Source of the DNA: Escherichia phage rolling
Strand: one strand, 5' to 3'
Sequence record: NC_073056.1
Length of the DNA stretch: 46,017 nucleotides
Shown: piece by piece, positions 1 through 46,017 of the stretch
Layout of the letters: the number at the start of each line of letters is the position of its first letter
Numbering within the stretch: the first letter of the stretch is position 1
Made by a program: the position numbers and the translations under genes
Notes under the pieces: model-generated
The model's input: only the letters and a program-made list of their open reading frames with translations
What the model was told of the DNA's origin: nothing
Database searches by the model: none

Positions 1-1
1 C

Positions 2-106
2 GCGCCAGCATTCGCAAGAAATGAGATAGAAGGTGTGGCGGATGGGGACCCGATTGATATACCGCAGGGCACGTTCATATCTGTTCGGGTTAATATGCCT
101 GAGTAA
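2..106 (+). CDS. 3' end of an upstream plus-strand ORF (partial; ...VNMPE*)
   Basis: Open frame entering the window and ending at TAA 104-106, followed by a terminator hairpin; read by eye, not in ORF track. Confidence 0.3.
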   Translation, partial: APAFARNEIEGVADGDPIDIPQGTFISVRVNMPE

Positions 107-117
107 AGCATAATGCG

Positions 118-141
118 AAGGGGCCATAAGGCCCCTTTTTT
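118..141 (+). terminator. Intrinsic terminator (AAGGGGCC-ATAA-GGCCCCTT + T-run)
   Basis: Perfect 8-bp GC-rich stem, 4-nt loop, T6 tract on plus strand; lies where rightward and leftward transcription converge. Confidence 0.6.
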
Positions 142-715
142 AGTTTGAGTTTTCCCAGTCCATCTTGCGCCGCACCAGCGGGCTTTCGTAGTAATCCTTG
201 CCTTCCACTTCCACTAAAGGCCAATCATTAACAATGACGTATGGCTCCGCGATATCTTCAATAACGCCGTGCGCGCTATGTTGTCCGAACGATACGCCCA
301 CCAGGATAACACCGGCAACGCGACGGGTCAGATATTCGCGAGCGCAACGTGCCTCAACCAGTCCGCGACGGATGCCGCTGGTGGCCTTAACCTCGTAGGT
401 CCAGACGGCATCAATCATGTGCTCACGGAAGTCGGGGCCGGACTTAACCTTGCGTTTACCGACCATGATAATATCGCCGCGGTCGATAGTATTGGCGCTA
501 AACAGGCCGGTACGCATAAGCAAGCCTTGCGGGATACAACTACGCCCGCCTGCCTGCCCTTCAAGGTACATGCCCGCAAACATCTCGCCCAGCACACCGA
601 CAAGTCGGCTTTGCTTGCACGCGTCAGACTTTAATCGCCACTGGTCAAACTCGACGCTCGCCAACATTGCCGCTATGTGGAATTGTTTACCTGATATTTC
701 GTATTCGCCGTACAT
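140..715 (-). CDS. Hypothetical protein (191 aa), last gene of leftward early operon
   Basis: ORF track; ATG with GAGGG RBS; no family recognised. Confidence 0.7.
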   Translation of the reverse strand: MYGEYEISGKQFHIAAMLASVEFDQWRLKSDACKQSRLVGVLGEMFAGMYLEGQAGGRSCIPQGLLMRTGLFSANTIDRGDIIMVGKRKVKSGPDFREHMIDAVWTYEVKATSGIRRGLVEARCAREYLTRRVAGVILVGVSFGQHSAHGVIEDIAEPYVIVNDWPLVEVEGKDYYESPLVRRKMDWENSN

Positions 716-757
716 TGTGAAGCCCTCATTGCTGCGGGCCGAAGCCCGCTATTAGAA

Positions 758-1276
758 TTATTTAAGTGCGCTAGTCACCAGTGTTTTTTCCATATTGCGG
801 AAGTCTTCCGGCGTCATGAGTATTTTGGACCCATCCTCGCCAGTGAGCACTACCATAGGCTGGACTTCTTGATCTGCCACACCGAAATTGGCGGCTTTAA
901 CGGTCTTGCCAGCAGATGGCAAAGGGTGCCACGTGCCGGTGGAGATAGGCCAACCCTTGAGGCTGTCGAATTGCGCTGCCGTTGTGTCGACCTGAATCTC
1001 GTCATGCACGGTCATGTAAGACTCGCCCAGCAGTGCGGCATACGCCACCAGGTCAACAATATTGTCTTCCTGGTGCTTACGGTGCTGGCGTACCAGCTTC
1101 AGGCAGATCAGGAAGGTCCAGGCTTCTTGCTCGGTCAGGTCGCGACCGGTAAGCGCGTTAAACACGACAGCGATCTGTTTAGCGCTGCGTTCTTCTTTCG
1201 CGTTGTCATAGCCGTTTTCTTTCCCGCGCTGTTCCATAGTGGTGGCGGCGTTCTTGCAGTATTCAAATGCTTTCAT
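758..1276 (-). CDS. Hypothetical protein (172 aa)
   Basis: ORF track; ATG with AAGGA RBS; promoter-like element and 5' hairpin upstream. Confidence 0.75.
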   Translation of the reverse strand: MKAFEYCKNAATTMEQRGKENGYDNAKEERSAKQIAVVFNALTGRDLTEQEAWTFLICLKLVRQHRKHQEDNIVDLVAYAALLGESYMTVHDEIQVDTTAAQFDSLKGWPISTGTWHPLPSAGKTVKAANFGVADQEVQPMVVLTGEDGSKILMTPEDFRNMEKTLVTSALK

Positions 1277-1320
1277 GATGTTTTCCTTTTAGTGGGGGCC
1301 GTATTGCCCCCGACGCGTTA

Positions 1321-1350
1321 ACTATAGTGCAACCAACCTATTGGTTGCAA
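1321..1350 (-). promoter_or_regulatory. Leftward sigma70-like promoter (TTGCAA-N18-TATAGT) with inverted ATTGGTTGCA motif pair in the spacer
   Basis: Minus-strand -35 TTGCAA (1345-1350), -10 TATAGT (1321-1326); inverted repeat TGCAACCAA (1328-1336) / TTGGTTGCA (1341-1349); followed by GGGGGC/GCCCCC hairpin 1294-1311. Confidence 0.5.
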
Positions 1351-1366
1351 GTAAATTTTGCCACGT

Positions 1367-1708
1367 TTATAGAATAAATTTTCGGGACCAGATCGCCTTA
1401 AATTCTGGCGGTGGGGTGTCGTCCAGCATGTGGCGCATGAACAACCGGCCCGTCGGGAATACTTCCAATTGCTTGGCGGTCGTGTCCCAGCATTCGCGCT
1501 GCCGGTTGGTCAGATACGCTATCTTGAAGCCTTGCTCTTCATACATGCGCAGCAGCGGCAGCATATCCATGTTCAGATCTTCGCGGACGTGCGCTTTGTG
1601 CCACTTTGCCCAAAAGGTTGATTTCGTTTTTATCCCCGGCACCAGGTCGGCACGCGCATCGCTTGAGCCGTTAATAACGCCATCCAAATCGCAAATCAGT
1701 AATTTCAT
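1367..1708 (-). CDS. HAD-like hydrolase motif protein (113 aa; LICDLDGV)
   Basis: ORF track; N-terminal DxDGV resembles HAD motif I; short for a full HAD fold; ATGA overlap with upstream gene. Confidence 0.6.
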   Translation of the reverse strand: MKLLICDLDGVINGSSDARADLVPGIKTKSTFWAKWHKAHVREDLNMDMLPLLRMYEEQGFKIAYLTNRQRECWDTTAKQLEVFPTGRLFMRHMLDDTPPPEFKAIWSRKFIL

Positions 1709-1929
1709 TTTAAACTCTCAATAAGGGTGTAACGGGCGCTTCGCGCAGTAAAGGAGTTGCACACGAAATGGCAACGCTGAGTCATGACAAGCCAACCGGT
1801 GAGGTCAAGGCCCAGGATGTATTCGGGGCGAGACGCGCGCACCACACGATTGCGTCGCTGGTCAATACCGTAGTCTTTTTGCATTTGGTCTACTACCGCT
1901 GGGTCGCGGTCAACGATTAAGATATTCAA
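1705..1929 (-). CDS. Hypothetical protein (74 aa)
   Basis: ORF track; non-ATG start preceded by AAGGAG-like RBS; translationally coupled to next gene. Confidence 0.5.
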   Translation of the reverse strand: MNILIVDRDPAVVDQMQKDYGIDQRRNRVVRASRPEYILGLDLTGWLVMTQRCHFVCNSFTARSARYTLIESLK

Positions 1930-2395
1930 GGAGTTCTCCTTCGCTCATTATTTCAATTTGTGCGCTGCTGGTGGGCGGCGCTTCGTCAAATATTATCAAT
2001 TGCTGGCACTTATTATTGCTCGGCCCAACTTCGCCGGTCACAGCATGGATGAATCGCACACGCCAGTCCAGAAGAATTATCATATTGGCAGTCTTCCGGG
2101 CCAGCTTCGCCCACTTCGTCGACGTGTCCTGATTCAGTAGCATGACAGTACGGCGACCGTGCGCAGCGCACTCGACCCACGGCAGCGGATCGGAGTACGG
2201 CGGATTGCACCACTTCCACCCTTTCAACTCTGACCAGTCCGCCTCAAGCGCGCTATGCTCTGCCGTGAAGTAACGCGGCAGCAGGTGATTGGCGTCGCTT
2301 GCCGCCATATCGTAACGGAATCGGTACTTGCGGCGCAGCGGTTTAAATAAAGCTGGCGGCGTGCGCCAGCTATCCTTTTGCTCATTCTTCGTCAT
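1910..2395 (-). CDS. DNA N6-adenine methyltransferase, phage Dam family
   Basis: N-terminal WRTPPALF...FRYDMAAS and catalytic NPPY (WCNPPYS) motifs; start taken at internal ATG (M14 of track ORF 1910..2434). Confidence 0.8.
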   Translation of the reverse strand: MTKNEQKDSWRTPPALFKPLRRKYRFRYDMAASDANHLLPRYFTAEHSALEADWSELKGWKWCNPPYSDPLPWVECAAHGRRTVMLLNQDTSTKWAKLARKTANMIILLDWRVRFIHAVTGEVGPSNNKCQQLIIFDEAPPTSSAQIEIMSEGELLEYLNR

Positions 2396-2834
2396 GGTCG
2401 GGGGATATCGCGTAAAGGGCAATTTTCTTATCACTGTTTAATATGCGTAGTATGCGCTTTGACACCTCGGCGCTAAGCGCATACCGGTGTAATTCTTCGC
2501 GGCCCAGCCACCCTACCGGAACCAGATCTTTCCGGTCGATCTTAGACTGGCGACCTTTGGGGCGCACGTACTCCTCGGCCCGTTTGCAATGCTCACGCAG
2601 CCCGTCGGCAGTGATGCGGTTTAGTGCAACGCTGGTGGTGTATCCGGTGCGCTGCATAATCCCCATCAATTCGAATAGCAGTTCGAAGCGATCCTCTAAC
2701 TCATGGCGCACTTTCTTCTCGCCTTCATATAGCGCCTGGTTGGTGTCTGCCAGCGCGTTCGCGCGTTCGACCTGTTCGCGGGCTTCGAGGCATTGCGCGG
2801 CCCAGTAATTTTTCTCTTCTTGTAAAATTTTCAT
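2382..2834 (-). CDS. Hypothetical protein (150 aa, coiled-coil-like)
   Basis: ORF track 2382..2876; start moved to internal ATG (M15) with GGAG RBS. Confidence 0.65.
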   Translation of the reverse strand: MKILQEEKNYWAAQCLEAREQVERANALADTNQALYEGEKKVRHELEDRFELLFELMGIMQRTGYTTSVALNRITADGLREHCKRAEEYVRPKGRQSKIDRKDLVPVGWLGREELHRYALSAEVSKRILRILNSDKKIALYAISPDHDEE

Positions 2835-2887
2835 CGTGTTGTCTCCAGGTATTAAAAAGGGCGTCCAACCGGACACCCTTAAGATAA

Positions 2888-2914
2888 TGCAACCAATCTA
2901 ATTACGCAACCAAT
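2888..2914 (-). promoter_or_regulatory. Direct pair of GCAACCAAT motifs upstream of gene 2382..2834
   Basis: TGCAACCAAT 2888-2897 and CGCAACCAAT 2905-2914; a GC hairpin (~2856-2877) follows in the 5' leader. Confidence 0.45.
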
Positions 2915-3238
2915 TTATTCATAAAAATTCGGGTCGCGCGCTACATCTACCAGATAAAGGTTGCTCATTCGGTTGCCGTAGTGCCCTGGCGTGCGCTGGC
3001 GACACACAACTGCGAAGCCTGGAGGGATTGTATTGCCGGTTTCGATAATCCACGCCACGCGCGCGCCAGACAGCTTCTTGCCGTTGCATTCGATACGCGT
3101 ACCGCCATCGGCAGTGTTAAGGTTGCCAATCTTGCTGCCGGTGGACTTAAGGCGAATAACGCCGGTCTTGCTGTCGTAGGAGAATAACTGGTTAGTCATT
3201 GCGACCGAGAAGTCGATGGCTTCGAATGTAGTATTCAT
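2915..3238 (-). CDS. HNH-endonuclease-like protein, apparently degenerate (107 aa)
   Basis: SYDSKTG...NGKK...ARVAW...GNTIPPG pattern resembles HNH_3 homing endonucleases, but the expected His (HRxxW) and DH residues are replaced. Confidence 0.5.
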   Translation of the reverse strand: MNTTFEAIDFSVAMTNQLFSYDSKTGVIRLKSTGSKIGNLNTADGGTRIECNGKKLSGARVAWIIETGNTIPPGFAVVCRQRTPGHYGNRMSNLYLVDVARDPNFYE

Positions 3239-3930
3239 TTTAAATTTCCCTCATTGACTGCTATTGCGAAGCCGCGCGGAGTGAGCGACCGTATTAATTT
3301 GGTGCGGGCAGATTTGCCACCGAGGCGACTATACTGCTTCGAGTACCCTTTTTCAACGAATACCGGCTTTTTCTCCGGCATACGAAAGCCGTTGCCGGTC
3401 CATAAACAGGTCAGCTTTGGATATGAATCGCGGTCGTTGATGTATTCTGGGAACAACGGGTGCGCGTCATCCTCCGGCAGATAGCCGCCATACTCCCACG
3501 GGTCAAACGAGTGGTCTGGCTTGCGCCACTGGGTGGACAGCACACTGCGCGGATTCTCAATCATATATGGCACTTCAAAGAAGTCACCCAGGTAAGCGGC
3601 AATCTTCGCGGTGCGCACGGCCTTAAGCTGAAAGGCGGGGTCTTTCGCACGCTTACGCGGGAACGCGGGCGCACCGCTCACCGCCAGATCCGTGCACGGT
3701 GGGAAAGCGTAGATGACGTCTGGCGTACCAAAATCGCCATTCATAGCGCGGTCTACGAAGTCCAGATCGATAAACTCATTGCGATAGCGGATGCCACGCC
3801 CATAGATACGGTAGTCGAGGTAAGACCCGTGATCGGCTTCGGAGTAGTTGAAACAGTAGCATTTATGCCCCATCTCGGCAGCACGCTCTACCATCAAGCC
3901 GCTGCCGTCAAATAATGACCAGATAATCAC
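3235..3930 (-). CDS. Compact DNA (cytosine-5)-methyltransferase-like protein (231 aa)
   Basis: Motif I-like SLFDGSG, motif IV-like FPPCTDLAVSG, motif VI-like MIENPRSV in canonical order; shorter than typical C5-MTases. Confidence 0.55.
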   Translation of the reverse strand: MIIWSLFDGSGLMVERAAEMGHKCYCFNYSEADHGSYLDYRIYGRGIRYRNEFIDLDFVDRAMNGDFGTPDVIYAFPPCTDLAVSGAPAFPRKRAKDPAFQLKAVRTAKIAAYLGDFFEVPYMIENPRSVLSTQWRKPDHSFDPWEYGGYLPEDDAHPLFPEYINDRDSYPKLTCLWTGNGFRMPEKKPVFVEKGYSKQYSRLGGKSARTKLIRSLTPRGFAIAVNEGNLK

Positions 3931-5351
3931 TTGCGCACCTTCTTAGCTTTCATGTATTCCATCAAATCGTCCTGAATATCGCGCTTACCGTCGCGGCGGT
4001 CTGCCACCAGTTCGTCCAGTGTCCCGCGTGCCTGGATAATGTAGACGAATACCGGTCGAGGGTGTCCGGCTTGCATCTGGCGTACCGGCCCGATACGCTC
4101 CACGATCTGCGCAAAGTGCTCATAGTTCCACGTATCCGAGAAGATAGCCAGGTGATGACCGCCGTCCTGCAAGTTGAGGCCGTGACCCGCCGATGCTGGG
4201 TGTGCGAACATGATGGGGATCTCGCCCCTGTTCCACGCTTCCACATCCTTATTGCCCTGCTTGCCTTTACCCATCGCAACGCCGTGGGGAAACTTCTTCT
4301 TCAGACGTGCCAGGTCGTGCTTGTACTGATACGCAACGAGCAACGGCGCGCCGTTCAACTCTTCTACGATACTTTCCAGCGCGTCCAGCTTGGCGTCGTG
4401 AATCTTCACCCACTCGTCGGTCCGTTCGCCGTCCTCGTCTACCTTATACACGGCACCGGAAGCAAGCTGGAGGCACTTGATGGTCTTCGCCGCAGCGTTC
4501 GCCGCTTCCACTGTTCCGCTTTCCAGTTCGGCAAATAGCTCGCTCTCAAACTGGTCGTAAATCTTGCGGGCTTTCTTCGGCAGGTCCACAACAACCGGCG
4601 TGTAGATGGGCTTGTCACATCCGAAGTATTCAGCCGCGTCCACGGTAAGGGATACATCGGACAGGCGTTGTTGGATCTCCTTCTCGGAGTTCTTGAGCGG
4701 GGCGTGCTGCATAGTGAAGCTGCCGGGTTTAACAGGCTTGCTAATAAACCAGCGATCGGTGAATGCTTTATAACTACTACCGAGGCGTTCTCCACCGTCG
4801 ACAAACCACGTCTGCCCCCATAAGTCCTTCAGTCCGTTTGGTGCAGGTGTGCCGGTAAGGTTAATCCAACGATTGACGTGCTTATGTGCGATCGCCGCCA
4901 GTGCGCGTGCGCGCTTACTACCCTGCTTACTTCGGTAGCCTTTCAGCTTAGTGGATTCATCGGCAACAACGACCGTAAAGGGCCACTCGTCGCCGTAATA
5001 CTCGACAAGCCACTCAACCACATCATAGTTAACGCAAACCACGTTAGCGTTGCTCTCAAGCGCTGCAATGCGGTCTTTCTCTGGTCCGGTGCCGTCTACT
5101 ACCAGCAGGGCTGGGAATCTCCATTTTTCTTGTTCCGGGGGCCACGTACCTGACGCAACGCGCAGCGGGGCTAGCACCAGTACGCGGTCTTCCTGGTTGG
5201 ATAGGATGCCAGTCTGGAACATTTTGTTGAGCGCCCACATAGTCGCGCCGGTTTTACCAGACCCCATTGTCGCCCAAATATTACAACGTTCGTGCTTGAG
5301 AATAAACGCGGTTATCAATTTCTGATATTCGCGACGTCGGAAGCGTGCCAT
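3927..5351 (-). CDS. Superfamily 2 (SNF2/DEAD-like) helicase
   Basis: Walker A TMGSGKTG, DExx box VVADEST; start at internal ATG M31 of track ORF 3927..5441. Confidence 0.8.
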   Translation of the reverse strand: MARFRRREYQKLITAFILKHERCNIWATMGSGKTGATMWALNKMFQTGILSNQEDRVLVLAPLRVASGTWPPEQEKWRFPALLVVDGTGPEKDRIAALESNANVVCVNYDVVEWLVEYYGDEWPFTVVVADESTKLKGYRSKQGSKRARALAAIAHKHVNRWINLTGTPAPNGLKDLWGQTWFVDGGERLGSSYKAFTDRWFISKPVKPGSFTMQHAPLKNSEKEIQQRLSDVSLTVDAAEYFGCDKPIYTPVVVDLPKKARKIYDQFESELFAELESGTVEAANAAAKTIKCLQLASGAVYKVDEDGERTDEWVKIHDAKLDALESIVEELNGAPLLVAYQYKHDLARLKKKFPHGVAMGKGKQGNKDVEAWNRGEIPIMFAHPASAGHGLNLQDGGHHLAIFSDTWNYEHFAQIVERIGPVRQMQAGHPRPVFVYIIQARGTLDELVADRRDGKRDIQDDLMEYMKAKKVRK

Positions 5352-5355
5352 ATCT

Positions 5356-5580
5356 TTATTCCGCCTTTTTCCAGACTTCGGTTTCACTGTTCCAATTCCT
5401 CTTTGTGGCGTCGTAGTTGGTGTCGTGTCCGATGTGCACACCGGTCGAGCGGAAGCTTTTAAACTTCTGCCAGCACACCGTCAACGGCAGCGGGTCATTC
5501 ATGCCTGCGATAAACCACACGCGATCACCTGGTTTGCACTCGCCCAGCTTGGTGAGTCGGTAATGTTCTTTCATCGTCAT
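5356..5580 (-). CDS. Hypothetical small protein (about 74 aa)
   Basis: C-terminal part of track ORF 5356..5787 from internal ATG (M70); upstream part overlaps a better Zn-ribbon ORF in another frame; weak RBS. Confidence 0.4.
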   Translation of the reverse strand: MTMKEHYRLTKLGECKPGDRVWFIAGMNDPLPLTVCWQKFKSFRSTGVHIGHDTNYDATKRNWNSETEVWKKAE

Positions 5581-5617
5581 GTATCCCAAAAATGGCGGGA
5601 CAAGCCCGCCGTATTGA

Positions 5618-5791
5618 TTATTCTTGTTCTGCGCGATAGCGGCGCTGCCTTTCACGCTCTTTCTTATTGCGGCACGATTTGCACTCGGCCCGATGACCGT
5701 CTGGACTGCGCGCAGTCTTGCCGGTGTATTTGTGGAACTGGGATAGCGGCTTGATGCATCCGCAATTACTGCAACGTTTTTCTTCAATCAT
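5618..5791 (-). CDS. Zinc-ribbon protein (57 aa; CSNCGC...CKSC)
   Basis: Four Cys in two CxxC pairs; internal ATG (M21) with GAGGA RBS; GCAACCAAT motif at 5848-5856 upstream. Confidence 0.5.
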   Translation of the reverse strand: MIEEKRCSNCGCIKPLSQFHKYTGKTARSPDGHRAECKSCRNKKERERQRRYRAEQE

Positions 5792-5831
5792 TTCTAAAAT
5801 CCTCGATAGTGCTAACCGGCACACTATACCG

Positions 5832-6110
5832 CTACGCGACCAATTCAGCAACCAATAAATTGCAGTCGGCTATGTTGTCTATAACGCGAACGTCAGCACC
5901 GCGGCGGGCCATCCGTTCATGTTCTCGCACCTGGTGCGGCTTCGGTTTTCCGCCGGGGCGCTTCACTTCGACGAATACTACTCTGCCGTTTATGATAATA
6001 ATCAGGTCGGGCGCACCTGCGCGCCCCTCCCATGCCAGTTTGCGGCAGAATCCGCCAACGGCTTTTACCAGCTTCATCAGGTGACTTTGTATCTTGCCTT
6101 CTGGAGTCAT
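5832..6110 (-). CDS. VRR-NUC domain nuclease
   Basis: PD-(D/E)xK-like GAPDLIIIINGRVVFVEVKRPGGKP signature; ATG start; ATGA overlap with next gene. Confidence 0.75.
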   Translation of the reverse strand: MTPEGKIQSHLMKLVKAVGGFCRKLAWEGRAGAPDLIIIINGRVVFVEVKRPGGKPKPHQVREHERMARRGADVRVIDNIADCNLLVAELVA

Positions 6111-6298
6111 TTGGTTTGCAACTCCACGTTACGCAGACGTAGATCTACCGGTATGTCAGATCGACCGGTTAGCGCCAGCGCCAGGTTTTCAGGCGTGACA
6201 AGTGCCGTAATGGTCTTGCCACGTTCCAGTCTAAGGACGATGCGAATCTCGGCATCGTCCGTCGCGCCAGCGCGCATTATGCTCATTTCTGCTTTCAT
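6107..6298 (-). CDS. Hypothetical small protein (63 aa)
   Basis: Track ORF 6107..6343 from internal ATG (M16) with AGGAAG RBS. Confidence 0.45.
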   Translation of the reverse strand: MKAEMSIMRAGATDDAEIRIVLRLERGKTITALVTPENLALALTGRSDIPVDLRLRNVELQTK

Positions 6299-6302
6299 AA
6301 TC

Positions 6303-8594
6303 TTACTTCCTGTACCGGTACATAATGTCGCCTTCGGCGGCAAGTGGGAAACCTTTCGCCCATATAGGCAGGTCGCACATCAGCGCGCAAAGCTCCTCGG
6401 TCGTGTAGTCGTCGGTGTCCGGCACTTCCGTGATCAATTCATCGTGCACTGACAGGACGATTTCATAGCCCGCAGCTTCAACACCAGGCATGGACCATGC
6501 GAGAATATCGCGGCACAACGCCTGTACGATGTTCTCCGTAAGTTTGCCGCCGTAGGTGTACTGGAATCCCCACTGGCGCGTCGTCTGATTCTCGCCCTGG
6601 TATTTGATGCGGGTACTGGTGCGCTTCTTGCCGGTGTCTTCGTCAATTTCAGTCGTGACAGACAGCGCGATGCCGGGGTAGCTCATGATGCGCCCCGACG
6701 GCAACTCAATTTTCAACCACCACCCCGCGGCGTTCGGGTCGTCGCGCTCCTCGTCGAAGGTTGGGTCGTGCTTCGCCTTCGTGCGCACAATCTTGAGCGC
6801 TTTCCTACCGTCCGGGCGAACGTTCGCGCCAGCCCAGTATGCTTTACCCGGATTGCGGATTGCACACAGCACCGCTTCCTCAAGCTCGGCCCAAAAGGCT
6901 ACGGTCTTCGGGTGCGACTCACGCCACATACGTTTGATCGCGTCGCAGGTCAACCACACGTTTTTAGGCAGTATGTAGGTTGGGCGCTCGTCTTTCTTGC
7001 CAGGCTTCGGCGGGCGCTTCGCTTCGTTGATGCGGGCAAACTCATAGCCACGCTTCGCCGCCGCCCAAATGTGATCGGGGAATGTTCCCTTCATTACGTC
7101 AGCCATCGCGTACAGGTCGAGGCCCAGGTTTTTAGCGAACTGCAAGAACGCAGCAACGCCGCCACCATATCCCAGTCCCAATTCACACGCCTTACCAATC
7201 TGGCGTAGGTCTTTGCGGTTGGCCTTGATGTAGTCCGGGTCGAGGCCGAACATCTTACCGGCAGTTTCACAATAGATATCGCGTCCGGCCTTAAACACCA
7301 TTAGCGCGGTTTTCTCGCCCGCGATCCAGGCAAGGCCGCGCCCTTCCACGTTGGAGTAGTCCGCTACGACAAACTTCTTGCCCTTAGCCGGGATAATGCA
7401 CCCGCGAACGGTCGAGGCGGTTAGCTTCGATATGTCATACGCCCAGTGTGCGGTACCGCGTAACAGGGAGTTGATGCCGTTGGTGAGCATATGAGATCGG
7501 ACCCAAAACGAAACGTCGCTCTCACCTTCTCGGCGCTTAATCTTCCCTTCGTGGTCATCACTGTACTCGCCACGTGCCAGGTTTTGAGGCTGAAAGCCTT
7601 TACCGGCCCAGCGTAGTGTGCGCTTTGCCCCACCGTACTGAAGACAACCACGGCGGCGACCATCGGCAGACAGGCCATTTACGAGCGGATTGTATTTAGT
7701 CGATGCCGTTGATGACGCACCGAGGCGCATCTCAATAAGCACTTTGCCCTCGTCGGGGAAGTCTGGATCTTCCAGCAAGTCATTCAGCGTGGATTTCTGC
7801 GCGTTGTGAATTGTGAACGCCGGGGCAATATCACGCAGGATTGGCAGGAAGTCATTGCCAGTCAGCTTACCGCCGAACAGTTCCCAGGCTTCTTCCTTCA
7901 ATTCCTCTTTATGCACCTGCACCGCCTTGATCGCGGCGTTAGCCAGGTCAACGTCCACATAGAAGCCACGGTCGTTAATCAACTGGTCAATAAGCAGGAT
8001 TTCGTCTTCCTTCGGCGTGTTACCCCAGTCCGGTATGCGCCAGTAGACTTCACGCATTGCGATAATATCCAGCGCGGCATAGCGCAGGAATTTAGCCCAT
8101 TCTTCCGGGTGTGTGTCGCGGGTGTAGCGGCGGATTTTGTAGGTCTTAGGGGTAGGCTTACAGAATCGTTTGATCAGCGCCTTGCCAGCCTTATCCTTCG
8201 CGTGCTCTGCGTCAACGCCCAGTACCCGGCATTGCATATCAAGACTACCCGGCAGCGCATGTCGGAAGGCCATAATCATGGTATCTTCGATCTGGCTTAC
8301 CGGCAGGTCAATACCCCACTTTTCACGGATAACCAGGCGGTCAAACAGGAGGCCGTTCGCCATCACTATTTTTGCTTTTTTGCGGGTTACCTGGCGGAGC
8401 GCCTTGCGTAGTTCACGCGGCATCGTGGGAGATTCAGTGGCGTCCCATGTCTGCACGCGGCCCTCGTCTATGGCGTAGGTGCAAATCATAATCTCGGTGG
8501 TGGGGTGTTCCGCGTAGGCATACGCACCTGCTTTCTTCAGGTCCACCCCGCTAAACGTCTCGGTGTCGAGAAATAGGCGTTCGAAGTCTTTCAT
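6303..8594 (-). CDS. DNA polymerase, family A, with 3'-5' exonuclease domain
   Basis: Exo I motif FLDTETFSG; Pol motif A DYSNVEGR, motif B KACELGLGYGG, motif C SVHDELITEV. Confidence 0.95.
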   Translation of the reverse strand: MKDFERLFLDTETFSGVDLKKAGAYAYAEHPTTEIMICTYAIDEGRVQTWDATESPTMPRELRKALRQVTRKKAKIVMANGLLFDRLVIREKWGIDLPVSQIEDTMIMAFRHALPGSLDMQCRVLGVDAEHAKDKAGKALIKRFCKPTPKTYKIRRYTRDTHPEEWAKFLRYAALDIIAMREVYWRIPDWGNTPKEDEILLIDQLINDRGFYVDVDLANAAIKAVQVHKEELKEEAWELFGGKLTGNDFLPILRDIAPAFTIHNAQKSTLNDLLEDPDFPDEGKVLIEMRLGASSTASTKYNPLVNGLSADGRRRGCLQYGGAKRTLRWAGKGFQPQNLARGEYSDDHEGKIKRREGESDVSFWVRSHMLTNGINSLLRGTAHWAYDISKLTASTVRGCIIPAKGKKFVVADYSNVEGRGLAWIAGEKTALMVFKAGRDIYCETAGKMFGLDPDYIKANRKDLRQIGKACELGLGYGGGVAAFLQFAKNLGLDLYAMADVMKGTFPDHIWAAAKRGYEFARINEAKRPPKPGKKDERPTYILPKNVWLTCDAIKRMWRESHPKTVAFWAELEEAVLCAIRNPGKAYWAGANVRPDGRKALKIVRTKAKHDPTFDEERDDPNAAGWWLKIELPSGRIMSYPGIALSVTTEIDEDTGKKRTSTRIKYQGENQTTRQWGFQYTYGGKLTENIVQALCRDILAWSMPGVEAAGYEIVLSVHDELITEVPDTDDYTTEELCALMCDLPIWAKGFPLAAEGDIMYRYRK

Positions 8595-8761
8595 TGCTTT
8601 ATCCTCACTACGGCGTCAGCGCTGCCGATCATGGAGAAGATTCCGTCGGAAAGGGCAATCTCTTCGCCGTTGTTGCGAATCTCGGCAACGGTAAAATACT
8701 CGCCCAGCAATTTGGACCACACACGCATTCCGACTTTTACTTCACTGGCTTTAATACGCAT
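8591..8761 (-). CDS. Hypothetical small protein (about 56 aa), translationally coupled to DNA polymerase
   Basis: Read by eye (below track cutoff): MRIKASEVKVGMRVW...; stop overlaps pol ATG in ATGA; AGGA RBS. Confidence 0.45.
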   Translation of the reverse strand: MRIKASEVKVGMRVWSKLLGEYFTVAEIRNNGEEIALSDGIFSMIGSADAVVRIKQ

Positions 8762-8773
8762 TTTTCATTGTCC

Positions 8774-8801
8774 TAATAAAAAGCCCGCATTAAGCGGGCT
8801 T
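8774..8801 (-). terminator. Intrinsic terminator/attenuator between SSB gene and polymerase
   Basis: Minus-strand hairpin AAGCCCGC/GCGGGCTT followed by U-rich tract. Confidence 0.5.
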
Positions 8802-8819
8802 GAATAGTGGGCTTTGCCC

Positions 8820-9599
8820 TTAACGGCGGCGACGTTTACGTGGTGCTTCGTCTTCGTCGTCTTCGTCCTCATCTTCGTCATCGCGGGACTTACGACGTTT
8901 ACGCGGCTTATCGTCTTCATCGTCGTCATCTTCATCACGGCGGCGCTTAGACTTGCGCGGTTTTTCATCTTCATCATCGTCGTCACGACGTTTTGACTTT
9001 TTGGATTTACGCGGTGCTTCGTCTTCGTCATCATCCAGGTCGTCGTCAGAGCAATATGCACCGCCGCCGCCACCGAAGGAATCCCCATCATCACGGAAGC
9101 GCATACCCAGCAGACCACAGCCTAAGCCTTTGCCGTTGGTATTGTTCCAGGCCCAAATATCTAAGGAAACGTTGCAATAGCAACCGGAATAGATTTCTTT
9201 CCCTTCGATTTCGTCGCCGTCGATGGTCAGACCCTGCTCCGTCTGCTTCTCGCCTTCGGAAGTCTGGATGATCGGCTGTTTGAATGATTTAGCGTTGATA
9301 TACAGCTTACCTTCAAACTCTTCCGTTACTTCTTCACGCTCATCACCATCTCGAACGGCACATTCTTTCGAATCCTGCGCGTAGTGGCGGTCCATCCACT
9401 TATCGGCGTTCTTCTCAGACTTCAGTTTTTCGGTGAGCACTGCGCGTGCCGCCGCTTCCACTTTGTCCACCTGCGGATCTTCTTTATCAAGAATAATCAC
9501 CGCACGATATGCCGGTTTTTGTCCATCCTGTTTAGGGGTATCACGCTCCCAAATTTTCAGGAAGCATACACGTACATTTTTCAGGTTGACTTTAGCCAT
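8820..9599 (-). CDS. SSB-like protein, DUF2815 family, with unusual alternating acidic/basic C-terminal tail
   Basis: N-terminus MAKVNLKNVRVCF...GQKPAYRAVIIL resembles DUF2815 phage SSB; start at internal ATG (M32) with GAGGA RBS; last ~76 aa are D/E blocks alternating with PRKxKxRR blocks. Confidence 0.7.
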   Translation of the reverse strand: MAKVNLKNVRVCFLKIWERDTPKQDGQKPAYRAVIILDKEDPQVDKVEAAARAVLTEKLKSEKNADKWMDRHYAQDSKECAVRDGDEREEVTEEFEGKLYINAKSFKQPIIQTSEGEKQTEQGLTIDGDEIEGKEIYSGCYCNVSLDIWAWNNTNGKGLGCGLLGMRFRDDGDSFGGGGGAYCSDDDLDDDEDEAPRKSKKSKRRDDDDEDEKPRKSKRRRDEDDDDEDDKPRKRRKSRDDEDEDEDDEDEAPRKRRRR

Positions 9600-9654
9600 T
9601 TTCCAATTCCTCATTTCACATGTATCGGGGTTATTAGAAGCCACCCCGTCCGGC

Positions 9655-9678
9655 TTGGTTGCTAATGTACTTGGTTGC
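9655..9678. promoter_or_regulatory. Pair of TTGGTTGC motifs in SSB upstream region
   Basis: TTGGTTGC at 9655-9662 and 9671-9678, between membrane protein gene and SSB gene. Confidence 0.4.
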
Positions 9679-9695
9679 GTTTCCGCGGTCAAGTG

Positions 9696-9929
9696 TTATT
9701 TATCAAAAAGTTTTAAAATCAGGTCGAGATATTTGTGCAGCCACACCAGTGGTGGGCGGTGCACGTTGTTTCCCATCCAGTTCAAACAGGCTTCGTTATA
9801 GCCGTCGTCCCATAAGCGGGATGGGTGGCGAATCATCCAGGCCAGCGCCAGCAGACCGCCGCAGGTATGTACTACGAATCCCAGCGCCGCAAGCGGCAGC
9901 ACCATAATCATTGCCAGAATCTTATTCAT
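9696..9929 (-). CDS. Small membrane protein (77 aa)
   Basis: Internal ATG (M43 of track ORF 9696..10055) 3 nt after upstream stop; hydrophobic ILAMIMVLPLAALGFVV... segment. Confidence 0.5.
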   Translation of the reverse strand: MNKILAMIMVLPLAALGFVVHTCGGLLALAWMIRHPSRLWDDGYNEACLNWMGNNVHRPPLVWLHKYLDLILKLFDK

Positions 9930-11352
9930 CGCCCAAATCCTCGTCGCTTGCTTCTTGCCATTCCGGGCGCGGGTCGTCAACTGGTGCCAGGACCGGTTTC
10001 GCCGGCGCACGCGTGATTTTATCTTGCAGTTTCGCCCACACTTTCGGTTTCTCATCCTTCAGCACCTTCTCGGCATCAGTAGGGCTGATTAATGATTCCT
10101 TGTACATCAGGTCGCGCTTGATCCGGGCCGTTGTGAATACAGCGATAACTTCGCTTTCATCCTTCCACTTACGCGCACCTTCACGACCAGCTACCAGCTT
10201 CAGGCCCAGCGCTTCGCCGTCACCGGCTAACACTGCTTTGAATACGGCAGTCTCGATCGCTTTGATGTGCTGGCGCATGGTTTCCAGGCCGTCGTAAGCC
10301 TTCTTCAGTTCTTCCGTGGTCATAGCACCGGCTGGCGCTTCTTTCTTGCCACGCTTCGCACGTCGGGCAGCTTTCCGGGCTTCGAGGTCCATGTTCTGGT
10401 CGTGGTTTTTGCATTCTTCCTCGGCGGCAATGCTTACATCGTCGCCCAGGTCTTCGTCGGTTGCCGTTGGTGGCGTCATTGTGTCGATGGCGGCTTTAGC
10501 GCGGGAACTACATTGGTCCGCAAATCGACACCACTGACACGCATCGGCGCTCGGACGGAAGTCTGCACGGGTGAGATTCTTCTTACCCTTAGCGAGGGCA
10601 TCCAGGGCGGCTACTGCGCGTTTTGCTGCGTACTTGGCGAAGATTTCCAGTGCTTCCACCGAAATATCCCACTCCGACGCCCCGCCGCAATACGGCTGGA
10701 ATATGACCAGGCGCACGGTTGTTATGTCGTACATCTTTTGCAGCTTGCGCAGCAGTCCGAGCGCATACAGCATAAGCTGTTTGTTCTCTTTCGCCTCGAC
10801 CTTATGGCGCCCGGTCTTCAGGTCGCCCACAATGAGCATGTACGTGCCGTCGGTCTTCTTCATTACCATAACCATATCGGCAGTACCGAAGGTCTTGATC
10901 GCTTCGCCGTCAATCTCGTAGCCTTTGTGCAGGACGCGAGTCAGATCCGCGCGCATCTCAAGCTGTACAAACTCGGCAACTTCAAGCAGCGGTCGCCAGT
11001 GGTCGATGTACGCGTCGCACTGTTTCACCATGTCGTCAGTTACCAGGATGGCGTCCTTAGGTGCTTTAGCTGCCGCTTTAACTGGTCCTTTACCCTGATT
11101 TTCGACGTAGCACCCTTTATATGTCTTCGCCGTGATGTGGTCTTCGCCTGCAATGATGCGGTTTAGTACCACTTCAGATACGGTGTGCATACTCGTACCG
11201 TTGATCGCGGCTTGCCCGGATTCGTTCGGAATACCTTTCTCCACCACCAGGGCGGCGGGACACCCCATCCATTTTTTAGCGCCGGATGGGCCGAGTAATG
11301 AGTGTTCTGTATTACTGCCGGATTGCGTCTTGCGCTTCGCTTTGATAGCCAT
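9922..11352 (-). CDS. PD-(D/E)xK nuclease, DUF2800/Cas4-like (phage exonuclease)
   Basis: N-terminal LLGPSGAKKWMGCP, GDLKTG, C-terminal Cys cluster CQWCRFADQC; conserved neighbour of DUF2815 and pol A. Confidence 0.75.
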   Translation of the reverse strand: MAIKAKRKTQSGSNTEHSLLGPSGAKKWMGCPAALVVEKGIPNESGQAAINGTSMHTVSEVVLNRIIAGEDHITAKTYKGCYVENQGKGPVKAAAKAPKDAILVTDDMVKQCDAYIDHWRPLLEVAEFVQLEMRADLTRVLHKGYEIDGEAIKTFGTADMVMVMKKTDGTYMLIVGDLKTGRHKVEAKENKQLMLYALGLLRKLQKMYDITTVRLVIFQPYCGGASEWDISVEALEIFAKYAAKRAVAALDALAKGKKNLTRADFRPSADACQWCRFADQCSSRAKAAIDTMTPPTATDEDLGDDVSIAAEEECKNHDQNMDLEARKAARRAKRGKKEAPAGAMTTEELKKAYDGLETMRQHIKAIETAVFKAVLAGDGEALGLKLVAGREGARKWKDESEVIAVFTTARIKRDLMYKESLISPTDAEKVLKDEKPKVWAKLQDKITRAPAKPVLAPVDDPRPEWQEASDEDLGDE

Positions 11353-11540
11353 TATTCGACCCTCGTAAATTGAGCAATATAATAATCATGCTTAATTCCT
11401 GCTTTCGCCGCGGCGTTATTCATTGTCGCTGCCAGTTCTTTCGCTTGCATCCAGCAACAATTCCAGTTCTGATTCATAATTATTTCCGGCTGTTCGTCGC
11501 CGGTGTTACGGCAGCGAAATAAAACAAAGAAAATACTCAT
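11352..11540 (-). CDS. Hypothetical small protein (62 aa)
   Basis: Internal ATG (M6 of track ORF 11352..11555); TAATG overlap with upstream gene. Confidence 0.4.
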   Translation of the reverse strand: MSIFFVLFRCRNTGDEQPEIIMNQNWNCCWMQAKELAATMNNAAAKAGIKHDYYIAQFTRVE

Positions 11541-11791
11541 TATGGCGTCTCCCAACGGTCAATAGTTTTTGCTTCAGATCCAACTGCAAAGCGAACATAT
11601 TCATGATTCGAGTCCGCCCATAAATAAAAGTCTGGATTAGCGAAGGTCGTGCGTTTAATTTGTGCCGGTGTTTCCCGCTTCTTACTAATTACGGCAACGC
11701 GCGATTGAAATGGGCCGGTGCGTTCGAATAGCCAATAATAAGGGCGCTGGTCGCGTGAATCCACCGCCTCGATTAGCGTGAAGCGTGCCAT
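11540..11791 (-). CDS. Hypothetical protein (83 aa)
   Basis: ORF track; GAGGA RBS. Confidence 0.6.
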   Translation of the reverse strand: MARFTLIEAVDSRDQRPYYWLFERTGPFQSRVAVISKKRETPAQIKRTTFANPDFYLWADSNHEYVRFAVGSEAKTIDRWETP

Positions 11792-11839
11792 TATCTCGTC
11801 CTCTAAAAATAGGCCCGCAGATTAGCGGGCCGGATAATA

Positions 11840-12358
11840 TTAATCTTCTAATTCGAAATACGTTTCTACGATTTCTTTTAAATCTTTGTGGAAGTCTTCG
11901 ACGTCGTCATCTTCCAGCTTGGCGACGGATTTAATTTCGAACGCTTCCAGCAGATCATCAAATTCGTCGTTTGCGTCGTCGTCATCTCCGCCCGCAATAA
12001 TAGCGGCATACTGTTTGATTTCGTCGCGCATTTCTTTAAGCGGATCGGCATCTTTCTTGCCTTTGCCTTTCGCCGGTGCTTTCTTAGATTTCGCCGGGGC
12101 TTCTTCCTCGTCCGCGTCGTCGTCTTCTTCTACGGCTTCTTTCTTAGCCTTGCCCTTTGCGGGCGCTTTTTTGGTCTTTGCCGGGGCTTCGTCTTCAGCA
12201 TCGTCATCTTCGGCTACTTCTTCTTTCGCCTTGCCCTTTGCCGGGGCTTTCTTCGCTTCCTGTTTACCAACGGCAGCGCCAGCAGTTTCATAATGCTTAG
12301 CGATGGTTTCCAGTGCTACAACGCCGCGAGTGATCAGGTTTACGATTTGCTCAAACAT
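11840..12358 (-). CDS. Charged low-complexity protein with three KKAPAKGKxKK / acidic repeats; first leftward early gene
   Basis: ORF track; ATG with GGAG RBS; repeats EEVAEDDDAEDEAPAKTKKAPAKGKAKK x3. Confidence 0.7.
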   Translation of the reverse strand: MFEQIVNLITRGVVALETIAKHYETAGAAVGKQEAKKAPAKGKAKEEVAEDDDAEDEAPAKTKKAPAKGKAKKEAVEEDDDADEEEAPAKSKKAPAKGKGKKDADPLKEMRDEIKQYAAIIAGGDDDDANDEFDDLLEAFEIKSVAKLEDDDVEDFHKDLKEIVETYFELED

Positions 12359-12419
12359 GGTATATCTCCGATTGGTTAATTTTAAGTGTTCGGTGCGGTA
12401 TGCCCCGTCAACGAGGTGA

Positions 12420-12449
12420 ATAATAGATTGGTTGCATGCGGGGTGTCAA
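12420..12449 (-). promoter_or_regulatory. Leftward early promoter (TTGACA-N18-TATTAT)
   Basis: Minus-strand -35 TTGACA (plus 12444-12449), -10 TATTAT (plus 12420-12425); ATTGGTTGCA motif (12427-12436) fills the spacer. Confidence 0.55.
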
Positions 12450-12460
12450 CAACTAATTTC

Positions 12461-12497
12461 AAAAAAAAAAAAGCGCCGAGGCAAAATGCGACGGCGC
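12461..12497 (-). terminator. Minus-strand intrinsic terminator in divergent control region
   Basis: GCGCCG/CGGCGC stem preceded on plus strand by A12, giving hairpin + U12 on minus-strand RNA. Confidence 0.55.
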
Positions 12498-12568
12498 TAA
12501 CCAATAAGAGACAATGAGACGTGATTATTATTACACGCGTGCGCGCCCGTTTCAATATTCAAAAGGAG

Positions 12569-12597
12569 TTGACACCCTGCAATTTTAGGTGTAGTTT
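12569..12597 (+). promoter_or_regulatory. Rightward promoter (TTGACA-N17-TAGTTT)
   Basis: Consensus -35 TTGACA 12569-12574, -10 TAGTTT 12592-12597, upstream of AGGAG RBS and ATG 12629. Confidence 0.55.
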
Positions 12598-12628
12598 CGT
12601 TGGTCATTAACCAATAGGAGACAGAACA

Positions 12629-12958
12629 ATGCATATCAACGACGCAATCGAAATGTTAACCAATGCTGTTAGCGGTGAGACAAGCCGGTCCTGGGCTTAT
12701 ACCGATGCCGTGGGTGAGGTGCTATTTGAAATCGAACGTCTGCGCAGTGTCGAAAAAGAATTGCGCGCCAAGCTGGAATTGCTAAACGGTACGGCAGCAA
12801 GCAAGTTGCAAAAGCACAACGAAGAAATGGAAGAATACAAAAAGCAGGTTATCCGTTTACGCGACGAGGGCAAGTCCTGGGCGATGATTGCCGAGTTGAC
12901 AGGAATTAATCAGAGCACCGTACGCTCATGGGTACGCAATAATAAAACTTCTAAATAA
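12629..12958 (+). CDS. HTH DNA-binding regulator (109 aa)
   Basis: C-terminal helix-turn-helix SWAMIAELTGINQSTVRSWVRN; ATG with AGGAG RBS. Confidence 0.75.
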   Translation: MHINDAIEMLTNAVSGETSRSWAYTDAVGEVLFEIERLRSVEKELRAKLELLNGTAASKLQKHNEEMEEYKKQVIRLRDEGKSWAMIAELTGINQSTVRSWVRNNKTSK

Positions 12959-12968
12959 GGCAACGGCA

Positions 12969-15230
12969 ATGAGAGATTATTTAATTGAGTTCGGCACCGT
13001 CGGCGGTAAATACGGCAAACGTGTTAAAAACCATTCTATGACTGAAGCCGAGTTTATGGAATACGTCGCTGATACCGTTGAATTATCCAGCGTAACCATT
13101 ACCGGCGACGAGACTAAGAAAGAATACGACGAGGTGAAAGGCAAGGCGGAAGGCATTGTCGCCACCACTAAAGGCCGGGGACGTCGTGCTACGGAAGTGG
13201 GTGTCCGTTCCGTACTGTTCTATGACCTGGACCGCACTGACAACCGTACCCTCGGTCGCGTTAAGCGTGCCTTTCGCAAATCCGGCTTATCCCACGTCTA
13301 CTACTCCACTACAGGCGACCGCCACCCGCTGAAGGGCGGCACACGTTGCGCCCGTTTCCTGGTGCTCACTGATAAACCGGTTGATGTTTCCGATTTAGGC
13401 CGTGCGCAGTTCGCACTATTGAAACACCTGGGGCTGGAAGACGTGCCGTTTGATGATTGCACAAAAAACGTTAACAACCTGCAATTCCTCCCCCATTCCG
13501 GATCTACCGTGTCGTGTCATCCTGGCACGCCAGCCCGTGTCCGTCGTCTGCTTCGCCTGGCTGACAAGCTGGGAGTGGAGAAAGAGGAAGTACGCCGCGA
13601 ACTGACCCAGGGCGACGATGGCGTGGCGGACGGGATTCTGGATTGGTGCTTCCAGGCTGGCTTTGAACCACTGTCATCCGGTCGCGGTTATGAAGTGCCG
13701 TGCCCGAACGAGCACCTGCATAGCGGCGGCGGGTCGACGGCTATCATGGTTAAGGATGGCGAGATCCGTTTCAAGTGTATGCACACCGGAAACGAGTGCT
13801 GTTCCGAACTGAACAGACACCAGCACCTGGCGCTACGTCTTATAGGGATCCCGGACCACCTGAACGTCGAACCGCACAACATGTCACGTAAGCAAATCGC
13901 CGCCATTCTCCCTGGACTGGACGACGAGGAAGTCGAATCGTGCTATGAACATATTGTTGATGCAGTTGGCGACGGCGAAGAATACGGCGTGTGCACCGAT
14001 GCGGATCTGGATAACGAGCCGGTCGCACTCTTCAGTAAGCACGACCCGATCATAGAAGGCCTGGTAAACTTCAAATCGACCTGGTACATGGCTGGCGAGT
14101 CGAACATCGGTAAATCGTTCTACGTGCTGGGGCAAATGGGCGCGGTTGCCGCGGGGATTCCGTTCGGTGGCGCGAAGGTAGTCCAGTCTCATTGCTTCTA
14201 TTTCGACGCGGAAGGTGGTGAAGCCTCCAACCAGCGTAAAGAAGCATTGCAGATTAAATACGAGCACGACCTGGACAAGCTGCACATTATCGATCTGCAA
14301 TCACGCGGCTGGGATATCACCAGCAAATCCGGCTTGCGTGAAGTTATCAGCTTCATCAACCGCACCGCTAACGGCGAGCCGGTTGGCCTGGTGGCGTTCG
14401 ACTCACTCAACCAGACTGTTGCGCTGCGGTCCGCCGATGCAAAACCGTTCGACGAGAATAACGCCAGCGATATGGGTGAAGTGGTCAAAGCGCTGAAGGC
14501 CATTGCGGAAAATACAGGCGGCAGTGCGGGCGTCATCCACCACCCAGCGAAGGGTGCAAACGGCAGCAGATCTCCCCGTGGGTCCGGCGCGCTTCATGGT
14601 GCTGTTGATTCTGCGTTCTTCCTGGAACAGCCGGATGACAACCAGCCAGGCCAACTCAACCTGTATCACGAAAAATCCCGTAACGGGATTAAGCAAGCGC
14701 CGCGTGGCTTCGTCCTGCTCAAATGCAAGGTGAAGGTGGATCTCCGTAAGTCCGAGGCGTTCGAAGCCCACCAGTCCACCAGCACCGGTCCGGACTTCGG
14801 CGATGTGGTTGCCGGTTGGGACGTCAAGCCAATTGCATCCACGCCACGCGACGAGACTCTCTACCTCGTACCGGTCGCCCTGGCACCGTTCGCTATCGAA
14901 CAGGCGAAGGCGGCTGGCAAGGCAGCAGTTAAGGAAGAGAACACCGCCGGTCCGCGCAACGAAAAAGAGAAAGTGCTTTATGCGGCGCTGGAAAAACTGA
15001 TGGAAGATAACCCGGACCATACCGGATTCAGTAAATCGGCAATTGTCCGCCAGGCAGGGCTGGCAAAAGGTGGCACTTCGACGAAGGCAATCGACGATAT
15101 GGTGGAGCGCGGAGTGATAGGTTTTTACACCGATCCGCACACCGGGGCCATCTATGGGTCGTCTAATTTGGTCATAAAAACGAATATACCCATCACGCTT
15201 TCGGCGACCGATGACGACCTGAAAGATTAA
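12969..15230 (+). CDS. Primase-helicase replication initiator (primase-polymerase N-domain, RecA-like ATPase, C-terminal winged-helix-like region)
   Basis: Walker A GESNIGKS, RecA-like AFDSLNQ / VIHHPAKG segments, C-terminal HTH-like tail. Confidence 0.85.
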   Translation: MRDYLIEFGTVGGKYGKRVKNHSMTEAEFMEYVADTVELSSVTITGDETKKEYDEVKGKAEGIVATTKGRGRRATEVGVRSVLFYDLDRTDNRTLGRVKRAFRKSGLSHVYYSTTGDRHPLKGGTRCARFLVLTDKPVDVSDLGRAQFALLKHLGLEDVPFDDCTKNVNNLQFLPHSGSTVSCHPGTPARVRRLLRLADKLGVEKEEVRRELTQGDDGVADGILDWCFQAGFEPLSSGRGYEVPCPNEHLHSGGGSTAIMVKDGEIRFKCMHTGNECCSELNRHQHLALRLIGIPDHLNVEPHNMSRKQIAAILPGLDDEEVESCYEHIVDAVGDGEEYGVCTDADLDNEPVALFSKHDPIIEGLVNFKSTWYMAGESNIGKSFYVLGQMGAVAAGIPFGGAKVVQSHCFYFDAEGGEASNQRKEALQIKYEHDLDKLHIIDLQSRGWDITSKSGLREVISFINRTANGEPVGLVAFDSLNQTVALRSADAKPFDENNASDMGEVVKALKAIAENTGGSAGVIHHPAKGANGSRSPRGSGALHGAVDSAFFLEQPDDNQPGQLNLYHEKSRNGIKQAPRGFVLLKCKVKVDLRKSEAFEAHQSTSTGPDFGDVVAGWDVKPIASTPRDETLYLVPVALAPFAIEQAKAAGKAAVKEENTAGPRNEKEKVLYAALEKLMEDNPDHTGFSKSAIVRQAGLAKGGTSTKAIDDMVERGVIGFYTDPHTGAIYGSSNLVIKTNIPITLSATDDDLKD

Positions 15231-15339
15231 TTTGTGCGCGTATTGGTTGCCGATATGGGAATTCCCATATCGCTAAAAGATTAAATTTTGCGCGCATTGG
15301 TTGCCATTTTGGGTGTTTTTAGCTGGTCGCATTGGTTGC
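15222..15339 (+). repeat. Tandem duplication of primase 3' end with three ATTGGTTGCC motifs and a 22-bp perfect palindrome
   Basis: AAAGATTAA..GCGCG.ATTGGTTGCC at 15222-15251 and 15276-15305 (~27/30 identical); palindrome CGATATGGGAATTCCCATATCG at 15251-15272; third ATTGGTTGC at 15331-15339. Confidence 0.7.
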
Positions 15340-15371
15340 CGTGTAGTGTAAATATAGTGAATAGTTATGCA

Positions 15372-15547
15372 GTTTTATTGCATAAAGTAAGCGGGACAAA
15401 AAGCGGGACAAACATGGGGCGGGACAAAGCGGGACAGCACCCCCTGTCCCGCCCGGATGGCGCGGCTTGCGGAGGAGCGGGACAGGCGGGACAAACCTCA
15501 GTCTTTCAGACTAGACGGGGTCAGTTGGCCCCCCTCGTCTGAGACTG
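15372..15547 (+). repeat. Iteron array 1: GCGGGACA x7 with TGCATAA motifs and conserved ~50-bp imperfect hairpin
   Basis: GCGGGACA at 15391, 15403, 15419, 15429, 15477, 15487 plus inverted TGTCCCGC at 15445; hairpin 15499-15547; AT-rich stretch just upstream. Confidence 0.85.
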
Positions 15548-15701
15548 CATAAAATCCGGGATTGCATAACGCACGGCAGCATGATGTGAATTGCGGTCGT
15601 CGATGAACTAGGCAACCAATGCGTGTTGAATAATGGAGAGTGAAAAATGCAGTTTGCAGTTGCAGCAGATAGCGATCAACTTTTTCATACGCATGATTAA
15701 T

Positions 15702-15742
15702 ATTGGTTGCATTCAGCCTGGCACCCTGCTAGATTGGTTGCA
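15702..15742 (+). promoter_or_regulatory. Promoter-like element with two ATTGGTTGCA motifs upstream of gene 15764
   Basis: ATTGGTTGC 15702-15710 and ATTGGTTGCA 15733-15742; TTGCAT-N17-TAGATT reads as a sigma70-like promoter. Confidence 0.45.
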
Positions 15743-15763
15743 CACCAACAAGAGGATTGAACA

Positions 15764-16090
15764 ATGAGAGCATTAATCTGGAATTACTCACTGGCAATGG
15801 CGAAGGCACAAGAAGCGGCGGAGTTCGCCGGTGAGGGGGCGGAAGCGGTAGAAAGACTATCGGCAGCGTGGTCCGTTGTTCGCGTCACGCAGCAGGCCAT
15901 CGCCTGTATGCTGGAGCGCCGCTTCGACACGATGGAAGAGATCCAGCCGCTGGCTTCTGCCATCCAGGACTACGCGCTTGCATTCGCCCGTGAGCGCCTG
16001 GCCTATCGCCTCGGTATTGGCGAGAAGGCATTGGCAAACGTCGCCCGGATTAAAGCCCAGCGCGAACTATTCGCCAAGCTTGCGAAATAA
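15764..16090 (+). CDS. Hypothetical protein (108 aa)
   Basis: ORF track; ATG with AGAGGA RBS. Confidence 0.7.
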   Translation: MRALIWNYSLAMAKAQEAAEFAGEGAEAVERLSAAWSVVRVTQQAIACMLERRFDTMEEIQPLASAIQDYALAFARERLAYRLGIGEKALANVARIKAQRELFAKLAK

Positions 16091-16099
16091 GGGGTCAAA

Positions 16100-16369
16100 A
16101 TGAGCCGTAGTCGAGCTAAACAGCTTTCTTGGCACATTCCCCTGCATTGCATACGAATATGGGCTAAGAACGCGATTGAGGGCGATTCCGTGTACTGGTG
16201 CTATCGCGATGACGTGAAGCCACTAACGCAGACTCGCTACTTGCACCAGTTCGCAGCACAACATGATTTCTATGTGCGGACTTCCTTGCAACCAATGGGA
16301 ATACGTATTACATTACGCCGGAAGCCCGCCGTTGAGCGGGTAGGCAAACACTGGAGACTGAGCAAATGA
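16100..16369 (+). CDS. Hypothetical protein (89 aa)
   Basis: ORF track; ATG with AAGGGG RBS. Confidence 0.65.
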   Translation: MSRSRAKQLSWHIPLHCIRIWAKNAIEGDSVYWCYRDDVKPLTQTRYLHQFAAQHDFYVRTSLQPMGIRITLRRKPAVERVGKHWRLSK

Positions 16370-17013
16370 AACTGATATTCCGCAATAAACATAATGGGCG
16401 ATTCCTTACCCCGATCGAAGTGCTGCCGAACTATGTGCGCATGTACCATGAGCCGAGCGACCGCGTATTCTGGTACAAGAAATCCGGCCTACATAAACAT
16501 TTGCAGGTTGTGCATCACGACGTGCGGGTCGGGGATGTGCTGCGTGATAGCAACGACGGCAAACTGTTCGTAGCCCAGCGCGTTAGTACTGTCAGCGTTA
16601 AACTGCAAAGCCGCAATACACAGCGCGTCGTACCGCCCGAAGGCTTAATTAACTTCACTCGCGTAGGTCGGAACTATTTGCTTAAGCAGTTCAAGCGCCA
16701 CGACGCCGTGGCGAAAGATATTACCCGTACGGAGCACCCATATACCAAATACGATGCCAGTCAGGCTAACGCGCGCATGAATGCCGCCATGCGCGACCTG
16801 ATTGACAAGCAGTATGCTGTTCGCCAGGCTAACGACGACGCGAAGAGCTACGGCGTTGGATTCATCCGGGTAGAACGAGACGGCAGTATGACGTCCATCG
16901 ACCCGCGCTCGACCCAACTGAAGATAGTCGAAGTGAGCAAATGTTGCCGGGCAGAAGTTGTGCGCGACCCCGGCGGGCAAGCCTTCTGTCGCGAGTGTGC
17001 GGGTGTGATATGA
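16366..17013 (+). CDS. Hypothetical protein (215 aa) with C-terminal Cys-rich zinc-ribbon-like motif
   Basis: ORF track; ATG with GGAG RBS; C-terminus CCRAEV...CRECAG. Confidence 0.7.
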   Translation: MKLIFRNKHNGRFLTPIEVLPNYVRMYHEPSDRVFWYKKSGLHKHLQVVHHDVRVGDVLRDSNDGKLFVAQRVSTVSVKLQSRNTQRVVPPEGLINFTRVGRNYLLKQFKRHDAVAKDITRTEHPYTKYDASQANARMNAAMRDLIDKQYAVRQANDDAKSYGVGFIRVERDGSMTSIDPRSTQLKIVEVSKCCRAEVVRDPGGQAFCRECAGVI

Positions 17014-17150
17014 GCGCAACCATCCGTGATATGCTTATGCACAACCGTTTTGAGATAGGCGGTCGGGTGTTTCGCAATTACTTCGTGGCGCGTGCCTGGG
17101 CGCGCCATATTGGCAAACCAGAGGGGGCAATACGATGCTACACGATTTGA
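17010..17150 (+). CDS. Hypothetical small protein (46 aa)
   Basis: Internal ATG (M24 of track ORF 16941..17150) in ATGA overlap with upstream stop. Confidence 0.4.
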   Translation: MSATIRDMLMHNRFEIGGRVFRNYFVARAWARHIGKPEGAIRCYTI

Positions 17151-17422
17151 TATTTTGGTTTGGTTTGGGGTGTGCGTCACTCTTTGCTATGGTGCTGGCG
17201 CTGTTGATTTGGATCTTTCTGGTATGGCCCGCGGTGGAAGCCGCCAGCATTACCCGGATGACGTTCCAGATATACAAGCGCCGAGGCATAACGGAACACC
17301 CGACCAGGTTGCGCATGTGGTGGCTATGGTATCGGGATATGATAGGGGGCAGGATGTTCGAGGCCGTCCGATCGGAAGGGTGGGAATGGAAAGGCGTCGG
17401 CAAGTGGTCCATTTTCGATTAA
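17135..17422 (+). CDS. Membrane protein (95 aa)
   Basis: ORF track; hydrophobic N-terminus FWFGLGCASLFAMVLALLIWIFLVW. Confidence 0.5.
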   Translation: MLHDLIFWFGLGCASLFAMVLALLIWIFLVWPAVEAASITRMTFQIYKRRGITEHPTRLRMWWLWYRDMIGGRMFEAVRSEGWEWKGVGKWSIFD

Positions 17423-17439
17423 TTATGCAAGCGTGATAT

Positions 17440-17474
17440 AGTCCCAGTGAGCTAAAACTTACTGGGACTTTTTT
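17440..17474 (+). terminator. Intrinsic terminator abutting the holin start codon
   Basis: 9-bp stem AGTCCCAGT/ACTGGGACT, 12-nt loop, T5 tract ending 1 nt before ATG 17475. Confidence 0.55.
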
Positions 17475-17765
17475 ATGGATAAGCTAAACGAGTGGTTATT
17501 CGCCCTCGCGTGTCTGGCGGGTGGCTTTGTTGGCGCCCGCATTCACGGCGAGGCTACGAAAGGGCCGCTAAACTTCGTTTTATATATCGTGGTCGGCTTC
17601 TTGTGCGCCGTGTTTGGGGCACCAGCTATTGCCGAGTGGTTTAATCTAACCGGACCGAGAACTGTCGCCGGTCTTGGCTTCGTAACGGCAATCTTCTGGA
17701 TGCCGGTCGCCGCCAGAATCCGTGAAGCAATCTCCTCGTTCCGTCTGCCGGGGAATGCAAAATGA
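17475..17765 (+). CDS. Putative holin (96 aa, multi-TM)
   Basis: Hydrophobic helices; sits directly upstream of endolysin. Confidence 0.55.
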   Translation: MDKLNEWLFALACLAGGFVGARIHGEATKGPLNFVLYIVVGFLCAVFGAPAIAEWFNLTGPRTVAGLGFVTAIFWMPVAARIREAISSFRLPGNAK

Positions 17766-18001
17766 TTATCGCCATCCTGTTATTAGTGATCGGGGCTTCG
17801 TCGCTGTATAACGTATACGCGCCATCCGTCCAGGATGGCATTTGCGGACGGGTGCTCTACCTGCTTACAGCAATGACCTGTATTATTGGCCTGATGCAAA
17901 CGGGGGGCGTATCGAATACAGTCTGGTCCGTGCTAATCTGGCTATTCGCATTACGCACACTGCGTAATGCTGTTTTAAATGGGGTAAAACATGCGATTTA
18001 G
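17762..18001 (+). CDS. Membrane protein, putative holin/antiholin partner (79 aa)
   Basis: Two or three predicted TM helices; ATG with GGGGA RBS; overlaps flanking genes. Confidence 0.5.
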   Translation: MIIAILLLVIGASSLYNVYAPSVQDGICGRVLYLLTAMTCIIGLMQTGGVSNTVWSVLIWLFALRTLRNAVLNGVKHAI

Positions 18002-18482
18002 TGACAACGGTCTAAGATTTACGGCAGCGTGGGAGTCGTTCAGCCCAGTGCCGTATTTCGCGACTAAGAAGGAGCAGGCCCGCGGCTTGTACACCTGGGG
18101 CTACGGTCATACTGGCACTAATCCGCCACAGAGCATTACCCGCGCGGAAGCGCTGGAGCTACTCAAGCGTGATGTGGCGTATGCCGAGAACTGGGTGAAC
18201 AAGTACGCACACCCGAGCATCAATCAGGCGCAATTCGACGCGCTGGTGGATCTGGTAATCAATGCCGGTCAAGGTCCGATCGTACCGGATAACATTGCCA
18301 ATGACTTCGATGACGCGGTGCGCCTTGGTGATTGGGCCAAAGTCCGTGCTACGCTGCCGCAGTTCCGCAAGCAAGGCGGTGAAGTGCTCAAGGGCCTGGT
18401 ACGTCGTGCAATCGGCAGACAGGCGCTATTCGATGGTAAGCAGTGGGACGTTGCCGAGAAAATCGGTCGTAACGCGGCATAA
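17991..18482 (+). CDS. Endolysin, lysozyme-like (GH24-type)
   Basis: GLYTWGYGHTG and FDALVDLVINAG resemble phage lysozyme motifs; follows holin genes. Confidence 0.8.
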   Translation: MRFSDNGLRFTAAWESFSPVPYFATKKEQARGLYTWGYGHTGTNPPQSITRAEALELLKRDVAYAENWVNKYAHPSINQAQFDALVDLVINAGQGPIVPDNIANDFDDAVRLGDWAKVRATLPQFRKQGGEVLKGLVRRAIGRQALFDGKQWDVAEKIGRNAA

Positions 18483-18498
18483 TAAGAGGAAACACAGT

Positions 18499-18666
18499 AT
18501 GTTAAAAAGTATTCTTGATCATAACGCGAACGCACTTGCCGCACTGGCTAAAACGGAAGACCCAGGCGCGCGCGCCATTATCGCGGACACTATCAGTCAT
18601 GCGGGTGTCTTTGACGCGAAGCTGCCAAGCCCGCCACCGCCGGAAGAACCAGGCCCAGCGGCATAA
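18499..18666 (+). CDS. Hypothetical small protein (55 aa, Pro-rich C-terminus)
   Basis: Internal ATG (M80 of track ORF 18262..18666) with AGAGGA RBS. Confidence 0.45.
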   Translation: MLKSILDHNANALAALAKTEDPGARAIIADTISHAGVFDAKLPSPPPPEEPGPAA

Positions 18667-18671
18667 ACACG

Positions 18672-18697
18672 AAGCCCGGTTAATTCCGGGCTTTTTA
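18672..18697 (+). terminator. Intrinsic terminator
   Basis: AAGCCCGG-TTAATT-CCGGGCTT followed by T5. Confidence 0.65.
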
Positions 18698-18762
18698 TTG
18701 CTTGACTTGCAACCAACATAAGGGCCATACTGCAACCAATCAACGAGAAGGAGTAACACACT

Positions 18763-18843
18763 ATGACACGCAATGATATTTATGTACTGGCAATCTGGTC
18801 CGCCGCCGCATTCATCGGTATGGTTATTTGCGAATTGCTATAG
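18763..18843 (+). CDS. Putative 26-aa hydrophobic peptide
   Basis: ATG with AAGGAG RBS at ideal spacing; MTRNDIYVLAIWSAAAFIGMVICELL; below track cutoff. Confidence 0.3.
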   Translation: MTRNDIYVLAIWSAAAFIGMVICELL

Positions 18844-18904
18844 CCCGCCGCCATAAGGACCGTGGTATATTGTCCCCGGACCCATAATCAGGAAGTAAAT
18901 TAAT

Positions 18905-20047
18905 ATGCACCCTCAAACTAAAATTACCGACGAGCAATTGATCGCTGAATTGCAATCTGGCACTACCTCGAAAGATATTGCGAAGAAATACGGCATTGCA
19001 CTTCGTAATGTCTATATGCGCAAAGCCCGCCTGTCGAAGAAAGGTATTGGACACGGCAACGATGCTGTAATCCGTAAGCGCGTTGCCGATGGCTTCGGCG
19101 TTAAGCGTGTATCCGCCCTGGTGCGTGGCAATGGCGAGGAGGTAATGTCCTGGGTCATCACCGAGCAGGACAAGGAGCGCCAACTCGAAGCAATGCGCGC
19201 CGTTGTCGAGGGCATGAATAGCGAAATCACACCGGCAGCACCAGTGAGCGCTCCGCCAGTCCCGATCCAGGCGCTTGACCTGCTTAACCTGTATACCGTG
19301 TCTGACTTCCACCTGGGAATGTTGGCGTGGGGCGAGGAAACTGGCGAAGACTGGGATATGGCAATCGCCGAAGACCTTTTTTACCGCTGGTTTGTCGAGG
19401 CCTTCGCACGCGCACCGGACGCTGGCACTGCCGTTATCAATATCCTCGGTGATATGGCTCATTTTGATAGCCTTGATGCCGTCACGCCAGCCAGTGGTCA
19501 TGTACTGGATGCCGATACCCGCTACCAGAAGTTGGTCCGCTACATGATTCGCATGGTGCGCAACGTGGTTGAACTGGCGCTGCAAAAACACCATAAGGTC
19601 AAACTGCTAATCGTCCAGGGTAATCATGATGAGTCCGGTATGATTTGGCTGGCTGAGATGTTTAATACCCTGTACGAGAACGAGCCGCGCGTCGATGTGG
19701 ACACGTCCCCGGACGTATACAAAATGGTGCAGCACGGTAAAACAACGCTGTTCTTCCACCACGGACACAAAGCACGCTTTGACGCTATCGAGCCGGTCAT
19801 GATTTCTAAATTCAGACAGGCTTTCGGGTCCAGTGAGTACAGCTACGCGCACGTAGGCCACTTGCACCACCAAAAGATTGTAGAATCCCGCAACATGATT
19901 GTTGAACAGCACCGGACCCTTGCCGCGAAAGATGCATATGCAAGCCGCGGCGGTTGGCTGTCCGGTCGTAGTGCAAACGTCATCACCTATAGCGCCAACT
20001 ACGGCGAAGTAGCGCGCTTAACCATTAGCCCGGAAATGTTGAAATGA
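18905..20047 (+). CDS. HTH domain fused to calcineurin-like metallophosphoesterase
   Basis: N-terminal HTH TSKDIAKKYGIALRNVYMRKARL; phosphoesterase motifs GDMAHFD, QGNHDE, HHGHK, HVGHLHH. Confidence 0.75.
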   Translation: MHPQTKITDEQLIAELQSGTTSKDIAKKYGIALRNVYMRKARLSKKGIGHGNDAVIRKRVADGFGVKRVSALVRGNGEEVMSWVITEQDKERQLEAMRAVVEGMNSEITPAAPVSAPPVPIQALDLLNLYTVSDFHLGMLAWGEETGEDWDMAIAEDLFYRWFVEAFARAPDAGTAVINILGDMAHFDSLDAVTPASGHVLDADTRYQKLVRYMIRMVRNVVELALQKHHKVKLLIVQGNHDESGMIWLAEMFNTLYENEPRVDVDTSPDVYKMVQHGKTTLFFHHGHKARFDAIEPVMISKFRQAFGSSEYSYAHVGHLHHQKIVESRNMIVEQHRTLAAKDAYASRGGWLSGRSANVITYSANYGEVARLTISPEMLK

Positions 20048-20256
20048 TTAGACAAGTATTCATGAGCACGCAGGCCACCCGCCTGAAAGAACTACGCAAA
20101 CAACTCGAAGGCTTGCGCCGATTCGAACGAACGGCAGCGGCAGTCGGTATGTCGATGGATGAGCGAATCGAGATACTGTCGCAAATACGATACACAGAAG
20201 GCGCGATAAGCGAAGTACAAAGCATGTTAACCCGATACTACGGGCGCGCCGTTTAA
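20044..20256 (+). CDS. Hypothetical protein (70 aa)
   Basis: ORF track; ATGA overlap with upstream gene. Confidence 0.55.
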   Translation: MIRQVFMSTQATRLKELRKQLEGLRRFERTAAAVGMSMDERIEILSQIRYTEGAISEVQSMLTRYYGRAV

Positions 20257-20274
20257 ACCCCGCAGCCTGCCGAT

Positions 20275-20303
20275 TTGGTGGGCTTTTTTGTGCCTGTTAT
20301 AAT
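20275..20303 (+). promoter_or_regulatory. Sigma70-like promoter with extended -10 (TTGGTG-N17-TGTTATAAT) upstream of terminase genes
   Basis: Consensus TATAAT at 20298-20303 preceded by TG; weak -35 TTGGTG 20275-20280. Confidence 0.45.
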
Positions 20304-20373
20304 CCCCCTTAGATGGCAGGGCCGTCTCCTATGTTGCCGATGGTCGGCGCATATGCACAAAAGGGCTTATATC

Positions 20374-20925
20374 ATGGCAGAAATCAAAGTTAAGGGCCGA
20401 CGCGCCAAACTGGACGGACGAGTGGCAGTTACCCCGCGCCGTAAACCAGGCGAGCAAACAGAACACACCAATCTTGGACCTGAGATCGAATACGGCAAAC
20501 GTCGTAAAGGCGGCAAATGTGGACGCCCGACCGACTACCGCACCGTATATTGTGACCAGCTTCGCCGCTATTTTGCTGATGCCGTAGCTTGGCAGATCAA
20601 CTACTCCGACAAGGGCGCTGCGCAAGTAATCCCTCACAACAAGATGCCGACTCTCGGTCGCTTTGCCGCGGATATTGGCGTTGGCATCGCTTGCCTGTAC
20701 CGCTGGGCGCGCGCACATGAGGAGTTCGCCGAAGCGATGGCGGACGCTATGGAGTTGCAGAAAACTTTCCTGATGGAAGCTGGCGGCGTGACCATCGCGG
20801 CGGGCTTCGCAACGTTCCTGCTTAAAGCCAACCACGGCATTCGTGACGATGCTCCGCTGGATGACGACGAAGATGATAACGGCGACGTCGTTGTCGAACC
20901 TACCGGCAAAGGCCAGGGTGAGTAA
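20374..20925 (+). CDS. Terminase small subunit
   Basis: Internal ATG (M34) with RBS; HTH-like MPTLGRFAADIGVGIACLYRWARAHEEF; immediately precedes TerL (TAATG overlap). Confidence 0.7.
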   Translation: MAEIKVKGRRAKLDGRVAVTPRRKPGEQTEHTNLGPEIEYGKRRKGGKCGRPTDYRTVYCDQLRRYFADAVAWQINYSDKGAAQVIPHNKMPTLGRFAADIGVGIACLYRWARAHEEFAEAMADAMELQKTFLMEAGGVTIAAGFATFLLKANHGIRDDAPLDDDEDDNGDVVVEPTGKGQGE

Positions 20926-22310
20926 TGCGTAACTATGCGGCAGAACACCGCGCACTCGAACGCTCGATCGCAAAGCGCAACCGACCTCCACGCCCTACGC
21001 GCGTTGCGCAGGCCGTCCGTCTGTATCAGCCTGATTGCCTACCGCACCAGGTGGAACTACTGCGCGACACGAAGACCAAAATCCTCGGCCTTTGCTCCGG
21101 CTTCGGTGGCGGCAAGTCGTGGGTTGCGGCACGTAAGGTCATCCAGCTTCTCACACTTAACCCTGGTCATGATGGCATCGTGACAGAACCGACTATTCCA
21201 CTCCTGGTTAAAATCATGTACCCGGAGCTTGAGAAGGCTTTCGATGAGGCTGGATTCCGGTGGAAGTTCAACAAGCAGGACAAGATTTACAGCGTGCTGG
21301 TGAAAGGCAAGTGGACCCGCGTTATCTGCGAGTCAATGGAGAACTACACCCGCCTTATCGGGGTTAACGCCGCGTGGATTGTTGCCGATGAGTTCGACAC
21401 CACGAAGCAAGACGTCGCAATGGCGGCGTATCACAAATTGCTCGGTCGTCTGCGTGCGGGCCTGGTGCGCCAGTTTGTCATCGTATCCACGCCGGAAGGC
21501 TTCCGGGCGATGTATCAGATTTTCGAAGTGGAGAAGGATAGCCAAAAACGTTTGATCAGGGCAAAGACTACCGACAACCACCACTTACCGGCAGACTTTA
21601 TCGACACGCTGCGAAGCCAGTACCCGGCAAACCTGATTGACGCATACCTGAACGGCCTGTTTGTCAACCTTACGTCTGGCGCGGTCTATAAGATGTTTAA
21701 CCGAGAAGAGAACGCCAGCACCGAGGAAGTGCATCCGGATGATACGCTGATTATCGGTATGGACTTTAACGTCACTAAAATGGCGGCGGTTGTGTACGTC
21801 AGACGGCAGCGCACTATCGAGAACAAGGAGTTCCGCGACGAGATTCACGCAGTGGATGAATTTGTGGACCTGTTTGATACCCCGGCTATGATTGAGGCGA
21901 TCGAGGAGCGCTACCCGGAACATTGTGCTGCCGGTCGGGTCGTCGTTTACCCGGATAGCAGTGGCAAGTCGCGTAAGACTGTTAACGCGTCGTCGTCCGA
22001 TATCGCGCAACTGGAAGACGCTGGCTTTGAGGTGGAGTATGACAGCGTTAACCCGCCCGTGAAAGACAGATTGATCGCGATGAATACGATGATGTGCAAC
22101 TCGAAGGGCGTGCGCCAGTATTTTGTCAACCTGGATAAATGCCCTACACTAGCGAAATGTCTGGAACAGCAGGTTTATGACCTGAAGAAAGGCGAGCCGG
22201 ATAAAACCGCCGGTGTGGACCACATGAACGATGCCGCGGGCTACCCTGTTGCGCACCTGTTCCCAGTGATTCGACCTATCGCCGTTGTTCCATCTGTAGA
22301 CTTCTACTAA
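20925..22310 (+). CDS. Terminase large subunit
   Basis: Walker A LGLCSGFGGGKSW; size and position before portal. Confidence 0.85.
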   Translation: MRNYAAEHRALERSIAKRNRPPRPTRVAQAVRLYQPDCLPHQVELLRDTKTKILGLCSGFGGGKSWVAARKVIQLLTLNPGHDGIVTEPTIPLLVKIMYPELEKAFDEAGFRWKFNKQDKIYSVLVKGKWTRVICESMENYTRLIGVNAAWIVADEFDTTKQDVAMAAYHKLLGRLRAGLVRQFVIVSTPEGFRAMYQIFEVEKDSQKRLIRAKTTDNHHLPADFIDTLRSQYPANLIDAYLNGLFVNLTSGAVYKMFNREENASTEEVHPDDTLIIGMDFNVTKMAAVVYVRRQRTIENKEFRDEIHAVDEFVDLFDTPAMIEAIEERYPEHCAAGRVVVYPDSSGKSRKTVNASSSDIAQLEDAGFEVEYDSVNPPVKDRLIAMNTMMCNSKGVRQYFVNLDKCPTLAKCLEQQVYDLKKGEPDKTAGVDHMNDAAGYPVAHLFPVIRPIAVVPSVDFY

Positions 22311-22320
22311 GGAAACGACC

Positions 22321-23841
22321 ATGACCGTTAACGTTGACAACCAGCACCCACTCTATGCGCGCATCGCGCAGGAGTGGAAAATGATCCGGGATTGCGTAGC
22401 GGGGGAGTGCGCCGTGAAGGCGTGCGGCCCCTTGTACCTGCCACATCCCGCCAGTGGCGATAATACCGACCCGAAAGCACGGGCGCGATATAAGGCGTAT
22501 AAGCAACGCGCTGTATTCCTGAACGCCACCGCACGCACGCTTAATGCGCTGTTAGGCGTCGCCTTCGCTAAGCCGGTAAGTCTGGACCTTTCCGGGGCGA
22601 TGGCTGACCTGATTGATGACGTAGACGGCAGCGGAATGCCACTGCCGCAACTCCTGCGCGGTGCTATGTCGGAAGTGCTGCAATCGGGCCGCGCGGGCTT
22701 TATGGTGGACTACGACCGCCAGGCTAACTTTGATGAACTGGGTAACGTAGTGCCGCAGACCGCCGCCGAGATGGCGACGCACCGCCCGCTTATCCGCCTG
22801 TATACGGCAGAACAGATCATCAACTGGCGGCAGACCCACGGGATTGACACGCTAATCGTGCTGAAGGAAACGGACGAAATCAGCACCGAAGACCCGGACG
22901 ACTTTGCAAACCACGAAGTAACGATCTGGACTGAATTGCGCATGATTAACGGCGCAGCACACGCCCGCCGCTGGTTTTACAACGCAGACACGTCCGAGGT
23001 GCAGATGGATTTGCCGCGTGGCTTCACCCGCACCGAGCTTGTGCCGCTGGTGGATGCTGCCGGTCGAGCGCTTACTCAACTGCCATTTTGCTGGTGCGGT
23101 GCGGTGGACAACAACGCAACGCCTGACGCCGCGCCGCTGGCGGATATTGCATCCATCAACATTAAGCATTACAACGCTGAGGCGGACGTTGCCGAGATCG
23201 CGCACATCGTGGGTCAGCCTACCCTTGTCGCCACGGGCTTGACTCAATCATGGGCCGACAAAAACCTGAAGGGCGGGATTGCTCTCGGCGCGACTAAGGG
23301 TGTTATCCTGGGCCAGAACATGGACGCTAAACTGATTCAGGCCGAGGAGCGCAACTTGTCTGTTGCACTTTGTGAGCGCCGCGAATTGCAGATGGCTAAA
23401 CTGGGCGCGGCCCTGGTTGAGAAGGGGACCGCACCCAAGACGGCAACTGAAGCGGCATACGATGCGCAGACTGACAATAGTATCCTGTCGCTCATTGCAG
23501 GTAACGTTGAGAAGGCTTTCAACCGTGCGCTGCAAATCGTCCAGCTATTCACGGGTGATACCGCGGACCAGCGCGTGACGCTGAACAAGTTCTACACCGA
23601 AATCACGGTTGACGCGCAGCTTATGACCGCAATGATGGCTGGTGTGCAGACCGGTACGGTCCGACTGGCTGACTTCATCAAGTGGATGATGGCGCAGGGC
23701 GTTATCGATGACTCGCAAACCGTCGAGCAGGTGGAAGACGAATTGCGAAATCAGAATCCATTGCCTCAAATGTCCCCTGATGCGGTAGAATCTACCGAAG
23801 AAGACCCGGACAAGGTAGCGGACAATGGCGAGAACAATTAA
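22321..23841 (+). CDS. Portal protein
   Basis: 506 aa ORF directly after TerL with AAGGA RBS; acidic C-terminus; call from synteny. Confidence 0.75.
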   Translation: MTVNVDNQHPLYARIAQEWKMIRDCVAGECAVKACGPLYLPHPASGDNTDPKARARYKAYKQRAVFLNATARTLNALLGVAFAKPVSLDLSGAMADLIDDVDGSGMPLPQLLRGAMSEVLQSGRAGFMVDYDRQANFDELGNVVPQTAAEMATHRPLIRLYTAEQIINWRQTHGIDTLIVLKETDEISTEDPDDFANHEVTIWTELRMINGAAHARRWFYNADTSEVQMDLPRGFTRTELVPLVDAAGRALTQLPFCWCGAVDNNATPDAAPLADIASINIKHYNAEADVAEIAHIVGQPTLVATGLTQSWADKNLKGGIALGATKGVILGQNMDAKLIQAEERNLSVALCERRELQMAKLGAALVEKGTAPKTATEAAYDAQTDNSILSLIAGNVEKAFNRALQIVQLFTGDTADQRVTLNKFYTEITVDAQLMTAMMAGVQTGTVRLADFIKWMMAQGVIDDSQTVEQVEDELRNQNPLPQMSPDAVESTEEDPDKVADNGENN

Positions 23842-24928
23842 TCAACATATGGCGGATCGTATGATTCGCCGTCACATCTTCACCCAGCGCCTGAGCAATG
23901 ATCAGGCGCTGCGGGTGTTGGCTATGTGGGAGAAGTTCCGACCCACGTTACTTGGCAAGCTGACCGAGTTACTTGATGGCAAAAAGTCCATGAATAACAA
24001 GGCACTGACCACACTGTTAACGCAAATAGACAAAACCGTCAAAACGGAACTGCGCACCGAGTTTAAGGCGCTGGCTGAAAGCCTTCAGGAGTTTGCCGAC
24101 ACCGAGGCTGATTATCTTGCCGATACATTAACGGCAGCGATCCAGCCTGCGGTAGCCGTACCGGCTGTTGAGGTTGTTGGCGTAGTGACTGGCGCGCAGA
24201 TTGCAGCCACGGCTATGAAAAACCCGTTCCAGGGAAACACCATGATGCAATGGCCTGATTCACTTTCTGAGTGGATCAGGACGCAGATCGGGAATCAGGT
24301 GCGCGCTGGATTCATCCAGGGCAAGCCGACTATGGAAATTATCGCGGACGTAAAGCGCGCTCTCGGCGGTCGTAGCGCGCAAGCTATCTCAAGTGTTGTT
24401 AAGTCCGCAGTAAACCACTATGCGGCGACCGCCCGCGAGTTATTGGTGAAAGCTAATGACGATATTCTCGAAGGTCGCCAATGGTTGGCTACATTGGATA
24501 CGCACACATCACCAATGTGCCAACTACGCGATCGCCTGTTTTATCCTGTTGACGTCACTCCCGACACCAAAGGAAAGCGCGGCGGGAAAGTGGTGGCTGG
24601 ATCACAATATGGCGCTGGTCCGGGCAAGCTACATTATTGCTGCCGTTCGACGGAGACGTGGAAAGTTAAAGGCATGGAAGATTGGCCCAGTGGTAAGCGT
24701 CCGGCACTGAAGGCTGACGCGGGTCGATTGCTGAGTGAGCAGGTCGACGCTCAGACTGATTTCTTCTCATGGGTGCAGCGCCAGCCGCGCCATATTCTGG
24801 AGGAATTATATGGGGTGCAGCGCGCAGACCAGATTATGCGCGGCGTGAAAGTGCCTAAGATGTTCACCGATACCGGCGAACTAATGACTATTGCACAGCT
24901 TAAAAACCGGGGGTTATGGCGTGATTAA
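23825..24928 (+). CDS. Head morphogenesis protein (Mu F / SPP1 gp7-like)
   Basis: Position after portal; conserved-looking HYAATARELL...WLATLDTHTSPMC segment. Confidence 0.75.
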   Translation: MARTINQHMADRMIRRHIFTQRLSNDQALRVLAMWEKFRPTLLGKLTELLDGKKSMNNKALTTLLTQIDKTVKTELRTEFKALAESLQEFADTEADYLADTLTAAIQPAVAVPAVEVVGVVTGAQIAATAMKNPFQGNTMMQWPDSLSEWIRTQIGNQVRAGFIQGKPTMEIIADVKRALGGRSAQAISSVVKSAVNHYAATARELLVKANDDILEGRQWLATLDTHTSPMCQLRDRLFYPVDVTPDTKGKRGGKVVAGSQYGAGPGKLHYCCRSTETWKVKGMEDWPSGKRPALKADAGRLLSEQVDAQTDFFSWVQRQPRHILEELYGVQRADQIMRGVKVPKMFTDTGELMTIAQLKNRGLWRD

Positions 24929-25229
24929 ATATGCGGCTATTGGACTGGTTATCGGTCTGGCGGTTGGATTCTGGCAGGGTGATTCCTACCGCACTGGCGT
25001 TGTGGCGAAAGCGGCGCAAGAAGCGCAAGCGAAAGCCCAACGGCAGCAAACTAAGGTTGTTGAGGGGTCGGTGAAAGCTGAGCAGGCCCGCGACGTGGAA
25101 TACCGGACTATCACGAAAGAGGTTGTAAAATATGTTACGCGTCCTAACCGTCCTGATTGTAGTTTTGATGCTGAGCGCGTGCGGATCAAGCAAAGCGCCA
25201 TCGACGCCGCTAACCGAGTCGGTCTATAG
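24921..25229 (+). CDS. i-spanin (Rz-like)
   Basis: N-terminal TM AAIGLVIGLAVGFW then Ala/Gln-rich coiled coil; start uncertain (in-frame GTG 24921 or track start 24891); contains overlapping o-spanin. Confidence 0.65.
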   Translation: MIKYAAIGLVIGLAVGFWQGDSYRTGVVAKAAQEAQAKAQRQQTKVVEGSVKAEQARDVEYRTITKEVVKYVTRPNRPDCSFDAERVRIKQSAIDAANRVGL

Positions 25230-25362
25230 ACCGCCTTGCACATTTGAGAATGCCTCGGCAGACCCAGACGAAGACTTGCTTGTTGATGTTAAAAATATGG
25301 AGTGCGGATCTAAGCTGCGGGCGCAAGTGCTGGAGTTGCAGAAAATAATTCTGGGGCCGTGA
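25132..25362 (+). CDS. o-spanin (Rz1-like lipoprotein), overlapping Rz in +1 frame
   Basis: Signal peptide with lipobox LSAC, Pro-rich mature part; ATG with AGAGG RBS. Confidence 0.75.
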   Translation: MLRVLTVLIVVLMLSACGSSKAPSTPLTESVYRPPCTFENASADPDEDLLVDVKNMECGSKLRAQVLELQKIILGP

Positions 25363-25379
25363 TGGCCCCCCTTTTGTTA
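25340..25379 (+). terminator. Terminator hairpin, left copy of a 40-bp direct repeat
   Basis: AGAAAATAATTCTGGGGCCGTGATGGCCCC + T-run; GGGGCC/GGCCCC stem, Rz1 stop codon in the loop. Confidence 0.7.
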
Positions 25380-25380
25380 A

Positions 25381-25893
25381 CTACAAACGCATCGGCATGA
25401 TAACTAAAAAGGAACCTCCTTTGAACAGCACGCGTGTTGCCTTGTCTACTCCCTGAAATTCCAGTTTTAAGCCCTCAAACTTATGGTCGAACAATTTAGC
25501 AATTTTGCAGGCGTCGGACAGGTATGCCCCTTTAAACCCGATAGCCTCCACTTTATTGCTGACGAAAGACGTAACTCTTCTCCAGTCTGGAAATCGTCCG
25601 TCTACAATCTCGATGGGTATGGTAGCTATTAATACGTCTTTACTATCGAAGAACGCGGCGGAGGTGCCGTCTATGTTGCAGTATTCGAATTTAGTAGGTA
25701 AGCGGCCTTTAATTGATACTATTTTACTTTCACCTTCTGGAACAACCGCGGACCCGCAGAACAAACGGTGACCGTCGGTAGCCACGATGAATCCTTTCTC
25801 GTCGAAAAATACACCATTTAGGAAGTATCGGACGTCATTAGTTGCGGCGCACATCGTAGCGGCTTTAATGTCGGCATAGTTAACTTTAATCAT
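25381..25893 (-). CDS. Truncated beta-sliding-clamp (DnaN) homologue (about 170 aa)
   Basis: DVRYFLNGVFF...VATDGHRLF, IVDGRFPDWRRV and C-terminal LVIMPMRL match DnaN domain II/III hallmarks as recalled from E. coli DnaN; start at internal ATG (M27) with GAGGA RBS. Confidence 0.75.
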   Translation of the reverse strand: MIKVNYADIKAATMCAATNDVRYFLNGVFFDEKGFIVATDGHRLFCGSAVVPEGESKIVSIKGRLPTKFEYCNIDGTSAAFFDSKDVLIATIPIEIVDGRFPDWRRVTSFVSNKVEAIGFKGAYLSDACKIAKLFDHKFEGLKLEFQGVDKATRVLFKGGSFLVIMPMRL

Positions 25894-25915
25894 TTTCATT
25901 TCCTCGTGGTTATGT

Positions 25916-25955
25916 AGAAAATAATTCTGGGGCCGTGATGGCCCCTTTTTTGTTA
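25916..25955 (+). terminator. Terminator hairpin, right copy of the 40-bp direct repeat
   Basis: 30/30 identical to 25340-25369 then T6; duplicates the last codons of Rz1 plus the hairpin. Confidence 0.7.
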
Positions 25956-26717
25956 GCGCGGAATACCGCAAATCTCGTTGAGTGTTTTCACGTCCAGCGC
26001 CACCGCCGTGGACTTCGTCTTGTTCTGATATGGAATGAACTGTTCAACTTCAGGCCACGCCTTGATCAGCTTCTTATCGGTATTGTGCATATCCAGCACG
26101 CCGGTAACAGTTAGCTTGAACGCGTCATACTTTGCGCGCAACTCGCGGCGGGCCTTGTCATTTCGGTCCAGGCGCTTGCAGAAATCATGATCGGCCGGGT
26201 AGTCTACGCGTCCGCGCGGGAGATATATCGGCAGCACTTTTCCGTCCTCATCCACTTCGCACACTGACGCGAGCATAATTTCCGCGTACCCCGGTACAAT
26301 ATCGCTAACGTCAGGCGCGAGCGTATTCATATATTTCTCTTCCCAGTATCCGCGATGCCGGCGGTAGCTGTATCCGTCACCGCTCATATACAGGGATCGG
26401 ATGTTACCGCCTGCGTTGATTTCGAAATTGTCGCAGTAAACGCACCCAATACCCTTCTGACGGTCTTTGTTATAGCTATACGTCGCCTTGTCGGTGTAAA
26501 CGCTGACGCCATACATCTGCGACTGGTTATTGCGGATTTCTTCGATATATGCGCGTAGCTCGGCGAACGTGCGAATGCCTTTTGGCATACAGTCCAGCGT
26601 AATTGCGTACGCCAGGTCGCGAGAGTCCATCATGATTGATTTGGCTTCAGTCGCGATTTCGTGGTCGCGCAGGATGTTAGCCAGAATCTGGTTTTTAATG
26701 TCTTTTGTCAGTCGCAT
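25953..26717 (-). CDS. Hypothetical protein (254 aa), moron gene antisense to the late operon
   Basis: Track ORF 25953..26762 from internal ATG (M16) with GAGGA RBS; no family recognised. Confidence 0.65.
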   Translation of the reverse strand: MRLTKDIKNQILANILRDHEIATEAKSIMMDSRDLAYAITLDCMPKGIRTFAELRAYIEEIRNNQSQMYGVSVYTDKATYSYNKDRQKGIGCVYCDNFEINAGGNIRSLYMSGDGYSYRRHRGYWEEKYMNTLAPDVSDIVPGYAEIMLASVCEVDEDGKVLPIYLPRGRVDYPADHDFCKRLDRNDKARRELRAKYDAFKLTVTGVLDMHNTDKKLIKAWPEVEQFIPYQNKTKSTAVALDVKTLNEICGIPR

Positions 26718-26739
26718 TTGTGTTTCCTCATTGTTGGTG

Positions 26740-26811
26740 TGCAACCAATATAGTGCAACCAATACCTGTATTGCAAGCGAATTTTGCGATTATTTTTATC
26801 GCTGATAATAT
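26740..26811. promoter_or_regulatory. Back-to-back divergent promoters (leftward for moron genes, rightward for scaffold/capsid)
   Basis: Leftward: TTGCAA (26771-26776) N18 TATATT (plus 26747-26752), with TGCAACCAAT at 26740-26749 and 26754-26763; rightward: TTGCGA (26784-26789) N16 TAATAT (26806-26811). Confidence 0.5.
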
Positions 26812-26866
26812 TAAAGGCGTGAAGTCGAGCGGGTGGCCCGCTCTGCCACGATCCCAGGGGGATAGC

Positions 26867-27571
26867 ATGGAAATTACTAAAGCAGAATATGACGCGTTGC
26901 CGGAAGGTATGAAGGCGCTTTTTGTTGCCAATGGCGACGGGTATAAATCAACATTTATGTCCGCTGAGGAAGTACAGGCGGAAATCAAGGGTCTGAAAGA
27001 CAACAACGCAAAGCTGGTGAGCGAGAAGAAAGCAGAAGCTGAACGCCGCGCCGAAGCCGAGCGCCTTGCAAAAGAGAAAGAGGAAGCCGCCGCGCGCAAA
27101 AATGGCGACCTCGAAGCGATCGATAAGTCCTGGAAGGATAAGTTTGCAAAACACGAAGCAGACACATCGGGGAAAATCGAATCCTATCGCAAGCAGATCC
27201 ACGACCTCACTGTCGGCAGCGCTGCCAAAGACCTGGCATCGAAGCTGTTTGGTAAGAATGCTGGCATCATGCAACGCCACGTAATGGAGCGCCTCGCGCT
27301 GGAAGACGGCGAAGACGGCAGCTTGAAAGTGCGTGTCTTGCAGGATGGCAAACCGTCCGCGCTTACTATGGACGAGCTTGAAAAAGAGTTTCGTAATAAC
27401 GCTGATTTTGCATCCGTCCTGGCGGGCACGCCAGCAGGTGGCGCACCGAGCAAACCGACACAGGTTATCGAAGATGCGAAGTCTAAAATCACGATGGGCC
27501 ATAGCTTCGGTATCACCGACCTGACAAAACAGGCAGGGGATATCATCGCTAAGATGGGCGACGACGAGTAA
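26867..27571 (+). CDS. Scaffolding protein (putative)
   Basis: Internal ATG (M55) with RBS; Ala/Glu/Lys-rich coiled-coil; immediately upstream of capsid gene. Confidence 0.65.
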   Translation: MEITKAEYDALPEGMKALFVANGDGYKSTFMSAEEVQAEIKGLKDNNAKLVSEKKAEAERRAEAERLAKEKEEAAARKNGDLEAIDKSWKDKFAKHEADTSGKIESYRKQIHDLTVGSAAKDLASKLFGKNAGIMQRHVMERLALEDGEDGSLKVRVLQDGKPSALTMDELEKEFRNNADFASVLAGTPAGGAPSKPTQVIEDAKSKITMGHSFGITDLTKQAGDIIAKMGDDE

Positions 27572-27575
27572 GCAG

Positions 27576-27600
27576 ATCGCCCGCGAAAGCGGGCGATTTT
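27576..27600 (+). terminator. Hairpin / partial terminator between scaffold and capsid genes
   Basis: ATCGCCCGC-GAAA-GCGGGCGAT stem-loop followed by T4. Confidence 0.4.
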
Positions 27601-27668
27601 GCGAGCGCGTAAATCTAAGGTAACATTAACGTCACTGGGCGAATGCTCACAACTCAAAGGATTTCGAT

Positions 27669-28769
27669 ATGTCTTTAACAGTGTTCCAGCGTAAACTCGT
27701 TACCGCGGTTACGCAAATGATTCCCGACAACCTGAACGTGTTCAACGCTGCCGCTAATGGCGCTGTTGTTCTCGGTACAGGTGAAGTGCTGAAGGACGTT
27801 GTAGAAAAAATGTCAGTAGGCTTGATCGCCAACCTCGTTACTGACCGTAACGCATATGCGCCTGTTGGCACACCGGCAACCGCTAAAGTGCTGGCGCGTA
27901 TGCTGACCAACTCGGTTAACCTCTCCGCGAAAGTGGGTCCGGTAGCAATCACTAAGGCTATGATGGCTAAAATCGAAACCAACGTTAACAGCGTTGCGGC
28001 TGAGATTGCGGCACAGGCTACTCAAGCGATTATGCTGCATTACCTGAAAGCTGGTATCGGCGCAAGTAAAGCGGCGATCGAGAGCAACGCAGCGGCAGCA
28101 TACACCCAACCGGCGCGCGTAGATGGCGTTGGCGGTCGTACCTTCCCGACCCTGGCAGACTTCCCGCTGGCGGCTTCTAAGTTCGGCGATCAGGCGTCTT
28201 TGATTAAGTCCTGGTTTATGGATGGCGTTACCTGGGCTAACTTCATTGCCTATCAGGCGCTTCCTTCCGCTGAGCAGGTATTCGCGATCGGCGATCTGCA
28301 AGTAATGGGCGATGGCCTGGGCCGTCGATTCATTATCTCCGATGCCGCTGCCGATGCTATGGGCGCGGGCAAAATGCTGGGTCTGGTCCCTGGCGCGGTT
28401 GCAGTTACCACCAACGGCCTCGATATGCTGGCGCAGGAAAAAGGCGGTAATGAGAACATCGAACGCTGGTGGCAGGGTGAGTTCGACTTCAACGTGGCTG
28501 TTAAAGGCTATCGTCTGAAGGCGTCCGCTCGTACTCCGGTTGAAGGTGTCCGCTCGTTCACACTGGCGGATATCACCACTAAAGACAACTGGGAGCTGGA
28601 TCAGGGCCAGGTAGACAACGCTCCGGCAACCGTCCAGGATGTTGGCGCGGTGGGTGATGGCGATACTAAAGGCCGTCGCAAGACCCAGGCAGCGCAGGCC
28701 GTGCCGACCCGTAACATCAAGGAAACGGCTGGCGTACTGGTTACGCTGACTGCTACCAGCGCGTCGTAA
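27669..28769 (+). CDS. Major capsid protein
   Basis: 366 aa ORF after scaffold with AAGGA RBS, followed by strong terminator; call from synteny and composition. Confidence 0.8.
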   Translation: MSLTVFQRKLVTAVTQMIPDNLNVFNAAANGAVVLGTGEVLKDVVEKMSVGLIANLVTDRNAYAPVGTPATAKVLARMLTNSVNLSAKVGPVAITKAMMAKIETNVNSVAAEIAAQATQAIMLHYLKAGIGASKAAIESNAAAAYTQPARVDGVGGRTFPTLADFPLAASKFGDQASLIKSWFMDGVTWANFIAYQALPSAEQVFAIGDLQVMGDGLGRRFIISDAAADAMGAGKMLGLVPGAVAVTTNGLDMLAQEKGGNENIERWWQGEFDFNVAVKGYRLKASARTPVEGVRSFTLADITTKDNWELDQGQVDNAPATVQDVGAVGDGDTKGRRKTQAAQAVPTRNIKETAGVLVTLTATSAS

Positions 28770-28786
28770 TCGGCGCACATCCCAAA

Positions 28787-28812
28787 GGGGCGGGCTTATG
28801 CCCGCCTTTTTT
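28787..28812 (+). terminator. Intrinsic terminator after capsid gene
   Basis: GGCGGGC-TTAT-GCCCGCC followed by T6. Confidence 0.7.
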
Positions 28813-28827
28813 ATAGGAGCGAATAAA

Positions 28828-29328
28828 ATGTATGGCGACCCGCAAACCTTTACTGATTATGCCGCTGCGCGAGGCGTTGAGATTACGCTGGGCGATGCAA
28901 CGCGACACCTTACCATCGTTAATGACTTCCTTAACGGCATCAACTGGATCGGCGAACAAGCGGACCAGACCGGAATCGACGCATGGCCCCGCATTAACTA
29001 CCCGTCAGACGGTAAGCCGGTGCGGGACACGCTCACTGAAGTTGTGGCGGTAGTGCCTGCCGGGCAGATCGTAGACTTCGCATCAATCCCCGTTGCCGTT
29101 GAGCAAGCCGTTTACCGGCTGGCGCTGTTAGTGGCGGAAGATATTGATATTTCGCCGATCGGCGGTGGAAAGGAGACTATCCGCGAAACGGTTGGACCGA
29201 TCACGATGGAATATGACCCCGCGACGATTGGCGGATACGTGGCGTTCCCGTGGTGGGATGGCTTGCTGGGCTACTGGGTGAACGTAGACGGCAACGCTTC
29301 AGGTAACTTTGACGTATACAGGGGCTAA
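28828..29328 (+). CDS. Head-tail connector / head completion protein (putative)
   Basis: Internal ATG (M11) with AGGAG RBS; position between capsid and tail genes. Confidence 0.55.
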   Translation: MYGDPQTFTDYAAARGVEITLGDATRHLTIVNDFLNGINWIGEQADQTGIDAWPRINYPSDGKPVRDTLTEVVAVVPAGQIVDFASIPVAVEQAVYRLALLVAEDIDISPIGGGKETIRETVGPITMEYDPATIGGYVAFPWWDGLLGYWVNVDGNASGNFDVYRG

Positions 29329-29329
29329 T

Positions 29330-29443
29330 ATGAATCCGGCTGTTATTGCAGCGTTGCTGGCGGCGCTGGCGACGAAAGAGAAAGAGGAAGAACCAGTACC
29401 GCCGGAAACACCGGCGCAGGAGGAAGACGATGGCGGGCTTTGA
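29330..29443 (+). CDS. Putative small acidic protein (37 aa)
   Basis: Read by eye; ATG in TAATATG overlap with upstream stop; overlaps next gene start. Confidence 0.3.
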   Translation: MNPAVIAALLAALATKEKEEEPVPPETPAQEEDDGGL

Positions 29444-29783
29444 CTACGCGGGCTTAAAGCGGAAAGTTAATCCGCTGATTAAAAAATTCGGCACGACAGT
29501 TACCGTGACGCGTCCTGGATCTGTTGACCGCGTTAACGGCGACGAAGTGGTAATCCCGCCGACCTCGTTTGATATTGTCGGACTGCGGGAGGAGTACAAG
29601 CCACGCGAGATCGACGGAACGCGAGTTATTGCCGGTGATGTTAAGTTTTTATGTCAGGCGGCGGAGCAAGTGCAGGTAGGCGATCTTGTTAACCTGAATA
29701 ACACAGATTACCGTGTTATCAATCCTACCCCACTGCAACCGGCGGGCACTACCATGCTGTTTCAATTACAGCTAAGGGGCTAA
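29430..29783 (+). CDS. Head-tail joining protein (putative)
   Basis: Internal ATG (M29) with AGGAGG RBS; 117 aa; synteny. Confidence 0.55.
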   Translation: MAGFDYAGLKRKVNPLIKKFGTTVTVTRPGSVDRVNGDEVVIPPTSFDIVGLREEYKPREIDGTRVIAGDVKFLCQAAEQVQVGDLVNLNNTDYRVINPTPLQPAGTTMLFQLQLRG

Positions 29784-29784
29784 C

Positions 29785-30378
29785 GTGGCTGAGGTCTACT
29801 CGTTCGCCGCTACCATTGCAACATGGGTAGATAAGACGAAGGAGAACAACGACAAGGCGGTGCGGGCGACCGGTATGCAAATACTCGGACGCCTGATTGA
29901 GATCTCCCCGGTGGGCGACCCCCGCCGGTGGAAGATAAACAAGGCGTACGCGATGGCCCGCCAGCACGCGAACAAGGTGAACGCCGCACAGCGCCGCAAG
30001 AATGGCGGCAAACTGAAGCGCGGGCAGAAAAAGCACGCCAGTGTATTGGTATCGTTCAAGACTAAAAACGGCAACGTCACGTTCCGCCAGCGTGGCTGGG
30101 CCGCGAAGAACTACACCGGCGGACGCTTCCGGGGGAACTGGCAGGTGTCTTTCGACCGTCCGGCTGTTGGCGCGGTTGACCGAGTGGATAAGGCCGGAAC
30201 GGCAACATTAGCGGCGGGGCGTGACGTACTGGCGCATTACGATTCTGGCGAATACGGGTCGATCTGGTTTACTAACAACGTGCCGTATGCGCAGCGACTT
30301 GAGTATGGCTGGAGTAAACAAGCGCCCGCGGGGATTGTTCGCGTCGTAGCGGCAGAAATCAATTCTAAGGTGAAATAA
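29785..30378 (+). CDS. Tail completion / neck protein (HK97 gp10-like, putative)
   Basis: ORF track; RBS AAGGGG; position and size. Confidence 0.55.
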   Translation: MAEVYSFAATIATWVDKTKENNDKAVRATGMQILGRLIEISPVGDPRRWKINKAYAMARQHANKVNAAQRRKNGGKLKRGQKKHASVLVSFKTKNGNVTFRQRGWAAKNYTGGRFRGNWQVSFDRPAVGAVDRVDKAGTATLAAGRDVLAHYDSGEYGSIWFTNNVPYAQRLEYGWSKQAPAGIVRVVAAEINSKVK

Positions 30379-30800
30379 TGAGCAATACTCTAATCCGCAA
30401 GGCGCTTAACAGCGTAGTAGAAGAATTATCGGTAAGCCTGAGCACTAACCAGCGCCCGATCCAAGTTAACTGGGAGAACGTGAGGGGCGACCACGCTAAT
30501 GGCAATGGCGTGTACCTGGAGCCGTACTTGCTTCCGGCCCCGACCCAGTTTGTTGGCATTCAGCAGAAGGGCCGGATCTATGCAGGCGTCTATCAGGTTG
30601 CCGTAGTGTTCCCTGCTGGCACTGGCACACAGTACGCGAGCGAACTGGCGGACGCCATCGCGACGTCAGCCAAGTGGCAGGGCGTCAAGATTGCTGGCGC
30701 GGCTTTCCAGCTTCAGGACGCGCCATACACCAGTTCGGTGATTGAAGATGACGACCGCGCCCGCATCGTGGTATCGGTCCTGTATAACTGTTGCGCCTGA
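30378..30800 (+). CDS. Tail terminator protein (putative)
   Basis: ORF track; directly upstream of major tail gene. Confidence 0.55.
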   Translation: MSNTLIRKALNSVVEELSVSLSTNQRPIQVNWENVRGDHANGNGVYLEPYLLPAPTQFVGIQQKGRIYAGVYQVAVVFPAGTGTQYASELADAIATSAKWQGVKIAGAAFQLQDAPYTSSVIEDDDRARIVVSVLYNCCA

Positions 30801-30860
30801 TTTGGCGCAATTCTGCGCGTGCTGTATCATTAAACCGTATATCTAAACAGGAGCTTCATT

Positions 30861-31586
30861 ATGGGTTATCAACTTCCTAACGGGTCCAGCGTCCAGATTG
30901 GGTCCGTATTAGGCGCAGGCATCGCGGTTACGGCAGCTACCAACGCCACCGCGTCAATCTCCGACCTTACCACTGGTTGCGTTATCACCTGCGCGGCATC
31001 TCACGGTCTGGCAGTTGGTGACGTGGTAATGTTCACCAAAACCCCGTGGGTCCGTGCGCTAAACCGCGCGTTTATCGTGGGTAAAGTGGAAACCAACGAC
31101 GTGACGCTGGCGCGCTTCGACACCGAAGACGTCACCAAATATCCCACCGGCGCTTTTGGCGTAGGCACACCGGGCGAAGTGGTGAAGGTGTCGAGCTTTA
31201 TCGACTTCCCGTTTATCACTAACGTTGCCGTGTCGGGTGGCGACCAGCAGACGACTACCTTCCAGCCGTTGCAGGTTAACACCGCGATCAGTCTGAACAC
31301 CACGAAAAACCCGTTGGTCCAGACTTACACCTTCACCCACGACGAAGAAGACCCGATCCGCCCTATCCTGGAAGACCTGGACGATACACAGAAAACCACT
31401 GTTATTAAGTTCACGAACCCAGCGGCAGCAAGCGGAAAAGGTGAAATTCGTATTTACCCGGCTAAGGTATCTTTCCAGAAGATTCCGTCCGCTGAAGTAA
31501 ACAACGTGGAAACGGTACAATCCACTCTGACCATGCAGTCTGATATGGTTATCTACCGTAAGGATCTGGTCGAGGCATTGTCTTGA
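30861..31586 (+). CDS. Major tail (tube) protein
   Basis: ORF track; CAGGAG RBS; followed by terminator and G/GT chaperone genes. Confidence 0.75.
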   Translation: MGYQLPNGSSVQIGSVLGAGIAVTAATNATASISDLTTGCVITCAASHGLAVGDVVMFTKTPWVRALNRAFIVGKVETNDVTLARFDTEDVTKYPTGAFGVGTPGEVVKVSSFIDFPFITNVAVSGGDQQTTTFQPLQVNTAISLNTTKNPLVQTYTFTHDEEDPIRPILEDLDDTQKTTVIKFTNPAAASGKGEIRIYPAKVSFQKIPSAEVNNVETVQSTLTMQSDMVIYRKDLVEALS

Positions 31587-31616
31587 TTTGGTCGCTTAAA
31601 TAGCGAGTGTTAATAT

Positions 31617-31639
31617 GGGGCCTGCACGGCCCCTTTTTT
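31617..31639 (+). terminator. Intrinsic terminator after major tail gene
   Basis: GGGGCC-TGCAC-GGCCCC followed by T6. Confidence 0.7.
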
Positions 31640-31655
31640 ATTGGAGAATATTACA

Positions 31656-32018
31656 ATGGCTAAATCACCACTCTTCACACTTGACCCTAAGCCGACCTTT
31701 AAGCTGCCGATTGAGATCCCGCGCCCTGGTGAGAACGAGCCAGGCAAGATGACCTTTACCGTCCGCCACCGCCCGATCGACGAGTTTTCGCAGACCATGC
31801 AGGACACCGAACGCAAGCTGTCGGAATATAACGACAATGACCCGGACGGCTTTAACGTTATGGTCGAGGCCATCATGCACGTCGCTGAAGGCTGGAATCT
31901 GCCAGACCAATTTAACGCGGAGAACGTCCGCCGCCTGGTAGTCAACTACCCGCGCGCGTTCGGCGTGTTCCACACCTCGTACTATCTCGAACTGATGGGA
32001 TTGCGTGAAAAAAACTGA
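31656..32018 (+). CDS. Tail assembly chaperone (gpG-like)
   Basis: Internal ATG (M6) with GGAG RBS; ends in slippery A_AAA_AAC just before stop. Confidence 0.75.
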   Translation: MAKSPLFTLDPKPTFKLPIEIPRPGENEPGKMTFTVRHRPIDEFSQTMQDTERKLSEYNDNDPDGFNVMVEAIMHVAEGWNLPDQFNAENVRRLVVNYPRAFGVFHTSYYLELMGLREKN

Positions 32019-32332
32019 TTGAGGCGGCGCGACGCTTTTATGGCCCGCCGCCACCCTCCGAAGATTTAGCCGCTAGTTTATGGGGTGCGGCCCCCGAGGA
32101 TGTTTGTCCACCTGTTGCGCTATGGCCCGACAACGCGAAGATAGTCGCCGTATTCACAGATTGCTCTACGCAATGGCGCACCGGATTCGGTGGGGCATAC
32201 GGCATCGACTACGGCGTTCTGGAGTGGCTATTTAAGATGCACGGCATCGAAAACGAGCAACGTGCATTTAAAGATATAAAGCTAATGGAGCGAATCGCGC
32301 TTGATGAAATGGCGCAACAAAACCCCGCATAA
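31656..32332 (+). CDS. Tail assembly chaperone G-T fusion by -1 programmed frameshift (join 31656..32015, 32015..32332)
   Basis: Heptamer A AAA AAC at 32009-32015; the -1 frame is closed just upstream and open for ~105 codons downstream to TAA 32330-32332. Confidence 0.65.
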
Positions 32333-32336
32333 TGAA

Positions 32337-32661
32337 GCGGGACGGATCGGGACGTCCCGATTTGTCCCGTTTTGTCCCGCCCCCAGTAAAACTGCATACC
32401 TACCCACTTTCATTGCATAAACTCAAAGCGGGACAAGCGGGACGCCCCGATCCGTCCCGCCCATTAAATGTGCATACCTATTCAGATCTCGTGCATAAAA
32501 CAAACGGGACAAAAAGCGGGACAAACATGGGGCGGGACAAAGCGGGACAGCACCCCGTCCCCGTCAGTGCTGCCGCGGGTTTTAGCCGATCGGGACAGGC
32601 GGGACAAAGCCCAGTCTTTCAGACTAGACGGGGGTCAGTTGGCCCCCCTCGTCTGAGACTG
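32337..32661 (+). repeat. Iteron array 2: GCGGGACA-type repeats (>=14 copies) with TGCATAA motifs and the same conserved hairpin
   Basis: Copies at 32337, 32347, 32428, 32437, 32516, 32532, 32542, 32599 and inverted copies; palindrome CGGGACGTCCCG 32348-32359; ~52-bp and ~65-bp blocks near-identical to array 1; hairpin 32612-32661. Confidence 0.85.
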
Positions 32662-32730
32662 AATAAGGTTTGTTTGAAATTCGCTGATACAATGTCAATC
32701 GGCAACTGCATAAAAAAAGGGGACTGCATA

Positions 32731-35376
32731 ATGGCAGATCAAGCAGCAGGCATCACGCTAAAGGCGGATGTTGCACAAATCAGAACGGCGAATACGGTGC
32801 TGGACTCATTCGCGCAGAAGTCCGAGAACACCGAAAACAAGGTTAAGAAATTAAACGACACGCTCGGCAACTCGAAAAAGGTGACGAGTGACGCCGCGGG
32901 CGGAATGGAGAAACTTGCGAACGAATCGCAGCGCGCCGCAGATGGCATGACGAAGCAGGAGCGACTTGCCAACCGCTTAGGCATGTCAACCAAAAACCTC
33001 GGCTTTGCCTCACGTAACGCCGCATTTCAGTTACAGGATATTGCGGTCACGCTTGAGATGGGTATGCCGGTGCACCGTGTCATGCTTCAGCAGCTACCGC
33101 AGTTAACTGGGGCATTCGGTGGCCTGGGTAACACGCTGCGTTATGTTGCTGGTTTTCTCGGTCCGGTAGGGATCGGTCTTGCTGCGGTAACGGCGACGTT
33201 AGGCGTAGGCGTGGCGATTACGTCCCGCGCCGAAAACCAGGTAGCGGCGCTGAATAAGACGCTGGCGCTATCAGGTAATATCTCTGGCCTCACCGCTAAC
33301 CAGATCCTGGTGCTGTCGGAGAACGCCGAACGCATGGGCGGGTCATTCAGCAAGACGCGTGACACAATTCAGGCACTGGCGGCAGCAGGTGTGAAAGCGG
33401 GTGCTGACTTCGGCGCACTGGCGAAAGTGGTGAACGACTTCGCGAAGGTGTCTAATCAGCCGATCGCGGACGTGGTGGAGTCCATCTCCAAATTGTCCAA
33501 CGACCCGGTGGGCGGCTTGCGCGCACTGGCGGACAAGTATCACGTCGTTACCGAGGCGCAGATCCAGCAGGTGCAATCCCTGGTGACGACGGGCCGCGAA
33601 ACCGAAGCGGTGGCGTTGGCTAACAAAACAGCCGCGGCGTCGTTCACCAGCATGACCAACGAGATCAAGTCCAACATGGGTACGCTTGAGCGGTCAATGA
33701 ACGTAGTCACATCGGCAGCCAAATCTATGTGGGATGCCATCCTGGATGTGGGCCGCGCGCAGTCCTCGAATGAGTCCGAGATGAAAGCGCGTGAATCCTT
33801 GCAGCGCATGACAACGGCCTACTATGCCGAGATGAAAGCGGTAAACGCTGCCGGTGGGGTAATGACCGAGGCGCAGAAAGCACGAATTAACATGCTTTAT
33901 AGCGAACTGGTCGCCCAGGAGAAAGTAGTAGCGTCACTCACCCTGCGCAACCGTGCTGAGCGTGACAACGCAAGCGCCGCGGACAAATCAGCGAAGGCGA
34001 ACGAGGAGGCCAACCGCACCGCCCGCGACCGCGCCGCGTTCGAGAAGGAATTTGCCACCAACGCGCAGAAGCGCGCCGACGAGATCGCCCGCCTCAATTT
34101 GCTGAATAAGCGCGGTGTGATTAACGAGAAAGAACTAGCCGAGGCGGTGAAGCAGGTCAACGAGCGCTACAAAGACCCCGCACCGAAGAAGGCGGCGGCT
34201 ATTCGCGTGGATGCTGGTGTCAAAATGCTGGAGGTCGCACGGAGCGAACTGGCGCAGCTTAAGGAGTCCGGCAAGCAGATCGAGGCCAATGCGACAACGC
34301 AGACCCGCACGCAGCGCGCACAGGCCGCGTTGAATAAGCTGGTGGCGGATAATGAGCAGATGGTCACAGCAAGCAAGGAGCGCACACTAACGGCAGCAGA
34401 AAAGCAGCAGATGGCGGAGTTCGAGGCGGTTAAAGCAGTACGCGAGCAGATCGTCGAAGAAGCCAAGTTGCTGGACGCGAAAGAGAAGCAGATCAAGGCA
34501 CACGCCCAGGTCGAGGCATTCATCAAGAACCAGAACGCTGAGCTAAGGGCCACCGCTGCGGGCTATGCGCTTTCCACTCGCGAAGCGGCTAACCTGCGCG
34601 AAGAATTACAGCTAATTGACCGCCTTCAGCGTGTCGGCGCTAACGATACTGATATTGACAACGCGGTGTCTAAGCTGCGCGAAGTGCAGGAAGCACAGAC
34701 CGGTGCTAACGCCTCGTTGTGGGATGGCTTCAGCCGCGGGCTTAAGGATAGCGTGGATGAAATGGGTAACGGCTACACGCAGATGACGTCACTCACAAAA
34801 TTCACGTTCGGCGCTATGCAGGACACGATGAACAAGTTTTTCGAGACGGGCAAGCTGAGCGCGAAGGATATGGTTAAGTCCATCCTGAGCGAATTAATCA
34901 AGCTGGCTACCTCGCAGGCGTTCAAATCCGTCGTTAGCGCTTTCGGCGGTGACGGCGGCAAAAACGGATTGTTCGGCGCTATCTTCTCCGGCCTCACTAA
35001 GAACGCAGACGGCGGAGCGTACGCAGGAGGCAACCTCGCGGCCTATTCGGGGCAAGTGGTAAGCCAGCCTACCTTTTTCAGCTATGGCGTCCAGGCGTTC
35101 GCGAAGGGCGCAGGATTGATGGGTGAGGCTGGACCCGAGGCAATCATGCCACTGAAGCGCGGGCCGGATGGGAAACTGGGCGTTGCCGCTGCCGGTGTTG
35201 GTGGGGGTGGGATGATTGTAACGACCAACGTGAACATGGGGACCGGTAAAACGGACACCAGTGTGAGCGGACCGGACCCACGCACCGCGCAGGCGTTCGG
35301 CAAGCAAATCACCGAGTCGGTCAAGGCCGAGATCGTGAAAGCGACGAAACCGGGTGGAGTACTTTACAAACGATGA
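32731..35376 (+). CDS. Tape measure protein
   Basis: 881 aa from internal ATG (M134 of track ORF 32332..35376; upstream part runs through the repeat array); coiled-coil Ala/Gln-rich centre, Gly-rich C-terminus. Confidence 0.85.
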   Translation: MADQAAGITLKADVAQIRTANTVLDSFAQKSENTENKVKKLNDTLGNSKKVTSDAAGGMEKLANESQRAADGMTKQERLANRLGMSTKNLGFASRNAAFQLQDIAVTLEMGMPVHRVMLQQLPQLTGAFGGLGNTLRYVAGFLGPVGIGLAAVTATLGVGVAITSRAENQVAALNKTLALSGNISGLTANQILVLSENAERMGGSFSKTRDTIQALAAAGVKAGADFGALAKVVNDFAKVSNQPIADVVESISKLSNDPVGGLRALADKYHVVTEAQIQQVQSLVTTGRETEAVALANKTAAASFTSMTNEIKSNMGTLERSMNVVTSAAKSMWDAILDVGRAQSSNESEMKARESLQRMTTAYYAEMKAVNAAGGVMTEAQKARINMLYSELVAQEKVVASLTLRNRAERDNASAADKSAKANEEANRTARDRAAFEKEFATNAQKRADEIARLNLLNKRGVINEKELAEAVKQVNERYKDPAPKKAAAIRVDAGVKMLEVARSELAQLKESGKQIEANATTQTRTQRAQAALNKLVADNEQMVTASKERTLTAAEKQQMAEFEAVKAVREQIVEEAKLLDAKEKQIKAHAQVEAFIKNQNAELRATAAGYALSTREAANLREELQLIDRLQRVGANDTDIDNAVSKLREVQEAQTGANASLWDGFSRGLKDSVDEMGNGYTQMTSLTKFTFGAMQDTMNKFFETGKLSAKDMVKSILSELIKLATSQAFKSVVSAFGGDGGKNGLFGAIFSGLTKNADGGAYAGGNLAAYSGQVVSQPTFFSYGVQAFAKGAGLMGEAGPEAIMPLKRGPDGKLGVAAAGVGGGGMIVTTNVNMGTGKTDTSVSGPDPRTAQAFGKQITESVKAEIVKATKPGGVLYKR

Positions 35377-35383
35377 TAAAATG

Positions 35384-35412
35384 GCCCTCACATACAACGT
35401 GGGGGCTTTTTT
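35384..35412 (+). terminator. Intrinsic terminator abutting start of minor tail gene
   Basis: GCCCTCAC-ATACAAC-GTGGGGGC followed by T6, then ATG 35413. Confidence 0.55.
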
Positions 35413-36012
35413 ATGGCGCAAGGTACAATCACACTAACGAACGGAAGTAAGACCGTCACGGGCGCGGGGACGGCGTTCCTGAGCGAGATCGGGAAGGTCC
35501 GCGTATTTGCCCGCATCGACGGCAACGACTACACCGGTAAAATCGCTGCATTCAACTCTGACACCGTCATCACCCTGGTGGATAACTGGGCCGGTCCGAC
35601 AAAAGCCGGTGCAGCCTACGAGCTAATCGAAGCGCACGACCCGCGATCAAACGAATGGCCCTATTACTGGCACATGCAATTGCAGGGCGGCGGCGACGTG
35701 CAATTGGCTTTCCGGTCGGAGGAATTGCAATTCGGTAACGGCTATGGTCAGAACATCGCAGACGGCCCGAACGCCGAGACGAAACAGTTCCCCGTGCAAT
35801 TCATCGGACTGACTACGGACAAGTGGTGTGACCCTAGACTGGTGTACAACTTCCTTCGCGGGCACTTCGTCAAGCCGTTTGTCGTCACCGCGCCGGATGG
35901 CGAAACAGGTTTATTCGTGGTCGAGCGTTCGAGCTTGTCGTACACTGACAACGGACACTACACGGCAACTGTATCAGCCACCCTTAAGACTGCTATTGGA
36001 TTCGTAAGATGA
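35413..36012 (+). CDS. Minor tail protein (gpM-position)
   Basis: ORF track; first gene after tape measure. Confidence 0.65.
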   Translation: MAQGTITLTNGSKTVTGAGTAFLSEIGKVRVFARIDGNDYTGKIAAFNSDTVITLVDNWAGPTKAGAAYELIEAHDPRSNEWPYYWHMQLQGGGDVQLAFRSEELQFGNGYGQNIADGPNAETKQFPVQFIGLTTDKWCDPRLVYNFLRGHFVKPFVVTAPDGETGLFVVERSSLSYTDNGHYTATVSATLKTAIGFVR

Positions 36013-36797
36013 ATAAACTATATCGCGAGGCGACGCGCTTTGACCCATCGGGCCGCGTTCGCCTGATTCACATTGACGCGCAGGACGTGGAGCCGGGCGA
36101 CGGCGCGATCGGCGCGGGCCACCACTATTTTCATTACTGCTTTATTCCGCATACTGCCGAAGATATTGCTGCCGCTGGTGGAGACGAGGACAAGCTGAAG
36201 CCAAAATCTATCTTCTTTGGCGGGCAGGAGTTCGAATTTTGGCCCTTCGATTTGTCCGGCCTCAACTTCTCCACATCAACGGCAGCAGAACCGCAGCTAA
36301 CTATCGTCGATATTGGCGGGATTATTACCCGGCTGTCGCTGAATCACGACCAGCTACTAGGCGCGAAGGTTGAGATCATCGACACGTTCGCGAAGTTCCT
36401 GGACAACGGGCCGGATCCAGACCCGACGCAAAAACGTGTACAGGAGTTTTACATCGACTCCCAGGTGGGCCGAAATCCGGGCAAACAAATCACCTTCGCA
36501 TTATCCTCGCCCGCGGATATGGAGGGGCAAGTAGTCCCGCGCCGCCAAATCATGAATATGTGCGAATGGGCGCTAAATGGGAAGTACGCCAGCGGGGACG
36601 GGTGCACCTGGAACCTTGCACAGCCTGGCATTAAGTATTACGACGAGCGCGGCAATGAAGTCATCGCGATGGATATGGACCGATGCGGCGGATGTTTGTC
36701 AGACTGTTACCTTCGTTTCGGACAAGGGCTTGCGGATCCGAAAGCGGCGGTACTGGACTACGGCGGCTTTCCGGGGTCCAGATTAATTAAGGGGTAG
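36009..36797 (+). CDS. Minor tail protein, gpL-like
   Basis: C-terminal Cys cluster CGGCLSDC as in lambda gpL; synteny. Confidence 0.75.
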   Translation: MNKLYREATRFDPSGRVRLIHIDAQDVEPGDGAIGAGHHYFHYCFIPHTAEDIAAAGGDEDKLKPKSIFFGGQEFEFWPFDLSGLNFSTSTAAEPQLTIVDIGGIITRLSLNHDQLLGAKVEIIDTFAKFLDNGPDPDPTQKRVQEFYIDSQVGRNPGKQITFALSSPADMEGQVVPRRQIMNMCEWALNGKYASGDGCTWNLAQPGIKYYDERGNEVIAMDMDRCGGCLSDCYLRFGQGLADPKAAVLDYGGFPGSRLIKG

Positions 36798-36799
36798 TC

Positions 36800-37540
36800 A
36801 TGTTAACGAAAAAGGTTAAGAGCGATATCGCCGCACACGTTGCGGCATGTATGCCTGAAGAAGCGTGTGGCCTGGTCGTCATGGTGGGCCGCAAACAAGT
36901 ATTCGTCCCATGCATGAACGTGTTCGAAGACCCGACCGGCGCGCGCTCGCGTAAGGACGCGTTTACAATTAGTGATATGGCATGGATGGACGCCGAGGAT
37001 ATAGGCGACGTCGTGCGCGTAGTCCACTCACATCCAGGCCAGCGCGAGCTAACCCCGTCATTGGGCGACGTTAACGGATGCAACGGCAGCGGCATAGTGT
37101 GGACCATTACCAACGAGTACGGCGACTTTATCGAGATCGACCCTGAAGACCCACCACTGGTAGGTCGCCGATTTGTTCTCGGAATTACGGATTGCTATGG
37201 CCTCGTCATGGACTGGCACAAAAAGCAGGGCGTGAATCTGCCTGACTTCCGCGTGCCGTACAACTGGTGGGAGATGGGCGAAAGCCTGTACATGGATAAC
37301 TGGTATGATGCGGGATTCAGGGAGTGCGCGGAGAATACGCCGGGGGCAATGGTCATCATGCAGATTAGCGCACCAGTGCCAAACCATGCTGGGATCTTCC
37401 TTCCGGGCAACCAACTACTACACCATATCTACGGCAGCCTGTCGAGCGTGGTCCCCTTCCGGGCAGGATTTTTCCGCGACAATGTGGTTAAATGGGTACG
37501 TCATAAAGACTTACCTGGGGAAATCACAGAATGGCAATGA
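36800..37540 (+). CDS. Tail assembly protein gpK-like (JAMM/MPN + NlpC/P60-like)
   Basis: JAMM motif HSHPGQRELTPSLGD (HxHx7Sx2D); synteny. Confidence 0.8.
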   Translation: MLTKKVKSDIAAHVAACMPEEACGLVVMVGRKQVFVPCMNVFEDPTGARSRKDAFTISDMAWMDAEDIGDVVRVVHSHPGQRELTPSLGDVNGCNGSGIVWTITNEYGDFIEIDPEDPPLVGRRFVLGITDCYGLVMDWHKKQGVNLPDFRVPYNWWEMGESLYMDNWYDAGFRECAENTPGAMVIMQISAPVPNHAGIFLPGNQLLHHIYGSLSSVVPFRAGFFRDNVVKWVRHKDLPGEITEWQ

Positions 37541-38148
37541 CCACATTTAAATTGTACGGCGTCTTAGGACGTCGTTTTGGTAAAGTGCATAAGCTGGACT
37601 GCTTCACACCTGGCGAGGGTATCACCGGCCTATGCGTGAAGTTGCCAGGCTTACAGGACTTTCTAATGTCGGCCCACCTGGAAAACATGATGTTCAAGGT
37701 GCGCAAGGGTAATCACACAATGACCGGCTACGACGAGTTGGGTGAGTTCCACGGCGACCGCGTAGTTACCATCGCGCCGGTTATGACTGGTGCTAAAAGC
37801 GGACTTGGACAATTGCTGGCTGGCGTAGCTATCGTGGTGGCGTCTTTCTACACTGGCGGGCTTGCCGCTGCCGCTTTCGGTGCTTCCGCGGCGACCGCTG
37901 CCGCTATTGGGACGGCGACGTTTTCTTTTGGTATGTCGCTTGCGCTGGGCGGCGCTATGCAATTGCTGTCACCGCAACCAAAAGGATTGCAGACACGGCA
38001 GGACGTGGATAACAAGGCGTCGTATGCGTTTGGCGGGCCTGTAAACACGACCGCGCAAGGTACGGCACTTGGTGTATTATGGGGCGAGCGTGAGATCGGC
38101 GGCGCTATTATTTCAGCCGGAATTGTAACCGAGGATTTGAACGAATGA
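37531..38148 (+). CDS. Tail assembly protein gpI-like
   Basis: Gly/Ala-rich hydrophobic C-terminus; synteny between K-like and J-like genes. Confidence 0.7.
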   Translation: MAMTTFKLYGVLGRRFGKVHKLDCFTPGEGITGLCVKLPGLQDFLMSAHLENMMFKVRKGNHTMTGYDELGEFHGDRVVTIAPVMTGAKSGLGQLLAGVAIVVASFYTGGLAAAAFGASAATAAAIGTATFSFGMSLALGGAMQLLSPQPKGLQTRQDVDNKASYAFGGPVNTTAQGTALGVLWGEREIGGAIISAGIVTEDLNE

Positions 38149-41100
38149 CGATTGTATACGACGTCACGGGTCATAAAGGCGGAGGTGGCAAACAGCACAC
38201 CCCACAGGAGACGCCTGATAGCCTGCATTCGCTGGCTAAAATCCGCATCTTGCTCGCACTGGGCGAGGGCGAATTTGAAGGCAGTCCCGACCCTAACGAA
38301 TTACGGCAGCGTGTATACCTGGACGGCACACCGATCCAGAACGCCGACCTGTCGGATAACTTCCCCGGCGCGCGCGTGGAGTTCCGCCCCGGCACGCAGC
38401 ACCAGGATGTGATTCACGGTTTTTCAGCGGTGGAAAGCGAGCAAACAGTAGGCGTAAAACTGGAGAACGGCGCGCCGTGGGTGCGCCAGATTTCGGACAC
38501 CAGTTTGGACGCCGTGCGCATTCGAATCGGTATTCCGGCCCTGTACACCAACGAAGATAATGGCGACCTGGTGGGCGGGCGCATCGACTATAAAATCGTT
38601 GTGTATACCGACAATGCTGATCCGCGGGAGTTTACATTCGCTGCCGTTGGTAAAACAATGTCGCTGTATGAGCGAGATCACCGCATCGAATTACCGCCGA
38701 ACGTTAACACCGGCTGGCGCGTGGAGGTGCACCGCACAACGGCTGATTCCACATCGGCAAAAGTGGTCAACGATATCCGGGTACAATCCATTACAGAGAT
38801 TATCGACGCCCGCCTGAGATACCCGCTAACGGCGCTGTTGTTCGTGGAGTTCGACGCTAAGGCGTTCCAGAACATCCCGCGCGTGTCCATCAAGTGCAAA
38901 GGCCGCAAAGTGCTGGTCCCGAACAACTATGACCCGATTAATCATACCTATTCGGGGGACTGGGATGGCACATTTAAACGCGCATGGACGGATAACCCTG
39001 CGTGGCACTGGTACGATATTTGTATTACTGAGCGCTTCGGCCTTGGTCGTCGTGTCAAGCCGCAAATGCTAAACCGCTATGCGCTATACCAGATCGCCCA
39101 GCGCTGCGATCAGAAAGTCAGTGACGGCAACGGCGGACAGGAAATCCGATTTAAGAATGATATGTACATTCAGTCGCAGACCGACGCATGGACCGTGCTG
39201 AAGGATTTAGCGGCAATCTTTGCAGGAATGACCTGGTGGGGCAACCAGATGTTGAATATTGTCAGTGACCAGCCGGTCGCAGCGGTATCGCATACTATCA
39301 CCAACGCCTCGGTCATTGATGGTCGATTCGACTACGCATCGGGAAGCCAGAAAACTCGGTATTCCACGTTCGCGGTAGCATACGGCAACCCGAAGAACCA
39401 CTATGATGACGCCATCGCAACGGGCCAGCGTGTCGAACTGGTGCGCCGCCATAAGATTAACCGCCTTGATATCACGGCGATCGGCTGTACGCGAGAATCT
39501 GAAGCGCAACGCCGCGGTCACTGGGCGCTAATCTCCAACCAGCTTGACCAGCAAGTTAGCTTCAAGGTTGGCATGGAGGGGCTATTCTTTATTCCGGGGA
39601 GCGTAGTCTCGATCGCAGATACTAACATTTCTGGTGGCTTCGAGACACGCGGCGGACGCCTGTTGTCAGATCCGGGCACGCGTGCCGTGCTGAACACGGA
39701 CAGCGAAATCACGTTCCGCCCTGGTGATAAATTCCTGGTGCGCACCGATAGCGGTAATGTGGAGACTCGCGAGATTGCCAGCGTCAACGGCAACCAGGTC
39801 ACGCTAAAAACCGCACTGGACTCCGACCCGATTCCCGATCAGCCGTTTTGCGTGGATGGCGACGATATCCAGTTGCAGAAGTTCCGCATCACCGATCTGG
39901 AATATGACGACGCTACCAGCACTTTTTCGGTGCGCGGGATTGAGTACAACGATAGCAAATATGATGCCGTTGATAATGGCGCGCGTCTTGATCCAGGTAT
40001 CTTCACTCAAGTGCCGGACGGCGTGATGAAGGGGCCAGAATCCGTTACTATCACCCCGTCGCAGATTTCATCGCAAGGCCAGCTAATCACCAACGTAGAT
40101 ATTGTTTTTCCGCCGGTGAAGGATGCCGTTGTGTACGAAATCCAGTGGCGACGTACCAGCTTGCAGAATATGGAAGTACAGTGGGGCAACGACTGGGTTA
40201 ACATCCCCCGCACGGCGTCGAACGGCGCGCACATCCCGAACGTGTTTTCTGGTAACTACCAGGCACGCGTCCGCGCTATCGGTATGGGCGAGATTTCATC
40301 CCCGTGGGTATCATCTGCAATCACGCCGGTAGAGGGTCGTCTTGGCGGGCTTAACGCGCCTATCATCACCAACGCGATTTCGGGTCTTCACCAAATTTTG
40401 TGGAAGTGGAACCACAACAACGCCGCGACGGATATTTCGTATACCGAGCTTGAAGTGCGCAAGCTGGGTGAGACTGAATGGAAATTCTTGACCAACGTCC
40501 CATATCCGGGGTCGGACTATGCGCAAACGTCGCTGGAGTTCGGGATCTACCAGCAGTTGCGCGCACGCGTAGCGGATAAAATCGGCAACCTGTCGGACTG
40601 GTCAGACCCGTTTGACGGTCAGGTGAGTGACAAAGTTGACGAGTACATGCAGGGGCTTGATGACGAGTTCTTGACTTCCGAGGACGGTAAACACTTCCAG
40701 GAAGCAATCGACACCATTCCGCAGGGCATTTATGAGGCCATGCTCACCGACGCGCAGCAGTTGTTTAACGCCCGCTCCGAGTATCAAGGGATTTATGCGG
40801 AAATCAAGGTGGCGTACAACGTTGCGGTGGACGCAAACGAGGCCGTAGCGCAACTGGAAACGCTGATCGGCACACGCCTTGACGATGCGGAAGCGTCAAT
40901 CCACACGTTGCAGACTGCGCAAAGCACGCACGAACAAGCGTTCGCCCAGTATCAACAAACTGTTGCCGCTAAGTTCGGGGAACAGGAAGCTGCCATCCAG
41001 CAGGTACAAACGGCAACGGCAGACGTAGCGGGCGCGCTGGCTGAGTATAAGACCCAGGTAGCGGCACAGTTCGGTCAGCAGTCCACAGCGATCGAGCAGA

Positions 41101-41564
41101 AGATGACGTCTTCGTTTAACCATGCTGGTGGAAGCGCCACATACCGCCTTAAAGCTGGCGTGACGTATAACGGGACTTACTATGATGCCGGTATGCAGCT
41201 TTCCGTTGTGGCGGAAGGCGGCGCGGTTAAATCGCGTATTGCGTTCAAGGCGGACCAGTTCTACATCATGCACCCATCTAATGGGTCGCTTTCGTCCGCG
41301 TTTATCGTTGACGGTGGTCAGGTGTACATCGACACCGCCCGCATCAAGAATGCGTCCATTAACTTTGCGCAGATAACGGACACGTTGCAGTCCAACAACT
41401 ACGACGGCAGTACTCGAGGATGGCGCTTAGGTAAGGATGGAACGTTTATCAACCTGGGGACTGGAAGCGGTGGTGGTACAAAGCAGACCAACACCAACTA
41501 CAGCGTTAAAGACGAGAACGGTGTTTTACGCGTGCAACTTGGCGAGCTTACTGGTCGCTGGTAG
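38145..41564 (+). CDS. Central tail fibre / host specificity protein, gpJ-like
   Basis: 1139 aa, size and position match lambda J. Confidence 0.85.
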   Translation: MTIVYDVTGHKGGGGKQHTPQETPDSLHSLAKIRILLALGEGEFEGSPDPNELRQRVYLDGTPIQNADLSDNFPGARVEFRPGTQHQDVIHGFSAVESEQTVGVKLENGAPWVRQISDTSLDAVRIRIGIPALYTNEDNGDLVGGRIDYKIVVYTDNADPREFTFAAVGKTMSLYERDHRIELPPNVNTGWRVEVHRTTADSTSAKVVNDIRVQSITEIIDARLRYPLTALLFVEFDAKAFQNIPRVSIKCKGRKVLVPNNYDPINHTYSGDWDGTFKRAWTDNPAWHWYDICITERFGLGRRVKPQMLNRYALYQIAQRCDQKVSDGNGGQEIRFKNDMYIQSQTDAWTVLKDLAAIFAGMTWWGNQMLNIVSDQPVAAVSHTITNASVIDGRFDYASGSQKTRYSTFAVAYGNPKNHYDDAIATGQRVELVRRHKINRLDITAIGCTRESEAQRRGHWALISNQLDQQVSFKVGMEGLFFIPGSVVSIADTNISGGFETRGGRLLSDPGTRAVLNTDSEITFRPGDKFLVRTDSGNVETREIASVNGNQVTLKTALDSDPIPDQPFCVDGDDIQLQKFRITDLEYDDATSTFSVRGIEYNDSKYDAVDNGARLDPGIFTQVPDGVMKGPESVTITPSQISSQGQLITNVDIVFPPVKDAVVYEIQWRRTSLQNMEVQWGNDWVNIPRTASNGAHIPNVFSGNYQARVRAIGMGEISSPWVSSAITPVEGRLGGLNAPIITNAISGLHQILWKWNHNNAATDISYTELEVRKLGETEWKFLTNVPYPGSDYAQTSLEFGIYQQLRARVADKIGNLSDWSDPFDGQVSDKVDEYMQGLDDEFLTSEDGKHFQEAIDTIPQGIYEAMLTDAQQLFNARSEYQGIYAEIKVAYNVAVDANEAVAQLETLIGTRLDDAEASIHTLQTAQSTHEQAFAQYQQTVAAKFGEQEAAIQQVQTATADVAGALAEYKTQVAAQFGQQSTAIEQKMTSSFNHAGGSATYRLKAGVTYNGTYYDAGMQLSVVAEGGAVKSRIAFKADQFYIMHPSNGSLSSAFIVDGGQVYIDTARIKNASINFAQITDTLQSNNYDGSTRGWRLGKDGTFINLGTGSGGGTKQTNTNYSVKDENGVLRVQLGELTGRW

Positions 41565-41567
41565 TAT

Positions 41568-41586
41568 GGGGCTTCGGCCCCTTTTT
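41568..41586 (+). terminator. Intrinsic terminator after J-like gene
   Basis: GGGGC-TTCG-GCCCC followed by T5. Confidence 0.65.
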
Positions 41587-41599
41587 AACGAGGTTATTT

Positions 41600-41902
41600 A
41601 TGGCATTCGGTATCGCAACGTGGGACGCGCAAGGACGCCCAAACAACTACGGCATTAAACCGGTAAGCGTGATCGGAAGGATTCATCTTGCGGAAGGACA
41701 AAAATCAGGCGCATGGTCATTCCCTGTGCCGGCGGGGATGAAGGTCGGATACGTGGTCGCACTGGATAAAGGCGCGGTCGGGCCAGGACGCAGAATAACC
41801 GCCAGCGGGAACACTATCACGGTTTCCGCGGCAAGTGAGGTTGGTGGCGGGGTTTACTCCGCATCTGAATGTGACGTTATTGTTTTTGTGGAGCGAGCAT
41901 AA
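41600..41902 (+). CDS. Hypothetical tail-associated protein (100 aa)
   Basis: ORF track; RBS; location in tail-fibre module. Confidence 0.55.
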   Translation: MAFGIATWDAQGRPNNYGIKPVSVIGRIHLAEGQKSGAWSFPVPAGMKVGYVVALDKGAVGPGRRITASGNTITVSAASEVGGGVYSASECDVIVFVERA

Positions 41903-42576
41903 TGGCTAATTACGGCGCGTTGATTGACTTACCAAACGGCAACCCGTTTATCACGCCAGAATCGACGCCGTTTTGTCTATTCCGCCGTGTGGTTGTTGGG
42001 TCTTCGGCTAACGGCACTGCGCAGTCGGCGGCTGCCGATATTAATTTGGGCGGTGACTACCCTGCAATAGCGTTTGTGAAAACTACGAACACCGCCCAGC
42101 CGACCGTCGTAGGGTCTTCTCGCGTTGGTAATGTGGTGAAGGTGAGCGCCAGCAATCCATTTGGGCAAGGATTCACGATGACGGCATACATCTTTGCCAT
42201 ATTCCCACAGACCCTTCCGCGGTGGGGCTTCGCTATTTGGGATAAGACGGGGAGGCTAGTGCTGACGAACGAGAGCCGGGTACTAAGCGATTTAGTTACC
42301 GTCGGATCGCCAGGCGCTAACGGGGGGATTAACATTGACCAGACGCTAAACGGCAGCTACGCCGTCGCTCCGGGCATATTGGGGTCTACGCTGATCCGGT
42401 TTTTTGTGCAGGGCCAGCCGCAGGTAATATCGGTAACGGCGTACACGGGGGCCAGATTTGATGGGTCGCGAACGCGTATATCGGCAGCGTCGTCGGGGAA
42501 CGCCACGGGGGATGTGGTTGGGTATACTAACAACGGCAACGCGATTATGGCGATTAACACTGCCAATTATGATTGA
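41902..42576 (+). CDS. Hypothetical tail-associated protein (224 aa)
   Basis: ORF track; Gly/Ser/Thr-rich. Confidence 0.6.
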   Translation: MANYGALIDLPNGNPFITPESTPFCLFRRVVVGSSANGTAQSAAADINLGGDYPAIAFVKTTNTAQPTVVGSSRVGNVVKVSASNPFGQGFTMTAYIFAIFPQTLPRWGFAIWDKTGRLVLTNESRVLSDLVTVGSPGANGGINIDQTLNGSYAVAPGILGSTLIRFFVQGQPQVISVTAYTGARFDGSRTRISAASSGNATGDVVGYTNNGNAIMAINTANYD

Positions 42577-42579
42577 AGA

Positions 42580-42600
42580 AAGCCCCGAAAGGGGCTTATT
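42580..42600. terminator. Hairpin between convergent genes (putative bidirectional terminator)
   Basis: AAGCCCC-GAAA-GGGGCTT; overlaps the stop of the minus-strand lipoprotein gene. Confidence 0.5.
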
Positions 42601-42814
42601 TGCAGGTTGTGCTTTTGAAATGGCCTACAGACACGTACTGGAAACTAAACGGATAGCCAGCCCGTAACATTTTATGACCGCTAACGTCCGCAACCCCAAA
42701 CACAGGGACTGAGTACTCCATACCACTATTCATGTATGTTGCGTCGCAGATTTTAGACGGCATATTGGCACAACCGGACAAAAGAACCACACAAATCATA
42801 ATTAAAGTTTTCAT
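42596..42814 (-). CDS. Small outer-membrane lipoprotein, Cor/Llp-like putative superinfection-exclusion protein
   Basis: Internal ATG (M22) with AGGAG RBS; signal peptide with lipobox LLSGC; 72 aa; antisense, next to tail fibre genes. Confidence 0.65.
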   Translation of the reverse strand: MKTLIMICVVLLSGCANMPSKICDATYMNSGMEYSVPVFGVADVSGHKMLRAGYPFSFQYVSVGHFKSTTCK

Positions 42815-42894
42815 GGTATCATCTCCTATATTTGGTTGGGTTTTAGTATTGCACCGCTCAACCAAGAATGCAACCAATTTATGAGGATTCAGCT

Positions 42895-44919
42895 ATGGCA
42901 GCGGGTACACTATCCGTAACGAATAACAGCAAGGCGGTAGTCGGTGTCGGCACGACGTTCACCGCGTTTAAAGCTGGCGACTTCTTAACGTTGGTGGTGG
43001 GGCAAGTCCCTTACACTGTTGCTATCGCGTCCGTCGAAAGCGACACCGCGCTTACGCTGGTGCTGCCGTTCGACGGCCCCACGGCAACCGGCCTTGCCTG
43101 GGATGGCGTTGCGCGTGATACCATGTCCCTGGCGACGATGGGCGTAACAGTCCAGGCGCAGAAAGCATTTCGCTTGATGATTGCAGATGAAAACAACTGG
43201 CGTGCCATCTTCGGCGACGCTGAAGAAATCACAGTGACGTTACCAAACGGGCAGGTTATGCAGGGCATGTCATGGGGCTATCTGTCAAGTCTTCTAAAAG
43301 ACGTTGACCCGGTGGAGCTTCAGAATATTGCCAACCAGGCGGTGAGCGCGAAAAACCAGGCTGTAACCGCGAAAAACGATGCTGTGTCTGCCAAGAATGA
43401 TGCGCAGACTGCGAAGACTGCCGCAGAAACAGCGCGCACGCAAGCCCAGTCGGCTAAGACCGCCGCAGAGTCAGCACGTGACGACGCGCAGACGGCTAAG
43501 ACTGCCGCAGAAACAGCACGCACCCAGGCACAGACCGCGAAGACCGCCGCAGAAACCGCCAAGGGTGCGGCGGAAGACGCCCGCGATGAGGCGAAGCAAT
43601 ATGCAGAGCAAGCCGGAGCACCATATAAGCAGGTATTACAACCGCTACCAGACGTGTGGATTCCGTTTAACGATTCGCTGGATATGCTCGCAGGCTTCGC
43701 GCCCGGATACAAGACGGTTACGGTAGCCGACGACGAGGTTACTATGCCGAGCGACAAGGTGGTGTCGCTCAAGCGCGCATCAACGGCAACATATATTAAC
43801 AAGTCCGGCGAGTTTAAAATCGCAGAGATTGACGAGCCGAGATTCGAAAAATACGGCCTGCTCATTGAAGGCCAACGCACTAACCACATCATCAACGGGG
43901 GCGCTCCGGCTGGCTGGGGCCACAGCACATCGGTTGGCGTGGTTACGGGTACAGATGCTTTCGGTTTCTTGTATGGAAAGTTTGGTATCGGCCAGGGCGA
44001 CGTGGGCAGTACGACTGCGCTTAACCTGGCTTCCGTAACATCAGCAAACAGTCTGGATACTTCCGGCGTCGATAAGTATGTAACGGCGTCATGCCGCTTT
44101 CGGTCCGACAAGGATGTACGTCTTCGTGTGCGTTTTGCAGAAGGCGCGGATCAAGGCAGCATGGCTTTCTCTGGCGACGCGTACATTAAATTAAGCGATT
44201 TGTCCGTGTCTAAGACGGGTGTCGCGGCAGACCGCATTACCGTAGAAGTCGAGAAAGACGAAGCCACCGGATGGAATCGTGCGGTGGTAATGCTGCAAGC
44301 TACCACGGCGCTGGTGAACGCGCAGATCCAGATCTCGCCAGTGAGCAGTTATGCTGCCGGTGATTATATCGAACTGGCAACTCCGCAGGTTGAGTTAGGG
44401 ATCGGGGCGTCTTCATATATCATCTCCGGCACATCTCCAACCACACGCGCTAGCGATATGGTGACGGTACCGGCTAACCGCAACCTGTATAACCTGCCGT
44501 TTACGGTGCTTGTAGAAGTTCACAAGAACTGGTCTAAGGCGCCGAACGCAGCGCAGCGTGTATTCGACACCGGCGGTCATCAATCGGGTGCGGCTATTAT
44601 CCTGGGATTCGGGTCTGGCGCTATTGACGGGTATCCGTACTGCGACATCGGCGGTGCTAACAGACGTTTGAATGAAAACGCAGGGCTTAAGCATATGGTT
44701 ATGGGTATGCGTGTGAAAGAAAACCAGGACACTTGCGCGGTGAGTAACGGCATTCTTTCGACCGAATCGAAAACCACATGGACCTACCTGAAAGGGTCTG
44801 CGACGCTGCGAATCGGGGGTCAAACAACGACTGGAGACAGACACCTGTTCGGGCACGTCCGTAACTTCCGTATCTGGCATAATGCGCTGACCGACCTACA
44901 AATGGGGGAATTAGTGTGA
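42895..44919 (+). CDS. Tail fibre protein with internal Ala/Thr/Lys-rich tandem repeats
   Basis: Internal ATG (M10) with GAGGA RBS; repeats AKNDA.. / QTAKTAAETARTQ. Confidence 0.75.
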   Translation: MAAGTLSVTNNSKAVVGVGTTFTAFKAGDFLTLVVGQVPYTVAIASVESDTALTLVLPFDGPTATGLAWDGVARDTMSLATMGVTVQAQKAFRLMIADENNWRAIFGDAEEITVTLPNGQVMQGMSWGYLSSLLKDVDPVELQNIANQAVSAKNQAVTAKNDAVSAKNDAQTAKTAAETARTQAQSAKTAAESARDDAQTAKTAAETARTQAQTAKTAAETAKGAAEDARDEAKQYAEQAGAPYKQVLQPLPDVWIPFNDSLDMLAGFAPGYKTVTVADDEVTMPSDKVVSLKRASTATYINKSGEFKIAEIDEPRFEKYGLLIEGQRTNHIINGGAPAGWGHSTSVGVVTGTDAFGFLYGKFGIGQGDVGSTTALNLASVTSANSLDTSGVDKYVTASCRFRSDKDVRLRVRFAEGADQGSMAFSGDAYIKLSDLSVSKTGVAADRITVEVEKDEATGWNRAVVMLQATTALVNAQIQISPVSSYAAGDYIELATPQVELGIGASSYIISGTSPTTRASDMVTVPANRNLYNLPFTVLVEVHKNWSKAPNAAQRVFDTGGHQSGAAIILGFGSGAIDGYPYCDIGGANRRLNENAGLKHMVMGMRVKENQDTCAVSNGILSTESKTTWTYLKGSATLRIGGQTTTGDRHLFGHVRNFRIWHNALTDLQMGELV

Positions 44920-45173
44920 AAGACTTAACGCTGAAGTTTGAAAGCAAGGCCGCTTTTGCAGCCTTCAAAGCGCAATTGAATTGGGACGAGAACGAGGCGT
45001 TGCAGGATGATATTCTGCTTGATGTCATCGGCAACGTGTATGAGGGTGATGAGGATAATCTCGTTGCCGTTGAGGGGTACTTCGTTAACGTGCGCATTCT
45101 TGACGACGACCACGGCATTAACTTTGAGCAGTATGCCGTTGTGTTAGACTCCCCACTTCGTCAATGGGCTTAA
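44916..45173 (+). CDS. Hypothetical protein (85 aa), possible tail fibre assembly/chaperone
   Basis: ORF track; start overlaps upstream stop (GTGA); acidic. Confidence 0.5.
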   Translation: MKDLTLKFESKAAFAAFKAQLNWDENEALQDDILLDVIGNVYEGDEDNLVAVEGYFVNVRILDDDHGINFEQYAVVLDSPLRQWA

Positions 45174-45184
45174 GAGGGTAAATC

Positions 45185-46017
45185 ATGGTTACTAAAACAA
45201 ACATCCCCGCGGATATTACGGCGCTGCAAAATGCTACTTCATCATTGTCGTCTGACAAGATGGATAAATCCGACAACCTTGCCGGGTTAACTGACTTGTC
45301 CAAGTCGCGGAATAACCTGGGTTTAGGAGCGTTGGCGACTAAAGATTCGGCGGCGCTAAACTCCCCAGATACGACCGGTATTCTGCCCTTAGATAAGGGC
45401 GGTTTAGGCACTGGTACCATCCCTGGCGCACGGGAGACGATGCATATTTATGGTCATGGCGCTACATTCGGGGTCATAAATAATATCCTCACATACTTCA
45501 ACAATGTTGCGGATAACGGCGGACTCTTCTCGTTTCGAGATGGTGCCGTTGACGCCACGAACACCTACAAATTCGGCTCAGCAATACTGTTTCGCACAGC
45601 CGACACCTACGGACTGTTAAGTGTTGACCACAACAGCGGAAACGTTAGAGCATCCGGTGGTATAGTTTCTGGTGGGATCGCGACCTCAGCATACATCAAC
45701 AACATGTGGGGTACGCGTAACACCACCGTAGACAGTAACGGGTTTATTAAAACCGCGTCGCCCATCGTCAAGATCTACAGTGACGGCGTCGCGGAGACTA
45801 ACGACGAGGCAGAAGGCGTTACGGTGACCCGCATATCTGCAGGGGTGTATGTTGTGGAGGGGTGTCTAGGCCTCAACGCGGACCCATCCTGGGGCGGGCC
45901 TGACGGCGGGATTGAGATTCCGACGGACGCTAACAAGCAGCCTCGTTTATGGGTTGATTATAGCGTGCGCGCGGACGGCTCGGTGGAAGTTCGCACATAC
46001 CACCGCACACACCCACA
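45185..46017 (+). CDS. Tail fibre / tailspike protein, N-terminal part (runs off window end)
   Basis: ATG 45185 with RBS; open to 46017; N-terminus ...LSKSRNNLGLGALA resembles tail-fibre N-terminal motifs. Confidence 0.6.
   Translation, partial: MVTKTNIPADITALQNATSSLSSDKMDKSDNLAGLTDLSKSRNNLGLGALATKDSAALNSPDTTGILPLDKGGLGTGTIPGARETMHIYGHGATFGVINNILTYFNNVADNGGLFSFRDGAVDATNTYKFGSAILFRTADTYGLLSVDHNSGNVRASGGIVSGGIATSAYINNMWGTRNTTVDSNGFIKTASPIVKIYSDGVAETNDEAEGVTVTRISAGVYVVEGCLGLNADPSWGGPDGGIEIPTDANKQPRLWVDYSVRADGSVEVRTYHRTHP

Follow-up and report, generated by a model that had tools for sequence, protein, structure and literature searches.

The divergence point of the phage genome

The window analysed here, a whole stretch of 46,017 nucleotides, belongs to a Dhillonvirus, an HK578-like virulent E. 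coli siphophage. Positions 12359-12628 are its main divergence point: the genes to the left run leftward and most genes to the right run rightward. The first leftward gene encodes a 172-aa protein and the first rightward gene a 109-aa HTH protein (HTH_23). Between the two divergent early promoters lies a strong terminator hairpin that faces left, which raises the question of which transcript it would end. The first-pass annotation of this DNA had called the terminator oddly placed and had suggested a regulatory RNA or insulation between the divergent units. Direct reading of the sequence located every element of that annotation at its coordinates. The intergenic region is 85-97% identical overall among relatives. 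Our analysis suggests that the terminator most likely ends a leftward RNA of ~56 nt with a strong promoter of its own, and that this RNA, almost unchanged genus-wide and unannotated as a gene, is a good candidate for a regulatory RNA.

Three promoters in 270 bp

We found three promoter-like sites in the region.

12420..12449, minus strand: P_L, leftward early promoter (TTGACA-18-TATTAT), predicted start ~12413
12569..12597, plus strand: P_R, rightward early promoter (TTGACA-17-TAGTTT), predicted start ~12604
12527..12555, minus strand: predicted small-RNA promoter, here called the middle promoter (TTGAAA-17-TGT-AATAAT, extended -10)

P_L (TTGACA 12449..12444 and TATTAT 12425..12420, 18-nt spacer) matches the consensus at 11 of 12 positions and is the best sigma-70 site in the whole window. 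The relatives have kept its hexamers, the site is annotated as a promoter in the HK578 record, and its spacer carries a copy of the genome-wide motif TGCAACCAAT (12427-12436). P_R (TTGACA 12569-12574 and TAGTTT 12592-12597, 17-nt spacer) was not listed by the promoter scan because its -10 matches only three of the six consensus positions. Among 27 relatives, the P_R -35 is invariant and the -10 nearly so, while the spacer and leader are variable; HK578-type phages have TAGTAT at the -10 position, and a promoter is annotated there in the HK578 record. The -35 hexamers of P_L and P_R are 120 bp apart, in agreement with the first reading of two promoters ~120 bp apart.

The middle promoter (-35 TTGAAA 12555..12550, TGT-AATAAT 12535..12527, 17-nt spacer) is flanked on one side by the terminator and on the other by P_R, to which it stands back to back. 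It shares the strand of the terminator and precedes it by ~25-60 nt. It matches the consensus at 10 of 12 positions. Only four sites of at least 10/12 exist in the 46-kb window (~92 kb, both strands), and this is the only one of them with the TG of an extended -10. Since two of the four lie within these 270 bp, the promoter cluster is more than chance. The region holds essentially all strong host-type promoters of the phage, which identifies it as the point of entry for the infection programme. In the HK578 record, exactly three promoters are annotated genome-wide; all of them are in this intergenic region, and the middle promoter is included.

We then investigated the conservation of the middle promoter in the 27 relatives, which had not been recruited by the sequence pattern. 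The entropy is 0 bits for the -10 with its TGT and 0.038 for the -35, as compared with 0.645 bits for the discriminator adjoining the -10 and a mean of 0.515 bits for the inter-promoter DNA between the two -35 hexamers. The spacer of the middle promoter is an alternating purine/pyrimidine tract with a palindrome, CACGCGTG, and its entropy is 0.11 bits versus 0.57 for the P_R spacer and 0.25 for the P_L spacer.

A one-way terminator

The terminator consists of two elements.

12473..12498, minus strand: terminator hairpin (AGCGCCG, UC-GCA-UUU-UGC-CU, CGGCGCU)
12461..12472, minus strand: T12 run, the U-tail of the terminator, with a length of 8-14 among relatives

On the plus strand, A12 (12461-12472) is followed by GCGCCG (12473-12478) and CGGCGC (12492-12497). 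In the predicted fold of the minus-strand RNA, stems of 7 bp and 3 bp are separated by a 2x2 internal loop, and U12 follows the hairpin. The hairpin has a folding energy of -16.7 kcal/mol (z = -4.3), and none of 200 shuffled sequences folds as well. A stable GC hairpin with a U-run is the form of a rho-independent terminator. A simple terminator scan missed this hairpin because of the 13 nt inside its outer stem. The plus strand has no T-run after the hairpin, and the terminator is thus a one-way terminator for leftward RNA only, as had been claimed.

The sequence variants of the hairpin also point to a minus-strand RNA. Across seven variants, 100% of the cells pair. In the Ioannina/LM40P1 clade, two stem pairs have changed on both sides (G-C to U-A and G-C to C-G); these compensatory changes represent few independent events, since both come from one clade. 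Another stem change, from A-U to G-U, pairs only on the minus strand and is an A.C mismatch on the plus strand. A terminator is annotated here on the minus strand in the WF5505 record and on the plus strand in the CS16 record. Relative to P_L, the T12 run covers about -48 to -59, where UP elements are located, and judging from this position it may double as the P_L UP element. The terminator would stop polymerases from the middle promoter running over P_L.

A predicted small RNA with an invariant 5' segment

Together, the middle promoter, the hairpin and the T12 run define a leftward RNA of ~56 nt, from ~12520 to 12465. Its start was placed 7 nt below the -10 and its 3' end within the U-run.

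12465..12520, minus strand: predicted small RNA of ~56 nt, 5'-GUCUCAUUGUCUCUUAUUGGUUA-hairpin-U(n)
12498..12520, minus strand: 5' 'seed' of 23 nt; the plus strand reads TAACCAATAAGAGACAATGAGAC

Host sigma-70 RNA polymerase would start at the extended -10 promoter (12555..12527), near 12520, transcribe the 23-nt unstructured and genus-invariant 5' segment, and stop in the U-run past the GC hairpin. The predicted start falls inside 12497-12630, the interval in which the first-pass annotation expected leftward transcripts to begin. Its proposal of a regulatory RNA starting to the right of the terminator gains in silico support from this near-consensus promoter. The suggested origin of that RNA near the HTH gene start, as an antisense or leader transcript, does not hold: the predicted RNA has its own promoter instead and is neither antisense to nor a leader of the HTH gene. 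Insulation between the divergent units is possible and is not needed to account for the arrangement.

The 5' 22 nt of the small RNA are unpaired in both the minimum-energy and the centroid predicted folds. In the 27 independently recruited relatives, the seed has a mean entropy of 0.022 bits with one variable column, and 147 phage records share a 30-nt block (12492-12521) at 99% identity or more. The Ioannina-clade seed has a 1-nt deletion, without compensation in the leaders. No conserved ORF explains the invariant block. The locus is thus a candidate for an independent small-RNA gene, with its own sigma-70 promoter, an intrinsic terminator and no conserved coding potential.

Two of the more distant genera compared (Cornellvirus VSiP, Eiauvirus eiAU and Kagunavirus RP180), namely Cornellvirus and Eiauvirus, show the same divergent layout in VSiP and eiAU, and the module is absent from their homologous intergenic region. 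IMG/VR matches to the 16-mer AAGAGACAATGAGACG outside Dhillonvirus are chance matches in unrelated contexts, and one locus (L045) from a metagenome pattern scan was dropped as an Illumina-adapter chimera. No Rfam 15 family reaches the gathering threshold in the whole window; in a permissive scan of 12300-12700, the best sub-threshold score was 21 bits against a threshold of 72 and was driven by the terminator. Among 5,426 complete E. coli genomes, none has a match to the module, indicating that the small RNA is no mimic of a host small RNA. Our literature search found nothing on early transcription control in Dhillonviruses, no Dhillonvirus transcript map and no expression data for the predicted RNA; an RNA-seq study of phage bov25_1D covers host genes only, and a search with the motif sequence returned only unrelated papers, as judged by their titles.

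Predicted pairing with the two flanking leaders

We then compared the seed with the leaders of the two flanking genes.

12600..12623, plus strand: P_R leader, an inverted repeat TTGGT-CATTA-ACCAA followed by TAACCAATAGGAGACA with the Shine-Dalgarno of the HTH gene
12363..12379, minus strand: P_L leader motif TTAACCAATCGGAGATA, which includes the Shine-Dalgarno of the 172-aa first leftward gene

The plus strand of the seed is a third copy of the leader/Shine-Dalgarno motif of these two genes. With up to two mismatches allowed, the 14-mer TAACCAATAGGAGA has three copies in the window versus 0.06 expected: two at the flanking ribosome-binding sites and one, in antisense, within the small RNA. The HTH leader is predicted to form 17 bp with the small RNA at -23.1 kcal/mol, which none of 300 shuffles equals, and it ranks first of the 66 translation-initiation regions in the window. 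The left-gene leader would pair at 15 of 16 positions (-17.9 kcal/mol, p ~0.01 versus shuffles) and is tied fourth of the 66; its motif is nearly invariant in relatives. When the seed of each of 29 relatives was paired with the leaders of that phage, the left leader and every right leader of the 109-aa-HTH type beat dinucleotide shuffles (p <= 0.04).

These pairings suggest a mechanism. The seed GUCUC-AUU-GUCUCUUAUUGGUUA would pair with UAACCAAU-N-RGAGA(C/U)A and cover the Shine-Dalgarno of the first gene in each divergent early operon, the 172-aa gene on the left and the HTH gene on the right. The pairing would damp or time translation, making the RNA an anti-RBS regulator encoded beside its targets. 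From the sequence, we favour this as the most likely mechanism. The fuller reading, in which a self-contained leftward unit has the hairpin and T-run as its terminator and its RNA most likely acts as an anti-RBS regulator of the flanking genes, we hold tentatively, with slightly less than even confidence. A broader version is doubtful, though worth considering: the ~56-nt genus-invariant RNA may be a master anti-Shine-Dalgarno regulator of the early operons, whose seed, as an inverted copy of a shared early-leader motif, would throttle or time the early translation of leftward and rightward genes simultaneously, or else its seed may be aimed at a host RNA. Further targets of such a master regulator are possibly the leaders, with AACCAA-N-GAG and CAATGAGA, of the operons whose genes start at 15764 and 12969.

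Several observations bear on how the pairing is to be read. The sequence of the HTH leader has drifted from one relative to another (TTAACCAACTGAGGGC and similar), the RNA shows no corresponding changes, and in HK578-type phages the right-hand target is gone and the module is kept. Covariation between seed and target is uninformative, since the seed is invariant. At -18 to -23 kcal/mol, the predicted pairings are not exceptional when set against the background of the whole genome, in which several coding-region sites reach -24 to -27. The likeness of the three copies could also be a DNA-level or leader-context feature, as their AACCAA core is part of a genome-wide motif and is also found in VSiP and eiAU.

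Alternative explanations

This last point leads to control at the DNA level, which we consider unlikely. Here, the conserved block and three TAACCAAT copies would serve a DNA-binding protein of the phage, perhaps the HTH protein, as operators, with a link to the genome-wide GCAACCAAT sites. The A/T run would be the P_L UP element, and the short RNA would be incidental, or would only insulate or topologically couple the promoters. The motif GCAACCAA(T), which includes the shared AACCAA core, occurs in 22 copies versus 1.4 expected in the window. The copies lie at gene boundaries and are often paired or palindromic, one of them is in the P_L spacer, and HK578 has 19 copies at syntenic places. 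All four TAACCAA copies of the window are within 12372-12664, and TTGGT-N5-ACCAA overlaps the predicted P_R start. That the first rightward gene encodes an HTH protein and that the T-run is at -48 to -59 of P_L would also fit. In VSiP and eiAU, AACCAA is found upstream of a Shine-Dalgarno, and these phages have no module in the divergent intergenic region. A fourth TAACCAAT copy, inside the HTH gene (12657-12664), is lineage-specific and unconserved and was not treated as a target. On the other hand, the 23 invariant nucleotides exceed a typical operator and run on through GAGACAATGAGAC, which is outside the GCAACCAAT motif. DNA-level control also leaves unexplained the compensatory hairpin changes, the substitution whose pairing is restricted to the minus strand and the top-ranked extended -10 promoter aimed at the hairpin. 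It is compatible with the small-RNA model and does not exclude it.

It is rather improbable that the unit is a regulated attenuator of the lambda P_R'/6S-RNA type, in which the short terminated RNA is made by default and is itself a by-product. A phage factor loaded at the conserved promoter spacer or the early transcribed segment would then cause read-through into the leftward operon downstream of the terminator (12 kb of replication and recombination genes). The layout is suitable, with a promoter, a short RNA, a terminator and a same-direction operon in this order. The Q-binding element of lambda is located in a promoter spacer, between the -35 and the -10, and the middle promoter spacer (0.11 bits) is far more conserved than those of P_R (0.57) and P_L (0.25); the initial transcribed 23 nt are invariant. 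However, read-through would be redundant, because the near-consensus P_L (11/12) lies immediately downstream of the terminator. Q-, N- and other antiterminator-like families are absent among about 10-12 neighbouring early proteins searched against Pfam and PHROG, and the HK578 record has no annotated antiterminator. Attenuation would also leave the complementarity of the transcribed segment to both flanking ribosome-binding sites unexplained.

Equally improbable, in our estimate, is that the small RNA is real and its seed targets a host RNA or protein, for example Hfq, a small RNA of the host or an E. coli mRNA. Some 150 genomes have one and the same seed, while the right-hand leader in the phage itself varies and has even been replaced, a pattern easier to explain with an invariant host partner, and the hairpin with a long U-tail is typical of Hfq-binding small RNAs. 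Against this, nothing similar to the module is present in the 5,426 E. coli genomes, and, within the phage, the adjacent genes offer the best predicted pairings.

The first-pass annotation had also noted a 25-codon micro-ORF starting near 12514.

12514..12588, plus strand: micro-ORF of 24 codons plus stop, judged not a gene

The reading frame is present, with an ATG start, 19-31 codons and a preceding ribosome-binding-site-like sequence, and it is open in all 34 relatives, but it is very improbable that it is translated as a leader peptide or small protein: the peptide is unconserved and relatives read its middle in two frames (YYYTRARPFQY versus LLLHACAPVSI), which argues that it is not coding, the gap from AAGAG to ATG is only 3 nt (a poor Shine-Dalgarno spacing), the scan found no rightward promoter upstream, where all genes are on the other strand, and its conserved ATGAGAC is explained by the 5' end of the predicted minus-strand RNA. 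Annotation pipelines differ at this site and call mutually incompatible ORFs, and the variation in A-run length (8-14) breaks longer ORFs annotated here in some records.

Comparison with known systems

Dhillonviruses are among the most often isolated E. coli siphophages. The BASEL collection includes Bas14-18 and Bas83-85 (PMC11990801), and SECphi4 is another Dhillonvirus in standard collections. Post-transcriptional regulators are well documented in temperate phages and much less so in virulent ones (PMC12197685). If true, the candidate small-RNA gene, which is conserved and self-contained and lies at the genome's only divergence point, would be one such regulator in a virulent phage. The candidate is easy to test, as a 300-bp fragment contains three promoters and one terminator.

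In its predicted layout, the unit resembles the P_R'-6S RNA-t_R' unit of lambda (Q antitermination), with which it has in common a strong constitutive promoter, a short terminated RNA and a long same-direction operon, as well as conserved DNA between the -35 and the -10, the position of the Q-binding element in lambda. It differs in that no Q-like protein was found among the about 10-12 flanking proteins or in the HK578 annotation, a separate strong promoter follows the terminator, and the downstream genes are for replication and recombination rather than late genes.

In its form, the predicted RNA resembles the Hfq-dependent enterobacterial small RNAs of the RybB/OmrA type, which are ~55-90 nt long and combine a seed at the 5' end with a GC-rich hairpin as terminator and a tail of at least 7 U. 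It has a single-stranded conserved 5' seed, a GC hairpin and a long U-tail, and it would likewise occlude a Shine-Dalgarno. Unlike them, it has no sequence or covariance-model match in Rfam and is encoded by a virulent phage.

The RNAs P22 sar and lambda OOP (~70-77 nt) each have a sigma-70 promoter and an intrinsic terminator of their own; they lie in the early control/replication region of the phage and repress a neighbouring regulatory gene (PMC12197685). The RNA predicted here likewise has a promoter and terminator of its own in an early control region. However, sar and OOP are cis-antisense RNAs that overlap a convergent mRNA (ant and cII, respectively) and pair with it perfectly, whereas the RNA predicted here would act in trans, by imperfect pairing, on sites at a distance of 90-150 bp. 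We found no rightward promoter-like site upstream of 12498, and the genes to the left are all on the minus strand, so that the RNA is not placed as a cis-antisense RNA.

The closest match in logic to the anti-RBS model is c4 of phages P1 and P7, a short RNA with unpaired segments complementary to repeats over the ribosome-binding region of a nearby gene. It acts in trans on the icd/ant ribosome-binding region though encoded next to its target (PMC12197685). No sequence similarity exists between c4 and the predicted RNA. c4 is processed from the leader of the operon that it controls and is part of a temperate-phage immunity circuit. The RNA predicted here, by contrast, would be made from its own promoter to its own terminator in a virulent phage, with two divergent operons as its targets.

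A predicted leftward transcription unit between the early promoters

By sequence identity, the phage is placed in Dhillonvirus, the HK578-like virulent E. coli siphophages: around the region studied here it shares 97% identity with Escherichia phage vB_EcoS_WF5505 and 85–95% with about 150 other Dhillonvirus records. In our crude gene map, all genes from 140 to 12358 lie on the minus strand and genes from 12629 on lie mostly on the plus strand, so the 270-bp intergenic region (12359–12628) is the genome's single divergence point.

Features at the divergence point
Further left: DUF2800/PD-(D/E)XK nuclease; Enc34/Gp2.5-type single-stranded-DNA-binding protein
11840–12358, minus: left gene (172 aa, acidic/basic repeats, function unassigned)
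12378..12363, minus: motif copy over the left-gene Shine-Dalgarno (SD) sequence, TAACCAATCGGAGATA
12449..12420, minus: leftward promoter P_L, TTGACA (12449..12444), 18 nt, TATTAT (12425..12420), 11/12 consensus positions
12461–12472: A12, followed by GCGCCG ... CGGCGC, predicted terminator acting on minus-strand RNA
12514–12588, plus: micro-ORF
12555..12527, minus: predicted middle promoter from the promoter scan, TTGAAA (12555..12550), 17-nt spacer, TGT-AATAAT (12535..12527)
12569–12597, plus: rightward promoter P_R, TTGACA (12569–12574), 17 nt, TAGTTT (12592–12597)
12608–12623, plus: motif copy over the HTH-gene SD, TAACCAATAGGAGACA
From 12629, plus: 109-aa helix-turn-helix (HTH) protein (HTH_23), then 753-aa primase-helicase

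The left-gene protein, in which lysine/alanine-rich (KKAPAKGKAK) repeats alternate with acidic repeats, matched no Pfam family; its repeat number differs among relatives, and the 'welsh' record has a repeat_region there. The HTH_23 protein commonly carries the wrong label 'transposase'.

The two outer promoters, the A12 tract and the hairpin of the first-pass annotation all reappeared at the same coordinates when the sequence was re-read. P_L is the top sigma-70 match of the whole window, whereas P_R goes unlisted by the promoter scan because of its poor -10 (3/6). Host-type promoters are scarce: when A2 and T6 of the -10 are required, four sites match at least 10 of 12 consensus positions on both strands of the 46 kb, and two of them, P_L and the middle promoter, fall in this region. 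The rest of the genome must therefore rely on read-through or non-canonical promoters. Alone among the four, the middle promoter has a TG upstream of its -10, and its sequence is that of an extended -10 promoter. It stands in tandem with P_L and is divergent from P_R, with 13 bp between its -35 hexamer and that of P_R.

Folded as minus-strand RNA, the hairpin has an outer stem of 7 bp and an inner stem of 3 bp, separated by an internal loop, and U12 comes after it (-16.7 kcal/mol; 0 of 200 shuffles as stable). With 13 nt enclosed by its outer stem, it escaped a simple terminator scan. Since the plus strand lacks a T-run after the hairpin, it would terminate leftward transcription only, as first proposed. 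It had also been called oddly placed, a description we drop because the middle promoter lies upstream on the minus strand, so that the terminator closes a compact transcription unit. The predicted RNA starts at a G at 12520 (7 nt counted from the -10) and ends near 12465, within the U-run. This candidate of about 56 nt consists of 5'-GUCUCAUUGUCUCUUAUUGGUUA, the hairpin and U(n), in that order, and its first 22 nt are single-stranded in the predicted fold. The earlier suggestion of a regulatory RNA starting to the right of the hairpin thus fits the prediction, with the start moved away from the HTH gene. From the in-silico evidence we consider it likely that a short leftward RNA is made.

The pieces of the unit have been annotated separately and never joined. 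The HK578 record annotates three promoters genome-wide, all in the corresponding region and including the middle one; the WF5505 record has a minus-strand terminator here, the CS16 record puts the identical hairpin on the plus strand, and other records carry mutually incompatible small ORFs across the region.

A micro-ORF noted near 12514 is present (24 codons), and an ATG-initiated frame is open in all relatives (19–31 codons), but we rejected it as a gene. Because of small indels in the discriminator and inter-promoter DNA, its middle occurs in two frames (YYYTRARPFQY or LLLHACAPVSI). The distance from its AAGAG to the ATG is only 3 nt, the scan found no rightward promoter-like site upstream, and the gene map gives no rightward transcription from the left. 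We account for the conserved ATGAGAC by the 5' end of the predicted minus-strand RNA.

Conservation among relatives

The region was sampled from 14 IMG/VR contigs (via the HTH protein) and 15 GenBank phage records (via BLAST); 12 further metagenome contigs recruited by pattern are pattern-biased and were excluded from statistics. Among 34 distinct sequences, the 27 independent of the pattern were used for mean column entropy.

Mean column entropy (bits) in 27 relatives
23-nt 5' part of the RNA (seed; 12498..12520, minus): 0.022
Discriminator, -10 to start: 0.645 (length also varies, 4–8 nt)
Middle promoter -10 with TGT: 0
Middle promoter -35: 0.038
DNA between the middle-promoter and P_R -35 hexamers: 0.515
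P_R -35: 0
P_R spacer: 0.567
P_R leader: 0.545

Such a distribution is what promoters together with a functional transcript would be expected to leave. The P_R hexamers are (nearly) invariant, while its spacer and leader vary. In the whole collection of phage records, 147 match the 30-nt block 12492–12521 at 99% identity or more, against 85–97% identity for the intergenic region overall. Hairpin pairing is kept in all variants. In the Ioannina/LM40P1 clade two stem pairs have both partners replaced (G-C to U-A and G-C to C-G), and one inner pair goes from A-U to G-U, where a plus-strand RNA would have an A.C mismatch. These changes point to the minus strand as the RNA; being confined to one clade, they represent few events.

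In most Dhillonviruses (L002, L003, L005 and others in our collection) the P_L leader is longer by a well-conserved insertion of about 133 bp, located between the equivalents of 12389 and 12390, with no annotated gene; it is absent in the window, WF5505, YD-2008.s and Envy. A mosaic junction lies directly after the P_R -35 in HK578 (L018), L051 and L058, compared with window 12575–12958. Beyond it, HK578-type phages have another -10 context (TAGTAT at the P_R -10), another leader and a 142–150-aa first gene (MSTNET...) replacing the 109-aa HTH gene; left of it everything is retained, including the small-RNA module. One public metagenome contig (L045, OQVL01056812.1) was discarded as an assembly chimera, Dhillonvirus sequence fused to the Illumina adapter AGATCGGAAGAGCGTCGTGTAGGGAAAGAGTGTAG.

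The module was not found in the divergent intergenic region of Cornellvirus VSiP or Eiauvirus eiAU. Edwardsiella phage eiAU (L066, 2490..2372, minus) and Salmonella virus VSiP (L065, 2444..2324, minus) each have, in the interval separating the small first gene from the primase-helicase gene, a leftward promoter-like site with a GC hairpin and T-run about 50–60 nt downstream. A short leftward RNA analogous to the candidate may be specified there, in another position.

Predicted pairing with the flanking leaders

Read on the plus strand, the seed is TAACCAATAAGAGACA, the third copy of the motif lying over the SD sequences of the left gene and the HTH gene. A search for the 14-mer allowing up to two mismatches gives exactly three sites in the window (0.06 expected). 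Because the third copy is transcribed antisense, the candidate RNA could pair with both leaders across their SD. The HTH-leader duplex has 17 bp (-23.1 kcal/mol; 0 shuffles as good), and the left-leader duplex pairs 15 of 16 positions (-17.9 kcal/mol, p ~0.01). In a ranking of the window's 66 crude translation-initiation regions, the HTH gene came top, and the left gene was tied in fourth place. Second and third were gene 15764 and the primase-helicase, which have CAATGAGAG in common with the seed. When the seeds of 29 relatives were paired with their own leaders, the left leader and all right leaders of the 109-aa-HTH type did better than shuffles.

Complementarity, target ranking and these shuffle tests lead us to favour an anti-RBS mechanism. 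The RNA would start near 12520 from the middle promoter and end in the U-run, and its unpaired 5' seed would bind both flanking leaders over their SD sequences, making it a regulator encoded next to its targets. We hold such action on the two flanking genes to be possible but doubtful, and the explanation as a whole to have somewhat less than an even chance. The duplex energies alone are unexceptional: in a whole-genome duplex scan, several sites within coding regions reached -24 to -27 kcal/mol. AACCAA just upstream of the SD also occurs in VSiP and eiAU, which lack the module there. The HTH leader drifts among relatives with no answering change in the RNA, and in HK578-type phages this gene and leader are gone with the module intact. 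There is no seed–target covariation because the seed never varies, and a small RNA aimed at a host target, an alternative we admit, would account for this absolute invariance.

A genome-wide DNA motif

The AACCAA core of the seed/leader motif belongs to a wider motif, GCAACCAA(T), with 22 copies in the window (1.4 expected), mainly at gene boundaries (for example 1329–1348, 2889–2913, 9655–9678, 12427–12436, 15243–15741, 16288, 18709–18739, 26741–26762 and 42870). Copies are often tandem pairs 14–17 bp apart or palindromes (GCAACCAAcctaTTGGTTGC, 1329–1348), and frequently have a -10-like hexamer immediately downstream (TGCAACCAATnTAnnnn); one is in the P_L spacer. HK578 has 19 copies in syntenic places. 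We found no description of the motif in the literature searched. It looks like a site at which a phage-wide regulator binds DNA, or like a promoter element specific to the phage. Given the former resemblance, the three TAACCAAT copies may act as operators, if weak ones. We also admit that control in this region may act mainly at the DNA level; the T-run, at -48 to -59 of P_L, would then be an UP element.

A 530-bp non-coding stretch past the primase-helicase gene (15231–15763) holds six motif copies, four of them extended GGCAACCAATGCG(C/T)G; because the copies are arranged like iterons, the stretch is a candidate replication origin. An inverted repeat, TTGGT-N5-ACCAA, covers the predicted P_R start (12600–12614, TTGGTCATTAACCAA), and a related TTGGTTGCACACCAA precedes two other operon-leading genes (15735–15749 and 26735–26749). 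The half-sites resemble GntR/PdhR-type boxes (ATTGGT...ACCAAT); the spacing differs.

Comparison with known systems

The middle-promoter spacer has an entropy of 0.11 bits, compared with 0.25–0.57 in other promoter spacers. It is a 15-nt alternating purine/pyrimidine tract, TACACGCGTGCGCGC (12536–12549), within which lies a perfect palindrome, CACGCGTG. The spacer might serve as a binding site for a protein or as an element prone to form Z-DNA and responsive to supercoiling. In lambda, the Q-binding element occupies the corresponding position. The unusual conservation here and a unit directed into the leftward operon would both suit an attenuator like lambda P_R'/6S. However, the terminator is followed by the strong P_L, and neither about a dozen flanking early proteins nor the HK578 annotation yielded an antiterminator.

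No Rfam family reached threshold in the window or in a permissive scan of the region, no copy of the module was found in E. coli genomes, and the literature searched held no Dhillonvirus transcript map. We describe a conserved and unannotated candidate for a regulatory RNA; it sits at the control hub of a phage genus in wide use and lends itself readily to testing. The predicted unit has the architecture of enterobacterial base-pairing small RNAs and resembles the classic phage regulatory RNAs (reviewed in PMC12197685). Its type is familiar, that of a phage-encoded small RNA candidate, and it belongs to no named family. Lambda OOP and P22 sar overlap a convergent mRNA, whereas the candidate has no such overlap. 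P1 c4 is closest in logic to the anti-RBS model; unlike c4, the candidate would have its own promoter and terminator.

What the first reader, a model, noticed from the sequence alone, without database searches (positions are those of the whole stretch)
15222..15339. Duplicated primase 3' end with a 22-bp perfect palindrome containing an EcoRI site
The last codons of the primase gene plus an ATTGGTTGCC motif are repeated in tandem (15222-15251 and 15276-15305, ~27/30 identical), with a third motif at 15331. Between the copies lies the perfect palindrome CGATATGGGAATTCCCATATCG (15251-15272). A perfect palindrome this long is unlikely by chance and suggests a dimeric protein-binding site next to the candidate origin.
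Basis: seen in the sequence. Interest (0 to 1): 0.45.

Follow-up and report, generated by a model that had tools for sequence, protein, structure and literature searches.

The report
Borrowed defence-gene palindrome beside phage origin
The 22-letter perfect palindrome after this E. coli phage's primase gene is real, but it sits in an optional, copy-number-variable repeat and is letter-for-letter the palindrome found inside KilA-N/BstA-type anti-phage defence genes across bacteria, so it looks like a borrowed, possibly anti-defence, DNA site and not a core origin part.

Summary
The window is a Dhillonvirus (SO-1/HK578-like coliphage). After the primase-helicase stop codon the layout is: 32-bp direct repeat, 22-bp perfect palindrome (the genome's only EcoRI site), 32-bp direct repeat. 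A third CGCATTGGTTGCC box follows.

This 54-bp unit is a variable-number repeat: relatives carry 0, 1, 2, 3 or 5 copies. About 45% of sequenced Dhillonviruses, including SO-1, have no palindrome, so it is not a core origin element. The conserved parts are the ATTGGTTGC box (16 exact copies, 0.3 expected, mostly at promoters) and the GCGGGACA iterons further right.

The exact 22-mer also occurs in at least 120 viral contigs and 63 species-representative genomes from many phyla. It lies mostly at one fixed position of KilA-N domain genes, most of which also have the C-terminal domain of the BstA abortive-infection protein. In those genes it is conserved as DNA: the arms covary, it is read in two frames, and it is far beyond synonymous-codon controls. 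"Orphan" copies occur elsewhere.

My best reading (about 0.4) is an orphan cognate site for KilA-N/BstA-type proteins, working like the published anti-BstA (aba) DNA element. The main rival is a neutral recombination relic.

The parts
12969..15230 (+). Primase-helicase gene (753 aa). Its last three sense codons and its stop codon are part of repeat copy 1.
   Evidence: ORF. Pfam AAA_25, E 7e-19. PHROG 3228 'replicative helicase-primase', full length.
15219..15250 (+). 32-nt direct repeat, copy 1 (CTGAAAGATTAATTTGTGCGCGTATTGGTTGC): LKD codons, stop codon, spacer and box 1.
   Evidence: (D4). Identical to copy 2 at 28 of 32 positions.
15251..15272 (.). 22-bp perfect palindrome CGATATGGGAATTCCCATATCG. 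It holds the only GAATTC in the window, at 15259-15264.
   Evidence: As single-stranded DNA it folds into a hairpin of -8.2 kcal/mol, z -3.5. The exact sequence lies inside KilA-N/BstA-type genes elsewhere.
15273..15304 (+). 32-nt direct repeat, copy 2 (CTAAAAGATTAAATTTTGCGCGCATTGGTTGC), including box 2. Palindrome plus copy 2 make the 54-bp variable unit.
   Evidence: Relatives without the unit read stop codon, box, CATTTTGAG... directly.
15239..15251 (+). 13-mer box 1 (CGTATTGGTTGCC).
   Evidence: D2, I3.
15293..15305 (+). 13-mer box 2 (CGCATTGGTTGCC).
   Evidence: D2, I1.
15328..15340 (+). 13-mer box 3 (CGCATTGGTTGCC). This is the copy present in every relative examined.
15379..15552 (+). 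Module shared with 'region A' (32492-32666, 87.5% identity over 176 nt). It holds seven GCGGGACA iterons (15391-15493, one inverted) and a GC-rich hairpin, and is the candidate origin core. The finding region lies outside this shared module.
   Evidence: (17 iteron matches in the window against 1.9 expected), and the SO-1 annotation.
15611..15623 (-). Inverted 13-mer box 4 (GGCAACCAATGCG on the + strand). Together with boxes 1-3 it brackets the iteron module.
   Evidence: I1, I2. Conserved in SO-1.
15702..15741 (+). Two promoter-type ATTGGTTGC boxes. TTGCAT (15707-15712), a 17-nt spacer and TAGATT (15730-15735) lie upstream of the gene that starts at 15764.
   Evidence: The same geometry (box, 19 nt, -10-like hexamer) is seen at 1340(+), 2906(-), 5848(-) and 42870(-).

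Best explanation
What it is (well supported). The segment is the variable left margin of the non-coding 'region B' that follows the Dhillonvirus primase-helicase gene. It has two components.

1. An array of CGCATTGGTTGCC boxes. Their 9-nt core, ATTGGTTGC, is a genus-wide cis-element that elsewhere in the genome overlaps the -35 of sigma-70-like promoters.
2. One 54-bp variable-number repeat unit, made of the 22-bp palindrome plus a second copy of the 32-nt 'primase end + box' repeat.

The unit expands and is lost by recombination or slippage between the 32-nt repeats. It is dispensable for the phage.

The palindrome is not a Dhillonvirus invention. It is an exact 'orphan' copy of a palindrome family centred on GGGAATTCCC. 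That family is conserved as DNA at one fixed position of KilA-N domain genes, most of which are BstA-type abortive-infection genes of prophages. The window's arms (GATAT) match the subtype found in E. coli prophages.

How it most likely works (inferred, about 0.4). The palindrome is the cognate double-stranded DNA site of KilA-N-type BstA-like proteins. On the replicating phage genome, next to its origin and sometimes in several copies, it would engage or titrate such prophage proteins. This is how the published anti-BstA (aba) DNA element protects BstA-encoding prophages. It would let the phage escape that abortive infection. The price is carrying the genome's only EcoRI site.
For: Anatomy and repeat behaviour:
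- Structure of the block.
- Copy number is 0, 1, 2, 3 or 5 in relatives, with unit boundaries in register.
- 85 of 156 records carry the unit. Presence and absence are scattered over the primase tree.

The box is a real genome-wide element:
- 16 exact copies against 0.31 expected. 14 copies lie at orthologous positions in SO-1.

The palindrome family:
It is also in 63 stretches of species-representative genomes from many phyla, GC 0.29-0.70. My arithmetic gives a chance expectation of about 0.03.
- 40 of 89 distinct contexts lie inside complete KilA-N domains, at the same position (Pfam KilA-N hits).
- In Saprospiraceae the same 22-mer sits at the homologous position but is read in another frame.

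Unbiased sample, chosen only by the downstream GTWVHP motif:
- A perfect palindrome of at least 22 nt occurs in 17 of 63 genes, against 0.1% of synonymous-codon shuffles. At least 12 nt occurs in 37 of 63, against 7%.
- The arms covary: GAAAC, GATAT, GATATC, GCTAC, GTGAC, GAGGT and TCCAT arms, each perfectly mirrored.
- Positions 3-12 from the centre are 85% Watson-Crick symmetric. There is no wobble preference: 12 G-T against 22 A-C.

Link to BstA:
- The carrier proteins match PHROG 6287 'BstA abortive infection system' (E 3e-89) and PADLOC BstA (E 3e-21).
- They share the C-terminal domain of BTP1 BstA (32% over 142 aa, E 3e-16).
- 58 of 61 sampled genes have that domain.
- One homologue lies directly downstream of cI, as bstA does in BTP1.

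Published facts (PMC8585504):
- BstA localises to replicating phage DNA and blocks replication.
- aba is a short DNA element inside the bstA locus. It acts as DNA, is specific to its own BstA, and needs to be on replicating or high-copy DNA.
- What determines phage sensitivity, and how aba acts, are both stated to be unknown.

Orphan copies of this and two other subtypes exist in other phages and prophages.
Against: - The only mapped aba (BTP1) is a different sequence, at the 5' end of bstA, with terminal CCCGCC direct repeats and no palindrome.
- BTP1 BstA has a non-canonical N-terminal domain and no palindrome. The aba analogy is therefore by principle, not by homology.
- The palindrome also occurs in KilA-N genes that lack the BstA C-terminal domain: 12 of 43, including the Nostoc and Saprospiraceae types.
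- The E. coli KilA-N/BstA allele that carries it was found in only 137 of 5426 complete E. coli genomes, so selection from it would be occasional.
- Within Dhillonviruses the palindrome is no better conserved than its flanks. Several lineages carry asymmetric versions.
- No binding or phenotype data exist.
- If the protein blocks whatever DNA it binds, a site next to the origin could raise sensitivity instead of lowering it.
Confidence: 0.4

Rival explanations
1. Neutral relic. The palindrome is a scar of illegitimate recombination or template switching with a prophage KilA-N gene. The arms stay (nearly) perfect because quasi-palindrome template-switch 'correction' copies one arm from the other. 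The 54-bp unit comes and goes by slippage, with no function in the phage.
For: - The palindrome marks recombination junctions elsewhere. Four contexts keep only one half of the KilA-N domain, broken at the palindrome.
- In E. coli prophages the homology of hok-side flanks ends at query positions 86-91, exactly at the palindrome. No empty-site allele exists.
- About 45% of the genus lacks it and the copies are decaying.
- It carries the only EcoRI site in a genome depleted of such sites (1 against 9.3 expected). This suggests a recent arrival not yet purged. The centre variants GGGGATTCCC, GGGAATCCCC and GGGGATCCCC each destroy GAATTC.
- Templated correction predicts exact Watson-Crick mirroring with no wobble preference, as seen. 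That quasi-palindromes are template-switch hotspots is established knowledge.
Against: - Capturing exactly the palindrome, with both KilA-N flanks lost, needs two junctions at its edges. This has happened repeatedly in unrelated contexts (45 of 89 contexts) and for other subtypes.
- Amplification to 3-5 copies (SM_S24, Teewinot) and retention in 54% of the genus despite the restriction-site cost hint at benefit.
- The most diverged lineage with the unit (CEC_Kaz_2018) keeps symmetry through two double changes, G-C to A-T and A-T to G-C.
Confidence: 0.3
2. The palindrome is an accessory operator for one of the phage's own dimeric DNA-binding proteins. Candidates are the HTH protein at 12629-12958 and the 380-aa regulator homologous to SO-1 gp58. 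The site would tune origin firing or transcription through region B.
For: - It is a perfect palindrome immediately beside the iteron cluster and between ATTGGTTGCC boxes.
- The phage encodes HTH proteins: Pfam HTH_23 and Sigma70_r4_2 hits, and a 'putative transcriptional regulator' in SO-1.
Against: - There is no second copy or half-site anywhere in the genome, even with 3 mismatches allowed.
- It is absent from about 45% of relatives that keep the same proteins and iterons.
- The identical sequence occurs in unrelated phages and bacteria that lack Dhillonvirus proteins.
Confidence: 0.12
3. The palindrome acts as a hairpin on one strand. As RNA it would be a 3' stabiliser or pause signal for the primase-helicase message. 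As single-stranded DNA it would be a priming or loading signal at the origin.
For: - It starts 21 nt after the stop codon.
- The predicted hairpin has a 9-bp stem. The RNA context folds at -43.1 kcal/mol, z -2.7. The DNA hairpin folds at -8.2 kcal/mol, z -3.5.
- Orphan copies often follow terminators or stop codons.
- Some Dhillonvirus changes are compatible with G-U pairing.
Against: - No U-run follows, and the terminator scan finds nothing there.
- There is no Rfam match.
- Across the family there is no wobble preference (12 G-T against 22 A-C).
- The element is optional in the genus.
Confidence: 0.1
4. Chance or an assembly or cloning artefact (for example a linker).
For: A central EcoRI site and perfect symmetry look like a synthetic linker. 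One of 200 shuffles reached 22 nt.
Against: - The unit is present, with natural sequence variants and variable copy number, in dozens of independently sequenced phages from many laboratories.
- It also occurs in isolates and metagenomes from many phyla.
Confidence: 0.01

Closest known systems
BstA abortive-infection protein and its anti-BstA (aba) self-immunity DNA element (Owen et al. 2021, PMC8585504)
   Same: - A short DNA element lies inside the coding region of a prophage defence gene.
- It acts as DNA, is specific to the protein variant, and works when carried on replicating phage DNA.
- The palindrome-bearing KilA-N genes are BstA-family members by PHROG and PADLOC hits and by C-terminal homology.
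- The covarying arms would give exactly the 'cognate' specificity reported for aba.
   Different: - The mapped aba of BTP1 is 63 bp at the gene's 5' end. It has CCCGCC terminal direct repeats, is not a palindrome, and has no sequence similarity to this element.
- BTP1 BstA has a different N-terminal domain and no palindrome.
- The window copy is an orphan in a virulent phage that has no bstA gene.
- No functional test exists.
Binding sites located inside the gene of the protein that binds them: lambda ori iterons in gene O, and parS within spo0J/parB (recalled from established literature, not tested here)
   Same: - Palindromic or inverted-repeat DNA sites are embedded in the coding sequence of their own DNA-binding protein.
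- They are conserved as DNA.
- For lambdoid O genes, the sites co-vary with protein specificity.
   Different: - Those are replication or partition systems with several sites per locus.
- Here there is a single site per KilA-N gene, and binding by the encoded protein is only inferred.
Quasi-palindrome template-switch mutagenesis (Ripley model; E. coli hotspots; recalled, not tested)
   Same: It explains perfect mirroring of the arms without wobble, and coordinated double changes in both arms.
   Different: It is a mutational process, not a function. It does not explain why the same 22-mer appears in many unrelated contexts.
Phage P4 ori/crr: two iteron clusters bound by the primase-helicase alpha protein (recalled, not tested)
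   Same: This concerns the surroundings, not the palindrome. There is a large primase-helicase gene and two dispersed clusters of the same short iteron: GCGGGACA at 15391-15493 and 32373-32606.
   Different: - There is no detectable similarity to P4 alpha in the searches run: Pfam gave only AAA_25, and there was no hit to solved structures.
- The iteron sequence differs.
- Origin function is untested in any Dhillonvirus.
REP/BIME and Rickettsia palindromic elements (dispersed palindromic repeats, some inserted in frame in genes; recalled)
   Same: - It is a short palindrome found in intergenic spots after genes and in frame within ORFs.
- No frame of the 22-mer contains a stop codon.
- 22 + 2 nt makes 8 codons.
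   Different: - There are one or a few copies per genome, not hundreds.
- The distribution is cross-phylum.
- There is no associated transposase.
- No target-site duplication was found in general.

Membership tests
aba (anti-BstA) self-immunity element | Lies within or overlaps a bstA locus | tested here: not met
   The window has no KilA-N/BstA gene. tblastn with 43 KilA-N ORFs hits only the palindrome itself. The identical 22-mer does lie inside BstA-family genes elsewhere.
aba (anti-BstA) self-immunity element | Sequence or architecture of the mapped aba of BTP1: 63 bp at the gene start with terminal CCCGCC direct repeats | tested here: not met
   The aba sequence from PMC8585504 has no similarity to 15219-15304. 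BTP1 bstA has no GIP-site palindrome.
aba (anti-BstA) self-immunity element | The element differs between BstA variants (cognate specificity) | tested here: inconclusive
   The palindrome arms covary between homologues. This is the expected pattern, but templated arm correction would produce it too.
aba (anti-BstA) self-immunity element | As DNA on a replicating or high-copy element it suppresses the cognate BstA | not testable with these tools
   Needs plaque or transformation assays of the kind reported in PMC8585504.
Replication-origin iteron or initiator-binding repeat | Several copies clustered in the origin | tested here: not met
   The palindrome occurs once, with no relative within 3 mismatches. 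By contrast GCGGGACA occurs 7 times at 15391-15493.
Replication-origin iteron or initiator-binding repeat | Conserved in all relatives that share the initiator | tested here: not met
   Only 85 of 156 Dhillonvirus records have the unit. SO-1, TheodorHerzl, Bas83 and others have none.
Intrinsic (Rho-independent) terminator | G+C-rich stem followed by a run of U | tested here: not met
   No terminator-like site was reported at 15251-15290. The stem is followed by CUAAAAGAUUAAAU.
Variable-number tandem repeat | Copy number differs among close relatives, with unit boundaries in register | tested here: met
   0, 1, 2, 3 and 5 units in relatives. Copy number is scattered over the primase 3'-end clustering.
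KilA-N intragenic palindrome (family defined here) | Perfect or near-perfect palindrome centred on GG(G)AATT(C)CC with mirrored arms | tested here: met
   It is exactly the sequence found in KilA-N genes of E. coli prophages and many other taxa.
KilA-N intragenic palindrome (family defined here) | Embedded at the G-I-P codons of a KilA-N domain ORF | tested here: not met
   The window copy is an orphan, with no KilA-N similarity within 450 nt on either side. It lies after the primase stop codon.
Sigma-70-type promoter carrying the ATTGGTTGC box | Box followed at 19 nt by a -10-like hexamer (TTGCnn, 17 nt, TAnnnT) | tested here: not met
   The boxes at 15242, 15296 and 15331 are followed by TCGCTA, TGGTCG and GAATAG. 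The consensus scan found no promoter in 14900-16100. The geometry is met at 1340, 2906, 5848, 15702 and 42870.
REP/MITE-type dispersed palindromic repeat | Many copies per genome, with an associated transposase or target duplication | tested here: not met
   There is one copy in the window. Flanking direct repeats are found essentially only in Dhillonviruses and in one or two other contexts.

The most novel reading that the evidence does not exclude
KilA-N domain genes carry their own cognate recognition site inside the stretch that encodes the DNA-binding domain. This holds in prophages of many bacterial phyla, where most such genes are BstA-type abortive-infection genes, and even in giant-virus MAGs. 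The site is a perfect palindrome whose arms co-evolve with the protein. It would be the self-immunity ('aba-like') element of KilA-N-type BstA. Virulent Dhillonviruses and some other prophages have pirated orphan copies to disarm that defence. Dhillonviruses place them beside the replication origin and sometimes amplify them.
Probability: 0.3. Interest if true: 0.85.

Novelty: new variant of a known kind. Interest (0 to 1): 0.7.

Why it matters
Owen et al. (2021) left two questions open for BstA: what determines a phage's sensitivity, and how aba DNA neutralises the protein. A defined 22-bp symmetric DNA sequence gives a concrete, cheap handle on both. It is conserved as DNA inside KilA-N-type BstA genes and has naturally varying, mirrored arms. 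Gel shifts and plasmid-in-trans rescue could use the natural arm variants as specificity controls.

If orphan copies in virulent phages act as decoys, this would be a DNA-only anti-defence element in a lytic coliphage group that is widely used in phage collections. It would also be a counter-example to the idea that cognate aba specificity prevents exploitation by other phages.

Independently of function, two practical points follow. The result warns against reading this palindrome as part of the Dhillonvirus origin. The 54-bp unit also determines whether a Dhillonvirus carries any EcoRI site at all.

Tried and rejected
- Intrinsic terminator or sigma-70 promoter at the palindrome or the three boxes: the consensus scan found none.
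- Known RNA family: only a sub-threshold miRNA hit in the iterons.
- A KilA-N/BstA gene in the window: none.
- Transposon-like insertion with target-site duplication: flanking direct repeats are specific to Dhillonviruses plus one or two other contexts, so they are not a general feature.
- Empty-site allele for the orphan copy upstream of hokD in E. coli: none. Instead, homology ends at the palindrome.
- Palindrome = the published aba: rejected. aba of BTP1 is a different sequence at the gene's 5' end, and BTP1 bstA lacks the palindrome.
- Protein-level explanation of the conservation (a DMGIPIS motif): rejected by the alternative reading frame in Saprospiraceae, by the synonymous-codon control, and by arm changes that alter amino acids on both sides.
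- Sense-strand RNA hairpin for the family: not favoured, because there is no G-U excess.
- GC skew to locate the origin: the cumulative minimum at about 12 kb coincides with the switch in gene orientation, so it is uninformative.
- Solved-structure relatives of the primase-helicase: none by sequence.
- Literature searches for the motif, the palindrome, Dhillonvirus origins, and BstA with Dhillonvirus: nothing relevant.
- The truncated SO-1 feature note ('possible ...') could not be read in full.
Full report
**Identity of the window and check of the observation**

The window is a complete or near-complete Dhillonvirus genome (SO-1/HK578-like siphophage of E. coli). The 3 kb around the finding matches 160 phage records at roughly 80-94% identity, almost all Escherichia or Shigella Dhillonviruses.

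The ORF at 12969-15230 is the replicative primase-helicase (Pfam AAA_25; PHROG 3228 over its full length).

- The two 30-nt stretches are 27/30 identical.
- The repeat actually extends to 32 nt on each side, 15219-15250 and 15273-15304, 28/32 identical. It directly abuts the palindrome on both sides.
- CGATATGGGAATTCCCATATCG at 15251-15272 is a perfect palindrome. It is unique in the window even with three mismatches allowed, and it is the longest perfect palindrome in the window.
- Only 1 of 200 shuffles reached 22 nt.
- It holds the only GAATTC in 46 kb, where 9.3 are expected.
- In the primase frame the text reads ...LKD* FVRVLVA DMGIPIS LKD*.

**The surroundings**

ATTGGTTGC is not local. 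It occurs 16 times exactly in the window (0.31 expected from base composition) and 14 times in SO-1 at orthologous places.

Most copies lie 30-70 nt upstream of start codons, in the orientation of the downstream gene. At five sites the box is followed at 19 nt by a -10-like hexamer, which gives TTGCnn, 17 nt, TATAGT/TATAGA/TAGATT/TATCTT/AATACT. Often a second box overlaps the spacer. I infer that the box is a promoter-associated operator or -35 element of the genus.

The three copies in the finding lack a correctly placed -10. They share a longer 13-mer, CGCATTGGTTGCC. So does the inverted copy at 15611-15623.

Between these lies a 176-nt module (15379-15552) that is 87.5% identical to 32492-32666. 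The module carries the GCGGGACA iterons: 7 copies here and 6 in the second cluster, with 17 in the window against 1.9 expected. The SO-1 GenBank record annotates the two blocks as repeat 'region B' and 'region A'.

The iteron module is therefore the origin candidate. The finding region lies outside it.

**The 54-bp unit is a variable-number repeat and is dispensable**

I read the stretch from the primase stop codon to the first iteron in about 27 relatives. It contains:
- no extra unit and no palindrome in SO-1, 101114BS4, Bas83, TheodorHerzl and others;
- one unit in the window and most others;
- two units in PNS1;
- three units in SM_S24;
- five units in Teewinot.

There are also partial or rearranged versions in the LM40P1 assemblies.

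A 75-nt query spanning the unit is covered at 80% or more in 85 of 156 records. The remainder match only the single primase-end + box copy. Presence and absence are interleaved on a clustering of the primase 3' end, so gains or losses were repeated.

The palindrome itself varies: GGGGATTCCC, GGGAATCCCC, GGGGATCCCC, and arm changes. Some changes are mirrored. CEC_Kaz_2018 has two double changes. Others break the symmetry. All three centre variants remove the EcoRI site.

**The palindrome is not confined to this genus**

A 24-nt exact match turned up inside a 'KilA-N domain-containing protein' gene of the temperate E. coli phage 613R10.
- Scanning one genome per bacterial species gave 63 stretches. 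I calculate about 0.03 by chance.
- These come from Nostocales, Saprospiraceae and other Bacteroidota, Chloroflexota, spirochaetes (Brachyspira, GC 0.29), Alpha-, Beta- and Gammaproteobacteria (Azospirillum, GC 0.70), Bacillota and Saccharibacteria.

Of 89 distinct flanking contexts:
- 40 lie within complete KilA-N domains, always between '...FLxELS' and 'ELVQxxKGG...QGTWVHP';
- 4 keep only one half of the domain, broken at the palindrome;
- 45 show no KilA-N similarity.

The orphan contexts include:
- a site 47-66 nt from hok/sok loci in lambdoid prophages. The site lies upstream of hokD in O157:H7 prophages and is present in 667 of 5426 complete E. coli genomes;
- an intergenic site in Hafnia phage Pocitis76;
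- sites just after terminators, and linkers of unrelated ORFs.

**Conservation in KilA-N genes is at the DNA level**

1. In Saprospiraceae KilA-N genes the same 22-mer sits at the homologous position but is read in another frame: LLEE-RYGNSHIA-P..., not ELS-xDMGIPIS-E.... Both types are Pfam KilA-N.
2. In a sample of KilA-N genes fetched from metagenomes only through the downstream motif [QH]GTW[VG]HPx[VIL]A, 17 of 63 distinct genes have a perfect palindrome of at least 22 nt at this spot, and 37 of 63 have one of at least 12 nt. Synonymous-codon shuffles give 0.12% and 6.9%.
3. The arms differ between homologues but stay mirrored. Examples are CCGAAACGGGAATTCCCGTTTCGG, CCGATATCGGAATTCCGATATCGG, TCCGATATCGGTATACCGATATCGGA, CCGCTACGGGAATTCCCGTAGCGG, CGTGACGGGAATTCCCGTCACG, CGAGGTCGGAATTCCGACCTCG and GGTCCATGGGAATTCCCATGGACC. 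Amino acids change on both sides as a result.
4. Synonymous sites in QGTWVHP vary freely, while GGA ATT CCC is almost fixed.
5. Over 66 distinct genes, positions 3-12 from the centre are Watson-Crick symmetric in 560 of 660 cells. The exceptions are 12 G-T, 22 A-C and 66 others, so there is no wobble preference.

This pattern favours symmetry of the duplex, meaning a dimer-binding site or templated arm correction. It does not favour a sense-strand RNA hairpin.

**Link to a known defence system**

The palindrome-bearing proteins of 613R10 and of Proteus phage vB_BPM-V3 match PHROG 6287 'BstA abortive infection system, replication inhibitor' over their full length (E about 1e-85 to 1e-89). Their C-terminal halves match the PADLOC BstA model (E about 1e-21). 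In the Proteus phage the gene lies directly downstream of cI.

The 613R10 protein aligns with BstA of Salmonella prophage BTP1 only in the C-terminal domain (32% over 142 aa, E 3e-16).

58 of 61 genes in the unbiased sample, and 31 of 43 exact-22-mer KilA-N ORFs, have this domain.

According to Owen et al. 2021 (PMC8585504):
- BstA localises to replicating phage DNA and blocks its replication.
- The encoding prophage is protected by aba, a short element within the bstA locus. aba acts as DNA, is specific to its own BstA, and works on replicating or high-copy DNA.
- What determines phage sensitivity, and how aba acts, are both unknown.

The mapped aba of BTP1 is a different, non-palindromic 63-bp sequence at the gene's 5' end. 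BTP1 BstA has a non-canonical N-terminal domain without the GIP/GTW motifs and without the palindrome. The palindrome is therefore not the published aba. The paper does not mention a palindrome or an inverted repeat.

**Interpretation**

Shown:
- the anatomy of the block;
- the variable-number behaviour and the dispensability of the unit;
- the genome-wide box;
- membership of the palindrome in a cross-phylum, DNA-level-conserved family tied to KilA-N (mostly BstA-type) genes;
- the existence of orphan copies, also for two other subtypes;
- association of the palindrome with homology breakpoints.

Inferred:
- The palindrome is the cognate site of KilA-N-type proteins. This is analogous to lambda ori iterons inside gene O, or parS inside spo0J.
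- Orphan copies on replicating phage DNA act like aba.

The window has no KilA-N gene, so any partner would come from a resident prophage.

Points against the inference:
- The E. coli allele is rare: 137 of 5426 genomes.
- The palindrome also occurs in KilA-N genes without the BstA domain.
- Dhillonvirus copies are not better conserved than their flanks.

The main rival is a neutral relic that is kept symmetric by quasi-palindrome template switching and gained or lost by slippage. The single EcoRI site in a genome depleted of such sites fits either a recent arrival or a cost tolerated for a benefit.

**Verdict**

The finding is more interesting than first scored. It exposes an apparently undescribed DNA palindrome inside KilA-N/BstA-type genes, and it gives a testable link to BstA immunity.

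Noticed in passing
window, 16 sites (1340, 2889, 2906, 5848, 12427, 15242, 15296, 15331, 15612, 15702, 15733, 16288, 18732, 26741, 26755, 42870): ATTGGTTGC is a genome-wide motif: 16 exact copies against 0.31 expected. The positions are conserved in SO-1. Most copies lie upstream of genes in the same orientation, often in pairs 12-31 nt apart. At five sites the box is followed at 19 nt by a -10-like hexamer. It is probably a promoter or operator element of Dhillonviruses. I found no description of it in the searchable literature.
   Followed up: partly
window 32333-32730 ('region A') and 15379-15552: There is a second cluster of GCGGGACA/CGGGAC iterons between the tail chaperone genes and the tape-measure gene. 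It shares a 176-nt module (87.5% identity) with the block after the primase gene. It includes a 16-bp perfect palindrome, ATCGGGACGTCCCGAT (32346-32361), and repeated TGCATAA motifs. Two dispersed iteron clusters recall P4 ori/crr.
   Followed up: partly
window 15259-15264 and the whole window: The genome has a single EcoRI site (GAATTC) where 9.3 are expected, and that site is the centre of the palindrome. Relatives without the unit, or with the centre variants GGGGATTCCC, GGGAATCCCC or GGGGATCCCC, lose it.
   Followed up: partly
L149, L154, L166, L186, L190, L208 (Saprospiraceae and Aureispira genomes): KilA-N genes in which the identical 22-mer sits at the homologous domain position but is translated in a different frame (RYGNSHIA, not DMGIPIS).
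   Followed up: partly
L212 2631-2652 (E. coli O157:H7 prophage) and L033, L036, L043: An orphan copy of the palindrome lies 47-66 nt from hok/sok loci, upstream of hokD in the nin region. It is present in 667 of 5426 complete E. coli genomes. In other genomes the homology of the hok-side flank stops exactly at the palindrome position, so it marks a mosaic junction.
   Followed up: partly
L380, L382 (giant-virus MAG contigs); L385 (244-kb viral contig): KilA-N genes on contigs labelled as giant-virus MAGs carry the CGAAACGGGAATTCCCGTTTCG subtype at the same domain position. L385 has two GGGAATTCCC-centred palindromes 13 nt apart.
   Followed up: no
window 12629-12958 (+): A small protein (109 aa) directly upstream of the primase-helicase has a C-terminal HTH that matches HTH_23 and sigma-70 region 4. 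It is annotated 'transposase' in PHROGs and in SO-1. It is a candidate binder of the ATTGGTTGC box or the iterons.
   Followed up: no
L173 1818 (Magnetococcales MAG); L082 13856-13907: Two other orphan contexts show local duplication around the palindrome. L173 has 22-nt direct repeats on both sides within a long ORF. L082 has a second, variant palindrome (ACGGGAATTCCCGT) 14 nt downstream.
   Followed up: no
window 15288-15542 (+) and annotated ORFs in relatives (e.g. L007 439-795, L002 385-687): Several GenBank records call 'hypothetical proteins' across the box and iteron block. The calls differ from record to record and run through the repeats, so they are probably not genes.
   Followed up: no

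Follow-up and report, generated by a model that had tools for sequence, protein, structure and literature searches.

Genomic setting of the repeat module

The DNA analysed here, called the window below, is a stretch of 46,017 nucleotides that represents the complete or nearly complete genome of a Dhillonvirus, an HK578-like siphovirus of E. coli. Its top match in GenBank is phage CHD5UKE2, at 94%. The gene layout was established by comparing the window with the annotated HK578 and Ioannina genomes and by domain scans of its own sequence. Leftward replication and recombination genes are separated by a divergent promoter region from a rightward unit (Table 1), which opens with the gene for a 109-aa HTH protein, continues with the primase-helicase gene and then reaches the repeat module described in this work (module A). 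Small genes, lysis genes, terminase genes and the head and tail genes lie 3' of this module. The GC-skew minimum falls at ~12 kb, as compared with 15.4 kb for the array, and since it coincides with the switch in gene orientation it is uninformative about the origin of replication. As a separate observation, the motif ATTGGTTGC occurs in 16 copies, against 0.5 expected, that overlap promoter cores throughout the genome and also flank module A; the motif resembles operator sites for a regulator of the phage.

Table 1. Genes and sequence features of the window (coordinates from the first nucleotide)
Feature	Position	Strand	Remarks
Replication and recombination genes	1-12358	leftward	
Divergent promoter region	about 12.4-12.6 kb		
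109-aa HTH protein gene	12629-12958	+	First gene of the rightward early operon; Pfam HTH_23/HTH_28/Sigma70_r4_2
Primase-helicase gene, 753 aa	12969-15230	+	PHROG 3228 'replicative helicase-primase'; Pfam AAA_25
Segment coding for the predicted winged helix	14961-15176	+	Residues ~665-736 (C-terminal ~75 residues)
Module A	15345-15581		
AT-rich stretch	15345-15390		76% AT versus 46% in the window; top 0.04% of 46-nt windows
ARG-box-like pair of 18-bp boxes, 3 bp apart	15356-15373 and 15377-15394		Includes the palindrome TTATGCA-N7-TGCATAA
Array A, seven GCGGGACA units	15391-15493	both	+ at 15391, 15403, 15419, 15429, 15477, 15486; - at 15445
Inverted unit pair with 9-bp GC stem	15429-15452		GCGGGACAG-CACCCC-CTGTCCCGC; units four and five
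Imperfect hairpin/palindrome, 49 nt	15499-15547		CAGTCT..CAGAC..GGGG-loop-CCCC..GTCTG..AGACTG
TGCATAA-N10-TGCATAA	15546 and 15563 (15546-15581)	+	Followed by conserved CACGGCAGCA at 15572-15581
Tail assembly chaperone	31641 to about 32330	rightward	400-bp gap between it and the tape-measure gene
Module B, partial units B1 and B2	32337-32460		CGGGAC(A/G), direct and inverted
TGCATAC-N14-TGCATAA, after each of B1 and B2	32393/32414 and 32471/32492		
Module B, full unit B3	32469-32661	+	ARG-box-like site 32469-32486; seven CGGGACA units 32504-32606
B3 hairpin, 50 nt	32612-32661		-12.7 kcal/mol, z = -3.3
Extended -10-like TGaTACAAT	32685-32693	+	~40 nt 5' of the tape-measure start codon at 32731
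Tape-measure gene	32731-35376	rightward	

A repeat array, a box pair and a hairpin lie 3' of the primase-helicase gene

A preliminary description of this DNA had reported an octamer array just downstream of the primase-helicase gene, and the array indeed starts 160 bp past the stop codon. Motif counting reproduced the six direct copies and the single inverted copy of GCGGGACA, which lie within 103 bp, although the unit placed at 15487 actually starts at 15486. A spacing of about one helical turn had also been noted; the units are 12, 16, 10, 16, 32 and 9 bp apart, so this is true of most gaps but not of every one. The window contains 17 exact copies of GCGGGACA against 1.9 expected, a number that was reached in none of 100 shuffles. 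In 30 shuffles no 8-mer exceeded 3 copies in a 110-nt span, and 7 copies were never reached.

The flanking elements of the preliminary description were borne out as well. The AT-rich stretch is among the most extreme segments of its length in the window; it borders the array rather than occupying its centre and is a candidate unwinding element and/or host-factor site. The motif TGCATAA occurs 14 times in the window against 4.3 expected, and 8 of the 14 copies fall within module A and its second copy, module B. The imperfect hairpin of about 50 bp folds as a single long stem-loop on both strands (calculated as DNA, -11.4 and -13.5 kcal/mol, z = -2.9 and -4.1), and it is almost invariant across the genus, with changes mainly in the loop. 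A shorter GC stem formed by the inverted unit pair gives -10.7 kcal/mol and z = -5.0 in folding; its equivalent is annotated as 'terminator' in phage CS16, and the stem is without a T-run here. The CACGGCAGCA region marks the right border of a variable cassette, at which the identity between the swapped pairs described below recovers.

Around module A, no intrinsic terminator was called on the + strand between 15100 and 15900, and both the 9-bp GC stem and the long hairpin are without a T-run. No sigma70 promoter was called within array A, and a search of the entire window against Rfam 15 returned zero matches at the gathering score. The DnaA box pattern TTWTNCACA occurs once in the whole window (17035; 2.8 expected), with no copy by the AT-rich stretch.

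The box pair within the AT-rich stretch resembles ArgR operators, the pattern of which was taken as a tandem of imperfect 18-bp palindromes, TNTGAATWWWWATTCANW, with a 3-bp gap between them. The box at 15356-15373 fits the E. coli ARG box consensus (PMC4865122) at 13 of 16 specified positions and the second box is weaker. Across the window the consensus is without enrichment (6 hits against 3.4 expected), and two of three sites lie in modules A and B. The 18+3+18 geometry is kept in the related loci L144, L146, SP-031 and phiEap-2, the TGAATAGTTATGCA box is kept in nearly all lineages though their repeats differ, and footprinted Vibrio ArgR sites (PMC11172107) resemble the conserved pair. Judged by this resemblance, the box pair may be an ArgR-like host-factor site, which we regard as a lead rather than a finding.

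The primase-helicase has a predicted C-terminal winged helix

In an AF2 model of the primase-helicase, a confident N-terminal alpha/beta domain with an invariant DxD and a C/H cluster is followed by a RepA/DnaB-type helicase core (residues 356-556), a disordered linker of ~90 residues (570-659) and a C-terminal winged helix. The best low-rmsd PDB match of the helicase core is RSF1010 RepA (TM 0.65, rmsd 3.7 A). A fold search with the full-length model detected the helicase core alone, and a domain-only model was used for the winged helix. This model has H-H-H-beta-beta topology with pLDDT of 81-91, and its top fold matches are all winged-helix DNA-binding domains, namely the MarR family including MepR-DNA complexes, histone H1 and the ORC2 WH, with weak E-values of 0.015-0.2. 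The winged-helix-like C-terminus suggested by the preliminary description is thus supported by structure prediction. Within the genus the domain is 95-99% conserved (145 dhillonvirus records); between lineages it is the most variable domain of the protein.

The phage P4 origin had been cited as an example of this architecture, but the primase-helicase is not a homologue of P4 alpha. No PDB match supporting homology to P4 alpha was obtained with a single sequence or a profile, Pfam assigns only AAA_25 and not an SF3 helicase domain, there is no sequence match, and the nearest fold is that of RSF1010 RepA and the RecA family. The Rep/ori pair of staphylococcal pathogenicity islands (SaPIs) is a closer analogue, as discussed below.

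A second copy of the module lies in the tail operon

A second copy, module B (32337-32666), was overlooked in the preliminary description. It occupies the gap that separates the tail-chaperone genes from the tape-measure gene and consists of two partial units (B1, B2) and a full unit, which over 32470-32666 is 82% identical to module A across 164 nt and 97% identical across the hairpin. B1 is terminator-like, combining a GC stem with a T-run, and a rho-independent terminator is annotated in HK578 at the equivalent position. The extended -10-like element 3' of the full unit is retained at module B of other dhillonviruses, between variable flanks, and by sequence it presumably serves as a promoter.

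All of the 157 dhillonvirus GenBank records that were matched have the module, usually in two places per record. Among the dhillonvirus contigs in IMG/VR, module B is present in 14 of 16, each with two exact hairpins, and a fifteenth contig breaks inside module B. In all dhillonvirus copies the CGGGACA cores are fixed and the spacers drift. Modules A and B share private spacer variants within some genomes, including the window (94% versus ~72% to foreign module B), and the two copies are distinct in others, which points to episodic gene conversion between them. FSL SP-031 and phiEap-2, whose genomes are complete, have a single cluster, the one after the primase-helicase gene; this position is therefore ancestral, and the tail-operon copy was added in Dhillonvirus.

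The same layout occurs with other repeat units in related phages

The preliminary description also missed that the layout recurs 3' of homologous genes in Guernseyvirinae and in metagenomic phages. The primase-helicases of the distant loci are 38-49% identical, yet the parts are kept in the same order directly 3' of the gene: a TGAATAGTTATGCA-type box pair, an array, a compound hairpin, the motif ACGGCA(G/A)CA and a strong sigma70 promoter. The distant arrays consist of six to ten short units, few of them inverted, and ACGGCA(G/A)CA (ACGGCAGCA) is kept in all lineages. With regard to sampling, an IMG/VR scan for GCGGGACA pairs returned mostly unrelated GC-rich contigs, and the TGAATAGTTATGCA scan was heavily filtered before use.

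At least eight types of repeat unit were found across the lineages. CGGGACA is used by Dhillonvirus and by a lineage 67% identical to it, GGGGGAGA by the Salmonella phages FSL SP-031, Shemara and SE1, CGGACAA by Enterobacter phage phiEap-2 and TTGCGAGT by Klebsiella phage VLCpiS11a. The metagenomic loci add GGGATAA (L144), CCGACA (L146), GGGGATRA (L149) and CCGCACA (L344). Between distant lineages the hairpin arms show compensatory changes (AGTCT/AGACT, TCCTC/GAGGA, ATCATC/GATGAT and CTCCT/AGGAG), and in L146 and L168 the hairpin loop contains an inverted copy of the repeat of the same lineage. In L140, L143, L145 and L147 the winged helix is kept with only 2-3 degenerate units, which lie 1.5 kb from the gene as a result of inserted reverse-strand genes and stand directly before the next rightward promoter.

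The repeat type is exchanged together with the winged helix

Pairs of loci with closely related enzymes and different repeats show how the two vary together. The proteins of L330 and L327 are 96-99% identical through the linker but only 49% identical in the winged helix, and their units are CCGACA and CGGACAA, respectively. L332 and L318 are 95-98% identical through the linker and 42% in the winged helix, with GGGGGAGA versus CGGACAA. L333 and L322 are 99% identical in the helicase and 86% in the downstream promoter but 60% in the winged helix, with CCGACA versus CGGACAA. At the DNA level, identity within the swapped pairs falls at about -330 nt, which is where the winged helix starts, amounts to 80-90% over an island formed by the boxes, falls again across the repeats and hairpin and recovers at ACGGCAGCA. 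Where the same repeat type occurs in different backgrounds, the winged helices are 64-85% identical, and among 8 repeat types at 20-plus loci no mismatched combination of winged helix and repeat was found. The upstream HTH protein and the N-terminal domain, as well as the downstream promoter, assort independently of the repeat type. The small upstream HTH protein was also considered as the reader of the repeats and was rejected, since the versions in L149 and phiEap-2 are ~96% identical despite different repeat units.

This is the pattern expected if the winged helix and the repeats form a specificity pair that is inherited as one cassette. The evidence for pairing is indirect because the segment for the winged helix lies next to the repeats, and linkage could partly explain their co-inheritance; the independent swaps number only 3-4, and the conserved box island between the two exchanged blocks weakens the linkage objection without removing it. 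The window and the 67%-identical lineage both use CGGGACA although their winged helices are just ~55% identical, whereas L144 and L146 are 64% identical in this domain and differ in their units. Specificity, if it resides in the winged helix, must therefore rest on few residues.

The module as a candidate origin and competing interpretations

We consider it somewhat probable, on the comparative evidence above, that a self-loading primase-helicase recognises its replication origin through this array. This reading is favoured because the repeat sequence and the DNA-binding tail of the enzyme are always exchanged together. The candidate origin bound by its own initiator that the preliminary description proposed therefore keeps its place, with a predicted winged helix and a sharply bordered co-exchange with the repeats behind it, and is better compared with SaPI Rep/ori than with P4 alpha. 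In the model we propose, the 753-aa protein would form a RepA/DnaB-type hexameric helicase in which each subunit carries a winged helix on a flexible linker of ~90 residues. The winged helices would bind the six to seven direct and inverted CGGGACA units 160 bp 3' of their own gene, and binding would concentrate or assemble the helicase beside the 76% AT stretch and the long palindrome. Opening of the DNA or extrusion of the hairpin at this place would then allow helicase-primase entry and priming. The TGAATAGTTATGCA box pair, ArgR-like by sequence, may recruit a host architectural factor, and the genus-wide tail-operon copy would serve either as another origin or as a partner site acting in cis. 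From these comparisons we infer that binding, DNA opening and the start of replication would take place at the module. Points against an origin include the rightward promoter-like element that follows each copy in the window, the few and displaced units of L140, L143, L145 and L147, the GC-skew minimum at ~12 kb (confounded by gene orientation), the lack of DnaA boxes at the module and the weak E-values of the winged-helix fold search. An additional origin within a tail operon would also be unusual.

The main alternative, which we regard as rather unlikely, is that the module controls transcription of the rightward late genes, with the repeats as operators or enhancer-like elements and the GC hairpins as attenuators that together govern the next promoter. 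In a variant of this reading, any winged-helix binding would regulate transcription rather than the start of replication. The reduced modules of L140, L143, L145 and L147, although moved away from the gene, stay directly 5' of the next rightward sigma70 promoter, and in every lineage a strong promoter lies 50-200 bp past the module. Module B is likewise followed by the extended -10-like TGaTACAAT before the tape-measure gene, parts of the modules are terminator-like or annotated as terminators, and the box pair resembles ArgR operators. It is these displaced modules, the promoter-like elements after both copies and the terminator-like parts that keep a role in transcription alive. Nevertheless, the promoter region recombines independently of the repeat type whereas the C-terminus of the primase-helicase does not, and no regulator gene co-varies with the repeats, the small HTH protein having been ruled out. 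The array is also 100-250 bp 5' of the promoters, and module A has no called + strand terminator. Moreover, origins often adjoin promoters, and roles in transcription and as an origin are compatible.

That the module acts as RNA, either as a cis-acting element (e.g. for put/nut-like antitermination) or as a small RNA, seems very improbable. With respect to rightward transcription the two copies are oriented alike, the hairpin arms change in a compensatory manner between lineages and folding z-scores reach -3 to -4. However, a palindromic binding site in duplex DNA predicts compensatory changes equally, the repeats occur in both orientations and palindromes fold equally on either strand. No Rfam family is matched at threshold, and the repeat type co-varies with a winged-helix domain of the protein. 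We give hardly any credence to a packaging (pac) or recombination site, at which terminase or a recombinase would bind the repeats and direct copies would recombine. Clustered hexamers are known from the P1 pac site, one metagenomic contig breaks inside module B, and the episodic gene conversion between modules A and B shows that the copies recombine; assembly breaks, however, are expected at repeats anyway. The terminase genes are 5 kb away from the module, relatives have one copy only and always 3' of the primase-helicase gene, the repeat type tracks the primase-helicase and not the terminase, and the annotated genomes contain no integrase or recombinase. Further candidates were rejected by inspection of the sequence: a sigma54 promoter (the sequence does not fit the GG-N10-GC spacing), T7-type primase sites (several repeat types are without GTC), a CsrA-sponge RNA (the CCGACA type is without GGA, and copies are inverted) and, for the antisense strand, a Rho rut site (its C-rich pattern is not kept in the CCGACA type).

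A more far-reaching form of the origin reading is that a portable origin-specificity cassette is exchanged among Dhillonvirus-like and Guernseyvirinae-like phages and is combined with a triple-unit tail copy and recruitment of host ArgR; taken as a whole, this is doubtful. If true, each lineage would own a private origin-initiator pair, which would affect competition and incompatibility during co-infection. The tail copy would be a true second origin or a replication-coupled switch for the distal tail genes, and the ARG-box pair would recruit ArgR as an architectural factor and so tie phage replication to the arginine status of the host.

Comparison with known replication systems

The element is most readily placed among the iteron origins of self-loading initiator-helicases, here with an SF4/RepA-type motor. 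Its closest experimentally characterised analogue is SaPI Rep/ori, by likeness of organisation. The C-terminal winged helix of SaPI Rep/PriRep binds 6-12 penta- or hexanucleotide iterons directly 3' of rep; the ori has an AT-rich region and opposed iterons, Rep-ori specificity differs per island, and the initiator doubles as the helicase and is fused to a primase in SaPI5 (PMC9371898). The phage locus resembles this arrangement in its initiator-helicase with a C-terminal winged helix (predicted here), in the iterons 3' of the gene, in the AT-rich region and in the opposed copies. In contrast, SaPI Reps are AAA+ SF3/MCM-like whereas the phage protein has a RecA-fold RepA/DnaB-type core (AAA_25), and the AT-rich stretch is at the 5' edge of the phage module but at the centre in SaPIs. 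The phage module further adds a long hairpin, the box pair and ACGGCAGCA, and dhillonviruses, unlike SaPIs, have a second copy 17 kb away. Sequence homology to SaPI was not detected.

P4 alpha combines a primase, an SF3 helicase and a C-terminal origin-binding winged helix in one polypeptide, and the P4 origin has short iterons in two clusters, ori and crr, that are 4.5 kb apart, neither of them within a structural operon. The single multidomain polypeptide, the short iterons and the two separated clusters recall the primase-helicase and modules A and B. The distance is 17 kb in the phage rather than 4.5 kb, however, P4 alpha has an SF3 helicase without sequence similarity to the phage protein, and the phage protein falls outside the P4 alpha family.

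RSF1010/R1162 oriV has 20-bp iterons, GC-rich and AT-rich segments and conserved priming hairpins (ssi sites), and its iteron binder RepC, RepA helicase and RepB' primase are three separate proteins. RepA is the structure closest to the phage helicase core, and iterons, GC and AT segments and hairpins are common to both systems; the differences are the division into three proteins and the 20 bp length of the iterons. In SPP1, the repeats bound by G38P at oriL and oriR form two distant copies, one of them in the late region, and in lambdoid phages the iteron-binding domain of O and the iterons of ori are exchanged together as a specificity cassette. The former parallels the two distant copies of the module and the latter the exchange of binder and iterons, but in both cases the origin binder is separate from the helicase and the primary origin is located within the gene for the initiator, not 3' of it.

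The downstream cis sequence of the archaeal plasmid pRN1 includes a long stem-loop, and we know of no iteron array described for this plasmid. Its ORF904 is a prim-pol with an SF3 helicase, which also sets it apart from the phage protein. What the two share is an operon of a small DNA-binding protein and a replication protein, with a cis sequence 3' of the replication gene. In pRN1, orf56 encodes a small DNA-binding repressor and orf904 the multifunctional replication protein, and the 3' cis sequence is essential (PMC4234260).

In the accessible literature on dhillonviruses, Jersey-like phages and phiEap-2 we found no description of the element, nor a report of where or how dhillonviruses or Jersey-like phages start replication. 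Few coliphages and Salmonella phages are isolated as often as dhillonviruses and Jersey-like (Guernseyvirinae) phages, which feature in phage-therapy cocktails, the BASEL collection and screens for defence systems. For these phages, a candidate origin is now mapped and can be examined with a testable model, in which a RepA-type primase-helicase loads itself by means of a winged-helix reader and for which the natural specificity swaps are ready controls in binding work. If correct, the model would extend the principle of the self-loading initiator-helicase (SaPI Rep, P4 alpha, viral E1/LTag) to RecA-fold SF4-type helicases, and it would supply phage engineering with origins and initiators of orthogonal specificity. 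It would also aid the reading of escape mutants against replication-sensing defences such as OLD in HK578. HK578 escapers from the OLD defence map to the helicase-primase gp46 and to the gp45-gp46 promoter (bioRxiv 10.64898/2026.07.10.737580); these positions, though silent on the site, fit a central role of gp46 in initiation.

Conserved elements of the repeat modules

Module A, which lies 3' of the primase-helicase gene, and module B, its second copy between the tail-chaperone and tape-measure genes, carry elements besides their repeats. The module's 5' edge carries two 18-bp ARG-box-like palindromes (AGTGAATAGTTATGCAGT and relatives) with a gap of 3 bp. This pair is kept in nearly all lineages, including those with different repeats, and its constancy while the repeat units vary suggests recognition by a conserved factor, perhaps of the host, for example ArgR. 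At the other side, every lineage conserves ACGGCA(G/A)CA (15572-15581 in the window) downstream of the hairpin and ahead of the promoter that follows; in the related locus L145 it has grown to six tandem TGGCAGCA copies (6895-6945). L145 and three other near relatives of the GGGATAA lineage (L140, L143 and L147) have a reverse-strand gene block inserted 3' of the primase-helicase gene and retain, ahead of the next rightward gene, only a reduced module composed of 2-3 units, a GC hairpin, ACGGCAGCA and a promoter.

Start of the tape-measure gene

A mechanically called ORF of 1014 aa (32332-35376) runs from the ATG at 32332 in frame across module B and continues into the tape-measure gene; the true start of that gene is likely 32731. 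Annotators could over-extend the tape-measure protein. Some records also place small "hypothetical proteins" within the module, Shemara gp58 and gp59 among them, and these calls are probably spurious. About 40 nt 5' of the tape-measure start codon, the conserved extended -10-like element TGaTACAAT (32685-32693) points to an internal promoter that would serve the distal tail genes.

A promoter-overlapping motif

Over the window, ATTGGTTGC was counted 16 times against 0.5 expected. The majority of copies are intergenic, and frequently they form pairs overlapping sigma70-like promoter cores, as with the pair at 26741/26755 and TTGCAA-N18-TATATT on the minus strand. The motif resembles a phage regulator's operator, and the HTH_23/Sigma70_r4-like protein encoded just upstream of the primase-helicase gene (12629-12958) is a possible candidate for that regulator. 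The same motif (GCAACCAAC, n=9) fills the space 3' of the primase-helicase gene in locus L148, and GCCAACA takes equivalent places in other lineages.

Primase-helicase N-terminal half and other repeats

The N-terminal half of the primase-helicase gave no Pfam match and no PDB sequence match. It contains an invariant DxD (D86, D88) and a C/H cluster (C245, H251, C270, H272, C278, H284, H286). A primase-polymerase-type domain carrying a zinc module is one possibility for this half.

Coordinates of the features in the window and in related loci
Feature	Window	Related loci
ARG-box-like sites	15356-15394, 32469-32486	equivalents in L144, L146, L264, L265
Reduced modules		L140:6640-6990, L143:6260-6500, L145:6700-7000, L147:5990-6250
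ATTGGTTGC copies	1340, 2889, 2906, 5848, 12427, 15242, 15296, 15331, 15612, 15702, 15733, 16288, 18732, 26741, 26755, 42870	
Primase-helicase N-terminal half (residues 1-340)	12969-13990	
Intrinsic terminators, GGGGCC-loop-GGCCCC type	25337-25379, 25913-25955, 31601-31643	

Other repeats in the window comprise a canonical intrinsic terminator family with three occurrences in the structural region, each GGGGCC-loop-GGCCCC followed by a T-run; in-frame acidic Asp/Glu-rich coding repeats in two early minus-strand genes (8835-9035 and 12021-12253); and in-frame coding repeats of 84 nt in the tail-fibre gene (43348-43536).

Follow-up and report, generated by a model that had tools for sequence, protein, structure and literature searches.

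What is the function of an imperfect hairpin of about 50 nucleotides that stands twice in the genome of a virulent coliphage, each time at the end of an array of short iterons? The question is raised by Escherichia phage rolling (NC_073056.1), a Dhillonvirus (HK578/SO-1-like), whose 46,017-nucleotide stretch of DNA is the window analyzed here. Dhillonviruses are common coliphages; the BASEL collection includes them, and both therapy cocktails and defense-system screens make use of them. To our knowledge, no Dhillonvirus origin of replication has been mapped experimentally. The locus is widespread, as 157 phage records match at 79–96% identity and almost all of them carry both places. The GenBank record of SO-1 (2009) marks the two gaps as repeat "region A" and "region B," mutually similar, with a note that begins "possible ...", and a literature search found no published analysis of these SO-1 regions.

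Position and Fold of the Hairpin

Copy A of the hairpin is the 49-mer CAGTCTTTCAGACTAGACGGGGTCAGTTGGCCCCCCTCGTCTGAGACTG at 15499–15547, and copy B, located at 32612–32661, is the same sequence with one extra G in the G-run; both are read on the + strand. No chance match to the 49-mer is expected, and none arose in 100 shuffles. Folding prediction returns a stable hairpin for both copies with either parameter set: copies A and B reach −25.1 and −28.2 kcal/mol with RNA parameters (z of −3.7 and −4.6, with none of 200 shuffles as stable) and −10.7 and −12.0 kcal/mol with DNA parameters (z of −2.8 and −3.2). As RNA, the + strand folds slightly better than its complement, in part owing to U-G pairs.

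The hairpin is built of an outer helix (helix I, CAGTCT/AGACTG), an internal loop of TTC opposite G, a middle helix of AGAC/GTCT, and an apical stem formed by the G-run and the C-run and closed by a variable loop. The two copies, their coordinates, and the pairing of outer CAGTCT with AGACTG and of inner AGAC(G) with (C)GTCT thus stand roughly as the sequence-only reading described them, with the G-run/C-run stem added. AGAC/GTCT is present five times within the element. Since AGAC occurs twice in tandem on the left arm, two registers are possible, and the alternative one extends the middle helix to AGACG/CGTCT. A further alternative fold is a 5-bp mini-hairpin, AGTCT-TTC-AGACT. The comparison of lineages does not favor the middle helix of the minimum free energy structure, UCAGAC/GUCUGA, as the linker base is G, A, or TC according to lineage, at the cost of one or two pairs of this helix. 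With CAGTCT/AGACTG as the outer helix, these lineage changes fall inside the internal loop.

The hairpin directly abuts the last iteron, and no T-tract follows it at either copy on either strand, which agrees with the earlier view that it is not a standard terminator. Only short A/T-rich stretches come after it, CATAAAATCC at copy A and AATAAGGTTTGTTTGAAATT at copy B. Promoter and terminator scans did not call the hairpin and revealed no strong sigma-70 promoter at site A, and no tRNA or tmRNA genes were found. Rfam 15 gave no match at gathering thresholds; at relaxed thresholds (E ≤ 1), the two regions yielded only chance sub-threshold miRNA and sRNA matches, none of them on the hairpin.

The Duplicated Module

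The hairpin is not a free-standing repeat, but the 3′ end of a direct duplication of about 195 nt, as defined by alignment and by repeat families (D2 and D10 for module A). Modules A (15357–15552, + strand) and B (32470–32666, + strand) are direct repeats 17.1 kb apart, with one hairpin at the 3′ end of each, so that the hairpin is indeed common to both iteron regions. The modules share 82% identity over 164 nt, their iteron blocks are identical, and the similarity stops about 5 nt past the hairpin. Each module runs in the same order: a palindrome containing TGCATAA, four iterons GCGGGACA, a variable middle of about 40 nt holding one inverted iteron, two further iterons GCGGGACA, and the hairpin.

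In array A (15391–15493, + strand), the direct iterons GCGGGACA begin at 15391, 15403, 15419, 15429, 15477, and 15486, and the inverted iteron, TGTCCCGC, occupies 15445–15452. Array B (32504–32606, + strand) holds six direct copies of (G/A/T)CGGGACA at 32504, 32516, 32532, 32542, 32590, and 32599. The core CGGGACA is found in forward orientation six times at site A, seven times at site B, and three times scattered through the rest of the 46 kb. Site B alone carries additional degenerate iteron palindromes on the + strand at 32337–32380 and 32428–32460 (span 32337–32460; inverted repeat I1 and motif positions), each of which is followed by a TGCATAC-N14/15-TGCATAA unit. A CsrA sponge was considered on account of the GGA within the iterons and rejected, as the iterons change completely between lineages.

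Several smaller motifs accompany the modules. The 5′ edge of module A is formed by the palindrome TTATGCA-N7-TGCATAA (15365–15385, with GTTTTAT at its center). In about half of the related phages this 7-nt center appears as its reverse complement, ATAAAAC, so the whole 21-mer exists in both orientations, a flip of the kind seen at hairpin loops. TGCATAA clusters at both iteron regions (15379, 15546, 15563, 32414, 32492, 32707, and 32725, and inverted at 15365); among these copies are one that overlaps hairpin A at its 3′ end and one that overlaps the tape-measure start codon. As a DnaA box, TGCATAA was rejected on inspection of the sequence, with only 7–8 of 9 positions matching and a conserved core that is not the DnaA core. 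Downstream of the hairpins, CGGCAGC lies at 15574–15580 (+ strand), 27 nt 3′ of hairpin A, and the equivalent CGGCAAC at 32700–32706 (+ strand), 39 nt 3′ of hairpin B. CGGCA(A/G)C stands 27–47 nt 3′ of the hairpin at 9 of 10 sites across lineages (including L125, L127, L037, L128, L129, L035, and copy B), a recurrence of moderate significance given the 62 forward matches in the genome.

Genomic Setting and History of the Two Copies

Copy A is situated in a 533-nt gap that follows the open reading frame of a 753-aa "replicative helicase/primase" (12969–15230), and begins 161 nt past the stop codon of this gene. Copy B is situated in a 400-nt non-coding stretch that separates the frameshift product of the tail-assembly chaperone from the tape-measure gene (ATG at 32732); this stretch cannot encode protein, because the length of the G-run varies between phages. 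Both hairpin copies are oriented with the surrounding genes and must be transcribed through in the sense direction. In all copy-B flanks, an extended −10-like sequence, TGATACAAT (32685–32693), is conserved between the hairpin and the tape-measure start, and may act as a promoter that serves the tail genes from within their operon. The turning point of cumulative GC skew is the divergent promoter region (12325) rather than site A or site B; the skew was set aside as an origin marker, as it simply tracks gene orientation.

A scan with the left arm of the hairpin found both copies in every Dhillonvirus contig and one copy in the L125/L137-type contig. The single copy of the L125/L137 type implies that the duplication behind copy B is confined to Dhillonvirus proper, where it extends to the most divergent members, LM40P1 and Ioannina. 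Cornellvirus likewise has one iteron cluster. On its right side, copy B is flanked by GAAATTCGC, which is similar to the sequence that flanks the single copy of L125 and L127 on the same side. In the metagenome contig OERD01001008.1 (L106:150–330), a Dhillonvirus A-site with helicase-side flanks holds a B-type variable middle, which is evidence of recombination or gene conversion between the two modules, and variants of the last iterons and of the loop are common to A-sites and B-sites of different phages. Because the copies still exchange sequence, their identity within one genome is weak evidence of constraint. This bears on the earlier argument that near-identity between copies with differing flanks suggests selection. 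The near-identity and the differing 3′ flanks hold, but the 5′ flanks are alike, as they belong to the duplication of about 195 nt, and the argument is weak in that form. Selection is instead shown by the comparison between phages.

Conservation Across Phages

The hairpin is a real, non-random feature under strong selection. Among 49 Dhillonvirus copies, which comprise 20 different hairpin sequences, neither the left arm (AGTCTTTCAGACTAGAC) nor the right arm (CGTCTGAGACTG) changes, and variation is confined to the apical loop, the lengths of the G- and C-runs, and the first base. The distance between the arms is nearly constant at 19–20 nt, and the G-run and C-run of the apical stem remain complementary in all variants. 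When 40 distinct modules are aligned, all 29 columns of the arms are invariant, compared with 31 of 46 in the first iteron block, 10 of 39 in the middle, and 8 of 46 downstream; the arms are thus the most conserved block of the module, which sustains the claim that the element is selected.

Covariation was counted over 22 distinct sequences in the two alternative registers. Some 95% of cells are paired, a share that falls to 59% or less when the partners are slid. The pairs almost never vary, with a single two-sided change and a G-U at pair 20-38 in two sequences. Comparison with relatives, put forward earlier as a check on the structure, therefore confirms conservation of the arms and is uninformative on their pairing, as the arms never vary. 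The two-sided change belongs to L127, in which the iterons have switched to GTGTGGCA and the same hairpin is kept, with its apical stem altered to GGGTG/CACCC and its linker base changed from G to A; in L125 the linker reads TC. Since L127 retains the hairpin despite its different iterons, the hairpin is a module separate from the iterons.

The layout of gene, iterons, and long hairpin recurs in every lineage fetched (L125/L137, L127, SE1, L128, and L129). In Cornellvirus, a CTCCT-TAG-AGGAG mini-hairpin comes right after the last iteron and is followed by a hairpin of the form AGATGGGTGGG...CCCCCACCATC, which is nearly invariant within the genus. The 42-nt core of this hairpin in SE1 (L037:3925–3966) folds with z = −3.0, and with z of −2.1 and −1.4 when flanks are included. 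L128 and L129 have unrelated hairpins of 40–60 nt in the same position (z of −3.7 and −4.0), and L130 has a weak hairpin only. The unrelated long hairpins of SE1, L128, and L129 indicate that a long hairpin distal to the iterons is a family-wide trait with a lineage-specific sequence. A scan with the left arm retrieved only Dhillonvirus-type loci from the genome and viral collections, plus three chance matches in coding DNA (L132, L133, and L138).

The Adjacent Replication Protein

The 753-aa protein encoded upstream of copy A (12969–15230, + strand) consists of three predicted parts. Its N-terminal part has a predicted archaeo-eukaryotic-type (AEP)/PrimPol primase fold followed by invariant Cys/His residues, its middle is an AAA_25 helicase of the family of RSF1010 RepA (RecA/RepA type), and its C-terminus is a predicted winged helix resembling the domains with which ORC and Cdc6 bind origins. 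An AEP primase that would be cognate to the hairpin is thus encoded by the phage itself. As modeled, the protein would unite three functions of RSF1010, namely a RepB′-like primase, a RepA-like helicase, and an iteron binder.

Iteron sequence follows protein lineage. GCGGGACA is found in Dhillonvirus and in L125/L137 (67% protein identity), GTGTGGCA in L127 and L126 (69%), GGGGGAGA in Cornellvirus SE1 and its group (44%), and TTGCGAGT/TCGCAA-type iterons in L128 and L129 (48–49%). From these sequence comparisons, we infer that the winged helix reads the iterons. A scan of viral contigs with the GGGGGAGA pattern returned mostly noise. Arrays of GCGGGACA are also present 3′ of unrelated AAA_25 helicase genes in environmental contigs (L004, L008, L015, L028/L032, and L098/L107), where they comprise direct and inverted copies and end in a palindrome containing GGGACA. 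The helicases of these contigs have Toprim or PriCT N-termini and a common C-terminal motif (K/R-R-x-F-x-R...G-h-h). Judged by sequence, one iteron specificity seems to have spread over very different replicons.

Other Repeats in the Window

The 9-mer ATTGGTTGC or its complement occurs 16 times, at 1340, 2889, 2906, 5848, 12427, 15242, 15296, 15331, 15612, 15702, 15733, 16288, 18732, 26741, 26755, and 42870. Its copies are apparently mostly intergenic and often paired or palindromic, as in TATAGTGCAACCAACCTATTGGTTGCAAG at 1323–1351, and sister lineages have the variants TTGGCTGC, TTGGCCGC, and TTGGCAGC at equivalent places. ATTGGTTGC probably serves as operator for a phage regulator or as an element associated with promoters. 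The first two ATTGGTTGCC motifs that follow the helicase gene enclose a perfect 22-bp palindrome, CGATATGGGAATTCCCATATCG (15251–15272). Coding repeats rich in GA(C/T)GA are found at 8835–9035 and 11885–12253 (− strand; families D1, D3, and D5), and specify acidic repeats in two open reading frames.

A Proposed Origin Stem-Loop and Its Alternatives

The hairpin is tentatively interpreted, at a probability of about 0.45, as the stem-loop of a replication origin, which would serve as the start signal of the AEP primase once the helicase has exposed it following binding of the iterons by the winged helix. The hairpin is always the last element of the iteron array, and in the ancestral single-copy arrangement the array lies immediately 3′ of the gene for the AEP primase, RepA-like helicase, and winged helix. 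In the proposed mechanism, the winged-helix domains would bind the GCGGGACA iterons, and the helicase domain would open the neighboring DNA. On the single strand thus exposed, the GC-rich imperfect palindrome would fold into the hairpin, and the AEP primase domain would recognize it by its invariant arms and its internal loop and begin DNA synthesis there. Among the functions offered by the sequence-only reading, a primase loading site fits best, given that the product of the adjacent gene joins an AEP primase to a RepA-like helicase and a winged helix. Against the origin interpretation, there is no pair of hairpins on opposite strands as in RSF1010, and no clear AT-rich unwinding element is seen by the iterons. 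A replication origin within a tail operon is also unexpected.

The signal could instead be read in RNA. The hairpin would then act in the sense transcript as an RNase III-type processing site, a 3′-end stabilizer, or a cis modulator of elongation, and would set how strongly the genes 3′ of the helicase gene, as well as the tape-measure and tail genes, are expressed. This is suggested by the sense orientation of both copies with their genes, by the strong RNA fold (−25 and −28 kcal/mol; z of −3.7 and −4.6) and its slight preference for the + strand, by the two sequences with G-U at pair 20-38, and by the location of copy B, since differential processing of the mRNA would be plausible between the genes for the tail chaperone and the tape measure. 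We nevertheless consider an RNA element unlikely, since Rfam offers no match even at relaxed thresholds, the arms are invariant rather than covarying, and the hairpin always accompanies the iterons and the primase-helicase gene, also in single-copy lineages; a role confined to the tail operon cannot account for the ancestral copy A. The invariant arms fit a protein-binding site in duplex DNA as well as they fit a hairpin, which leads to a different proposal, in which a dimeric phage or host protein would read AGTCT/AGACT half-sites with no extrusion of the hairpin, and so regulate origin firing or transcription. Invariant arms around a varying center are typical of operators, AGAC/GTCT recurs five times, and the arms keep an almost constant spacing of 19–20 nt. 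A mere spacer would not need G-run/C-run complementarity, which is always kept and is restored by the two-sided change in L127, and distant relatives keep a hairpin but not its sequence; such a duplex site is accordingly judged less probable than an RNA element.

Two further explanations are given little credence. A factor-independent terminator or attenuator that closes the replication operon would account for a GC-rich hairpin 3′ of a long gene, and the GenBank record of CS16 predicts a terminator inside the module, but at the inverted iterons and not at the hairpin. There is no U-tract on either strand, the canonical terminators of this phage differ in form (GGGGCC-loop-GGCCCC followed by a T-run, at 25337, 25913, and 31601), and termination before the tape-measure gene would block tail expression, all of which makes this explanation very improbable. 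The three canonical terminators (25337–25379, 25913–25955, and 31601–31643) have a 43-nt repeat in common, and the first two, which are 93% identical, flank a reverse-strand open reading frame (25381–25971). The least probable explanation is that the hairpin marks a packaging (cos/pac) site or a rolling-circle nick site, though hairpins flank the nick sites of HUH-type origins and the GenBank records of several relatives begin about 100 nt after copy A. For phage EE09, a 10-nt 5′ cohesive end, ATCTTAAGGG, was predicted by PhageTerm (PMC10673088), and this sequence maps to 2876–2885, far from both hairpins; another Dhillonvirus has been called headful. The exact match to ATCTTAAGGG is on the − strand, in a gap between two ATTGGTTGC-complement motifs. 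The nick site that had been suggested earlier finds no partner enzyme, as no HUH nuclease or relaxase is annotated in the two related genomes SO-1 and Ioannina.

Comparison With Known Systems

The origin stem-loop reading places the hairpin beside several characterized replicons. In RSF1010, binding of RepC lets RepA expose ssiA and ssiB, and RepB′ reads the ssi hairpins together with flanking bases and starts the primer a few bases from the stem (PMC8567376). The RSF1010 oriV is thus similar in its combination of iterons and hairpin and in its set of primase, helicase, and iteron binder. The two systems differ in that RepC, RepA, and RepB′ are separate proteins in RSF1010 (IncQ), whereas the corresponding activities appear fused in one 753-aa protein in Dhillonvirus, and in that RSF1010 has two ssi hairpins, inverted and on opposite strands, whereas Dhillonvirus has one hairpin per module. 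No sequence similarity between the Dhillonvirus hairpin and ssiA was noted, and the Dhillonvirus replicon, unlike RSF1010, is a virulent phage with its own DNA polymerase.

A second parallel is the Sulfolobus plasmid pRN1, in which a stem-loop 3′ of orf904 is needed for replication, works when moved, and requires pairing, and whose authors pointed to similar arrangements in some phages (PMC4234260). Both replicons have a gene for an AEP primase, helicase, and winged helix with a stem-loop just 3′ of it, and in both the structure is kept while the sequence diverges. However, pRN1 has an SF3 helicase, no iteron array, and a stem-loop of about 100 nt, whereas Dhillonvirus has an AAA_25 helicase and iterons, and the hairpin sequence is frozen within Dhillonvirus.

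Phage P4 and the SaPI/PICI elements share other features of the arrangement. The alpha protein of P4 is a primase-helicase with a C-terminal winged-helix origin-binding domain, and the P4 ori and crr regions carry the same short iterons. P4 alpha differs from the Dhillonvirus protein in having a different primase and an SF3 helicase; moreover, ori and crr are 4.5 kb apart as opposed to 17 kb, and neither P4 site is known to lie in a structural operon. We know of no conserved hairpin described at ori or crr. Copy B could function either as another origin or in cis, as crr does in P4. In SaPI/PICI elements, the helicase gene (rep) has an iteron origin directly 3′ of it, and iteron specificity varies with the C-terminal domain of Rep. 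The SaPI origin differs in its AT-rich center between two iteron sets and is not known to have a conserved GC-rich hairpin. The hairpin is best read as an uncharacterized member of the known class that includes the RSF1010 ssi sites, the pRN1 stem-loop, P4 ori/crr, and the SaPI rep-ori. What is unusual is that a second complete module is fixed in the tail operon of the entire genus.

Implications for Dhillonvirus Biology

An independent and indirect hint toward the origin reading comes from HK578 mutants that escape P2 OLD, which map to the helicase-primase gene and its promoter; the preprint that describes them proposes single-stranded hairpins at iteron origins as what OLD senses (bioRxiv 10.64898/2026.07.10.737580). 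A bolder version of the origin stem-loop reading is regarded as speculative and rather improbable, if less so than an RNA element. It holds that both modules are functional, self-contained origins, one of them in the tail operon, and that the hairpin is the start signal for the fused protein. Dhillonvirus would then offer the first phage case of RSF1010-style hairpin-directed priming, and the extruded hairpin may be what P2 OLD or Lamassu senses.

The second origin-like module, conserved in the tail operon of the relatives, is an unexplained feature of genome architecture. The module at 15357–15552 and the gene at 12969–15230 together constitute a concrete and cheaply testable candidate for the Dhillonvirus origin, and the 753-aa fusion protein should lend itself well to studying how a hairpin directs AEP priming. 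The hairpin itself is a physical candidate for the "origin hairpin" that has been proposed as the target of OLD- and Lamassu-type defense.

Follow-up and report, generated by a model that had tools for sequence, protein, structure and literature searches.

In the genome of Escherichia phage rolling, the genes for host lysis lie at two loci, and we put at roughly 0.9 the probability that this is a two-locus Dhillonvirus arrangement whose second locus carries a two-component spanin of the overlapped type, from the HK578 subfamily of the 'Jersey' family, in an inherited layout. The window, by which we mean the whole stretch of 46,017 nucleotides that was analysed, shares up to 97% identity with deposited genomes and belongs to Dhillonvirus (HK578-like E. 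coli siphophages). The first locus (17475–18482) contains two holins and a soluble GH24 endolysin, and the second (24921–25362) contains an i-spanin/o-spanin pair fused to the 3′ end of a terS-terL-portal-MuF block (Table 1). The spanins are downstream, and the 6,438 bp from the endolysin stop to the i-spanin start hold seven ORFs, five with an assigned function, together with two terminator-like hairpins and a promoter motif; both lysis loci and all intervening assigned genes are on the plus strand. A contiguous lambda-type cassette, with holin, endolysin, and spanin in one transcription unit, was not found in the window. An earlier note on this DNA had described this split, placing the spanins about 6.5 kb from the holin and endolysin, after the head morphogenesis gene and with terminase and portal genes in between; every coordinate was reproduced, PHROG matches confirmed terS, terL, portal, and a MuF-like protein in those places, and the comparison of gene order with related phages that it had proposed as a check recovered the same split, the 9-kb stretch (holin-holin-endolysin ... 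terS-terL-portal-MuF-i/o-spanin) being collinear in at least 94 phage records.

Table 1. Features of the two lysis loci and the interval between them, in window coordinates
Feature	Position	Strand	Evidence
Terminator-like hairpin, 12 bp, then T5 running straight into the holin ATG	17440–17469	+	terminator scan, sequence
Holin 1, 96 aa, three hydrophobic segments (3-TMD)	17475–17765	+	phrog_2359 holin, E 2.7e-32; hydropathy
Holin 2 or antiholin, 79 aa, three hydrophobic segments	17762–18001	+	phrog_2508 holin, E 2.9e-24; hydropathy
Soluble (non-SAR) GH24 endolysin, 163 aa	17991–18482	+	PF00959, E 1.5e-21; phrog_7
55-aa ORF, end of holin/endolysin block	18499–18666	+	phrog_11068 (unknown function), E 3.9e-38
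Terminator-like hairpin, 9 bp and T-run, closing the holin/endolysin block	18671–18694	+	terminator scan
26-aa hydrophobic ORF	18763–18843		
Phosphoesterase-like gene	18905–20047	+	PHROG search
Terminator-like hairpin upstream of terS	20264–20284	+	terminator scan, relatives' alignment, WF5505 annotation
Extended -10 promoter motif TGTTATAAT	20291–20299	+	read from sequence, consensus match
terS, terminase small subunit	20374–20925	+	phrog_3064, E 1.2e-71
terL, terminase large subunit	20925–22310	+	phrog_10250 and phrog_2
Portal protein	22321–23841	+	phrog_145, E 2.3e-134
MuF/SPP1 gp7-like head morphogenesis protein	23825–24928	+	phrog_241, E 3.2e-113
i-spanin, 102 aa, GTG start	24921–25229	+	phrog_2536 Rz-like spanin, E 1.5e-34
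o-spanin precursor, 76 aa	25132–25362	+	phrog_5672, E 7.2e-24, and phrog_1267, E 1.6e-11, both Rz-like spanin
G+C hairpin GGGGCC-GTGAT-GGCCCC, 6 bp, 5-nt loop	25353–25369		sequence, terminator scan

The i-spanin has one hydrophobic region in its 102 aa, around residues 4–19 (AAIGLVIGLAVGFW; Kyte-Doolittle windows of at least 1.6, reached only at residues 1–6 plus 15), and 33% of the residues outside it are charged; it is thus a small protein with a single N-terminal transmembrane domain (TMD), for which a type II inner-membrane topology is predicted. Its GTG start, conserved in all 19 Dhillonvirus sequences compared, overlaps the stop of the MuF-like gene by 8 nt (GTGATTAA), and its translation is probably coupled to that of MuF. 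The single cysteine, Cys80, is predicted to be periplasmic and is invariant in the same 19 sequences. Identity across the genus is 84–99% (89% to SSL-2009a), and the records of the BASEL phages annotate the gene as i-spanin. An AF2 single-sequence model of low confidence (mean pLDDT 56) has helices at residues 5–72 and 84–99 with a break at the linker TRPNRPDCSFD, and at that confidence agrees with the two-helix organisation reported for i-spanins of the EP23-to-SO-1 subfamily (PMC6139136).

The o-spanin is read in the +1 frame from a start 211 nt inside the i-spanin gene; the two genes have 98 nt in common, and the o-spanin continues for 133 nt beyond the i-spanin end, which is the 'overlapped' architecture. 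Its precursor begins with a signal peptide and lipobox (MLRVLTVLIVVLM-LSAC-GSS, Cys17, Gly at +2) that fit the outer-membrane lipoprotein pattern, in which a hydrophobic signal peptide precedes [LVI][ASTVI][GAS]C and the residue at +2 is not Asp; the lipobox cysteine is present in 19/19 sequences, within LSAC, LTAC, or MSAC in the relatives. The mature protein, predicted at 60 aa, has six prolines and two further cysteines, Cys36 and Cys58, both invariant in the 19 sequences, and two conserved o-spanin cysteines have been reported for the Jersey family (PMC6139136). Periplasmic cysteines for the predicted intermolecular disulfides would therefore be available on both partners (i-spanin Cys80, o-spanin Cys36/Cys58). 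Eight ORF/start-codon combinations passed a window-wide lipobox screen, and the o-spanin is the only spanin candidate among them; the rest correspond to the Cor gene and to antisense ORFs from two sites.

Both spanin frames are intact in all 19 sequences. Variable third positions number 46 of 70 in the part that is i-spanin only, vs 12 of 70 second positions, and 30 of 44 vs 7 of 43 in the part that is o-spanin only, a signature of selection in each frame that points to purifying selection on the pair. The overlapping i-spanin/o-spanin pair with lipobox LSAC that the earlier note had recognised thus bears every sequence-level hallmark of a two-component spanin, and homology supports a spanin function.

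The o-spanin TGA (25360–25362) falls inside the hairpin loop GTGAT (25359–25363), just where the earlier note had put it, and a hairpin with the stop codon (TGA or TAA) in its loop recurs in 19/19 Dhillonvirus sequences. Its description as a terminator held up less fully. The stem of six G:C pairs has a fold z-score of -1.8, and the tail CCTTTTGTT places two C's between the stem and the T-run TTTTGTT, whereas in the relatives the T-run follows directly or one C away; the terminator scan is also weakly specific (20 found vs 14 ± 4 in shuffles). The hairpin lies where convergent minus-strand genes meet the spanin locus, and we regard it as a probable terminator, in the window an only moderate one. 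A second copy (93%) of the 43 nt that comprise the o-spanin 3′ end, hairpin, and T-run is present on the plus strand, and the two copies (25337–25379 and 25913–25955) flank a minus-strand DnaN-like gene (25381–25893), a moron; it is possible, though on balance doubtful, that the o-spanin 3′ end with its terminator acts as a recombination joint for moron exchange.

The location of the pair inside the head-gene block, between MuF and the scaffold gene, would also suit small envelope proteins with no part in lysis, acting as head-assembly accessories or in superinfection exclusion. Pfam searches gave no significant match for either protein, and in the literature we found no experiment on any member of this 'Jersey' spanin family, essentially all spanin experiments having been done on lambda Rz/Rz1 (Kongari et al., PMC6139136). 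Against a non-lysis role, both proteins have strong PHROG spanin matches, a TMD protein combined with a +1-frame lipoprotein and a conserved periplasmic cysteine is diagnostic of two-component spanins (PMC6139136), and a homologous i-spanin (30% identity over nearly the full length, E 2e-14) directly follows the endolysin and holin of Klebsiella phage VLCpiS13d. The window offers no other spanin candidate, the Cor homologue being its only other credible lipoprotein, and we consider a non-lysis role very unlikely.

At the first locus, holin 1 carries a holin annotation in Oekolampad and Pandora71, and hydropathy found no hydrophobic segment in the 163 aa of the endolysin, which is accordingly classed as non-SAR. 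Directly after the endolysin come two small ORFs, either of which could in principle disrupt the outer membrane in the manner of a disruptin or u-spanin and so make the distant pair redundant, and the 55-aa ORF is conserved (phrog_11068). That protein, however, has no TMD by hydropathy and no lipobox in the window-wide screen, for which it was rejected as a spanin, and it is acidic- and proline-rich rather than cationic, while the 26-aa ORF has neither a lipobox nor a PHROG match and is absent from 5 of 14 aligned loci. The spanin pair, in contrast, is conserved in all relatives compared and under purifying selection, which makes outer-membrane disruption from beside the endolysin slightly less probable still than a non-lysis role for the pair.

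A sequence search matched 155 records, 94 of which cover at least 80% of positions 17000–26000 in one piece at 80–97% identity, and the gene order is collinear with the Dhillonvirus genome organisation. Spanins are annotated at the position of the second locus in many deposited records, and the GenBank record of Oekolampad already carries holin/holin/endolysin and i-spanin/o-spanin (gp05/gp06) at the same positions. The phages HK578, EP23, JL1, SSL-2009a, and SO-1 are listed as the short subfamily of 'Jersey' overlapped spanins (Kongari et al. 2018, PMC6139136), and the pair in the window is 84–91% identical to these listed members at the nucleotide level. An artefact of assembly, circular permutation, or recent rearrangement in one genome has next to no chance of explaining the split, for although the window is apparently a complete genome with an arbitrary start and deposited relatives begin at terS, with holin/endolysin at the right end and spanins near the left, the 9-kb interval is contiguous in the window, its collinearity in independent records refutes the idea, the layout recurs in another subfamily (Guernseyvirinae), and the opposite way round the genome the distance is only larger. 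The split spanin layout is real and was correctly interpreted, and it is already known, being standard for the genus Dhillonvirus and the related Guernseyvirinae; it is ordinary because it is common to many sequenced relatives and already annotated. The comparisons mark it as a trait of the lineage, not a peculiarity of the phage rolling genome, and we infer that it goes back to an ancestor shared with the Guernseyvirinae and did not arise by recent rearrangement.

The terminator-like hairpins and the promoter motif separating the lysis loci are conserved among relatives. The hairpin before holin 1 is terminator-like, may also occlude the holin translation start, and is kept across 14 loci, the most divergent of which (L018) has an inserted C:G pair with the stem intact. 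The hairpin closing the holin/endolysin block is present in most of the 14 aligned relatives, several with different stem sequences, with none at this position in one locus (L014). The window and 13 related loci have the same promoter motif, which is altered only in the divergent L018. The WF5505 record annotates terminators at the equivalents of these two hairpins and of the one upstream of terS. The promoter motif, which like the terminators was assigned by consensus match only, is the likely start of a terS-to-spanin transcription unit, and the spanins probably belong to a packaging operon transcribed from this extended -10 promoter.

It is a possible, though on balance doubtful, extension of this arrangement that the split serves distinct regulation of lysis timing. 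Spanins would be constitutive in late growth, from the promoter of the packaging operon and with the i-spanin coupled to MuF, and the holin and endolysin, which lack a dedicated promoter, would be made only when transcription reads through the 12-bp hairpin. The 3′ arm of this hairpin would sequester the only Shine-Dalgarno-like bases of the holin start (GGGA, 17464–17467), such that an attenuator combined with translational occlusion would set the holin dose; the lambda sdi structure is a loose analogue of such a device.

By analogy with lambda Rz/Rz1, the N-terminal TMD would anchor the i-spanin in the inner membrane and the o-spanin would be lipidated at Cys17 and then sorted to the outer membrane. 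Disulfide-stabilised complexes of the two would span the periplasm, inert while the peptidoglycan mesh is intact, until, after holin triggering, the endolysin has cleared away the peptidoglycan, upon which the complexes would bring about fusion of the inner membrane with the outer. Since spanins would be restrained by intact peptidoglycan, they need only be made sometime in late expression; linkage to the holin and endolysin would therefore not be required and the split would be tolerated.

Nothing of substance distinguishes the spanin locus of the window from that of other Dhillonviruses such as Oekolampad, which have the same +1-frame overlap, post-MuF position, stop-in-loop hairpin, and distant holin-holin-endolysin. 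The window and its closest relatives, WF5505 and 101114BS4, differ in having both downstream morons (DnaN-like and Nmad5) as extras; a duplicate of the o-spanin end and terminator lies between these morons. Guernseyvirinae (Jerseyvirus, Cornellvirus, Kagunavirus) likewise have spanins flanked by the head-morphogenesis gene on one side and the scaffold/capsid genes on the other, with two holins and an endolysin at a distant locus, from the same PHROGs (2536/5672; 2359/2508), as in Jerseyvirus SeF1 (Gp_009/010 vs Gp_063-065; PMC9409062). Shemara (Cornellvirus) has the same split, with an endolysin 51% identical to that of the window, and K1ind2 and phiEap-2 share the spanin position, with no holin/endolysin annotated in the stretches shown. 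Unlike in the window, i-spanin similarity in the Guernseyvirinae is confined to the C-terminal half (41–60% identity), at least one extra gene between MuF and the spanins precludes the MuF overlap, and in Shemara the phosphoesterase gene is on the minus strand beside the spanins and not beside the endolysin.

Lambda S-R-Rz/Rz1 resembles the window in that its lysis genes closely precede those for terminase and portal. Its four genes are, however, contiguous on one late transcript with Rz1 fully embedded in Rz, whereas in the window the o-spanin overruns the i-spanin and the pair follows terminase, portal, and MuF, with two terminators and a distinct promoter apparently lying ahead of it; the two spanin pairs have no detectable sequence similarity and belong to different PHROG families. 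T4 is a textbook case of lysis genes that are unlinked. Its pseT.3/pseT.2 spanins are not near the holin (t) or endolysin (e) (PMC6139136), a precedent for dispensable linkage, but they have a 'separated' architecture and unrelated sequence, and in T4 the three lysis functions are mutually unlinked, while the holin and endolysin of the window are together. Klebsiella phage VLCpiS13d, besides its homologous i-spanin, has a GH24 endolysin (32% identity) and a cassette that occupies the slot following portal and head-morphogenesis genes; unlike in the window, its endolysin, holin, and spanin are contiguous and its MuF-like protein has no detectable similarity. The same spanin family is thus found in contiguous cassettes as well as in split layouts.

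The lysis genes of Escherichia phage rolling occupy two plus-strand loci, with two holin genes and an endolysin gene at 17475-18482 and an overlapping i-spanin/o-spanin (Rz/Rz1-like) pair at 24921-25362, separated by 6,438 bp between the endolysin stop and the i-spanin start. The earlier note had described this split from the sequence, placing the holin and endolysin genes at 17.5-18.5 kb and a spanin pair with an LSAC lipobox about 6.5 kb away, after the head morphogenesis gene and with terminase and portal genes between, and its coordinates and assignments were borne out by profile matches and by the order of the intervening genes, all on the plus strand. Pfam gave no significant match for the holins or for either spanin, and these assignments needed PHROGs. 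The endolysin has no hydrophobic N-terminus and is therefore predicted to be soluble and holin-dependent. The phosphoesterase between the endolysin and terS also has a weak N-terminal match to a GerE/LuxR HTH domain.

Features of the lysis loci, the interval between them and other sites discussed, in window coordinates
Feature	Position	Strand	Description
95-aa protein	17135-17422	+	phrog_2531 (function unassigned); hydrophobic N-terminal region
Pre-holin hairpin	17440-17469		12 bp, followed by T5
Holin	17475-17765	+	96 aa; PHROG holin family 2359, E 2.7e-32; three hydrophobic segments
Holin	17762-18001	+	79 aa; PHROG holin family 2508, E 2.9e-24; three hydrophobic segments
Endolysin	17991-18482	+	Pfam PF00959 phage lysozyme, E 1.5e-21
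gp57	18499-18666	+	55-aa ORF, function unassigned; next gene after endolysin
Post-gp57 hairpin	18671-18694		
26-aa ORF	18763-18843	+	Unannotated, hydrophobic, MTRNDIYVLAIWSAAAFIGMVICELL; good RBS GAAGGAG
Phosphoesterase	18905-20047	+	phrog_704; weak calcineurin-like Pfam matches
70-aa ORF		+	
Pre-terS hairpin	20264-20284		Terminator-like
Extended -10 motif	20291-20299		TGTTATAAT, upstream of terS
terS		+	
terL		+	
Portal		+	
MuF	23825-24928	+	MuF/SPP1 gp7-like head morphogenesis gene
i-spanin	24921-25229	+	GTG start, overlapping MuF stop codon (GTGATTAA); phrog_2536 'Rz-like spanin', E 1.5e-34
o-spanin	25132-25362	+	phrog_5672 (E 7.2e-24) and phrog_1267 (E 1.6e-11), both 'Rz-like spanin'
43-nt repeat	25337-25379 and 25913-25955		Copies 93% identical
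o-spanin hairpin	25353-25369		GGGGCC-GTGAT-GGCCCC
DnaN-like gene	25381-25893	-	phrog_3007; weak PF02767 match
Cor homologue	42596-42814	-	72-aa lipoprotein (MKTLIMICVVLLSGC...); phrog_1119, E 9.7e-28

A megablast search of deposited phage genomes with 17000-26000 matched 155 records, almost all from Escherichia and Shigella phages of the genus Dhillonvirus, the top match having 97% identity over 100% of the query; judged by this similarity the phage is a Dhillonvirus (HK578-like siphophages), and its 46 kb approximates the size of a complete genome of that genus. In 94 records one collinear piece took in 80% or more of the 9-kb query, and this collinearity in deposited genomes rules out an assembly or permutation artefact as the cause of the split. 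The BASEL-collection GenBank records Oekolampad, KarlBarth, GeorgBuechner, PaulFeyerabend, and TheodorHerzl carry an 'i-spanin' and an 'o-spanin' at the equivalent position, where other records have 'Rz-like spanin' or 'putative spanin', and the o-spanin still goes unannotated or is labelled hypothetical in many Dhillonvirus deposits. The Oekolampad map (terS, terL, portal, minor capsid protein, i-spanin, o-spanin ... holin, holin, endolysin, hypothetical, hypothetical) is identical in layout to that of phage rolling, opened at terS.

The i-spanin has a single hydrophobic segment, N-terminal and spanning approximately residues 4-19; the rest is highly charged, and the protein's sole cysteine is at position 80. 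Its AlphaFold2 single-sequence model, of low confidence (pLDDT 56), has a long helix at 5-72 and a second at 84-99 with a break at the Cys-containing linker TRPNRPDCSFD; taken as a weak hint of secondary structure, it agrees with the two-helix layout published for the EP23-to-SO-1 subfamily (PMC6139136). The o-spanin lies in the +1 frame, having 98 nt in common with the i-spanin and extending 133 nt past its end; its N-terminus, MLRVLTVLIVVLM-LSAC-GSS, contains the lipobox with Cys17, and the Gly at +2 implies that it would carry no inner-membrane retention signal. The mature protein would comprise 60 aa with six prolines, Cys36, and Cys58. Both genes were compared among 19 sequences, namely phage rolling and 18 Dhillonvirus loci at 77-94% DNA identity (15 from IMG/VR and three from GenBank). 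In 19/19 the GTG start and the two reading frames were intact, as were the lipobox Cys and the three periplasmic Cys; the lipobox reads LSAC, LTAC, or MSAC. Variable columns fell at 46/70 third-codon versus 12/70 second positions in the i-only part and, in the o frame, at 30/44 third versus 7/43 second positions in the o-only part; the shared 98 nt were less variable overall (27/95 columns). The conserved frames and this codon-position pattern argue that both spanin frames are under purifying selection.

A window-wide screen for ORFs with a signal peptide and lipobox returned eight ORF/start-codon combinations at four sites, comprising the o-spanin, antisense ORFs at two sites, and the minus-strand Cor superinfection-exclusion homologue. 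The Cor gene, flanked by the tail-tip region and the lateral tail fibre gene and on the opposite strand, is the window's one credible lipobox ORF besides the o-spanin; on this screen, a second spanin or a u-spanin elsewhere in the window was rejected. A disruptin-like role for gp57 was likewise rejected, as the protein has many acidic and proline residues and no hydrophobic segment, and neither a TMD nor a lipobox was detected in it by hydropathy and the lipobox screen. A role in lysis or at the membrane is possible for the 95-aa protein, whose gene directly precedes the pre-holin hairpin. The 26-aa ORF lies downstream of the post-gp57 hairpin and of a promoter-like TTGACT-18-CATACT, has no PHROG match, and is present with conservative changes in 9/14 related loci and absent from 5/14.

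By analogy with lambda Rz/Rz1, the i-spanin would be anchored in the inner membrane and the o-spanin lipidated and sorted to the outer membrane, together forming periplasm-spanning, disulfide-linked complexes kept inactive by intact murein; once the holin triggers and the endolysin acts, these complexes would fuse both membranes. Because spanins would be harmless until the wall is gone, late expression would suffice, and linkage to the holin and endolysin genes would not be required. The genome shows plainly that spanin genes can lie apart from those of the holin and endolysin, with little import beyond correct annotation: since spanins can be unlinked, annotators should seek overlapped lipoprotein ORFs outside the 'lysis cassette', and in the engineering of lysis-deficient or spanin-modified therapeutic phages the knockout target is the locus after the head morphogenesis gene.

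Consensus motifs and their conservation suggest three successive plus-strand transcription units: holin-holin-endolysin-gp57, ending at the post-gp57 hairpin; the phosphoesterase gene and a small ORF, ending at the pre-terS hairpin; and terS-terL-portal-MuF-Rz-Rz1, running from the extended -10 motif TGTTATAAT to the o-spanin hairpin. This motif stands seven bases past the pre-terS hairpin, and the two are unchanged in phage rolling and 13 related loci, being altered only in the most divergent locus aligned; most of the 14 relatives aligned keep the post-gp57 hairpin. At places equivalent to both hairpins, terminators are annotated in WF5505. A generic sigma-70 promoter scan performed no better than shuffles (9 found versus 10 ± 3) and its matches were not relied on; it misses TGTTATAAT because there is no -35 match, and the motif was instead recognised in the sequence itself and is backed by its conservation.

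The pre-holin hairpin ends five bases before the holin ATG, and this start lacks a free Shine-Dalgarno sequence: GGGA (17464-17467), the sole SD-like stretch, is part of the hairpin's 3' arm. Fourteen related loci retain the hairpin, the most divergent of them with an inserted C:G pair; it may act by attenuating transcription of the lysis genes, by occluding the start of holin translation, or in both ways. That holin expression is gated by this hairpin and the spanins are made from the packaging operon we regard as doubtful. The start-codon hairpin and the proposed separate spanin unit could inform lysis timing in Dhillonvirus, which are widely used coliphages.

The o-spanin TGA (25360-25362) falls in the loop of the o-spanin hairpin, whose 5' arm encodes the C-terminal Gly-Pro, and the hairpin with an in-loop stop (TGA or TAA) was kept in 19/19 sequences, one having a G:U wobble in the stem that changes Pro to Leu. 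The earlier note's claim that the Rz1 stop sits in the loop of a terminator hairpin is therefore upheld for the stop, and the hairpin is a plausible terminator. It lies at a boundary between plus-strand genes and minus-strand genes converging on them. Between the stem and TTTTGTT, though, stand two C's, the fold z-score there reaches no more than -1.8, and scanning for terminators had weak specificity (20 sites versus 14 ± 4 in shuffles). The 43-nt direct repeat, made up of the final 24 nt of the o-spanin gene together with the hairpin and T-run, flanks the DnaN-like gene. After the spanins, relatives with one hairpin carry either an Nmad5-domain gene (Pandora71, Oekolampad) or a DnaN-like gene (AV129, SO-1), and the two genes stand in tandem in phage rolling and WF5505; the spanin end and terminator therefore resemble a moron recombination joint, and morons may have been acquired through recombination at this terminator.

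Sequence comparison supports the reading of split loci with a stop in the hairpin loop, and gene order in related phages retained the split across Dhillonvirus and also in Guernseyvirinae. Kongari et al. (2018) placed EK99P-1, EP23, HK578, JL1, SSL-2009a, and SO-1 in the 'Jersey' overlapped i-/o-spanin families, with 'EP23 to SO-1' as the shorter subfamily, and noted two constant o-spanin cysteines (PMC6139136). Lysis genes are given by number for Dhillonvirus vB_EcoS_P78 in a 2025 paper (endolysin 0033, holins 0031/0032, Rz-like spanin 0040; PMC12677095) and for Jerseyvirus SeF1 (spanins Gp_009/010, phrog_2536/5672; holins and endolysin Gp_063-065, phrog_2359/2508; PMC9409062); the phage of PMC5238451 is T1-like. 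Our literature search found no paper saying outright that spanins of Dhillonvirus or Jersey-like phages are unlinked from the holin and endolysin; the one explicit 'not located near' statement found concerns T4, the textbook case of unlinked spanins (PMC6139136). The split is the standard gene organisation in Dhillonvirus and Guernseyvirinae and has been annotated before; the spanin family, too, has a published description.

Beyond the genus, tblastn with the i-spanin matched 612 phage records; identity was under 60% in 455, which came mostly from Salmonella Guernseyvirinae. In Salmonella phage Shemara (Cornellvirus), the spanins occupy 7.3-7.9 kb, flanked by the head morphogenesis and scaffold genes, and are apart from two holin/antiholin genes and an endolysin (51% identical to that of phage rolling) at 41.1-42.1 kb. 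A Shemara gene annotated as a metallo-dependent phosphatase, 5670-6803 (-), adjoins the spanins, whereas the phosphoesterase of phage rolling lies between the endolysin and terS; the position and annotation of these genes point to rearrangement around the lysis and packaging genes between the two lineages. K1ind2 (Kagunavirus) and phiEap-2 have spanins in the equivalent slot, with no holin or endolysin annotated in the stretches examined. The layout in Shemara, K1ind2, phiEap-2, and SeF1 indicates that the split was inherited within a large clade and is old. Klebsiella phage VLCpiS13d, by contrast, has its endolysin and holin contiguous with an i-spanin homologue (30% identity, E 2e-14) at 6502-7536, after portal and head morphogenesis genes, its MuF having no detectable relation to that of phage rolling; one spanin family therefore occurs in both arrangements.
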